Source: Parasteatoda tepidariorum (lineage: Eukaryota). Taken from it: DNA of 54,628 nt. The stretch is taken from NCBI RefSeq assembly GCF_043381705.1, contig NC_092214.1:2558259-2612886 (forward strand). Direction: 5' to 3'. Positions within the stretch are counted from its first letter, which is position 1. Each line of letters opens with the position of its first letter. The notes beneath the pieces were generated by a model, which had not been told where the DNA came from, ran no database searches, and was given only the letters and a program-made list of their open reading frames with translations. This document shows positions 1-54,628 of this stretch, piece after piece. The position numbers were made by a program, and so were the translations under genes.

Positions 1-34
1 CATTTTATCTGTAAACTATTAATTATAATTATAG

Positions 35-192
35 GTATCCAGAATCTGGTGAGCAGTTCAACAAATCTGGTTTGCCTGGTGCTTGGGATTCAAAATTGGC
101 AGGAAAGCGAATGAAATTGCCCCAACCTATAACATGGGAGACTCAAGTATCAGCCAATGGGAATAAGGCTAATGTTTGGGAAGGAATTATTG
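35..192 (+). CDS. TROVE-domain protein (Ro60/TEP1 family), coding exon A. Translation: YPESGEQFNKSGLPGAWDSKLAGKRMKLPQPITWETQVSANGNKANVWEGII, phase-2 end.
   Basis: Open frame bounded by the acceptor tataattatag (ends at 34) and a GT donor at 193. The product carries the VW...LP.MA.LRN motif of the TROVE domain when joined to exon B. Frame continuity: G at 192 plus AT at 637-638 gives GAT. Confidence 0.6.
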
Positions 193-636
193 GTATTTTG
201 TGATTTGATAATTTAATTTCAATTCTTATTAATATTGTTTTAACTTTATAATTGAAGAGTGTGTTATGTTTTTAATATTTTTATTAATTTAATAAAATTT
301 TATTTAATTTAAATTTTTTCCCTCTGAAATTTACATTAAATTCTTATAATAATGTTTAATTAATCTTAATAATTTTAACTTTTCATCCTCAAAATCTACT
401 CTGAATTTTCTAGATATCTCAAATGTCTTATCTTTCAAATATTTTCGCAGATCAGTTTTTCTTATAGACTAAATCATCTGTCTTACTATGGAATAGAAAT
501 TATTTGCTCTAATATTTAGTGTAAAAGCATGACACCTTGCTTTAGATGTGATGTATAAGATTAACAATATTTTAAATATGTTTTTTTAATATGAAAAAAG
601 AGTTGTAACTTAATGATCTATTTATTTTTGATTTAG

Positions 637-746
637 ATGCAAACAAACTCCCATACATGGCAATGCTACGAAATATAAGAAACTTGATTTTATCTGGTAT
701 TTCTCAAAAGCATCATGATAAAGTTCTGAAATACTTGGAAAATAAA
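637..746 (+). CDS. TROVE-domain protein, coding exon B. Translation: (D)ANKLPYMAMLRNIRNLILSGISQKHHDKVLKYLENK.
   Basis: Acceptor tttgatttag ends at 636 and the donor GTTAGT starts at 747. LPYMAMLRN matches the conserved TROVE motif (Ro60 reads MPLTALLRNLGKM). The exon is in frame with exon A. Confidence 0.65.
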
Positions 747-1619
747 GTTAGTTATATATTTGATAATTAATGATTATGACATTAATATTTTACTTTTTAA
801 AACTTATTTAGTTTTTTCATTGTCTTCATCTTCCATTATTATATTCTGCTAATGGTGAAGGCATGTGTGAAGTGTTGCCATAGGTAGAAAGTTCTGCTCT
901 ACGCTACCTGCCGCCCATTTCGATAGCCAACAGCACATTATTGGCTAAAATGTGTTCTTCACATAATTTTCTTTATTTCAGTCGTATTAATGTGTCATAT
1001 ATACGTAATTACTGACAAAAATCTGTAATTTCATCTTTTTAAACTAGAAATCACTAAGGTATATTTTTTAATTGGAAAAATCTTACTTAACAATTAAAAT
1101 TTTCTTTCACTTTATAGCATTTTTATTATGAGTAAATTATTTTAAAATTTCGTATTATTCATTATGAATTTATTATATACTCAGTGTTATGAAGGTTAAA
1201 TTCAAGTTTAAAAAAAAGTAAATAATGAAATAATAAGAGAGACGTTTTGCTGCAGAAATCTAAAGCAAATAATTTTTTTAAACTTGTAGATTGAAACAAT
1301 TTTTAAGTCTTGGGAAATATTGCCGAATATTAATACCGCTAATACTGAAAACTGACTGTACTCCAAGCCATCATAATGGATAAACTAAATAAGAAAAAGC
1401 AGTCAAAAATTCAAATATTGAAATGAAAATTCAATGAAAACAAAGAAAAGGCAATGAGTTAAAAGAACACAGAGAAAAAACTGATAATGAAACACCCACA
1501 TTTAAAAAAAAAAAATAGAGATATAAATACAGTTAGAATAACCAAATCAAAATAAAATATAAATTGCCAAATTTAAAAAAAAATTTCTTTAGAAATATTT
1601 GTAGTGCTGACCCCTTTTG

Positions 1620-4480
1620 AAAAACTTGAAAGATAGAGCAAAAACAGGAGAATGTTCGTTCACATCTTTCAGCAGATCAGGAATAATTCCTGTGGCTGTC
1701 TATGAGACGTCTATTCTTCCATAAATTATGGATCAAGTTACGCATATCTCATCCCCGTAAAAGCTGATGTTCGACTTTTAGACTTCTACTAAATCTTCCC
1801 TTAACGTCTAGTTTAGATCCACTGGATTATTTTGTGCTATGTGATTCATGAACCTTCATTAAAGTCTTCATTACCCCAAAGTGGCCTCCGGTTGAACTAC
1901 CATGCAGTTCTTTCAAAATTTCCACAATTCTTGATTTGAGAAAGACAAGCTACAATTTCAAGCTCTGTCAATCATCAGATTCCAATTTTCTGTATAACCT
2001 GCCATTTCTAGTATAGATTGAATCCCATAGAGCCCAATACTGTTTAGTAGCAAGATTGTAGATGGAAATGTCCTGCCAACTTTGGCTTATATTCAACTAT
2101 TCTTTAATTTCAAGAATAGGTCTTACATCAGGATCTCACATTTGGGCTTGTTTTTCTCTTCATCCCGCGATGGATCAGGCTTCGATGTCATTGAAACTGT
2201 AACTTGGTGTAACACAGAATTTGCTGGCTGAACTTTCTTCTCTATTCTGAAGCTATATTGGCATCTTACATTGCAAGTCTTCCTCGATAATGCGGTAGCA
2301 TTTCCATGTGCAGTACCCTTGCAATGACGAATCTTGAAATCATATTCCTGGAGTCTTATCCCCCTGGCTAGCTAACTTTATGGGTTCTTAAAATTTAAAG
2401 AGGTGTGATCAGTCCGGAGTAAAAATTACAATGAGGATATCATCCAAGTAAAGAAGACATGATTTATTAGAGAGTCCTCTTAGCCCAGTTTCAATAAGGC
2501 GCTCAAACGTTGCAAGTGTGTTACTAAAGCCGAATGGTATCACCTGAACTGCCTAAGTCCTGTGGTGAAGGTAATCTTTTCACTGTCATTAATATGTATC
2601 TCAGCCTGCCAGTAACCACTTTTAATTTCAAAATTGAGAACTATTTATTCCAAGCTAGAGTGTCTAATGTGTCAAGAGTGTCTAATGTGAAAATCCTGAT
2701 TAGAGGGTAGCTATTTTTTTTGTTATTTCATTCAGTCAATGTTAGTCGACACAAAATGGGGTTGAGCCATCTTTCTTCTTGACTAGAACAATAGGAAAAT
2801 GCACAAGGACTCATTAATGATTGAATGACTTCATTCTCTTTCATTTCTTTTAGAAGTTTAGCTACCTCTTCCTGTTTAATAAATGGTTATCTCCAAGGAT
2901 GTTGTCTGATGGGAGTATGATTTCCAGTATCAATTTGGTGCTGCATTATTTTTGTACGATCAACATCTTCTGATGTTCTGAAAAAAAGATTTTTAAATTC
3001 AGTTAATAATTTTTCTTCAGCTTTCTTTTGTCCATCATTTAACTTTGCACTCTGTATAAATTCACTCATAAAAGTTCCAGAAGACTCGTTTAATGCTGTT
3101 TGATAGTTTCTGTTAATACAGGTCACTAGAGCTCAAGTTGTCAACACTTCATCTTCCTTTAGAACTTTCGCTTTATCTCTCACATTAGCAAGTCTCACAG
3201 GTATTCATTTCTGGAAAGGTCTACGAGCACAGAAGCCACAAGTACTCCTTTGAAGTTGTTGTCTATATCTGGATATTCTATTAGACCATATCAGAAATTA
3301 TCACAGAAAGGATTCCCAAAACCATTATCTCAGTTCTTGGTGGAATTGTTCTTAACTGTTCTAAATTGTTCTTAACTTTCATTTAATAGGCCTGTTTAAT
3401 CTCTGGATTTCACTTTTTAAACACGTTGATATCTTCTATACTTGAGTGCAATTTGTTGTTTTTGAAGTCCAGTTTAAAATTATTTCCTCGTAAGAAGTCT
3501 AATCCGAGAATGAACTCGTCACTGATATCTGCCACGAATGCTGCATGATAACTCGTATCTCCAAATGAAATCTTGAAGTTGATTTTTCCATGAGCTTTGA
3601 TTTTGTCACCAATCACATTCTCTAATGCAATGCTGGTCGACATCCAACTTAATTTTTCATCTAGTTTCTGAGCCAAATCTAAGGATGGTGGTGTTGGCTT
3701 CTGTATCAATTATCATAGTGCATTGATGTGCCCCATAATGTCCACTACTGCTGCCACTCAATGAAGAAATCAGCAATACTTTGATTTGGGGTTTCATAAC
3801 TTCTAGTCACCTCAGCCCCGAAGATGGCCACAAATTAGTTTTACTGCTGCAGTGAAGTATGACTTTCACCATCCTTAAGTATGAGCAATTTTTACGTACA
3901 TGGCCATCATTTCCACATGTTCAACATTTTCTTTCTTTATTTTTGTTCGTCTTGCTCTCTCTCAAACTCCAAAGCTCTCACAGAAAACTTCAATCATTTT
4001 CTTTAGACCAGCGTTTGAATCCGTGACTGATACTGCTCTGATAGAGTGGCAGACCTTCTATGAGGTTTGCTGAGCTGCCTTAATCTTGTGTGCAAAGACA
4101 AGAACTGGTCCCATAACCTTAACTTCAGCAAGTCTTAAGTGCCTTTTGCGTTTCTGCACATCCTGTACACAGTCTATGAAGTAGTGGAGAGCTAAACCTT
4201 GATGTACCTTAGGAGGGCGATTCGAAAAATCTAGATGCAATATTCTTTGAATATCAACGGCCAATTGTTCCAGACCTTTAACTGCTCATCGATAGCGGGA
4301 CTTCAAATGCAGGTGACTGCATTCTCGGGAGCATTATTCCCCAAAGAGCAGCTCCAATAAACTTGAAAGGGCTTCAAAATCATTGTGTTGTTGAGCAAGT
4401 AAGTGTTCCCGAGATGTCCATTGTATCTCCTCTTAAAGCAGCCCCAAGAAAAAAGGCCTTGGCAGTTGAACTCTATCTGC
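1620..4480 (-). mobile_element. Degenerate Ty3/gypsy-type LTR-retrotransposon internal region (gag-protease-RT-RNaseH-integrase) with frameshifts and stops.
   Basis: Minus-strand translations give a protease FILGLDFLRGNNFKLDF (3410-3709) and an RT start HQIDTGNHTPIRQHPWR (2887-3126). They also give an RT core ...LPSPQDLGSSR.YHSALVTHLQRLSALL...FTWMISSL (about 2450-2620) and an RNaseH end LQEYDFKIRHCKGTAHGNA.ALSR. An integrase zinc-finger motif LHGSSTGGHFGV.KTL falls at about 1850-1900. Several stops and frameshifts mark it as a pseudogene. LTRs were not identified. Confidence 0.7.
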
Positions 4481-4967
4481 TAGCTTCAGCGACAATGGAG
4501 AATTGAGTTTTATTAAATGAGTTAGTTTAGCATGTTTGTGTATAGATGGCAGCAGTATTGTCATAAATATAATCTATTATCTGTAAATAAAATATTAGTC
4601 CAGTTTCAGTCTCCACCTAGGTATGTTGTTTTATTTCATGCGACCTGCATGCTTGATTGTCGGGTTAATTTTTCAAGTTATGGGTCCAGAATGGCCCAAG
4701 AAATTAATAGATAACATTTATTGAGTTTAATATATTCATTTTTAAATTCTTTGCTGAATTTTAGAATTAAAGAGATAAATTATGGTCGCATGTGTTAACA
4801 CATAGTTCGGCCTAAATACTAAACACTTAAATAAATGTTGTTTTTAACTAATTTAATGTAGCTATGTTTTAATATAAAATTTATTAAAACCTGTCGAAAA
4901 TTTTATAGTTAGATTTTTAATAATTTAATTTTAACTTAAATAAAAAAAAATTAACCATGGATGAAGG

Positions 4968-5565
4968 GTTCTTTTAGCTATAAGAAATTGACAGGGAGGG
5001 CAAATTATGCTGATTGGAAGTTTGCCATGAAGATGCACCTAATCAAAAGAGATTTATGAGCTTATGTAGAAGGAAAAAAGGAAGATGCAAATTTAGATGC
5101 CAAAGCTTTGTCATACATAGTTGAAGGGGTTAGTGAAACAATTTTTAATGATTTGAGTCTTATCTAGTGGCAAAGAAGCCTGGGAAGTATTATCAAAAAT
5201 TTATGATGATAAAGGAATAACTAGAAAAGTGTCTGTAATTAAAGAATTGATTAACACTAAGTATACTGATTGTAGAAATATGTGGGACTACCTTCGTAAA
5301 GTGATTTCAGCATATCTGCAATTAAAATCAACAGGAGTTAAAGCAGATGATGAACTAATAGCTGGAATAATTTTAACAAACTTATGTGATAGATTTGAAC
5401 CTCTTACCTTGGCTTTGAAAAATTGTGGGGAAGAGATAACTATCGATAACGTTAAAACTAGATTAATGACTGAGGATGATAAACCTAATTCTGATGGAAA
5501 TTTTGATCAAGCTTACCTTAATGAGAAGTTTAAAGGCAAGAATAAGTTTAACCCATTTTAGGCAG
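4968..5565 (+). mobile_element. Ty1/copia-type gag fragment (DUF4219/UBN2-like) with internal stops.
   Basis: Translation gives KKLTGRANYADWKFAMKMHLIKRDL.AYVEGKK...AKALSYIVEGVSETIFNDLSLI.WQRSLGSIIKNL. The 110-aa ORF MSVIKELINTKYTDCRNMWDYLRKVISAYLQLKSTGVKADDELIAGIILTNL... follows. Both have the copia gag N-terminal pattern. Confidence 0.6.
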
Positions 5566-5949
5566 AGGATAGAAATTTTATAAAATGTATTATTTTCATT
5601 GAAATATGTTTTAATCATTAAGGCAAGAAATAAGTTTCATGCATGGAAAATAATATTTTATTTAAGAAATAAAATGGGGTGTATATGCACCATTGACCTG
5701 AGATCAATGAACAATTCGTTTAGTTCAACAGTTATATTTTTAATGGAAACATTCTAAACATTTTGGATGCAAATAGACTTTGCATTTGATACATAAATAA
5801 ATTGTGTGGTTTTTGCACACTCTACATCTTTACATCCTCTGTGGGTGTTTTTTCTCTCCATGCTCACTTATTGTATGTCCGATTCTATCAGTTCGTACTT
5901 CTTTTGGTAGAGCTGCAGATGATAGGTGACCTTTGTTAGGATGGGTAAC

Positions 5950-6703
5950 TTATAATGTACTTTCACCAGTTGGATTCTTTTTGGATTCAGATTTTAATAG
6001 AACAATAGCTATATAAGATCTTAAGTCTATAAGTGATATTTTTGAGCTAGTTGAAATTCTATGTAACTTCCATGAATTTATTATACTGCTATCAATGATG
6101 TTTGTAAATAATGTCCACCTTTTCTTACCTTGAATCTTGATGAGATAATTAGCTATGGCATTGTCATGTAGGTCAACACCTAACATATGCTGATCGTAAT
6201 CCAAAAGAACGTTGAATTGTGAAATCACAACTTCTTTCTTTGTGACTATATCGTTTGGCATTTACAAGGGGCAAAATGGTAGCGTTATCAGTAACAATTG
6301 TTATCACAGCATTGTCATTTCATTTCAATGCACATGTTTCCAACGGTTCCAACGATTTTGTATTCAACACATTGTTTTTTTTCTTCATATTTTTGGAGTC
6401 ATCCTATATACAACCAGTAATACGATTTTTGCCAGCTGTGCCAGGTGCAAAAAAACCCTTTTCTTTCAAAATTTCGAAAAAAAACTAGGAGGAGAAAAAG
6501 CTATCGAAATAAATTTTGTGCATCTCATTTCTTAAAGCAACGCTAAGTAACTGCAGAACAACGCTTCTTCCTAATGGTATATTTTGTTGATCACTCTTAG
6601 CCTCAGGACAATAAAACTGAAACTCTAAATATACAATAAAACTCTGAAACCTTGCAAAAGAGTGAGTTTTCACATTTTGCTTGTTTCTCATGCATTCGGC
6701 CAA
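5950..6703 (-). mobile_element. piggyBac-type transposase fragment (DDE domain remnants), frameshifted.
   Basis: Minus-strand ORFs give LGRSVVLQLLSVALRNEMHKIYFDSFFSS (compare piggyBac LGE.VVL.L...Y.DNFyTS) and FAPGTAGKNRITG (compare YATGTIRPNRKG). The C-terminal block LLDYDQHMLGVDLHDNAIANYLIKIQGKKRWTLFTNIIDSSIINSW matches the piggyBac YNKHMGGVD...KKWW...F...D.A..NS motif. Confidence 0.65.
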
Positions 6704-7917
6704 TGGTGCGTTAAGGCACCATTTTATTTGAATAAGAAATTTTGATTTTTTTATGTTATGTGTTTTTTTTAAATTTATTTTCAGAACTTACAACTTTAAC
6801 CCATTATAAAAACATGTTATAACCATATGTTATAAATCTGGTATGGAATAATTATACAGTTTCAAAAATTGGACTTTTTTAATAACCGTTTGAAGTTAAA
6901 AATTTAACCGTTTGAAGTTAACAATTTAGTGCGTTTTGAAAATTTCTCAACAGAAAATATTTATTCCAATGGTCTACATTTTTTGAGCCATCTTCATTAA
7001 CTGATCTGTAGTCATTTCTCTTGTAGTTGGCATTCACTCCAATCCCACTTCTGACGCCAAAACTGTGCCAAGCACAGGGGTTTGTGTTGATTGGAGATGA
7101 AGAGAACAGTGTTTAGGACCCCCAAAATTTATTAGGACAATCTTTCAGAAAATACCGCTATTTCTAAGCACTCAATTACAGCTGAAATAGCAGTGTAGGA
7201 CACAAATTTTACAACCTCAGATGATTCAATAAACTAACAACAGACTCCCAAATCAAAACGCTATTGCTGTCACAAGCAGACTAATAATCACTACTCTGTA
7301 ATGCACACTCCTATTTATATAGGCTTGGCGACAAAGCCCCGGAACTTTCGACCTGATTGTAGACAATTCTTGTCTAACTCCCTAAATATTAATCCTATGG
7401 CTTCAAAAGTCGAATTTTCCAGAACTCTCATTTTGTTGCTAAGTCTCCAAATTTATTGCCAAGTTTAAAAAATGTCACCAAACAGAGTTTTCCAAAAGAA
7501 ATGCATTAGGCGTTATTTCCTCTCTAAATTACGTTAGTATTACGCTGCTGTCTTGCAAATTTTCTAATTAAGCTGTTTATTTAGAGTCCTCCTGAGGTAT
7601 TTAGCCATCATAACAAAAGAGTATTGACAAAATTATACACATACATACGAATTCATTACATTATTATTCATTACATTCAATAATATTTTATAATCAAATC
7701 TCCAAAGGTTCCTTCTACTTTCAGAATGTGATAATTATTTCTCCATAACATATTCTAAAGTTAGGTTGTGTTTTTTATACTATTGAAGTGCATGTTTTTT
7801 CTTCCTTATATGTTGTCTTTTGAATATGCTAAACAATATTGTGTGTCAATTTTTAAAATGGATTAAAGTTTCTAACTTCATTTAATAAAATATTTTACCA
7901 ATTTGTTTTCCTTGTAG

Positions 7918-8075
7918 AATGCTGTAATAAATTGTCGACAAGTACCGCTGCAATTTTTTGAAGCATACAAAGTGGTAGAAGAGTTGAAAGTACTACTAAC
8001 AAAAGATAAAGAGGAAATTTGCAAGCCTAGCTTAACTGAATGGAAAAAGAAACATGCTGAAAAGGTTTATGAAAA
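7918..8075 (+). CDS. TROVE-domain protein, coding exon C. Translation: NAVINCRQVPLQFFEAYKVVEELKVLLTKDKEEICKPSLTEWKKKHAEKVYEK.
   Basis: Acceptor ttttccttgtag ends at 7917, phase 0, matching the phase-0 end of exon B. An in-frame TAA at 8077 forces a donor at GTAAGG (8076), which leaves AA to pair with the A at 11255. The R.vPlqF...Y segment parallels Ro60 RIHPFHIL..ETY. The exact 3' end is uncertain, because AAG|GTTTAT at 8064/8065 is an alternative donor. Confidence 0.5.
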
Positions 8076-9179
8076 GTAAGGTTAAAGTTAAAGGTATTTG
8101 ACTTATATCTTTTATATATTAAAAAGTGAAAAACTTGATTGATAAAGATATTAATTAAGGTGCTAATAAAAAAATTTGTAATAAATTTTTTAAAATTTAA
8201 ATGTTATTTCTTTAAAATTAAAACAAATGAGAAAAGTTATTCTTAGATAGTTTGTGTCTGAAAATTTGACACTTTGTTAAAAATTTTGAAATAAAAATTT
8301 CAAATTTGAAATACAGTATTAAAAATTTCAAATCGCTCATTTGAGGGATAATTTTTCAGAGTGCTTAATACCATCGTAAATCCACGTTTCAATCTGTTTT
8401 TTCCTATTCCTCTATTGCAGTTAACGCAATTGATTTTCTCCTAGATTTAAAATTTTTATATTTTTACGACACAAAATTTGAATAGGGTGTTTGAGTAATC
8501 ACTTTTCGTGACGTTCGATTAGTGTAAATACCATCGTTGGTACCCTTTGCAGGGATGAGATTCTTCCGCGAATTTCCGCGCACATTTTTTTTGAACAAGT
8601 TAAAATATTTTATGAGGAATTTAATTTTCCGCGGAGCGAAAGCATGGAAGTCCTCATTCCTCCCTCTGAAGTTTCTAAAAAAATCATTTCCTAGGGATAA
8701 AACTGGTTGACCTTTATACAGGGATGAGATTTTTTCGCTTTTGCCTTTCGAATTTCAGCCTTTTTATCAAAAACTCGGATTCTCTGAAAGTTTTGTTTTT
8801 TTTAAAAAATAAATATCCCGTTTTTTTTCCCCTTGAAATTCAATCATTAAAATAAAATAATCATATTTATTTACGATTTTCAAAGATAAACAGAAAATTC
8901 AAACTACATCCTAGCTACTAACCCTTCCATATTTTTACTTATTTTAGCTATTTTCTCTTCACAGAAAATAAGATTTTCCGTATTTTTATTCGTCCGCCGG
9001 ATAGCTCGTATTTTTGCAATTCAGGCGTCGTGACCCTGCCGTCTGGCTTGACAGCAAACGAAAAAAAAAATAATAAATAAAATAATAAACGTGGATTTGC
9101 AATGAAAATATTTATTTGCTTATTCAATTAATCTTGTAAATTTTTATTATGCCGAAACAAAAACAATACAAACAAGCCT

Positions 9180-10180
9180 TTTAGTCATCTCAAGTCCAGT
9201 CTCTCGCGATTTTAATACCTATCATCGATTTTCGTATTTACCTGATTTAAAAGTTTCGCAATGTGATTCTTATTTACGTTATTTAAACATCGTACATTAA
9301 GATTCTTAGCTACGAGATTTAAAAATCCAATATCGCTTTTTGTATTTATGCATTTTTAAAATCGCGATTTTATTGTCAAACATCGATTTTCGTATTTACC
9401 TGATTTAAAAGTTGAACGTTACGAGTGTTATTCAGGCGATTTAAATATCGTACATTGTGATTCTTATTTACGAGATATAAAAATCCAATAAAACGATTAG
9501 TATTTACGCGCTTTTAGAACCCTATGTAGCGATTCATATTCAAGCGAGCTTAAAATCCTATGACGTGATTCGTTTTTGCGGTTGTAATATCAAACATTGA
9601 TTTTCGTATTTATACGAAATCCAATCCAATATAGCGATTTGTATTTACGCGCTTTTAAAACCCTATGTAGCGATTCATATTCACGCGAGCTTAAAATCCT
9701 ATGTCGTGATTCGTTTTTGCAGTTGTAATATCAAACATCGATTTTCGTATTTATGCAAAATCCAATCCAATATAGCAATTTGTATTTACGCGCTTTAAAA
9801 ACCCTATGTAGCGATTCGTATTCATGCGAGCTTAAAATTCTATGTCGTGATATGTTTTTGTGGTTGTAATATCAAACATCGATTTTCGCACTTAACGTGG
9901 TTTAAAAATTAGACATTGTGATTTATATTTGTGCTATTTGAAAATTATGCATCGTGATTCGTGTTTGCGTGCTCTAAAAATTACGCATCATGATTTGGAT
10001 TTCTGCATTTTTTAAAATTCGGTATAGAGTTTCATATTCACGTGATTTGAAAGCCTCATATCAGGACTCATATTCTCTCAATTTAAAATTAAAGCATGTG
10101 ATTAATATTTATATATTCATACAGTTTTAAAATTAATCATCAGGATTTATAATCGCGTGGTTTACAAGTTTAAAGATCTC
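9180..10180. repeat. Tandem satellite-like array with a unit of about 125 bp and a roughly 42-bp sub-periodicity. The core of three well-conserved units lies at 9510-9885 and the flanks are degenerate.
   Basis: The array reiterates blocks such as gcgattcatattcacgcgagcttaaaatcctatgtcgtgattcgtttttgcagttgtaatatcaaacatcgattttcgtatttatgcaaaatccaatccaatatagcaatttgtatttacgcgcttt. Confidence 0.7.
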
Positions 10181-10198
10181 ACTTTTTTGTCAAATTTT

Positions 10199-10200
<2 letters not shown>

Positions 10201-10229
<29 letters not shown>

Positions 10230-10245
10230 TCATTCATTCATGGAT
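10201..10245. repeat. Microsatellites: (TG)3(TA)11 followed by (CATT)3.
   Basis: The sequence reads tgtgtgtatatatatatatatatatatatt cattcattcattca. Confidence 0.9.
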
Positions 10246-11254
10246 TTCCTCTTTTTTACTTTCTGACTACTCTCATCCCTGCCTCCGTCATACCATAGCA
10301 TCCAGGCAGTGATTTAATAGTTTTATTGGATATAAATGCCACAACTGTTCTCAATGTTTTTTTCAATTCCCTATATTGTTTATACATTATTACGTAACAC
10401 AGAATTCAATTCATTCAACATCAGTCTTTGCACAAAATGATGAAAGAATTCAGATAATTTCATCTTTCAGCAATCACATATCTTGCTCAATTGAAACTTT
10501 TGGGATATGATAAAGAAAAAATTGCAAGAACTTGATCCTACAAGTAAAGATGAGTCAGTGTGGAGCTTCAAATGCTTGGCCTAATGTAGACAAAAAAGAC
10601 TGTTAAAATCTTGTTTATTCCAAGCAAGATCGTGTATATGCATAAGTGAACAAAGCTTAAGAGGATGCTACAAAATATTAAACTTTTTATGTTCCATTTA
10701 TAATTGAATTTTAGTGTTTATAATGAAATATTCTAGTATTTTGAACTACATCATTTATTTTTTAATATTTTTATTTTTTTTTAAATTTAATGGTCAGGTA
10801 AATTAATGCTTAAAAATAATAGAAAAATTTAATGTTTAAAAATACTGTAAAGCATGTAGGTCTGACTCATTGATGTTGTAGTTTAATTTAAGTAATAAAA
10901 AAGCAAATTAAGTAAGATATTATTTAAATTTTGATTTTTTTTATGCATTCTAATATTTTGAATCAAAGCTGTATAAATATATAACTTCTGTTTTTGAAGT
11001 GATTTTTCTTGTGTTAGAGAAAAAGAAAAATTGAACTTGAGTATATATTATACTATTTATTATATATTATAGATATTTTAATAGATGTTATAATTTTGCA
11101 CTTAAAAAGAAGAGGGCATTTTTTGTTCTCGTTGAAATTTACGTGTAGTTCTTGCGAAAGGTCTTAGATTATAGCGTTTCTGTAGCAATCATTCACTTTA
11201 TTTAAATGTTTTGAGAGCTATACATAAAATTTATCCTCCATTGTTAAATTTCAG

Positions 11255-11429
11255 AATTCATAAAGCATCTTCTATTATTTTATCACGTTATCAAGAAGCT
11301 ATAAACAAGGCTTTAGAAATATCTTCTCTACATAATTTATGCCCAATACCTGGAAAGACATTGATTTTGTGTGATACAATATTTCTTAATCAAGAAAAAG
11401 TTAAGAAGCAAAGAAAAGTTCAATCTAAA
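11255..11429 (+). CDS. TROVE-domain protein, coding exon D (vWA-like beta strand). Translation: (K)IHKASSIILSRYQEAINKALEISSLHNLCPIPGKTLILCDTIFLNQEKVKKQRKVQSK.
   Basis: Acceptor aaatttcag ends at 11254 and a canonical GTAAGT donor starts at 11430, phase 0. GKTLILCDT aligns with the GKRFLLAVDVS strand of the Ro60 vWA domain, but the DxSxS MIDAS motif is absent. Confidence 0.55.
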
Positions 11430-11849
11430 GTAAGTAAATTCAAATTACAATACATATTTTATGAATCTTTATTCTAAATGTTTATACTTATTATACCATT
11501 GTGTGTACATTTAAGCTGTAAAGGTGCAATATAAAAGATTCATCAGCCTACCTGACAAACAAACTATTAGACTTTCGAAAATAAAATAACAAATATAGCT
11601 GAGGTTAACATTTTTTATGAGCAATAATTTCTCATTTGAAACAAAATTTACTTTTTGAAAAAGCGCTGATAAACAAGTTATGGACATCTGGCATAGTGTT
11701 TACCTTTTCTAATGTAGTTTAATCTACTGATTTCAAATCTTAAAACCATTTTGCTCTGTCATGTCAGGTTTTTAAGAAATTGACAAAAATTAATTTAATG
11801 GAAAACTGCACAATTTTCTTAGAATGCTGTTGAAGTTTTAGTAAATTTG

Positions 11850-11985
11850 AATGGTAAACTATTTAAAGTTTATTAGTTTTAATGGAAAAACTGTTTAAAT
11901 TTATTAGTTTTTAAAGGAATAACGTTTAAATTTTATTAATTTCAATGAAATATTGTTTAAATTTTATTAATTTTAATAGAATTGA
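11850..11985. repeat. Minisatellite of about 4 units of roughly 32 bp.
   Basis: The unit aactgtttaaatttattagttttaatgga is reiterated with variants. Confidence 0.6.
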
Positions 11986-12331
11986 CTTATCTTATCTACA
12001 ACAACTTACACATTTTCTCCACAAACAATAAAAGGTTGTGAATTTCTACAATACAATAAGTGGCATTTTATACTAGAACTACAGAAAAAAGCACTGGGAG
12101 AAAAAGCTCTTGTAGAGAAAGTAAAGAAGATCATGGAATAAGAAATCGAATAAAAAAAAAAGCACCACTTTAATAATTACATGAATTTAATAGCTGATTT
12201 GATTCAGGCAATTAAACATGAATTCAATATAAAATAAATATTTATTTGAATGTAAATAGATACTTTTTAAAAAACTTGCTGCTTTCAAAAATGAACTTTT
12301 AATGCATATTCTATTTTTTTAGTCAATTGTT

Positions 12332-12740
12332 CAGTGAACAAAAATTAAATGTATCACACTGAATTACTTTTGATCTAATAATTGGATCTTCACATTCTAG
12401 GACAATCTTAATGGTTCAAGGCGCTGTCCACAAATATGCTAATTAAATAGTGTGGACAATATTTTAAGTTACAAAATCAAACACAGAATACTTTCTCTGA
12501 GTAAGCATACTTTTATTTCCATGAATGTGGATTCCTGACTCCCAAAATATAGGGGGTAGCCGCAATCTGGGAAATATGGTCATAATAGTTTGTTTTGGAA
12601 AGCAGTTTAAAGTTTGGACCCCTTAATGCTAGTTTTACTTTTTCCATATTTTCCCATTGCTTTGGAAGTTATCGATGCTATTCAGAAAAACTTAGCTCAG
12701 AATTATTTGAATGCTTATGCTAAGATAATTCTATGTAAAA
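12332..12740 (+). repeat. Copy 1 of a dispersed roughly 300-480 bp repeat family with a Tc1-like terminus (CAGTGC.A-rich..GGACCACCCTGAATAACTTTTGAT...TTGGACCCCTTAATG...).
   Basis: It shares long blocks with the copies at 40297, 42295 and 45145. Examples are ctgaattacttttgatctaat, cccaaaatatagggggtagccgcaatctgggaaatatggtc and agtttggaccccttaatg. It is followed at 12750-12960 by a second partial direct copy. Confidence 0.6.
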
Positions 12741-24243: not shown

Positions 24244-27200
24244 CTAAAAGAAATGAATTAAATTATATTGCTTTGGGAAAGCCATATTCCTTTTTTTTTG
24301 TGTCAGGCACTTCCAAATCAAAATTTGAATTAGCTGAATATAAGCATTTTCCTAACCAGAATTTCCCTTATACTACTATTAATAAAATGCAGTATTATAT
24401 TAATTAATAATTTCACAAATAAACTTAAAATTTAGGTATTTAATGATGTTTCTTGCATAAAAAAATTGACACTAAACAATGAAAAATGATATTGCAAGGC
24501 CCGTGCTAAGGACTTCAAATTATTAGCCATTAAATTAGCCAAATAACAAAAGTATTAGCCAAATTTCAAAAATCTTATCCAAAGGCGAATCTTAACAATT
24601 TCTTATGATTGATTTTTTAACATAGAATACAAGTTGGAATACAAATTTACAATAAATTTAATTATTTTATAAAATGCAATTTAAAATCCAAAATCTTTTT
24701 ACAGTTGAGGAGGTGTAAAAAAGCTATGAATAGGAGAGAGGATAAAAAATATAGATGTTTTATGGTCTTTGAGGGAAAAAATTAGAAAAATGCTAATTTT
24801 TGATAACTTCTCAGACCAGAGCATTAATATAAGGATAAACCTTAGGCAACATTATGTTATTGTCACATTATTGTATATGCTTTTGTCACGAGAAAGCATA
24901 TTTCCTGCAAAAATATTTTGATGATAAAATGCATATTGCTACCTCATAATCTGTTTTATTGCCACAAACTATTGGAAAAATAAGTCACATCATATTGCAT
25001 GATCTGGAAATGAACGTGGTAATCTGTATTTTGCTGTAGTTTGTCACATGCTTACATAATCTCTCCAGTTATTTACATTGTCTAGACTTAATATAATTCT
25101 AATTGGTTGTGTGATGTATCTAGTGGAAATTACTGTAATTGAAAAAAAATAATAATACAGGATTTGTTCAGAAAAATTCTCTTTTGCCCTTTTTTTCAAG
25201 ATTGAGGGGGATATATATTTTTCTTTATGGTAGAAAGAATAATTTGCTTATACTTGTAGTGAATTTACAATTTTATCACATTTGGTGAGGTGGTGAATGC
25301 TTGGCGTGGGCCTTGTATTAATAATGACATATTATGGGATACCTTAGTTTATTATGTAAACACTGGAATAAAGTACCTTTTGACTGTGAATGCAAAAGTT
25401 TATTCTTTTTTATTTTCTACTGAATAATGATATAAATTATCAGACAAAAAATGTACTTTATTTTTAATTAAACTTATTGTTGTGAAAAATAGAATACGCT
25501 GGGGCGGGAAAAAAAATGGCATTTTTTATAGTCTCAATCAAAATTTGTTTCAAGGAACTTAGTATATAAAATGAGTCTAAAAAATATTATACTCATTTTC
25601 CAAAAGTGAGTAGGACATTTTCTCGAACACTTTTTGAGGTAATTATTTGAGTACACGGTATATTACTAAAAATCAATGTATGCTAGTTCTATGTCGAATG
25701 TGAATAAGAAAGTGTCTAAAATGTAAAATCTATATGATATTCACACACATATGCATATTTTTATTTGACACTAACTATTGATATTATTCTTATAATGCAG
25801 TTTTCTTTCTCTGAAGTTTAGTCTAAATTGTTCAGAGGGTAGATTTCAATTGTTTTAATTAATTGTTGTAAAATGAGGCAAAAAAAACATACTTTATCTC
25901 AGCGAATTTTTTTTTTTTTAATTCAGATATTTGACCCTGAAAAATAAAGGAATGGTCACAATCTGAAAAATCTGATCCCAAATCTTTATACTTTCCATCC
26001 CAAATGAGGTTTTAAAGATTTTAATGCAATTTACTTATTTTTTCTTTATATTTTGCTATATATCTCTTGAACTATTTGCCTGACCTTCTAATGTTTTGCA
26101 TTAAATTTAGAAGGTTAAACTGTTTCGTTTTATATGATCACTTTTAATTTCGAAAATTAATACCATTGATTAATAAGCTTGATTTTATTTTAATTAGAAA
26201 TGTAAAATTCAGTTTTTCCTTCTAAAACATGTTCTGTTTTAAAGAATTCTTGTTCGTAAAACTGCAGCATATTTTAGAAATTATATAATATGCAGCATGC
26301 TTAGGATCTTATAATAAGTAATTTTTATCAGAATTTACTATGAGTGTCATAATAACAATAATTTATAAGATAAACTAAGAAGCAACAAAGTTGAGATAAG
26401 GTAACTTTTTTAGCTGCACTTAACTAAACAGATTTTAGCACAGCCAAATTTTTTAAGATTTGGTTTTTTATACTGTTTTATGCTTTATGACATAAAATGT
26501 TTTGTTCATAAATTTTCATTTGATTTTTGATTTCTTTATTTTCATTTTTTATCTGTCTTGTTTACCTTATATTGTCTTATTCGCTTAGAATTTGCCAAAA
26601 ATATCCTATTTAAAGCAGTTAAGTAGTTCAAGGAGCTTGGTCATAAAGACTATCCATTAAGAAACATGGCTATTAAAAAGCCTGTTATTTGATATCCATG
26701 AAAAAATTCATCCCTGAATTGACATAACTGTCAGATGAATGCCAATAAATTGGAAATAAAAGCACTTGATATGAAGCCTTACAATAAAAGTTCAAAATAA
26801 TATTCAATAAAATAGGTATACAATGATCCAATGATGTCCACTAGCCCGACATCTAAGCTTTTAAGTTGAATTGTTTACCTAGATAATACATTGTTTCATC
26901 TTAAACAAGTGCTTAATCATTAGAACAACTTGTTCTACATCCCATCAATATTTATTGTATTTAAAAGTGTTCTTGGTTTGTTGAATAAATAGAATCTTGT
27001 GATATCAGTAAATGGCAAATTTAGTAACACCCAATTACTTGATCAAATGCTTTAGATTTTACTTTTTTAATTAAAATTTCATTTGAATGCACTATTATTG
27101 TCATTGGTCCTATAAATTTCCCTGTTTAAACCTCTCAAGAAATACATAAAAAAAATTGGAATGTTTCATGTATTCAAGAATAGAATTTTCTGCATAGCAA

Positions 27201-27370
27201 AGAGTGTCAATGACTGGTTTTAAAATTTGTTTAGAGATATTTGCTCTACACTATAATTAATTTATAAGTTTTTGAAGATTCCTTGAATTAAAACAATCCC
27301 ATTTTCTATGACATGGTTATTTTATAAATTCAAACAAGTGCGATTAAAAAGTGAAATATTAAATTTTTAC

Positions 27371-28165
27371 CTGTTTTTCATCAGGATTATACATTTTTTC
27401 AATCATTTGAAGCTTGTTGTTCATAAAAGATGCGGTGAAGTTTTTCACTTCTTTCATGCTCTTAAATAAGTTCTGAGAGATTCTTGTGATATTTGAATTT
27501 CTTATGTCCACAAATATATCAGGACTTTGAATGTTAGAAAATCTTGATTCGTCAATGTGTCTTAAATTTTCTCCTTCTAAAATTATTTTTTTTAAAGATT
27601 TAGGTAGGTTTTCATCAAACATTCTTTCTAAATCATTTTCTTGAACATGCAAATGTATTTCTTTTATTCCATGGTTTTTGCTTAGCATTTCAGATATACT
27701 TATATCTTTCTGGGGATAAGTGCTTATTTCTAGTTTTTGCAGTGCTATTAATGGATGAAATACATCTTTTTGAATTTCTTGTATATCAATATTTTTTATA
27801 AAAAGTTGTTGTAATCTTTCCATGTTGCTAAAAGTTGTATTCCACAATGCTTGTATTGGGTTGTCTTGCAAATATAACGATCTTAGTTGTGGTAAATTTG
27901 ACCACAGATCATTGTGTATTGTAGTAAGTAAGTTATTTGAAAAATCCAAAACTTGAATTTTTTGTAAGTTTTCCAGAGCTTCATGCTTTATTGTTTTTAA
28001 CAAGTTTGAACTCAAGTTAAGAAATAAAATGTCACAAGATTTCAGAAAAGGTATATCTTTCAAAGAAGTGTTTGCTAAATTGAGAATTTTTAAGCTATCT
28101 GGAAGAACTTCAGTTATCCACTGGGGTGATTCATTAATGGAATTTTGTGATAAATCTAAATATAT
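27371..28165 (-). CDS. Chaoptin-like LRR protein, second coding exon (265 codons).
   Basis: Acceptor tttatttcag sits on the minus strand at 28175-28166. The exon starts IYLDLSQNSINESPQW... and continues the LRR array. It ends ...MYNPDEKQ, followed by GTAAAA (minus-strand donor at 27370). It joins the first exon in phase 0. Confidence 0.65.
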
Positions 28166-31100
28166 CTGAAATAAAGATGCATGAGTTAGTTAAAACAGAA
28201 ACTAAACAAATATTATAATGCTAAATTCAAAATAAGTTATAAAATATATTCCTAAAATAAGAAAGTAGAAGAATATATTTGTGAATGAAAGTGCTACATA
28301 ATATTGCTGTGTATATTTGTATCTGGTCACAGGATGTGTTAGATACTCCTATGTGCTCTCTGGATACTATTGCATTTTTTCTGTTTATTAGTTAAACTAT
28401 GAGTAAACAAAATAAAAAATAAGAGAATTTTTATTAAAACTTTAGGAAAATTTAAATTACACCTTGCATCCAAAATATCTCTCCCATCAATACGTTGAAA
28501 TTTTTCCTCTTACTCTTTTTTTTTCATTAAAAGCTCTTCTAATATTTTTTAAATTTTCCATATTTTAAAAATAATGAAAAAATTTTCAGTGAAAATTATC
28601 ATTAGTTTTAATTGACTATTTACAGTTATATATTCAATTATAAAAAAAAATTTACAAATTGAACAAAAAAATAACCTTCTGCAAAATAAAATACAAAATA
28701 AATAAATGCACATACAGAATATATTTTAAATTCATGTATATATACAGTTAGACTTCAATGTAATGAACTTCCATTTTGTGAATTTCTCTATTTTGCAATT
28801 TTTTTAGAGGAGCTAAGAACATTTTGGAAATTTCTTCGTAAAAAAACTTCCAAATAACAAAGTGAATTTTCTATTTAACGAACTTTTCTTTAAGATCCAC
28901 TTTCCCTATTTTCCAAAACATTTCAAACTTGTTAGTGCATTTTATGGGGGAAATGACTTTGAATTGATTTTGGCAGCCGCTTTGAGAGAAAGAAGTAAAT
29001 TGCCTTTCCCTTTTTGTTTGCATTTCATACTAGAATCCAAGCCAAAAATCAAGCCAAAAAAGCTGCAACCACAAAAACATTAACTGAATTGGATAGTTTG
29101 GATGGTGTGAAAAATAAAAACAATAATACAGCAATAAATTGTGAGGAAGACGAAGAAGATGGAAATGATGAAGAAATCACCAAACCTTTCTATGATAAAA
29201 TGCTAAAATCATTTGAAGCAATTCAGTAGTAGATAATAATTTACAAGATGAAGGTTATCAGTTGCTGTTTCAATTATGTCTAGTGTTTATGAATTTGAAA
29301 CCTGTTTTGTGTTGTTTAAAGATTTTAAATGGTGATTTTCTATTTAACGAATTTTTATATTACAAGCTTTTTATCGGGATTTAGCGACTTCGTTAAATGA
29401 GGCCGAACTGTATATTCTGATTAAAAATATATAAAACACAATAAAAATTTCAAAATTTGAGGATTTTTAAAATTAAAATAAATTAAATTACATTTTAAGT
29501 CAAAAATGCTGCTTTTAATAATAATTATTTAAATTTTTATGTTTGTTTATTATCGAAATTAAAAATATACTTCTCTTCAAAAAAGCACTATATTTGAAAG
29601 ATAATTACCAACATCATTTTTTTTAACGTACTAATTTCTAAAGCCACTTTGGAAAATATACTGTAAGACTCCTATGTATACTCATATTTGTGTGAAAAAT
29701 CTAGAAAATTTACCTAGTTAACCTAAAGAAAACTGAATTATTAAGAACTTATAAACATTATTATAAAGAATTAATTACAATAAAAAAATTGAAATATTCC
29801 AAGACCTTACATTAATTAAATTAATCAAACTTTTTCCATTACATTTATTTAAGTCAAAATTAGGAAAATTAAATTAAAGCATATTCAATCTGAATTTGTT
29901 TCTAAAGGGATTACAATTTTCTATTAGAACAAATTTGTCACACCACTCTGAACAAAGTTATCCTCAGCCTCAGAAGTTATCTTTTACTGAAAGAGCATTT
30001 TTTTTCCAACAGTGTCTGAAAAGTTGGAAGGTGTGGTGTATCACCGTGGTTTTTAAACTATCATTTACTATCCAACCATGCGAGTGTGAACACGGAGCAC
30101 ATATAATTTAATTTAGACACTTTTTGTGGGTGCAAGCTTAGTAGTTAGCCTGTCTAAGGGGACGAGAGTGTGTCAGATTTAGGAAACAATGCTTAAGTTT
30201 AGAAATAGCATATCTTACATAATTTTCCATATCACAATTTTCTTGGTTATATAACTTTAATTTTTCATTTCATAATTTTCATTTTAATCAATTTTAATTT
30301 TTCCTTTTTGTTCCTGGGAAACAATGAAACCCAATTCAACTTTCATTCACACTAGAGGGGGTCCAACAAGGTATTAAAATCTCTATTCTTTTGTGTCTTT
30401 TCCTGTAATAAATGATCATTTTGCTTTTATTCCTCAATTACTTACTTAAAACAATGTTTGTTTTCATTCTGACAACTCCTTCTCGGTGCACAAATTTTTA
30501 TGGCAATGTGTGTATTTTAAGATTGATCTGTTCCAGACTAATGTTGCCATATTTAGTTGTTAAGCTTAAAGATATATGAAATGGTCTATATAACCCTGGG
30601 TATTCCAGCTATCATTTCATGTGATAATTTGGTCCCAAAGTATTGCTTAAAAAATTTTTCTCGTATTTTTTGAAGATATTTTCTTTGGGTTCTCTTAAAT
30701 TTTTGACTGTTTATATTTTATAATGAGTGTTAATATACTGTAAGATTTATTTATACATAATATGATATGACAAAAGAAAGAAACCATCTAAGTATTTTCA
30801 AACGAGGAGACTTTTATTTGTTCCTTACAGAAAATTTGGCCACCTATCCAATATTTAGTTTTCCAGCACCAGTCTCGTGGATGTCATTAAAAGTTTATGA
30901 CTTAACTGCTGTTTAATAAAAATCCATTTTGCTAAAATTATTATTCTTTTAATGTTATACCCAGCCTCAGCCAATTAGCCCTGTGCTATCTTGCTGTCCA
31001 ATAAAGGTGTGTAAAATCTGAAGGAGAAGTATTCTCATTGTCAATATCTTTCAATTTAGTGCACACAAAGAGATGTTTGTGTTTCATAAATTTTGTATGG

Positions 31101-31313
31101 AAAAATTACTTTTTTCCAACTTTTAAGACTAATAGTAATACAAATATGTACAATAGATATAAAGGTTGACTTACCAAGTTAAGCATAAAGCTGTTTGAAA
31201 AAAAGGGGGGGGGTTCATTTTAATGTTAAATAGATATTATATCTTCTATTTCCATTATTATATCTATAATTTTATATCTAAGCAAGAAATATTACTTTAG
31301 TTTGTATACTTAC

Positions 31314-33908
31314 TAATTTTGGTAAATAATCAGTTTCTCCTGAACTTGTAATTGTTAGCTGATTATTAGCTAGGCTGAGGTATCTGAGGTTCTGAAAGCT
31401 TTTAAAATTACTAAAATTTAAGGATTGTATGAGATTTCCAGCTAGATCAAGAAGTTGTAAACTGTTCTTTAAAGTGAGCAAAGATTCTTGAGGAAATGCT
31501 TCTAAAAAGTTGTAAGATAAGTCTAATTGTTCTATATTTGTCTTAATAAATATATTTTCTGCCAATTCTTCCATACTGTTGTGTGAAGCTGAAAATATTC
31601 TCAGTCTTGATTGCTCATTAAATAAGTTTTCAGGCAATACTGTGATATTGTTAAATGATAAATTTAAAATTTGTAATGATGTAATCCCTTTAAATTCGTT
31701 TTCATCTACGGAATCTATCTTGTTGTTAGAAATAATCAACATTTGTAATTGAGCCATGTTAGCAAAAGCTGATACTGATAAATCTTGTATTAAATTATTA
31801 CTCAAATCTAGACGTATAACTGACTGGCGAATAGGATCAAAATAATTGTTGTCTATGTAAGATATGTTGTTATAGCTGAAATTTATATTCTTAATATTGC
31901 TTGATGTATGAATTACAGAATAATTTCCAGTTAAATTCTGAATGTTGTTATTATTGACATCGACTTTTAATGCAGAAAGCCTACCTACTTGATGAAAAGC
32001 TTCTAAATTGAAACTTAATAGTTTGTTATATGCTAAATTAATATATTGAACGTTTGGAAGATTTTGAAAGGCTTCGTTTTCAATATTCTCTATTAAATTA
32101 CCTTGTAGTTGAATATCAATAATTGAATCCAAATCTAAGAAAGCAGATTTTCTTATACTTTTTATATGATTATCATTCATCTGTAAATAAATTAATTTTC
32201 GTAAATTTCGGATTGTATATGAATTCAATGTACTAATTCTGTTAAAAGCTATTTTCAAATGTTCCACGTCTGGATTGTTAATATCATTAATGAAATTTGG
32301 ATGCAGATCTAGTAATTTATTGTAATTTAGATTCAAATATTTCAAATTCTGAAATGAAATAAAGGATTCATATGGTAGTTGTATTAAACCATTGTCACTC
32401 AAATCTAAATATTCCAATTTATTAAGGATGTTAAATATCTTAAAAGGAAACATAGTCAATTTAAATGCCTTGTGTAAGTTTAATTTTATCAAAGAGTGTC
32501 TGTTATCTTTAAAAGTAGAGTTTTCAATTTTTGTTATGCTGTTATAAGACAAATCAAGTTCTTTTAAACTACTCAATTTATTAAAAGCTCCATTTTCTAT
32601 CACTTTAATGAAACTTTTTGTTATAGATAGCTTTTCAATAGATGATCCAAAATTTCGTAAGTAGTCTTTATCTAGTAGAGATTGCTTCTTGTTAAATAAA
32701 TACTCACGCAAATTGAATAAATTCAAAATAACTTCATTATCAAGGCTTGTCATTTTAGGACCTCTTAAATCTAAGTATTTTAGAGTATTGCTGTATCCTT
32801 TTATGCTGGAAAAATTTATTTCTTTTATTGTATTACCTGCAAGTGATAGTCTCACTAGTTTTGTGAATGGTAAATCTGGAAATTCACCCAGATTGTTAAA
32901 ACTTAAGTCTACTACCTGCATTGAATGAGCAACACTATAAAATGCATTAGGTGTAATTAGGGATATTTTACAATAAGGCATGTATATCTCTGTTACATTG
33001 GTTATTAAAAAAGTATCATTAACTGTTTCTAATGGATTTCCTTTTAAAAATAATCGATTTATATGACTAAATAGTCTAAAACTCTGTGGTGTCAGCTCAG
33101 TCAACAGATTATTTTCTAAATGCAATTCCTCTAAATTAATTCGATTTCTTGTTTCTCGGCCTTCAGATATTGTTGAAATCATGTTATCATTCAAATTTAC
33201 TGTTTTGATATTTTTTAAATTAGCCAGTGCATTCAATGGAATTTGCTGAAGTTGATTTCCCATCAAATTCAAATGCTTCAAGTTATTTAGTCCACTTTGA
33301 AAAGTAATATCATCAATAGTTAGAATTGAGTTATAAGCCAAATTCAAAACCTCAAGTGAAATCATGTTTCTGAATGAATCTGTTTGAATATGCATTAGTG
33401 CATTATTTGTTAAATCCAATAATTTTAGCGTTTTTCCAATGCTTCGAAAATCGTCATTATACAGAATTGAAATGTGATTTTCACTTAAAATTAAACTACT
33501 TAATTTTTCTGAATTTAGTATTGCTTCTTTTGGTATCCTAAATAATTGGTTTTGGCTTAAATCTAACACTGATAAAGTTTTTTCAAGACCTGCCAAAGCA
33601 TTTGAAGGCAAATCAGATAGAAGGTTGCTGTTTATTTGAAGTTTCCACAATCCTGTACCATTCAAACTGTAATCTTCAAGATATTGCAATTTATTATTTT
33701 TCAGACTCATGATATAAATTGCAAATTTATTGAGATGAGGTGGTATAGTCATAAACGGAATATTTTCACAACTAACGGATCCTAAATCGGGACCTCCACT
33801 TGAGCAGGTACATAAAGAGTTAAATGTACATGGTCTGTGTTGTTCTTTTAACCTAGAATCGACGTTAGTGAGGAACAATAAAAAGCATACTTTCTCCAAA
33901 ACTTTCAT
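31314..33908 (-). CDS. Chaoptin-like extracellular leucine-rich-repeat protein, first coding exon (865 codons). It encodes a signal peptide, an LRR N-terminal motif and about 30 LRRs.
   Basis: The ATG at 33908 is immediately preceded by an in-frame TAG and a good acceptor (ttttctcttatag). The product starts MKVLEKVCFLLFLTNV, a signal peptide, followed by CTFNSLCTCS...VSCENIPFMTIP, an LRR N-terminal motif. It then runs through uninterrupted L..L.L..N LRRs. A GTAAGT donor at 31313-31308 follows ...DYLPKL, and the ORF track continues 11 codons past this donor. Confidence 0.75.
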
Positions 33909-34346
33909 CTATAAGAGAAAAATATATTTTAGAAAATGTGTTTGTGTATATACAATAAATAAAGTATAAAATTATTACTGGGAAATTCTATATATTTTTT
34001 AGTGAGTGTGCGATGCAATTTGTTTTTTAACAAAACATTAAATTTGCTATTTTCTTTCCTGAAGCTATGAAATCTTCAATATTTTATTAAGTGTTGTCTT
34101 TACAATCTCTAGATTTTCTAGTGTGCATAAGTGTATATTTCTATGCACATGTATGTTTCTCTCTATTTCTAATTACTATAGTCGAATAGTCTCTGTGAAA
34201 TCAAATTTTAGATCTACAACTGTTTTTTTTTAAAATTTGCTAACTCAGAAACTATTGCTCTCAAATTTTTTTATCTAGTCAGCATTTTTTTTTTTACTTC
34301 ATTGTAAAGAATGTAAATACAAATTTTGTGTTTGCATTTTTTAAAA

Positions 34347-34690
34347 GTCCCGCTGTGAACAGATCGTTAAGACACGGTTCCTAGCAAATCACCGAAGTCA
34401 AGCATCACTGGCTACGGTCAGTGTGCGGGTGGGTGACCACTTGGATCAGTCTGCGTAGGGACCGAGGGTGTGCGGTATTGGTCCTCGTTAAACTGTGCTA
34501 CCGTAAAGTGCTCGACTTCGCTCGCAGGTCGTCAGGGTACCGAAGCGGGGGTGCCATCCCATCTGCAGAGGATCAAAATTGTGATGGCATGTCTTCGGAT
34601 CATCCTCAGGGATGTTTCCCAGACCGTCGCCAATAGCCCATTGTGCAGCTCTAGTGCGATGTAAATTAACAGCAACAACAACATTTTTTA
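34347..34690 (+). mobile_element. 5S-rRNA-derived SINE-like element (or a highly diverged 5S pseudogene): a 5S-like head of about 120 nt, a GC-rich body and an A-rich tail.
   Basis: GGTTCCTAGCAAATCACCGAAGTCAAGCATCACTGGCT...GGGTGGGTGACCACTTGGATCAGTCTGCG aligns with the canonical 5S rRNA internal region. That region reads GGTTCTCGTCCGATCACCGAAATTAAGCAGCGTCGGGC...GGGTGACCGCCTGGGAACACCGCG. It spans the pol III box A / internal element / box C area. There is a roughly 10-nt insertion near the 5' end and about 200 nt of non-5S GC-rich sequence follows. It is therefore not a functional 5S gene. The three overlapping ORFs in the ORF track here are artefacts of the local GC richness. Confidence 0.5.
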
Positions 34691-34849
34691 AAATGTAAAA
34701 ATTTGTAAACTTTTTCAATTACAAAATATAATCATCAAAGAAATATAAATAATTATTAAATATAATTTTTCGCAAGGAATTATCTTTCAAAGATTTTATA
34801 ATTGTATGCAATATTTTTTCAAGTGGCTTAAAAAGTTCTCAATATTTGG

Positions 34850-35000
34850 CAAAACTTGCAAAAAGTTAACATTAAAAATTAAAACTTTCATCTGCTCTCC
34901 TGACCAAACTTTTGGAAACTTATTTCCCAGATTGTGGCAACCCCTCGCCCCATATTTTGAAGGTCAACAGTTCGAATTCTTCAAAAAAAAAATTGTGTTT
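34850..35000 (-). repeat. Short degenerate inverted fragment of the same family.
   Basis: tatttcccagattgtggcaacccctcgccccatattttg is the reverse complement of the family block caaaatatagggggtagccgcaatctgggaaata. Confidence 0.35.
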
Positions 35001-36164
35001 TTTTAAAGGAAAAAAAAAAGTTGTATACAACTTCGTAACCTAAATTATCGTGTGCACTAATCAGTATATTTAAGGTGAGGCCCTCAGACCATTTACATTG
35101 AGTCTTAGTGTATGAAAATCTGATAATAAGATCAAAAGTTATTCAGATTTTCTTTCGATGCAATGTTCATTAATCATTGTGTTTCTTTGAATTCTTGTTT
35201 TGACTTTTGAAATATTTGTTCAAGCTGTAAATTTTAAAATTAGAATCACCTTTTATTGAGTGGAGCACACCACAACTGTGGGCCAGATTGTTGATGATCG
35301 TGGCCCAAACTTCAGAGACTAGTGAGTATCTTAAATATCTTAAAATCTTATTTGCCTTTTCAAAGACTATAATTTTAGCATTGACAACCCTATGCTTCCT
35401 TAATAAAATCTAAACGTTCATGCTTACACTAGATCAAGTTGTAGTACCCTTATTGAAGTCAAATCAATGTGCTAAAATTAGAATTTTTCGTCAAATTTTA
35501 CTTTTTAAATTACTTGTAATTTTTAGTGTTTCCGAAAATAAGATTTTTTATCGATTTTTTTTCCCTTAAAGGAAAGGAAATAAGACAAAGTTGATTGTAT
35601 GTTGAAGTAATATGATATGTGTTTTAAAATTGGAAATTACAAAAAAAAGCAAATCTGCTTTTCAATTTTAAAAAAAAAATTGACATCTACTTTTAATATT
35701 TTTTTAGCTTATCATAAATTAATAAATATAAATTATTCTCTTTGTAATTTTAAAAACAATAAAAAAAAGGTCACGAAAATTTAATGTCAATTTAGCTATA
35801 AGTATATTCGGAGCTTAAAACAGTATGTTCATTCAAAAAAAAAGTTTTTTTTTGAACTTATGCTTATTGTTTCTAGTTTTTAAACTTAACGAACTAAAGG
35901 ACCGCTAATATGACATTATTATAATCTTGATAGTCATTATTCGAACCGTTAACGTTTTCACTTCATATATCTAGCCAAAGAAGTATGAATCTGTAAAATT
36001 TATATTGAAACGAAACCAAGCTTAAATTAAAGAATATGGTATGGTCTTAGACCTAAACAGGGGTGCAAATTTCTTGCCACTGTAACCCAGAAAGACGCCG
36101 TAGAAATTTAATTCATTTCATACCAAATTTTTTTTTAAAAATGCCTATTGAATGTGGATGCGAG

Positions 36165-36520
36165 GTGCAGTGGAAAGGATATCTGGCTTGTAACTAGTCT
36201 CAGGTTCTATTGCATTCGTACTAGAATTCGTATTGCAACCTCTTTCTAATTTATAATAAGAAACTTAATTAAATTTAGCCAGCTACATTCTATAACAAAA
36301 AATCGACGCACCAAGAAGGAGTTGTCCGATTGAAACGAAAATTGGTGGATAGGAAGACAATGTACAGAATAGTAAATGATTAAAATTTCAGAACAATTGA
36401 ATAATTTATTGCAAAGGTGCAGTAACAAGTTCAATAAGGTGTTGACCCGCCTCTAGCCTGGATACAAGCTGCCACACGGCGTGGCATAGACCGATAAAGC
36501 ATAGACAGATAAACTTGAAC
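36165..36520 (-). mobile_element. Tc1-like element 3' stub: transposase C-terminal codons plus 3' flank.
   Basis: The minus strand at 36499-36431 translates to LYRSMPRRVAACIQARGGSTPY*. This is the characteristic Tc1-family C-terminus (...SMPRR..AV....GG.TKY*). The sequence upstream of it is non-coding. A CAGTGG... terminus lies at about 36168. A second outward-facing CAGTGGCAAGAAATTTGCACCCCTG terminus, followed by TA, lies at 36068-36094. Confidence 0.45.
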
Positions 36521-36901
36521 TTTCCTAACTAAATTTAAAGTTTTTTTTTATAAATGTACTTAAAATAAAAAATAAAATATTTTTCAGTTAAAAAAAAATT
36601 TAAATAGTCTCCAGTGGGAATAAGTCGCGGATATTTCATTTACAAGACAAGTGTCCTAATCACTATGTTACACATCCACCTTCAATACAATTTTTTTTTA
36701 TTCCAATATTAAATGAACTTAAACTTTTTGTGTTCATATTTTACCCTAGTGGCCACAGTTGGTAGCACTAATTGTTGAAGTTCTAACTTGGTTCAACTCT
36801 AATAAGAATTTTTATAGATTCATATGCAGGGCCCGATTAAAAGAGTCTTACGTCCTGGGCAAAATACTATTTAAGGGAACCCAACATTTCCCCTGGCTTT
36901 T

Positions 36902-37567
36902 TTGCTTTTATTCATTTTAACAAAATGTTTCCTCTGCTATGGATGGGTGGAGAAATTCAAGATCCGAATTGGCCTAGAAACTCGTACCATATCTGGTAAA
37001 AATACAAGCGTGAACGAAAGGACTGTAAGGGAATGGAAAGAAAAATTTAAATCTTTAATTAAGGAATACAAACCAAAGGATATTTTTAATTGTGATGAAA
37101 CTGGTTTGTTTTTCAGGATGATGCCTAAAAAGACAATGGCATTTAAGGGAGAACTCTGCCACGGTGGAAGAAACAGTAAAGAAAGATTAACCGTTTTATT
37201 ATGTTGTAATGCAAATGCATCAGAAAATACCGATACCGATCTTAGTAATAACGAATGGAAAGTTGTATCCCATGGACTTGTTTCCTTTAATGAATTTATT
37301 GTCTTTGATGATAATCTATTAACAACGGAATTAAGAGACATTGATAACGATGAGAACGTGTCGGATGATACTGACGAGGATGATAAAGTTCCTCCAAATC
37401 ACACAGCAGTACTAGAAGCTTTAGACACTATTCGTGACTATTTACAATTCAATTCTGCTTCTGAAACTCCCTTATCCCATTTATATGAGCTGGAAAAAAC
37501 TGATTTTGAAATACGTCGGCAAAAACAAATACAAACATGTATTAAGGATTATTTTGTAAGAAAATAA
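36902..37567 (+). mobile_element. Tigger/pogo-type (CENP-B-like DDE) transposase-derived ORF, internally deleted but open for 221 aa.
   Basis: The ORF contains ...ISGKNTSVNERTVREWKEKFKSLIKEYKPKDIFNCDETGLFFRMMPKKTMAFKGELCHGGRNSKERLTVLLCCNANA. That is the pogo DDE_1 start, with DETGLF and the ER.Tvl.c.NA block. It then jumps to an acidic C-terminal region (DDTDEDDKVPPNHTAVLEALDTIRDYLQ...) typical of Tigger C-termini. The HTH N-terminus and most of the catalytic core are missing. Confidence 0.6.
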
Positions 37568-37989
37568 ATTGTCTTTAGGTATGCTACTTTTTTTTTGTAT
37601 AATTATAGTAAATATCAAAACAGTATAAATATTAACATTTAATCTTTAGAAACATATTTATTCATATTGTCACTGCAATTTGCGTTGCGTTTTAGAATTT
37701 TGAAGTTATATATATATATAGGAAAGCAATTGTGTGCAGATAGAATTGCTAAAAATTTTCTTTTTTTGTACCTACTTTAACGTAAAGGAAAGGGTAAAAA
37801 ACGGTTAAAAGACTTTTTCCGAAAATTATTCCTCTTCCTAAAAAGAACAAAAAAGCTTCTCAGAGAGGGGGAAAGACCACAACTGCATATAGTTGATTAT
37901 TAACGCTTTGTGTTTATTGTACTTCTGCCTTACTTAGTTCTTTCATCTCCTGTCTAGTGTCAGTCCCAGAAGAGTGCAAACCCAAAGGA

Positions 37990-38870
37990 GGGGGGGGGGA
38001 CAGAGGGCCCCTTTAAAATTTAAGTGATGGGGCTAACAATGTGTTTTACCCCACCTGAAATTTAGACACTTGCAAAAATAAAGCAAAGTAAAATTTGTAA
38101 TTAAAAAAAAATTTTTTTTCACTTTTGAAGCTATTTTTCAAATCGAAAACTTTATATTCCTCTGAAATTTAAGCGGAGGGTTGAATAATGTGCTTTGCCC
38201 TTTCTAATATTTTGACATTTGTCAAGACACAAATTCAAATAAAATTGGTAATTAAAGAGAAAAAAAAGCTATTCTTTCTCAACCTTGAAACTTCACACCA
38301 AATAGGAAACTTTTGTTTGTTCTGAAATTAAATTAAATGGGTGAATAATGTGCCTTTTGACATTTGGAAAAGTAAAGTGAAAGTGAAAAAATATTTTATT
38401 TCCAATTTTCACTTTATTTTCCGGGTAGAAACTTTCTTTTCTTCTGAAATTGTAATGAGGGGACGAACAAAGGGCTTCGCCCCTTCAAAAATTTCAGCGC
38501 GTTCCTCGAAAATTATGTCAAGAAAAATTGGTAATTTAAAAAAATCAACTTAGAGGCTATTTTCGATGTCTAAAACTTTATTATCTTCTGATATTAGAGT
38601 GAGGAGGAAAAAATGTGCTTTGCCCCTACTGAAATTTAGACATTTGCTAAAATAAATTCTAGTAAAATTGATAAATTTAAAAAGAAAAACTATTTTTTTT
38701 TTCAGCATTGAAGCTATTTTCCAAATAGAAAACTTTCTTTTCCTCTAAAATAAAAGTGAGGAGACGAAAAATCTGCTTCTCTTCTTCTGAAATTTAGACA
38801 TTAACAGAATAAAATCAAGTAAAGTTGATAATTTTAGAAAAAAAAAGTTTTTTTTTTAAACGATGTTATG
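37990..38870. repeat. Tandem repeat of about 6 units of roughly 145 bp.
   Basis: The consensus contains ...aatgtgctttgcccc.tctgaaatttagacatttgc.aaaataaa...agtaaaattg.taatt.aaaaa.aaaa..ctattttccaaat.gaaaactttcttttcctctgaaat.aagtgagg... Confidence 0.7.
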
Positions 38871-40296
38871 TAGAGCAGAGCTGAAACACGAAATCCGTTA
38901 CACGTTTATTCACTTATTTGAAATGAACCATATAAAATATCATTTATACACCAACAATAATTTATATAAACAAGGGTAAATTTTATTCTAATGCAATTAA
39001 CCTCAATTTATACTTTAAATCATTAAAATAACAAAACAAAAGTTTTAATACAAAAGTTTCATTAAAAAATTCCATAAAATTTTATTATCAGTAATAAAAG
39101 CTGCTTTCAATAGGAAAAAAAATATTTTTAACAATGGGACAATTTGTTTCCCTAACATTTGGAGAAGGGGGTAGTGTTGAGTGCTAGTTTTTTTAATTGA
39201 AATTATATAGGATGATGAAAGTAATTGTACTAATTAACTTTTTGAGAACTTTTTTTTATGTATTATTTATCTGAGGTTAAGGTATGCATTTTTGAAAATG
39301 TAAAAGCTGAAACTTTGAACACTGCTGATGGAGGAAAAGAATTTATCCGACCATCTCAATTATAATTTATCACTTCTTCGAAGTGTGAACATTTCTGTTT
39401 ATTAATTAAATAATTTTATTTTCCGTTTTAAATATGGCAATGTCGATTTAAAACCAGATAAATTAAACCGGAACAAGATGAGAAACATATTTCACTTAAG
39501 ATTGCTTTAATTTTATTTAACTTTCCACTTTTTTCTTCTTTTTTTCTTTTACAGTTTAGAGGTTTATATTTTGTTAATCGTGAAGATGATCTTTACTGTA
39601 ACTAATGTTAAAGATATTCAGTGAAATGTTTGGTTCGAAGTTATTGCCTTTTTTCAGCATAGAAATCAGAAGCAATTAAAAAGAATTTTTTTTAATTAGC
39701 AAAAAAAGCTTTGACTTTTTCGTATTTTTCACTTTGGAATATTAAGAAAAGTATTACTCTTTTTTAAATAATTTTATCATATATGATTACATAGCTTCAT
39801 AAATACATAAATTTATTTCTCATTCTGTCTGATCAGAGGTTTCAATGGGCAAAATATTCAAGAATGATTTCTTTTCAAAATATAGTTATAATTTTTGGGC
39901 CCTGTCCAGACTGGGGGAAAGGCAAGTTTATTTTTTTAATCGATGTAACTAAAAAAAAATTTTGAATATTTTTTCAATTGTGATTTTTTAAGAAAAAAGC
40001 CTATAATTTCTTTCAATTACCAAACCGCGAGTTAAAAGTTTTAGACTTGAAACTAATAAATAAATTTCATTTCTTTAATGGTTTGTCTTGAAAAGACCTT
40101 CTTAACGATATATAATAGAAATCGTATTCAAGAGCTTTTATAAAATTGGTATTTTATGATTAGTATTATATTTAGGAGAAAAGGGGGGCTACTGTGGACA
40201 TGGAGGGCAAGAGTAGATAACATGAATAGCTTTATCTTTTCTAGTCCATTTTCCTTTGTCAGATGTCGTAGATTGGTAACATTAATGCACAGTGCT

Positions 40297-40780
40297 CAGA
40301 AAAAGGACCACCCTGAATAACTTTTGATTTAATGATTAGATCTGCACGTTCTAGGACTCGTGGGTGTGACCTCACTAAGTAATTGGTGCTGATGATATTT
40401 TATTTTATGTTACGTAATCAGACACAAAAACATACTTTCGCTGAATAAACATACCTTTTTTTTCAACGGATTCGATTTTCTAGGCACCATAATATAGTGG
40501 GTAACCGTAATCGGGAAAATATGGTCTCGATAGTTTGCTCGGAAGAGCGATCCAATGTTTGAACCCCCAAATGTTAATTTTATTTCCTGCGGATTTTGCC
40601 ATAGCTCGAGAGTTTTTTAAGGGAATTGAAAAATTAGTGCACGTAATTATAAAATTCGTTTATCCGAAGGTCATTCCATGCAAAAATAACTTTTAGAGAA
40701 TATTTATTATTTTTTATTCAATAATAGTCGAGAAAATTTTGAATTTCCAGGTATACAGTTTTTTTTTTTGTATCATTTTA
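40297..40780 (+). repeat. Copy of the dispersed Tc1-like repeat family (the longest copy).
   Basis: It starts CAGTGCTCAGAAAAAGGACCACCCTGAATAACTTTTGATTTAATGATTAGATCTGCACGTTCTAGGAC. It then carries ...accataatatagtgggtaaccgtaatcgggaaaatatggtc and ...tttgaacccccaaatgttaatttt. Its tail is shared with the 45145 copy. Confidence 0.6.
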
Positions 40781-42294
40781 AAGTACCTAATTCTACATGG
40801 AAAAATACAAAATTTGAGCGAAATTGGTTGATAAGTTCCTGAGAAATCGAGTTTCATATGTAGGGGAGTGTCGGCCCACTGTCAATTTCATATGTATAGA
40901 ATATTTTTTCAAGTAAATGGGCCATCGGACATGAATTGTTATATTAAAAAAAGATTATTTTCAAAGTTTCAAGTATTTATGCAGCTGGTAACATGGTAAA
41001 CAATAGCTTATGTTGAATACAGTAGTCAAATTTTTAAATTTCTATTTTTTTTAAGTTAAACTATTCTTTTTTTTGGTTTATTCTTTTTGCATTATTTAAT
41101 TAGATGATAAAACAATAGAAACATACAAAAATATCAATTATTACTCAATATTATACAGAAATGTAAGCATTACTCCTTAAGTGGGCGGGGCTACCCGACT
41201 CTCCCCTACGACCTTTTTAAAATTTGATTTCTCAGGATTAACCGATTTCGCTTAGATTTTGTATTTTGCCTTGTGGAAAACTTACGATACTTTGTAATCC
41301 AATTTATGTGAGAACAAGTAACTTGTTTTCCTAAATATATTCGCTAACATGATACATAAATAGCTGAAATGACGGTTAGAGGTGGAGTACAGAAAGTTTT
41401 AGGAAGGGCTCCGGCCAAAATTGAAGGGCTTTGAGGGGCGTAGTTACGGCACTGGTGTCAAAGCATCCTTTTCAACTCGGAAATATCTTGGGGACAGCTA
41501 ATTGCCACCCTATACATTTGCCCTTTATCTGCGAAAAATACTATTTAATAAAATATAAGCCTGACGCTTTTAAATTTCCCTTCTTGGTGGCGACTTCTGT
41601 TACAAAAAAGTGGGAGGTCTAATAAGAGAGAGATTCCTTGATTGACATATACTTTTAAACCAATTACATGATTAGACGATACATCAGTTACTACTAATTT
41701 TCCGCGTACACTAGAAAAAACATTTAAAACTTAAATAGATTGAAACAGTACTACTCTATCTTGACTCAGTATTATATTTTTTTTCTTCATATTCACGTAG
41801 ACTTGGTTTGATTTTAAAAGTATTAATCTTTTTTAAGTTTTAATAATGCAACGAAGCTAGAAAAAGAAGCAAGAACCCCCCAGAGATTCTTCGAAGTCTT
41901 AACGACTGACGTAAAAAATAACAATAAGTTAGTTTAACTTGTGTTCCCCCTTCCCATTTATAGATTATTGAAAATATTGTTTCAACATTATCAGGTTTTT
42001 AAGGCAAGTCAAGTAACTTTAATGAATTGATTTTAAGTAAATTATTTCAACTGCCAATTATGTTTACTTGTCAATAAAAAAAATATCCTAGTTTTCAAAA
42101 TTAATGTGGATAAGGTAGACATATTTTATATAATGAAGTAGGAGTTTAATTTTACTTTAAACGATACGAATAATTTGTTTTTAAGAGGAGCTCGTCTTAA
42201 AATGGCCTACTCTATAGCTCGTCCACTCTATAGCTCTCTATAATATTAATGTTTCTACTCTATAGCTCGTCTTAAAATGGCCAAATTTGACAAA

Positions 42295-42715
42295 CTGTGA
42301 GCAAAATAAAAAGTTAACGCTCAGAATTACTTTTGATCTAATCTAATGATAGTATTTTCACATACTTAATCGTAATAACACGAAGTTATGTTAATTAATT
42401 ATATATTATATAATAACTTAATTATATGTTAATTTATTACTGACATTATTTAAAGTTACGAAATCAGATACAAAAAAGCACTTTCTCAAAATAAGCATTT
42501 TTTAAATTTTTTCGACAGATTTGGTATTTTAACCCTTGAAGTATGGGGGGGGGCACAATCTGAAAATTATTGTACTAATAATTTATACAGGAGAGCGATT
42601 AAAATTTTGGACCCCTTCATGTTAATTTCACGTTTTGCGTATTTCATTATATCTCGAGAAATTGATAAGTGAATCAAAAAGGTTTTTGTTCACATTTATA
42701 AAATTCTTGAAATGA
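42295..42715 (+). repeat. Copy of the same family, left arm of a near-perfect palindrome.
   Basis: It contains aattacttttgatctaat and ggggggggcacaatctgaaaattattgtact. It ends ...ttttggaccccttcatgttaatttcacgttttgcgtatttcattatatctcgagaaattgataag. Confidence 0.6.
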
Positions 42716-43120
42716 AATTATCTTTGGATTAACGAATTTTATAACTATGTACAAAAATCTTCTGATTCGTTAAAAAATTACTCGAGATTCGGCGGAATGC
42801 GCAAAAATATGAAATTTACGTTAAGGGGTCCAAACTTTCGACTGTCCTCTATTTAAACTATTGAGACCATATTTTCCTGATTGCAATTAGCTGATATCCA
42901 TATTTTGAGGGTCAGAATTTCAAATCCGCAGAAATAAAGTTTCAGAGAAAGTGTGTTTTTGTGTATGATTTCGTCATACACAAAATAATTAAAATATATC
43001 GTCTGAATTAATAAACTAGCACATTTAAGATTTGACCCACTAACCCATTGAGTCCTAAAACGGGAAAATCCAATTATTTATTGAAAAGTTATTTAGGATG
43101 TCCACTTTTTTATTTTGTGC
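42716..43120 (-). repeat. Inverted copy of the same family, right arm of the palindrome.
   Basis: Its reverse complement matches the left arm for about 400 bp. The matching blocks are ctcgagattcggcggaatgcgcaaaaatatgaaatttacgttaaggggtccaaa and ctattgagaccatattttcctgattgcaattagctgatatccatattttgagggtc. It ends ...aaaagttatttaggatgtccactttttt, the reverse complement of the family head. Confidence 0.6.
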
Positions 43121-45144
43121 ATCCCTTTCTCAGAAGATATCGAATCGATTTTCAAACTATCTCTATTTGATTTCCCCCCCCCTTCATGTTATGGTGCACA
43201 GTTTTATAAGTTTTAATATTTAAAAAATTTTAAATTTATCTGCTGTAGTTTTTTCTTTATTTTCATGATTAAATTTTTATTTGTATTCCTTTGACAAAAT
43301 AATTACAAATTCTACATTATTTTTGAAACTGAAATTTGCATCGCTATTTTGAATATAATTAAAACCAGTTTAGTATAAATTGAAAAAAAGGTTTCTCAAA
43401 GTTAGCTACTTTAGCAGGCTAATGATTTCTCCATAATTTAATAGCTTTAATTTAATAACCTTTATTTTAAAAACTTTATATTTTATAAATTTTTTAAATT
43501 ACTTTACTATAATGATGCTTTCTTTATTCCTATATTTTCTTTAAATACAAAGCATAAGAAATAGATATTAAAAATGTTGCAATATTGAATAGTGGAGTGA
43601 AAATTAATTAATTATGAAAATTAATTATGAAAATTAATTATCAGTTTTGTGAAGCGCCTATATTTTTCGTTCTAGGTGTGACAAAAATATTTTTGTTTCT
43701 TTTTAGGCCACCTAAAAAACATAATTTTTAAAATTTTTATATTATGTTTAATTTTTTGCAGTTTTGGACTTGTTAAATGTTTGAAAAGGGTCGAAATAAT
43801 AATTGCCATTAATATGGAGATAAATTTTGTATTGCAATTTTTAGGAAACAAATGTAACTTAAATTGTCATCAGACGCAGAGTTTGTTCCAGACACAGTTG
43901 AAATTTTCGGACATAAGGATAGGCAAATAAGGATGTATCACAAATAGATATTTTGATCACTTTCTAGGTAGCCGAAGTGTTCCAAATTCAACCTGTATTC
44001 TATCGACAAAATAAATGACGATTGCTTCCTGTGCACTGAATGCTAAGTTTATCGTCATTTTATCGCTAAAGAGAATTTTTTATTAAACAAAACTCTAAAC
44101 CAAATGAATTTTTTAGCTAAACTCCTTGTAGAAAGCCCTTCTGGGTCTTTAAATGTCTAGTCAGGTCTTGATTGACTTCATTCAAGAGTAAAAAATACCC
44201 AGGTACTATAATGATTCCGTTTTTATACAGTATTGAGATTGTGTTGTATGTTTTTTTTTTATTCTCTATAAAAAATTGTTAAAGTTCGCTGATTTTTTTT
44301 ACATGAATATTAACTTAAGACCCACGGTAAAAAAAATTTCACTTAAATTATAGCAAAAATTTAAAAAGCATATTAAAAGACATTACGGAACAGGGTTATT
44401 TGAATGAACAATTATATTATATTTCGTAGAATTAAAAGGGAAAAAAAATTAGCTTGTAGGTCAGGGAATTTTTTTAAAAATAAAACGCCAGAATTGTCAA
44501 AATTATTTTAGTTCGGCTCTAAGATCATAAAAAATGTGGTTAGCGTTTGAAAACTCTTCAAAGAGTTGATTGAAAAAGTTTGATTCGCACAATTGATAAT
44601 CTGTAAAAGCTGTTTATTTTTGAAATTTTATAATTTTACTTTTGTAAACTTACTTTAAATTTTATCTTAAAAAAAATATTTTTGTTGATACTTTTAATTG
44701 CATTTATGGGGCATCAAAATCTTTTTAAGTGTTTAGGGCCTCTAAGGCTCCTAATCCGGACCTAAAACGAACAACTTTTACTCTTTTTTTTTAGATGAAT
44801 TTTTAAATGATTGCGAATTCATAGAAGTTACTACAGCTATTTCAGTCATTAATTACAGCAGAAAATAGTGATGAAAATAATGTTCTCAAAAGGACTTTAT
44901 GATTTAGTAGAAAATATTACGGATGAGTTCATTTTGTGCCGCAAATTTTTGGGATCTTGTGATAAAATGATCAGTTATTGCTTGTTCCTCTATAATAAAT
45001 TGTTATTCCCTGGACATAATGACCTGTATATAATGACAACATTGCCAGTCATAATATGTAACAACGAACAGTAATTTTTCATTTTCAAGATTTTAAAATT
45101 ATACTTTCAGAAAACAGGTTTAACATCCCTTATGTACAGTGCGA

Positions 45145-45650
45145 AAAAATAAATAAAAAAAAAGGAACACCCTGATTAACTTTTGTTCTAATGATCAGAT
45201 TTTCACGTACTGGAACTCAAACTTAATGGTTCACGTGGGTGTCCTTAAATATGCTAATTAATTAGTGCAGACGATATATTAAGTTACTAAATCAGGCTTA
45301 AAATCGTACTTTTTCTGAATAAGTATAACTTTTATTCGACGGATTTTTATTCTTGATCCGCAAAATATAGGAGGTAGCTGCAGTCCGAATAACTTGGTCA
45401 GGAGAGTGGGCAAAAGTTTGGACCCCTTGATGTTAATTTTGCATATTTCGCCCCATCTCAACAACATTTAAAGCGATTTGGAAAATTTGTGTTTACAATT
45501 ATAGAATTCGTTTATTCAACGATAATTCAATGACACAAACAATAATTACTTATTAATTTTTAGTATTTAAATTAATAGTAGTAGAAAATTTTTTGAATTG
45601 TAAGGTATACAAGTTTTTACAGAATTTTAAAGAATGTATTTTTATAAGCC
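45145..45650 (+). repeat. Copy of the same family. It is preceded by TA (atgTA|CAGTGCGAAAAAATAAAT...).
   Basis: It carries GGAACACCCTGATTAACTTTTGTTCTAATGATCAGATTTTCACGTACTGGAAC. It then has ...ccgcaaaatataggaggtagctgcagtccgaataacttggtc and ...aagtttggaccccttgatgttaattttgc. Its tail is shared with the 40297 copy. Confidence 0.6.
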
Positions 45651-46289
45651 AAAATTTGTAATGTAATTGCATAAAATTCTTTTAATAGCGTTAAATTCTT
45701 TTTTAATATTTTTGAATTCTTTAAAATGTCAAAATGCATTCAAAACTAAAGAATATCAAACTGATATTTAAAAAGAAACAAAAAAAAAAAATTATTATTC
45801 GAAAACAAATTTGTCGAAAAAAATATAAAGATGGGGGAAAAGTGACGATTTTTTATCACATCACGTAACACAAAAGTTAATTTTATAGTAAATTAACTCT
45901 AATGTTCTCGACAGAAAATCAAAAATAGATAACGATTTTATTAAGCAACATAAATGCAAATTAAATACTTTAATAAAGGAATTGTATGGGGCTCAAATGA
46001 TTGAAGAAAAAAAAAAAAAAAAAACATTATAGCTCTCAATAGGATTCAACATTCAGTTCGGATTCAGTTTAGCATATTTTTAGCTTTAGGGCATTTGTAT
46101 TTAGTGAATTATAAGAAATTTTTTAAATTTTAAAATGGTTTTTAAAGCTACAGAAAAATTAGAAACAAAGTTTAAAAACAGTTAACAGCTTAAAAAAACC
46201 TCTTCCCGTGTCATACTAATATTGTATAAATAATATTAAGATTTAAAAGAAAAATGTGGAAATAACTAGTAACAACTGATAAAAAAAAG

Positions 46290-47130
46290 AAGAAAATGAT
46301 TAAAAGATAACTTGGTTTGACGATGAAATCAGCGTTGAAAAAGCGCGTCAAAAGTGATGTTCAAAATGCCTGATTGGAAAATCGCAAGTTTTTATAATTC
46401 CTGATTAAAAACATCAAGATTTTCAAAACCCCGTGGAAGAGGATAGCAATAATCGCTGAAAGAACGATTTTAAAAAAATAAATAAAAACTCTTTAGATTT
46501 GCGATGAAATTAGCACAAATAAAGCACATTAAATGCGTGATTCGAATGTCGTATTAATAATTATTAAAAGTATCGGGATTTACGAAACTATGTGAAAATG
46601 CGTAGCAATAAGTGGGGAAAAAATAACGGAGAAAAATGCTTAGAGAAGGGATACGATAATTAGAAAAACGAGTTTAATAAATCAAAACTTAGTTACCAGT
46701 TCAATTTAGCTAGACGTACTTGGAAATAGTACATAGAGAAAGAGAGCACTTACAAAATAGAACGATAATATTGATACAAACAAAGCACGTCAGAAGTGAT
46801 TACCATCTGCACAGTTCAAAACTCGCTAGTCGTTATAATGCATTTATTAAAAAGATCGGGATTTTAAAATACCCTTGGAAATCCTATAATAACCTCCGAA
46901 AACACGATCGCAAAATCACTTGGATTAACTATAAACTGAACAAGAGCTTCAAAAGTGATTATATAAAATACGAAATTCACGCATGATAATTTTGTCGAAT
47001 TAATAATTTGTAGATTTTCAAGACTTTGGAAATTCGTTGCGATTACCACCGAAAAAAGTTACCAAAAAACTACATTGAGTTAAATTTGGCGTGTCAAAAA
47101 CTTATTTGCTCAATTCCAAATTTCCGATCT
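46290..47130. repeat. Degenerate tandem repeat of about 4-5 units of roughly 200 bp.
   Basis: Recurring blocks are gatgaaat.agc....a.aaagc.c.t.aaa.g.gtgatt..aaatg.c and .atcgggattt.caaaac...g.ggaa.a.g.tagcaataa..g..gaaa..acg. The 88-aa ORF at 46720-46986 lies wholly inside this array and is not credible as a gene. Confidence 0.6.
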
Positions 47131-50100
47131 TTTTTTACTTTCTAAAAAAAAAGAAGAAAAAATTTTTTTTTCTTACTATGTTCAGAAGCTGGTAAACCGC
47201 AGATTGTGCACCCTATCATATCTGTATCGTGCTCCCCTCACCTCGGGTGTTGCGAAAGTGTTATTTCCGCCTCTGATATCGAAATAATATTTTTGAAATA
47301 GTTTACTGCTTGAATAAAAATTTAAATCAGTTAAAGCAGAAATAATGAAGTGAGCATCATTTATAAATTTATTATCATAAATACTTTTTTTTTAAAAAAA
47401 TTCATTTTTTTTAATTAATAACTTTCTATTTTATAATTAACTCAAATGTATTTAATTTTTGTTATAAGGAAAAATTTTAACTGCTCACATAATTTCCTAA
47501 ATTTAAATTACTATTCAAGATAATGAATTAAAGCACATAATTTTTTCCCCAAGACTGTCACACGCAGAAATATATTATTTATAGTTATTAGTATTTTGTA
47601 GTTTTTGCGCTTCATTTCCCTTTATTTAATATGAAAAAATCCCTAAAATTCCAAAACGGCAAAAAAGTGTGTATATTGTATAATAATTTGCATTAAAATT
47701 TTATTTTTTCTTGAAATCTACTGTTTTTTTTTTTATTTATTATTATCAGCCGTGATATTGTTCTAATTTTTGGTGGAATTTCAGATTTTCTAAACTTTAG
47801 AAGAAAATTTCAAATTTTTAATTAGTTAAGGATCGTTCAGTAAAAGATTTTATTCAGTAAATGATTGCGACTTTCAAGTAACTCTGCATTTTGTTTTGAA
47901 ATTTTTGGGTCTCTTTATTAGTTTCATTAACAAGCACACTCTAATCTATTTAAGTATCTGAATATTTAAATGATTTATTATTTCGGAGCCCATGTATTAA
48001 TTTACAATTTTCCTTTACTTGTGTACTGTACTTAATACCATTTTGTTACTTCGTAATTTTCGGGATTAGCTTTCGTCTTATTAATGATTGAATTAAAGTT
48101 AAAACGTCGGTAATGGTAAGATTTTTAAAATGATTGTCAAATAAAGGTGTTATATACCCTCTAATTTCCGTTGTAATATTATTAGCAAACTTACTATTTC
48201 TTTAATTTTTTCTCTCCAATAACTGTATTTGATCAGTTCAACTGAATTAAAAAAAATATTTTATTGCGCACGCTTTTTTATTTTTTCATGATTTGAATTG
48301 ATAGTTATTATCAAACTTTTTGTTCCACTCTCATGTCTGCATTATTTTATCTAAATTAGCTATGAAACCGCTTAGCACACATCTGATAGAGATTGTTAAC
48401 CATTTTACCATCAATACAAAATATCATTATTATAATTATGAAATATATTTAAAATAAAATGAAAATATCTTACTTTAATGTCTTTTTTAATCCTGTTTAC
48501 CTACTGCAGAATCTCCAAAGGTGTTTCTGGTGTTTTGATGAGTGTTTCTGCTTGCGTATGCGCTTATTGTAGCTTTTAAAGTGCTTCTAGGCGAACCCTT
48601 ACAAGTTTTCTTTTTTTTCTACTGGCGGTGACTTATTGTTTTAGTTATGTCGCATTATTTACTAATCATCCATGGTACATCAATTAATGTATATTTCAAC
48701 CCATTTATCATTTCTATTTTGGATTAAAGGCTTTGAAATGAACTTCAAAAAATGCCCTGCCTGCAAATTTTGTTTTGTTAACTCATGCTTTTTTGCGACA
48801 GGAGAGAATATTTTAACCTCCCAAAGTGAAGTGAACCGAGGGGACTCATGAGGCATAGCGTTGGGAAGCTCCCCCCTTTCCTTTTTAATTTAGAATTTTT
48901 TGAAGGTAACTTTTTAAACCCCAAAACCCAGACAGCTATTTTTTTAAAAATTCGGAAGTTTAAAAGCCTTACAAAATAAAATTTTTTCGTTAGTTTATAA
49001 TTGAACGAAAATATTTTATGATTATAATTTTTGTGCTAAGTCCATCTTAAAAACCTGTTAAAGATTATTTTTTTAAAGTTACCATTCGAACTCGATGAAA
49101 CAAAATTTAAAAACAATCACACAATTTTTCAATGAAACAAAATTTATGAATTTTTTTTATTTATTATTTTTTTTAAGATAACAATTGTCGGTAGTTGCTG
49201 TTTTATTATAGTTTATGCACAATGTAATAAGTCGATATTAAAAAAAAAAAAAAATCATTCGTGTATCTAATATATAATTATTAAAGTTTTTGATAAGGGC
49301 ATTTTGTTAAATGTTAATCACATTTTTTGGATTGAAAAATATCACGATTTTTTGGATTTGAAAAATATTCAACCATACTAGAAAAATAAATCTTATATGA
49401 GCATCGCAATCCTATCGAATGATTTCAAAATTTCTGATAAAAAGAAGTTATTAACTTCATCACCTACCTCATTTTGATCAATCCGACTTTGGCATGGGTA
49501 AAAATGACATTTCTAAAAGCTTCAGCACGATCTTTCAAATTGTGTCAACAGTTTTACCATGTAAAATCTTCCAAAGCGTTTGCTGCCGAAAGAAATATTG
49601 TTTATATAAAGTTAGTATAGAAGTGTTTATATTTTTACCCAATATCTGTACATTATATAACTGTTCAAATTGGAAACTGTTTCTATCTCTCCAAAGTCTT
49701 ATTATTTAAAAATTATATTTATTTTTAAAAATTTCGATACAAATATTAGGATTTATGGTAACATCTTTCATTTCTCATTTTTTATATTTTATTTATTGAC
49801 TTTTTTGTTGCTTTTGAAATCATGTCAAGTATGAGCTAATAAAATAAAAATCTCGAGTGCGATAAATATGTTTTTCTTTAATAATAGGTTAACAGTTATT
49901 TAAAGCAAAAATAAATAAATAAATAAAATAAAACAAAAATCTTTTAAAATTGCCGTTACTTTCAAACAAAATAGAATTTCAAAAACAATCGCAATAAATT
50001 TATAAATGAGATTTAAATTTTCAACAAGTCAAATTTCAACTTTGTACTTGCGTCCGATTCTACAAATTCAAATTTAACAGTTAATAATTCTTGAACTAAT

Positions 50101-53100
50101 AACCAAATTCTCATATTTAAAACAAATTAAAATATGTTTTTTTTTTCAAAAAAAAAAATCATAATAATAAAGAATCGCTATAGTTAAGTTTATAACCAAA
50201 AATGAGCCTTTTAAAACAACAAATTTCAACTTCGTAGCTGTGCAATTTCATTTCTACTGCCAACAGAGCGAGCGCCGTGCATTGTTTTTTTGCAACAAGT
50301 TTAACAGTTTATAAATCTCGGACAAATTATAAATTCTTTTATATCATGTTAATCCTTATACAGTTTTCAACTAACAACTTCGTGATTTCAAGTCTCTTAG
50401 CCAAAACAGAGGTAGGTGGTAGAGGCTCTCATAACTTTTTTAATATAGGGAAAACTTTATTTCATAGCTGCAAACAATTTATCATGTTTTAAGCTCGAAG
50501 TTTAAATTCTGATTCGTTTTAAGCATAAATGTTTACTTTCATTTTGAGAGATATTTTTAGTTTTTCTATAATTATTACCGATAAAATCCATTTCTTATGA
50601 AATATTATTTTTTCTTTATTTAATTTAAATGTTTATGTTTTTTTTTTGGCATGTTTCATATTTTTAAGGATAGATATACCTAATAAATCGGATTTTAAAC
50701 TATGACTTTTTTTAAAAAATTCGATTTATCGGGAACCATTGCTGCCATGATAGGAAATCGCGTGGTAGGACTGAGGCTTTCATCATTGAAGACGTTCTTC
50801 CATTGCTTGTACCAAATACAAATCTACCAGAAAAGAGGCCCTTCGCTAAAATCACCGGAAGGTTTCTTTCCACCTAAGTGGCCAAAAAAGCTGAAGTATT
50901 TATTTTCAATACGCTTAACGCTTCACAATAGTGCGGAAAATAAGAAAATTATGTAAAAAGAAGAAAATTGATGTATAAAAAAATTAATATCATCCGGTTG
51001 TGTATCACATGTAAAATTTATAAAAACTGAAAAATGTGAAATTTTTTTTAAAATTTGTTTAAAAATGTACAATCGACATACTGTTGTTTCTTTTGCTTAT
51101 TGTATGATTTAAAAAAGCGAAATTAAATTTCATTATCAAGTCAATGCCTACTGATTTCACAATGCTCTTAAAAAACAAGAATTATATTAAGTTTCTCGCC
51201 TTTAACCGTCGTGGCTAACAAACCGCTATATTCCAAAACCACTTAAAATTGTGCAATCGATGTGCCATAGCTTCTTATGTTTATTTAAGGGTTTAAACAG
51301 TGAAATAAATAAAAATATTATTTTAAAGCGATACCAGTCATATGATATGTTGGAAAATTTCTTGCTTTATAACGTCGTAGCTTATCAGCTGCCACATCAA
51401 AGAAAAAGAGGGTTTTGAATATCCTACAACTGAAGCCTGACAGAATTTCTTTCACAACAAATTATGGAAACACTGTTAACAAGAGAAAATCAAATTCCCA
51501 ATTGAAACAAACGTGTCAATTTTTCGTTTTATTCAATTTGCGTTTTTAGTCACATTTTTAGAACTAATTAAGCAATTCAAAAGAAAAAAATTCACACACT
51601 TATAAAAGCCATTCACCCAAAGATAGTTTCATGCAAAAAATAAATTTTAATAATTATTTAATTTAATTGTGGATGAAAAAAATTTTGAATTATGAAGTGT
51701 AAATTTTTTTTATACCATATTAATCTACGCATTTTTCTATTGCAAAATCTAAAGTTTCAACAGTTTTCATTTGGTAGAAGTTGAGAAAAATTAAAATAAA
51801 TTATTTTTAAAAAAGTAATTTGGTGACAATGAAAAAATATTTAAATGAGACTTGCGTGCGCGTAGAGTAAAATTTCATTAATATTTTTTTCGCTAATAAC
51901 CAATTGCTAATCCTTTTTTTAAATTATAAAATACGATGTTTCTTTTTTAGTCTTCTGAAAATTTGTTCGTAATTTAATAAAGAGATTTGAATAAAACATT
52001 TTATTGAATAAGAACATTATATTAACGGATGTTGAATTCAATAACAGCCTGTTTCTGATAGAATGTGGTTATACGTCAGCTTTTTTTTATTTGTTTGTTC
52101 TTTCAATGATTAATACAATTTCAATAATATGCAAACGTATGCATAGATTTGGAATAATATGTTTATCAATTTCTCCAATATATATTTTATAATTATTAAT
52201 ACGAATACGTAGTCAAAATTTTTAAGCATCTTAAAATTTCTCAACATCTTATAAATCGACTTAATCTTAAAATAAATTTGTTAATTATCTATCTGCTCCT
52301 GTTTCGCAGAATTATTTTTCCAACTGTTTAATTAAATTTTAACCTTTCTCAAAATCTTCTTACCTCGTATATTATTTTTCCATTAATATACTAATAAACT
52401 GTTTTAGTACTTTAACTCAAGTTTTCCTTTAAAATAAAATTCCTTTTTGAATTATTGATAAGTTTTTATTGAAAGAAAACTTAGAATTATTGCCAGCTAG
52501 CTGAGAATTAAATCATGCTAAGAAGTTAAAAATACTCTGCTGATCGATGTTATTCGATGCAGAACAGCTGACTATTTACTAAGCATACTATTGTTTTCGA
52601 AAAATGAAGATAAATTATTGGTTGTCTTTTTTTATTGCTTCTTATTTATTTGAGTAATGAAAAGTAAATGCGTATGTGTGCACAGCAAAAAAATACAACA
52701 GTTTGCTTTGTTTTTTTAAATGAACAAAAAACTATGGACATGCAATTTTATTTTGACGTTCAAAGTTATTCTTGTCCGCTGACTTTAAGAAAGTTGCCCT
52801 TTTCTTTTAAAAAGTTGAAAATATTTGCTTAAACAGTTGTTAATATTATTTCTCAACTTCAGCACAATTCAAAAAAATGTTGCTATAACAGAAAAATGCT
52901 CGATATGCCGTGTTTTGTTAAACACCTACTAAAATAAAAAATTGTAAAAAGATTCCAAAACCGTGCTATTTTTAGAATCATCTCAAAAATTGTTCTTTTT
53001 CTAACATTAGAATTTTTTCTACTTTAATAACATATAATAATTTTAACACACGTTTTGAAGAAATCATGAATACAAATTTTGATCTAATATTTTGTAATGA

Positions 53101-53170
53101 GGAAGCAAGAATATTGACGAATCATTGATAATTGTTTCATTTTTTTTCGAAACAATCGGCCTTGCAACTA

Positions 53171-53942
53171 CAGTACACTCTCGATTATCCGTGCTCATTC
53201 CGGAGTCACACAGAAAATATAAAGAAACATTTTCAAGATTAAAAAAATTTGATTCATGAAGTTATAACACTACCAAATTTTTGGAAGCAATATTCGTTAT
53301 TGGATTGCAGTATATGGAATATCAGCAGCATGGTCAAAGGTAAAATCGTCTACGTTATCTATCACGATCTTTGAACACGTTCTCTATCACGAGAAAGATC
53401 ATACCGCTTGATGAACATTCCTCTTCAGATGTTCAAGAAAAATATGATAACATTATTCTCGAACAAGCAAAAAGAAATCTAAGGTTTCGAAATTCTTGAT
53501 GAAGAAAATTTAGAAGATAGGTTTCAAAGTGATGCATGTGAGCCTGGCTTCCAGTATTTGACTGACGAAGACATCGTTATGTTGTTAAATCAAATAGTGA
53601 TGATAGTAACTGATGCAAAAGATGTAGTAAATGAATGAAATACTATTTCTCATTCTGCTACTCTGTGGAAACTTTATTAGATTATATGGGAGGATTTGAT
53701 TACGGTGACACTACTGCGGTTCATAAAATATGTGTATCGATATGTGGCGAAGACGCATTACACATTTTTTAAAAAGGAAAATTCCTAGTTTGATGTTATG
53801 CATGCAAATGTCAGTAATTTTTATATTTTTTGTACTGATATTGAATTTTTCTTTAATAAAAGGAGTTTTCGGATTATCCGTGTTTTTCGATTGTCCGTGC
53901 GACCTGTCCCGGTGATTAACCCGGATAATCGGGAGTACACTG
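53171..53942. mobile_element. Non-autonomous TIR element (MITE) with TA target-site duplication and Tc1/pogo-like CAGT termini.
   Basis: The left terminus is TA|CAGTACACTCTCGATTATCCG (53169-53191). The right terminus is CGGATAATCGGGAGTACACTG|TA (53922-53944). The match is about 20/22 as an inverted repeat. Both ends carry subterminal repeats of GATTATCCGTG. The interior has only short ORF remnants (..EPGFQYLTDEDIVMLLNQ..). Confidence 0.55.
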
Positions 53943-54628
53943 TATTCTTTGAACTAGGGTTCATTTCATGCGTGTCATTCGACTTTAAAATTTCAAATAT
54001 AAAATGCAAAAGTTACAAGAATGCGTAAGCTGGCTTTAACTAATAATAACAAAGGAACAAAATCGTCGGCAAAAGAAGTTATCTCATGAGAAGAATGTCA
54101 GAGTTAAAAACTGTAACAATTGTCACTCTTGTTTAATTAGGGGTATTATAAACCTAAATTTTCCTTTCTCTTAAATTTTTCAATTATATTTTTTAATAAA
54201 CTAGCGAAATGAGTGTGTAAATAATATCCAATTTTTTTACTGCAAACCAAGAAAAATTAAATATTTTTAAAAAAATATGAAAAAGCCAGAAAATAAAATA
54301 ATGAAAATATATATTCTCTTCATCAACTTACACGATTATATCCGCAAAAAGGAGTGCTATCTAATATTGTATCTATGTATCCAAAGCAAAATATATCAAT
54401 ACAATAGTGTGAGAAGCACTCAAAATACACACCCATACATATATATATCTATCTGTGTCAAAAGTAAAGTCTAATTTTTAAATACACCATACCTGCCAAC
54501 CTTCACTCTTTCCGAGAATGGATTTTCAGAGTGGTTGTAAAACAATAAACGAAAAACAATCTGACTCAAAAAAATATTTATATTTTGATCCCGTTGAAAT
54601 TCGCTTGTGCAAGGATTATTATGCTTTC

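Follow-up and report, generated by a model that had tools for sequence, protein, structure and literature searches.

A probable 5S rRNA-derived SINE in the spider Parasteatoda tepidariorum with a 3' module common to marine metagenome repeats

Introduction

SINEs whose head derives from 5S rRNA make up the SINE3 class, reportedly described by Kapitonov and Jurka in 2003. The class includes zebrafish SINE3 and AmnSINE1. Multiple independent origins have been reported for 5S-headed SINEs (PMC10886601), and a common class assignment therefore does not imply common descent. A preliminary description of the DNA studied here took 5S SINEs to be mainly a vertebrate matter and an arthropod family to be unusual. 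That view is outdated, as 5S SINEs have been described in Tribolium (SINE3-1_TC), in many Lepidoptera (HaSE3, PxSE4/5, CsSE2, LaSE2, SINE3-1_LyPhl and others) and in a scaphopod mollusc, Antalis (Ante) (PMC3272025, PMC10886601, PMC5804259), and a 2024 review names reptiles, insects, fish and mammals as hosts (PMC10946416). In Helicoverpa armigera (HaSE3/HaSE1) and in the coelacanth (CoeSINE5/CoeSINE4), 5S- and tRNA-headed SINEs share an RTE-derived 3' part, and SINE bodies built from fragments of RTE UTRs show high conservation across phyla (PMC3272025, PMC5786205). A 5S-derived pol III promoter is also found in Cassandra and Ajax, LTR elements with a primer-binding site and a polypurine tract and with target-site duplications (TSDs) of 5 bp (PMC10886601).

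Here we describe a GC-rich composite in the spider Parasteatoda tepidariorum that is very probably a LINE-dependent SINE of the SINE3 class, present here as a single retroposed copy. It lies in a 54.6-kb stretch of DNA, hereafter the window, all of which was analysed. As in other members of the class, a 5S-derived head with box A, intermediate element (IE) and box C opens a short, non-coding element with a head-body-tail layout. It differs from zebrafish SINE3 and AmnSINE1 in having a spider host and a body and tail that appear unrelated to theirs. The Tribolium, lepidopteran and Antalis elements are likewise invertebrate 5S-headed SINEs, but their hosts are insects and a mollusc. As in the HaSE and CoeSINE pairs, the 3' part is common to differently headed repeats and ends in short tandem repeats; unlike in those pairs, the other-headed relatives come from marine metagenomes rather than from the same genome, and their heads are not recognised as tRNA. 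The part shared within the HaSE and CoeSINE pairs is RTE-derived, whereas an RTE origin of the spider module would be an argument by analogy. With Cassandra and Ajax the spider element has in common a 5S-derived pol III promoter, here a predicted one, inside a non-autonomous retroelement; those are LTR elements, however, whereas the spider element bears the hallmarks of non-LTR retroposition and has no LTRs, TG...CA ends or 4–6-bp duplications. A literature search that included SINE3 together with spider found no report of 5S SINEs in spiders or other chelicerates. They appear to be undescribed in this group; the family may already stand in Repbase or Dfam.

Results

GC content rises to 46.5–56.5% in 200-nt windows across positions 34300–34699, compared with 20–35% to each side and a background of 28.5% for the entire window, confirming the GC-rich island in AT-rich surroundings that had drawn attention to this locus. 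The island comprises 337 bp with 53% GC (34347–34683, plus strand) and consists of a 5S head, a linker, a 3' module and a short-repeat tail, in that order (Table 1). Open reading frames within it are spurious; the element is non-coding and lies under the SINE size limit of about 600 bp. Its ends read GTCCC...(CAA)n, not TG...CA, and towards the 3' end it runs ...CCGTCGSCAATAG...GCTCTAGTSCGACGTTAA followed by short repeats, a pattern that a partner LINE would share. The tail itself is TAAATTAACAG(CAA)n-like, not the plain A-rich tract first described.

An exact 12-nt direct repeat brackets the composite and thereby sets the element proper at 34347–34683; an earlier end point of 34690 lay 7 nt too far, as 34684–34690 belong to the flanking TSD. 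The 5' copy of the duplication is 10 nt long (TTTTTTAAAA, 34337–34346) if the CA is assigned to the tail. The search for a TSD called for in the preliminary description was thus positive, and the duplication encloses the whole 337-bp composite, not the 5S part alone. At 20,000 random positions of the window, given the same positional slack as in the test of the element, repeats of at least 10 nt arose at 0.2% and of at least 12 nt at 0.12% of positions; the repeat is low-complexity AT sequence. The ratio of observed to expected CpG is 0.88 in the element versus 0.73 for the window. The intact duplication and the undepleted CpG suggest a fairly recent, lineage-specific insertion.

Table 1 Features of the element and of the neighbouring chaoptin-like gene, in positions of the window
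Feature	Position	Strand	Basis
Chaoptin-like gene, other coding exons	28165-27368 and 24243-23926	-	tblastn, both 100%
Chaoptin-like gene, first coding exon	31311..33908	-	tblastn, XP_042896279.1 residues 1-866, 99.9% identity
5' TSD copy, CATTTTTTAAAA	34335..34346	.	exact 12-nt repeat at both element boundaries
5S rRNA-derived head, 115 nt	34347..34461	+	RF00001 alignment; begins GTCCC, like the second full-length copy
Box A-like segment	34396..34409	+	8-9/15 match frog, fly and human 5S positions 50-64
IE-like segment	34412..34418	+	4-5/6 match 5S positions 67-72
Box C-like segment, CGGGTGGGTGACCACTTG	34426..34443	+	12-13/18 match 5S positions 80-97
Family-specific linker, not 5S-like	34462..34534	+	common to both L001 copies
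Conserved 3' module, ~130 nt	34535..34661	+	common to marine metagenome repeats with other heads
Hairpin 1 of module, GTCTTCGGATCATCC-TCAG-GGATGTTTCCCAGAC	34591..34624	+	RNAalifold consensus
3'-terminal stem-loop	34625..34661	+	RNAalifold; CGTCGC (34625-34630) pairs with GCGATG (34656-34661)
Tail, TAAATTAACAG(CAA)n-like	34662..34683	+	sequence; other copies (CAAT)n in L001, (CCAA)/(CCCAA)n in marine repeats
3' TSD copy	34682..34693	.	exact repeat; contains T6 run 34684-34689

The full length of the Rfam 5S model (RF00001, positions 1–120) aligns to 34351–34461 on the plus strand with 19.1 bits, compared with a gathering score of 38. In this permissive search of 551 nt (34250–34800) the match has E = 0.25 after correction for 4227 families; for the single prior hypothesis '5S', our own division of that value gives E of about 6e-5. 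No Rfam family reached its gathering score anywhere in the window. Helix I is retained (GTCCC...GGGAC), about half of the RF00001 pairs are non-canonical, with many helix positions affected, and the head departs from the model by a 4-nt deletion in the helix II region and small indels, rather than by the single 5' insertion initially proposed. The covariance-model check that had been suggested for this locus therefore came out divided: the alignment is full-length but falls below the curated threshold, making the head neither an intact 5S gene nor a strictly passing hit.

Global alignment to 5S reference sequences from fly, frog and human gave identities of 64–69%, with z = 5.6, 3.2 and 3.5, respectively, against 1000 dinucleotide shuffles; the adjacent non-5S body, used as a control, scored about 0 in the same test. 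With box A, IE and box C placed at what we take to be 5S positions 50–64, 67–72 and 80–97, the region spanning them is the best-kept stretch of the head, and the box C-like segment is the best-conserved part of the RF00001 alignment. One of the two conserved 5S blocks named in the preliminary description, GGGTGACCACTTGG, is present exactly; the other reads AATCACCGAAGTCAAGCA, its first base being A, not G. As judged from these alignments, the head is 5S-derived and is not a 5S gene, and it has the homology to 5S and the box A, IE and box C counterparts that mark a SINE3 head. No T-run ends the 5S-like part, so a transcript would continue for a further 220 nt.

Using translated chance ORFs of the element as queries in protein space, we identified a 754-bp ENA metagenome contig (L001; sample label DRAU22-1 / SAMN24223994) that holds two further copies and whose flanks are unrelated to the window. 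Copy A is full-length, with head, linker and module in the same order and 71% overall identity to the window copy; it starts with (A)GTCCC, has a (CAAT)n tail and lies between the repeats of an imperfect duplication, TTTA(C)AACTTT. Its head, about 70% identical to that of the window copy, is more decayed, with a 28-nt deletion over box C, and gives no 5S score, so the window copy is the better-preserved one. Copy B is 5'-truncated and begins inside the linker at a position matching 34503 of the window; it is 89% identical over 171 nt and has a (CAAT)n tail of its own, with no evident TSD around it. The 5S-headed family has therefore been seen in three copies in two unrelated sequences, two of the three coming from a metagenome sample.

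No second copy was found in the window by blastn (word size 7), a profile HMM or a covariance model, and no clean copy was found in 59 kb from two other spiders, Nephila pilipes and Stegodyphus dumicola. A 33-nt degenerate core pattern had no match in metagenome, viral and prokaryote-genome collections, shorter patterns gave only chance matches in public collections, and further viral scans were empty. Two candidates were rejected as copies: a 27-nt match that falls within a GC-rich, seemingly bacterial coding region (L002) and a 20-nt match in an Oscillospiraceae MAG (L011). Collectively, the duplication around the window copy, the recurrence of the composite in L001 and the 5'-truncated copy support the proposal, made in the preliminary description, of a 5S-derived SINE with a head-body-tail layout. 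The copies are dispersed, with unrelated flanks, when the three family copies are taken together with the many copies of the module in marine contigs. A recurring composite, 5' truncation, duplications of individual copies and variable short-repeat tails are the signature of LINE-mediated retroposition.

The 3' module recurs in repeats that do not have a 5S head. In an exhaustive HMMER search, the spurious protein of L001 matched at least 110 cluster representatives, all of them short (46–209 aa) and all aligning over the same stretch of about 50 residues, which is the antisense translation of the 3' body of the element. A profile search gave 38 clusters, every one of them derived from short ENA metagenome contigs. 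Six further related contigs were fetched, and all six came from two Tara Oceans marine samples. The marine contigs carry SINE-like repeats that have the 3' 130 nt in common with the spider element and differ from it in their 5' part; one contig of 1.2 kb holds three copies, of which one is full-length, one heavily 5'-truncated and one inverted. Alignments show that the marine relatives are without the linker, except for a short stretch at its 3' end in one contig (L008). By eye their heads have box A/B-like motifs; a tRNA origin was supported neither by Rfam (E up to 1) nor by ARAGORN, so we describe these heads only as non-5S with box A/B-like motifs.

The window module shares 77–84% identity with the seven marine copies that are full or nearly so (and an identical run of 45 nt with the one in contig L009), 68% with the heavily truncated copy and 70–91% with the two L001 copies. 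In an alignment of 11 copies, the module keeps its register between GGGTACC... and ...CGACGTTAAA, and beyond this point the tails diverge, to (CCAA)/(CCCAA)n in marine copies and to (CAAT)n or (CAA)n in spider-type copies. Every tail type thus consists of short repeats, (CAA)n, (CAAT)n or (CCAA)n, preceded by the conserved stem-loop.

The consensus fold predicted for these copies comprises two stem-loops (Table 1). Within hairpin 1, 92.9% of cells are paired and no pair has changed on both sides. The closing pair of the terminal stem is G-C in eight copies, C-G in two and U-G in one, a compensatory change that separates marine-type (G-C) from spider-type (C-G/U-G) copies. Across the module, 92% of sequence-pair cells are standard, compared with 32–47% when the 3' partners are slid by 1–3 columns. 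The covariation score beats all but 4 of 500 shuffles; only this one pair has changed on both sides, and the support amounts to effectively one event. The predicted fold is compatible with, but no proof of, recognition by a reverse transcriptase of the kind known from stringent LINE/SINE pairs, and the module is presumed to be the recognition element for the partner LINE.

A covariance model of the module (R1) scores the window copy at 162 bits, a match by construction as that copy is part of the model, and detected no other clean copy in the 113 kb of spider DNA searched. The Nephila locus contains a weak 35-nt relic of the terminal stem-loop (10.8 bits, E of about 0.002–0.04) in which all five pairs are kept. 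Neither the window nor any of the fetched loci yielded a LINE with the 3' end of the element. Signature strings of the module were absent from the supplementary alignments of the HaSE elements, and a literature search found them in no full text in a relevant context.

Discussion

In the proposed life cycle, the 5S-derived head of source copies would act as an internal pol III promoter of type 1, made up of box A, IE and box C, with transcription likely to start at the first base (GTCCC...). The transcript would extend through linker, 3' module and short-repeat tail and would terminate at the next T-run beyond them. Four or more consecutive T halt pol III, and for the window copy the T6 run in the 3' TSD would be the first terminator. 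The 3' module with its two predicted stem-loops, together with the TTAAA and the short tandem-repeat tail behind them, would mimic the 3' end of a partner LINE, probably one of the stringent type. By analogy with the pairs described in insects and the coelacanth, the RTE clade is the leading candidate for the partner. Its reverse transcriptase would then use target-primed reverse transcription to copy the RNA at a nick in the target, a process expected to yield TSDs of 10–12 nt and, sometimes, 5'-truncated copies.

The module shared with marine repeats is the most interesting residue of this analysis, and its origin may lie in a known LINE tail, in a conserved domain that has not been named or in horizontal transfer. 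It is possible, if rather doubtful, that the module is a not-yet-named and deeply conserved SINE/LINE domain, present both in the spider 5S SINE and in abundant repeats of marine plankton animals, and that it has been held nearly constant by reverse-transcriptase recognition or spread by horizontal LINE/SINE transfer between marine and terrestrial hosts. As a shared sequence, it offers a handle for finding the partner LINE and could help to separate constraint from horizontal transfer.

If the SINE reading is right, the element adds chelicerates to the recorded hosts of 5S rRNA-derived SINEs, and it fits the view that this head type has been recruited repeatedly onto existing LINE-derived 3' modules. 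The house spider is a developmental model, and its annotators would gain a defined repeat family, one that RNA scanners may flag as a weak 5S match. The family also generates spurious short 'proteins' in public catalogues, in at least 110 clusters.

Three other accounts of the composite can be weighed against retroposition of a SINE. It might be a solitary, decayed 5S retropseudogene (orphon) that came to lie beside unrelated GC-rich sequence by chance, with no mobile family behind it. The preliminary description had offered such a fusion as its alternative, and both the single copy in the window and the sub-threshold 5S score would agree with it. The order of head, linker and module recurs, however, in copy A of L001 between different flanks, the 12-nt duplication brackets the full 337 bp, and the body is a multi-copy repeat elsewhere. 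With the 5' truncation, the individual duplications and the variable short-repeat tails, this contradicts a one-off fusion, and the orphon reading, already largely refuted, is very improbable. Less probable again, and extremely so, is a functional variant 5S rRNA gene or other pol III gene with a 3' extension. It would explain why a full-length alignment keeps helix I and why a T6 run follows the element, but at 19.1 bits the match falls well short of the 38 bits and the intact fold expected of a 5S rRNA gene, as does every other match in the window with respect to its gathering threshold; about half of the pairs are non-canonical, the helix II region has a deletion, and the lack of a T-run at the end of the 5S-like part would let the transcript run 220 nt further. 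A simple, intact 5S gene, the other alternative raised at the outset, fails on the same score and fold. The composite could instead be the solo LTR of a miniature LTR retrotransposon with a 5S promoter, of the type of Cassandra in plants or Ajax in nemerteans. Such elements exist and keep mainly the box A/IE/box C region (PMC10886601), yet the duplication here is 10–12 nt and not 4–6 nt, the ends are GTCCC...(CAA)n rather than TG...CA, variable short tandem-repeat 3' ends and 5'-truncated copies are hallmarks of target-primed reverse transcription, and the window has no second LTR, inverted partner, primer-binding site or polypurine tract nearby. We consider this origin highly unlikely.

A further possibility leaves the SINE origin in place and assigns the copy a function. 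The element starts 439 bp upstream of a start codon at 33908 on the minus strand, in keeping with the distance of about 440 bp first given for the neighbouring LRR gene, and could have been exapted as a promoter, an enhancer or a pol III boundary for that gene. Its closeness to the start codon and its undepleted CpG would suit such a role, and SINE bodies have been exapted elsewhere (PMC5786205). Against it, no clean copy was detected in the orthologous loci of Nephila pilipes and Stegodyphus dumicola, including 10 kb on either side of the gene, so the gene works without the element in those two species; the intact duplication suggests that the insertion is fairly recent and specific to the lineage; and the element is oriented away from the gene. 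An exapted role is accordingly very improbable, and the contribution of promoter or pol III activity suggested in the preliminary description finds no backing in the orientation of the element or in the two spider loci. The window copy of the SINE is most likely a neutral passenger: nothing suggests an effect on the gene, and the element has no bearing on how that gene works.

The gene is chaoptin-like. Its 876-aa ORF (31278–33908, minus strand) is 100% identical to UniParc UPI00077FB784 and clusters with XP_042896279.1, a protein of 1236 aa named 'chaoptin-like [Parasteatoda tepidariorum]', whose annotated start codon is the one at 33908. An acceptor-like ttttctcttatag precedes this start codon, and tblastn of XP_042896279.1 on the window found no coding exon upstream of it. 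The element lies between the start codon and the upstream exon or promoter of the gene, plausibly within a 5'-UTR intron. The orthologue in both Nephila pilipes and Stegodyphus dumicola lies antisense within a TEP1-like (TROVE + WD40) gene; in the window, the plus strand contains TEP1-like exons at 11277–11429 and 15967–16119, so the element probably sits in an intron of the TEP1-like gene, in sense orientation. The orthologous proteins of these two species are only 63–66% identical, which makes an empty-site comparison with their loci unfeasible. Further along the window, an ORF at 36875–37564 looks pogo/Tigger-like by eye and has no Pfam match.

Antisense nesting of the chaoptin-like gene

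In the window, the TEP1-like gene (TROVE + WD40) houses the chaoptin-like LRR gene in antisense orientation. Annotations of the orthologous loci in Nephila pilipes (L003) and Stegodyphus dumicola (L004) have an identical nesting, and the arrangement is therefore conserved across spider families. A record of the first chaoptin-like exon, UniParc UPI00077FB784 (876 amino acids), is identical to the raw window ORF and looks like an outdated gene model. In the current RefSeq model the splice donor follows residue 866. The UniParc entry reads on past that donor into the intron, which accounts for its final ~10 residues (...VIFLA; window 31278-31310, minus strand).

The 3' module outside the window

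The Nephila locus also contains a weak, lone match to the terminal stem-loop of the SINE 3' module (L003 28522-28566, minus strand; 30/37 nt), with E = 0.002 in nhmmer and 10.8 bits (E about 0.04) under the covariance model. This match keeps 5/5 stem pairs and lies within a small GC-richer patch adjoining a TEP1-like coding exon; it is possibly an old, heavily truncated relative.

The 5S-headed family was found outside the window on a single contig, L001 (ENA ERZ28583989, DRAU22-1_SAMN24223994_METAG scaffold_29287), from a metagenome sample to which P. tepidariorum or a related spider presumably contributed DNA. Antisense ORFs over the 3' module, among them those at L001 and the Tara Oceans contigs L005-L010, have entered public protein catalogues as at least 110 clusters (50% identity) of spurious 'proteins' of 46-209 amino acids (P0001, P0126-P0252), the source being an ENA metagenome assembly in every case with a source listed.

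Other repeats and mobile-element debris

A second interspersed family in the window, with 66-75% identity from copy to copy, has no relation to the SINE and is possibly a MITE or another SINE; one copy, inverted, sits downstream of the SINE, only about 200 bp away. Repeat unit lengths (nt) in the three tandem or near-tandem arrays are about 141-158, 210-225 and 160-570. The mobile-element debris includes a fragment of a copia-type gag (E = 6.5e-19 against PF14223) and one of a piggyBac-type transposase (E = 3.6e-6 against PF13843). The ORFs resembling an LTR retroelement gave a single aspartic protease match, weak and below the cutoff. The rightmost ORF of the debris had no match in Pfam; by eye, it resembles pogo/Tigger (IFNCDETGLFF).

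Genes, repeats and mobile-element debris in the window
Feature	Window positions	Strand
Chaoptin-like gene, three coding exons	23926-33908	-
TEP1-like gene exons	11277-11429, 15967-16119	+
Interspersed family distinct from the SINE	12552-12651, 40497-40596, 42545-42644, 45383-45450	
Inverted partner of this family	34882-34944	
Tandem or near-tandem arrays	9204-9904, 18105-18716, 38035-38841	
Debris	5157-5558	+
Debris	5953-6261	-
Debris, LTR-retroelement-like ORFs	2126-4285	-
Debris, ORF	36875-37564	+

Follow-up and report, generated by a model that had tools for sequence, protein, structure and literature searches.

CAGTG is a common start of class II inverted repeats, and in some elements these repeats are long. 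Tc7, described in 1997 by Rezsohazy et al., is reported to be 921 bp in length and to have inverted repeats of 345 bp, which match Tc1 over their outermost 38 bp. In Drosophila, the arms of FB elements are built from short tandem subrepeats. Known hpRNA loci that give rise to endogenous siRNAs also have long arms, which are highly complementary.

Long-TIR or wholly foldback MITE families are well documented, including CeleTc1/Tc7, Tc6, PALTA, PALTTAA and Galileo, and are described as possessing unusually long TIRs or "essentially foldback structures" (PMC3814204). A different route to inverted pairs is found in Penelope-like retroelements (PLEs), whose insertions are highly 5'-truncated and form partial tandems, with an inverted 5'-truncated copy often adjoining the 5' end. 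PLEs occur in spiders, and PLEs of the Naiad type do not possess a hammerhead (PMC8557442).

Here I analyse a repeat family found in 54,628 nucleotides of the Parasteatoda tepidariorum genome (contig NC_092214.1; hereafter referred to as the window), which has a G+C content of 28.5%. Two copies of this family form an inverted pair at 42.28–43.13 kb (the 42.3-kb pair). This pair is an old, decayed insertion of a lineage-specific family, and is an ordinary transposon relic that is explained by known biology. As in Tc7/CeleTc1, PALTA, PALTTAA and the Cele families of Caenorhabditis elegans, and as in Galileo, the elements are non-coding and consist almost entirely of two long inverted arms, with the recognised ends facing outward, little or no unique middle, and many dispersed copies. 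Unlike in the Tc7-like elements, the terminus is ATGnnCAGTGC rather than TA followed directly by CAGTGC, the arms are longer (~600 bp), there are solo units that share an inner boundary, no autonomous relative could be linked to the family, and the host is an arachnid. The family shares with Drosophila FB the long inverted arms, able to form the whole element, and the variation in arm length between copies, but its arms contain no tandem subrepeats.

The likeness to PLE architecture (a pLTR with an inverted 5'-truncated copy) lies in having one end that is defined and inner ends that are ragged or truncated, the outward pairs, the partial extra copies, and the presence of such elements in spiders (PMC8557442). 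In contrast to canonical PLEs, the spider copies possess no hammerhead, and neither remnants of an RT or GIY-YIG nor a tail extension could be recognised. Finally, arthropod hpRNA loci are likewise inverted repeats that can fold into a long hairpin if transcribed, but the arms of the 42.3-kb pair are 62% identical, and its helices average 5.5 bp.

The repeat family, its copies and its terminus

Family copies were located in the 54.6-kb window with a profile built from the copies (nhmmer) and with consensus blast. Seven long copies were found, as well as three to four fragments, in agreement with a first-pass annotation of this DNA, which had counted at least seven copies in 54 kb. Similarity between the copies has a sharp start at the outer end and tails off ∼580–620 bp further in, at a boundary common to every copy that reaches this far; the full family unit is therefore ∼600 bp long. 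Inner truncation is seen for the two arms that meet at 42.7 kb (at positions 441 and 463) and for the left arm at 12.3 kb (position 495), while the outer end is kept by all.

The solo copy at residues 40266–40890 of the window (+ strand) is full-length, with the terminus TTAATGCA followed by CAGTGC (at 40290), and both a partner arm and a short TIR went undetected in it. In the solo copy at 34680–35177 (- strand), the inner end abuts a GC-rich, 5S-rRNA-like block (34345–34660, 56–57% G+C versus a background of 28%), which is single-copy in the window. Within this block, 34351–34461 (+ strand, 111 bp) gives a full-length Rfam 5S rRNA match that is sub-threshold (19.1 bits versus a gathering score of 38), and the block probably represents either a SINE that derives from 5S or a 5S pseudogene that has decayed. 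Internal fragments of the family are located at 25853–26196 (+ strand, consensus positions 163–489) and at 51527–51757 (+ strand, consensus positions 346–576), the latter sharing its inner boundary with the long copies. A partner-arm stub in the solo copies, centred at consensus position ∼517, was hinted at by weak complementarity of the consensus to itself, and was rejected in a cross-copy test (z ≤ 2.2). It was also considered that the single unit is an ordinary MITE, with the short TIRs that are apparent by eye at two inner boundaries, and this was rejected too (P ≥ 0.07).

Pairwise identity between copies is 54–70%, and their K2P divergence from the consensus is 21–32%, with 47% for the most decayed copy; the family is therefore old. 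It is also non-coding, with no ORFs in the copies and no Pfam matches in the adjacent open frames. ARAGORN detected no tRNA-like head in the family copies, and no Rfam family matched them at its gathering score, with only generic hairpin matches up to an E value of 1. A SINE origin was rejected, as the copies show no tRNA, 5S or 7SL similarity. No tandem or direct subrepeat families were identified inside the arms, and comparison of the consensus to itself gave only weak, AT-rich matches.

The family is specific to this arachnid lineage. The orthologous 29–30-kb loci of Nephila pilipes and Stegodyphus dumicola do not contain it, and have only the gene exons. A search of metagenomes with the best-conserved 20-mer returned four chance matches, without family similarity, and a broader pattern matched prokaryotic genomes once, by chance, and had no match in viral contigs.

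Four of the seven copies, at 12613, 42606, 42823 (- strand) and 45417, contain the unaltered 12-mer TTTGGACCCCTT, for which 0.1 matches are expected by chance and which has been retained although the copies are ∼20–25% diverged per site. It may correspond to a slowly evolving or once-functional site, for example a putative protein-binding site.

The outer end of the family reads ATGnnCAGTGC, with CAGTGA in one copy and degenerate versions in others. The copies had been described as starting with CAGTGC; this hexamer is exact in only two of the seven (40290 and 45137), and similarity extends at least 5 nt further out. As for the Tc1 label attached to the family, CAGTG is indeed part of the terminus, but is not at its very end, and no Tc1/mariner transposase domain was identified among the scanned open-frame pieces of at least 75 aa in the window. 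TA is found exactly beside the conserved end in two of the seven termini, which is close to the background of AT-rich sequence in such heavily decayed copies. TTAA is likewise exact at two of seven termini (40282–40285 and the 35.1-kb copy), with a mean match of 2.1 of 4 positions, versus ∼1.4 expected from base composition. The TA target-site duplications that the first-pass annotation proposed to look for are thus not demonstrable, the copies being too decayed. Among duplications flanking the solo units, the best was the 9-mer TGGTAACAT (P = 0.037), located ∼100 bp past the similarity boundary, and the others were not significant. The Tc1 assignment is therefore not established, because it relies on a 5–6-nt motif that is exact in two of seven copies, target-site duplications cannot be demonstrated, and no partner transposase was identified in the window.

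The family terminus is carried by no other element in the window. Fragments of a piggyBac-type transposase (PF13843) are present at 5953–6787 (- strand), and are not associated with any family copy. A pogo/Tigger fragment, whose homologues carry PF03221 and PF03184, is located between two copies, at 36875–37564 (+ strand); it was considered as a partner, and rejected since it does not have matching ends. A copia-type gag (PF14223) is found at 5157–5558 (+ strand), and a weak retroviral-type protease match at 2890–3132 (- strand). Further TA-flanked CAGTG motifs, at 14173 (+ strand, TACAGTGCAGGTTGCAGG...) and 36078 (- strand, ...GCCACTGTA), might be the ends of unrelated Tc1/pogo-type elements.

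Geometry, divergence and folding of the inverted pairs

The 42.3-kb pair had initially been read as a near-perfect palindrome of ∼800 bp. The inverted arrangement is confirmed: when 42.28–43.13 kb is aligned to its own reverse complement, the match spans 889 gapped columns (E = 1e-58), with 63% identity and 88 gap positions. It is however far from near-perfect, as the arms are 62–67% identical, and identity well below ∼80% had been set beforehand as refuting such a palindrome. Identity is 62% over the 391 core alignment columns and 67% over the best block of 277 bp; indels are many, and perfect complementarity never extends over more than 12 nt.

The left arm (42285–42712, + strand) corresponds to an nhmmer match at 42276–42717 to profile positions 6–441, with 70% identity in the consensus blast. 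Its outer terminus is degenerate (CAAACTGTGAGC, at ∼42291), and its inner end is truncated at consensus position ∼441. The right arm (42712–43132, - strand) corresponds to an nhmmer match at 43132–42701 to profile positions 17–463, with 76% identity in the consensus blast; its outer terminus starts with ATGCAC at ∼43122, and its inner end is truncated at consensus position ∼463, nearly the same position as in the left arm. The two copies abut at ∼42712, which is also the symmetry centre in the arm-to-arm alignment, and the absence of a spacer reported previously therefore holds. On either side, the similarity between the arms reaches precisely to the family terminus and no further (-4 to 840). 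The two arms also show the largest exclusive indel signal (3 events in 33 columns).

Two short repeats are found around this pair. The exact 13-mer CCCCTTCATGTTA is present at 42612–42624, in the best-conserved block of the left arm, and in the same orientation at 43179–43191, just beyond the right-arm terminus, where it is preceded by a C-run and followed by the terminus-like ATGGTGCACAGT. This hinted at an extra decayed copy adjoining the palindrome, a possibility that was rejected, as there is no further family similarity around 43179–43191. Directly left of the left terminus is a local direct repeat (42189–42223 and 42255–42282) of CTCTATAGCTCGTC, extended by TTAAAATGGCC, which is absent beside all other family copies.

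The presence of a second inverted pair of the same family, at 12.3–13.5 kb, was also borne out. Its left arm (12327–12780, + strand) covers consensus positions 25–495, with the terminus TTGTTCAGTGA at 12327. Its right arm (12907–13530, - strand) reaches the inner boundary of the unit (consensus position ∼644), with the terminus ATGGTTCAGCT at 13514; at 66% identity to the consensus, it has diverged more than any other copy. The two arms are 58–62% identical, and their longest perfectly complementary run is 14 nt. A spacer of ∼350 bp had been proposed between them, but this is in fact family sequence: a partial extra copy at 12729–12914 (+ strand, consensus positions 202–370, 69% identity, E = 2.5e-18) fills most of it, and the right arm really starts at 12907. 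The two pairs had further been assigned opposite orientations, head-to-head and tail-to-tail; both are actually + then -, with the defined terminus facing outward.

A third locus is formed by the full-length copy at 45116–45743 (+ strand), which has an exact TA followed by CAGTGC (from 45137). It is accompanied by partner-arm remnants at 45701–45875 (- strand), corresponding to consensus positions 566–463 and 251–168. These remnants (68.5% identity over 108 bp, E = 8.6e-6 for the whole window) were recovered in two independent searches, one using the consensus and the other the left arm of the 42.3-kb pair, and the self reverse-complement z of the locus is ∼2.4. They would be what is left of a third outward-facing pair with the 45.1-kb copy, now mostly lost. 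Both here and at 12.3 kb the arms are unequal, with one full-length and the other shorter.

Thus the two clear pairs and the remnant pair are all + then -, with the defined terminus outward, and no inward-facing or tandem pairs are found among the family copies in the window. In a simulation where seven copies were given random places and orientations in 54.6 kb, at least two outward-facing pairs with a gap of ≤400 bp were obtained in 0.18% of 100,000 runs, and with a gap of ≤150 bp in 0.025%. Since the probability of chance pairing is this low (p ∼ 0.002), I consider with good confidence that each pair is one transposon insertion unit. The earlier proposal of a composite, foldback-type unit, rather than chance neighbours, survives on these grounds and on those of the third locus with its partner-arm remnants.

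Similarity between the arms of each clear pair ends exactly at the family terminus, and the sequences that flank the two arms are unrelated. Within a pair, the arms resemble each other no more than unrelated copies do (62% identity, compared to a range of 54–70%), and there is no excess of compensating change between them; the arms have not co-evolved. In shared derived sites, pair arms fall in the upper third of all copy pairs and are not outliers, and in both clear pairs the most decayed arm has its own partner as nearest relative. Because pair arms are no more alike than unrelated copies, sequence comparison rules out recent duplication, gene conversion and selection for pairing. Their divergence is as expected for arms that were identical at insertion, and then decayed independently.

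The 857-nt region of the 42.3-kb pair still folds as one long hairpin (RNA z = -11.3 and DNA z = -7.6, versus shuffled sequence), predicted to have 257 arm-to-arm pairs in 47 helices. The region had been proposed as a long perfect hairpin, and hence as a source of siRNAs and a hotspot of replication instability. This does not hold: the mean helix length is 5.5 bp, with none of 19 bp or longer, and the divergence of the arms removes the replication-instability argument, which applies to perfect palindromes. In the 12.3-kb pair, which looks older, two helices of 20–21 bp are predicted. A sub-threshold match to the Rfam family MIR7533, a long-hairpin miRNA precursor model, was obtained (48 bits versus a gathering score of 230), and reflects generic hairpin shape only. 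The pairs would have been near-perfect when first inserted, and may have had siRNA or instability effects at that time. In their present state of decay, the copies are not credible as sources of siRNAs or of palindrome-driven instability.

Gene context

A chaoptin-like LRR gene is located between 23.9 and 33.9 kb on the - strand (exons 23938–24273, 27368–28171 and 31287–33920), and is 66% identical to the chaoptin of Nephila pilipes, and 63% identical to a chaoptin-like protein of Stegodyphus dumicola. TROVE/TEP1-like exons are present on the + strand (7918–8082, 11253–11429 and 15964–16119), in the same order as in Stegodyphus and Nephila. In Stegodyphus dumicola, chaoptin is found inside the TEP1-like gene call, and the relative arrangement is the same in Nephila pilipes; as far as these exon matches indicate, the nested or neighbouring chaoptin/TEP1-like gene pair is conserved across spiders.

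The 12.3–13.5-kb pair lies between TEP1-like exons, and is therefore intronic. Upstream of it, the TEP1-like intron also contains four tandem copies of a 31-nt AT-rich unit (11846–11970), with 71–74% identity to the reference copy. The 42.3-kb pair is found 8.4 kb upstream of chaoptin; within the chaoptin/TEP1-like arrangement, its location is probably either a large intron or an intergenic stretch.

Origin and significance of the pairs

The explanation that I favour, and to which I give about an even chance, is that the family is a foldback (long-TIR), non-autonomous DNA transposon, with a class II mechanism. In such an element, two ∼600-bp arms with the common terminus ATGnnCAGTGC would face outward, with little or no unique middle, and the unit would be moved as a whole, by cut and paste, through recognition of its two identical ends by a trans-acting transposase. 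After insertion, neutral decay would have brought the copies to their present distance of ∼21–32% from the consensus (47% for the most decayed), and the palindrome centres would have undergone deletion and rearrangement, with sequence lost symmetrically at 42.7 kb, a part duplicated at 12.8 kb, and most of one arm gone at 45.8 kb. I infer both the cut-and-paste mechanism and the class II assignment, for which the candidate superfamilies are Tc1/mariner (TA) or a TTAA-targeting group such as piggyBac. The CAGTG-containing terminus counts in favour of a foldback DNA transposon, and the near-equal truncation of the 42.3-kb arms (441 and 463) is as expected from a deletion centred on the palindrome. 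Counting against it, two full-length solo copies (40266–40890 and 34680–35177) and the 51.5-kb fragment do not extend past the inner boundary that the copies share, and show neither a partner-arm stub (z ≤ 2.2) nor a short TIR (P ≥ 0.07); the foldback model must therefore assume repeated clean loss of a whole arm. The unequal arms at 12.3 kb and 45.1 kb, the position of CAGTG inside the outermost end, the lack of an autonomous partner with the family terminus in the window, the failure to recover additional copies from the collections searched, and the exact TA and TTAA at only two of seven termini each were also counted against it.

Several of these difficulties would be resolved if the family were instead the 3' part of a PLE, or a non-autonomous element that a PLE mobilises, with the CAGTG end as its 3' end. 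Solo copies would then be simple insertions, and each pair would have been made in a single integration event. This accommodates the one defined outer end, which the truncated arms (441, 463 and 495, versus ∼600) all keep, the combination of a full-length and a shorter arm at 12.3 kb and 45.1 kb, the extra partial copy within the 12.3–13.5-kb pair, and the existence of solo units that lack a TIR and share an inner boundary. However, no hammerhead was detected, whether up to an E value of 1 in Rfam scans of four copies (34000–35300 and 40150–43300) or at gathering score in the whole window; no copy has a conserved CUGANGA...GAAA core, and the ORFs and open-frame pieces of at least 75 aa that were scanned in the window include no remnant of an RT or a GIY-YIG endonuclease. 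The near-equal truncation at 42.7 kb would have to be a coincidence (roughly 7%), the extra partial copy (consensus positions 202–370) is without the 3' end and so is not a PLE-type head-to-tail tandem, and the 45.8-kb partner remnant is without the 3' end that it should retain. I regard a PLE origin as unlikely, although a serious contender, and with the evidence weighed together it is placed behind the foldback transposon because long-TIR MITEs are much commoner. It is rather improbable, but conceivable, that the family represents an undescribed arachnid element that normally integrates as an inverted dimer, either as a foldback transposon with arms of unusual length (∼600 bp) or as a short non-autonomous Penelope-like parasite, and whose intronic TEP1-like copies once gave long dsRNA that fed siRNA production.

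The remaining explanations do without a dimeric insertion unit, or invoke a function for it. Two independent insertions of a self-mobile unit, by chance or through a self-targeting preference, would agree with the existence of solo units, and with pair arms that differ as much as unrelated copies do (62% versus 54–70%). But chance pairing has a p of ∼0.002, insertion into an existing copy would split it rather than give two inner-truncated, abutting arms, and the same outward geometry is found in three of three cases, with opposite or tandem pairs not seen, which makes this explanation very unlikely. I consider marginally less probable still the inverted duplication of a solo copy in place, for example by template switching or by repair of a hairpin-capped break. 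Such an event would account for the solo copies and for the symmetric centre at 42712; it is argued against by similarity that stops exactly at the family terminus on both sides of both clear pairs, with unrelated flanks, as the boundary of the duplicated segment would have to match the element end in two or three independent events. Finally, a maintained function for the pairs as hairpin-RNA loci, transcribed from host-gene introns to give endogenous siRNA or miRNA, could be suspected from the 42.3-kb region folding far better than shuffled sequence, from the position of the 12.3-kb pair between conserved TEP1-like exons, where it would probably be transcribed, and from the sub-threshold match to the miRNA precursor model (48 bits). 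This is nonetheless the least credible of the proposals, and extremely improbable, with arms no more complementary than unrelated copies and no excess compensating change, 42.3-kb helices that average 5.5 bp with none reaching 19 bp, longest complementary runs of 12 nt (42.3 kb) and 14 nt (12.3–13.5 kb), and a family that is absent from the orthologous loci of two other spiders.

Beyond annotation, the significance of these pairs is small. They illustrate that palindromes recognised by eye in AT-rich repeats need their identity to be measured before hairpin biology is invoked. Spider repeat catalogues are poorly curated, and a model of this family would help repeat maskers not to call such pairs as two elements, or as assembly artefacts. 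If characterised genome-wide, the family would add to these catalogues either a long-armed inverted-repeat transposon or a rare, short Penelope-dependent element.
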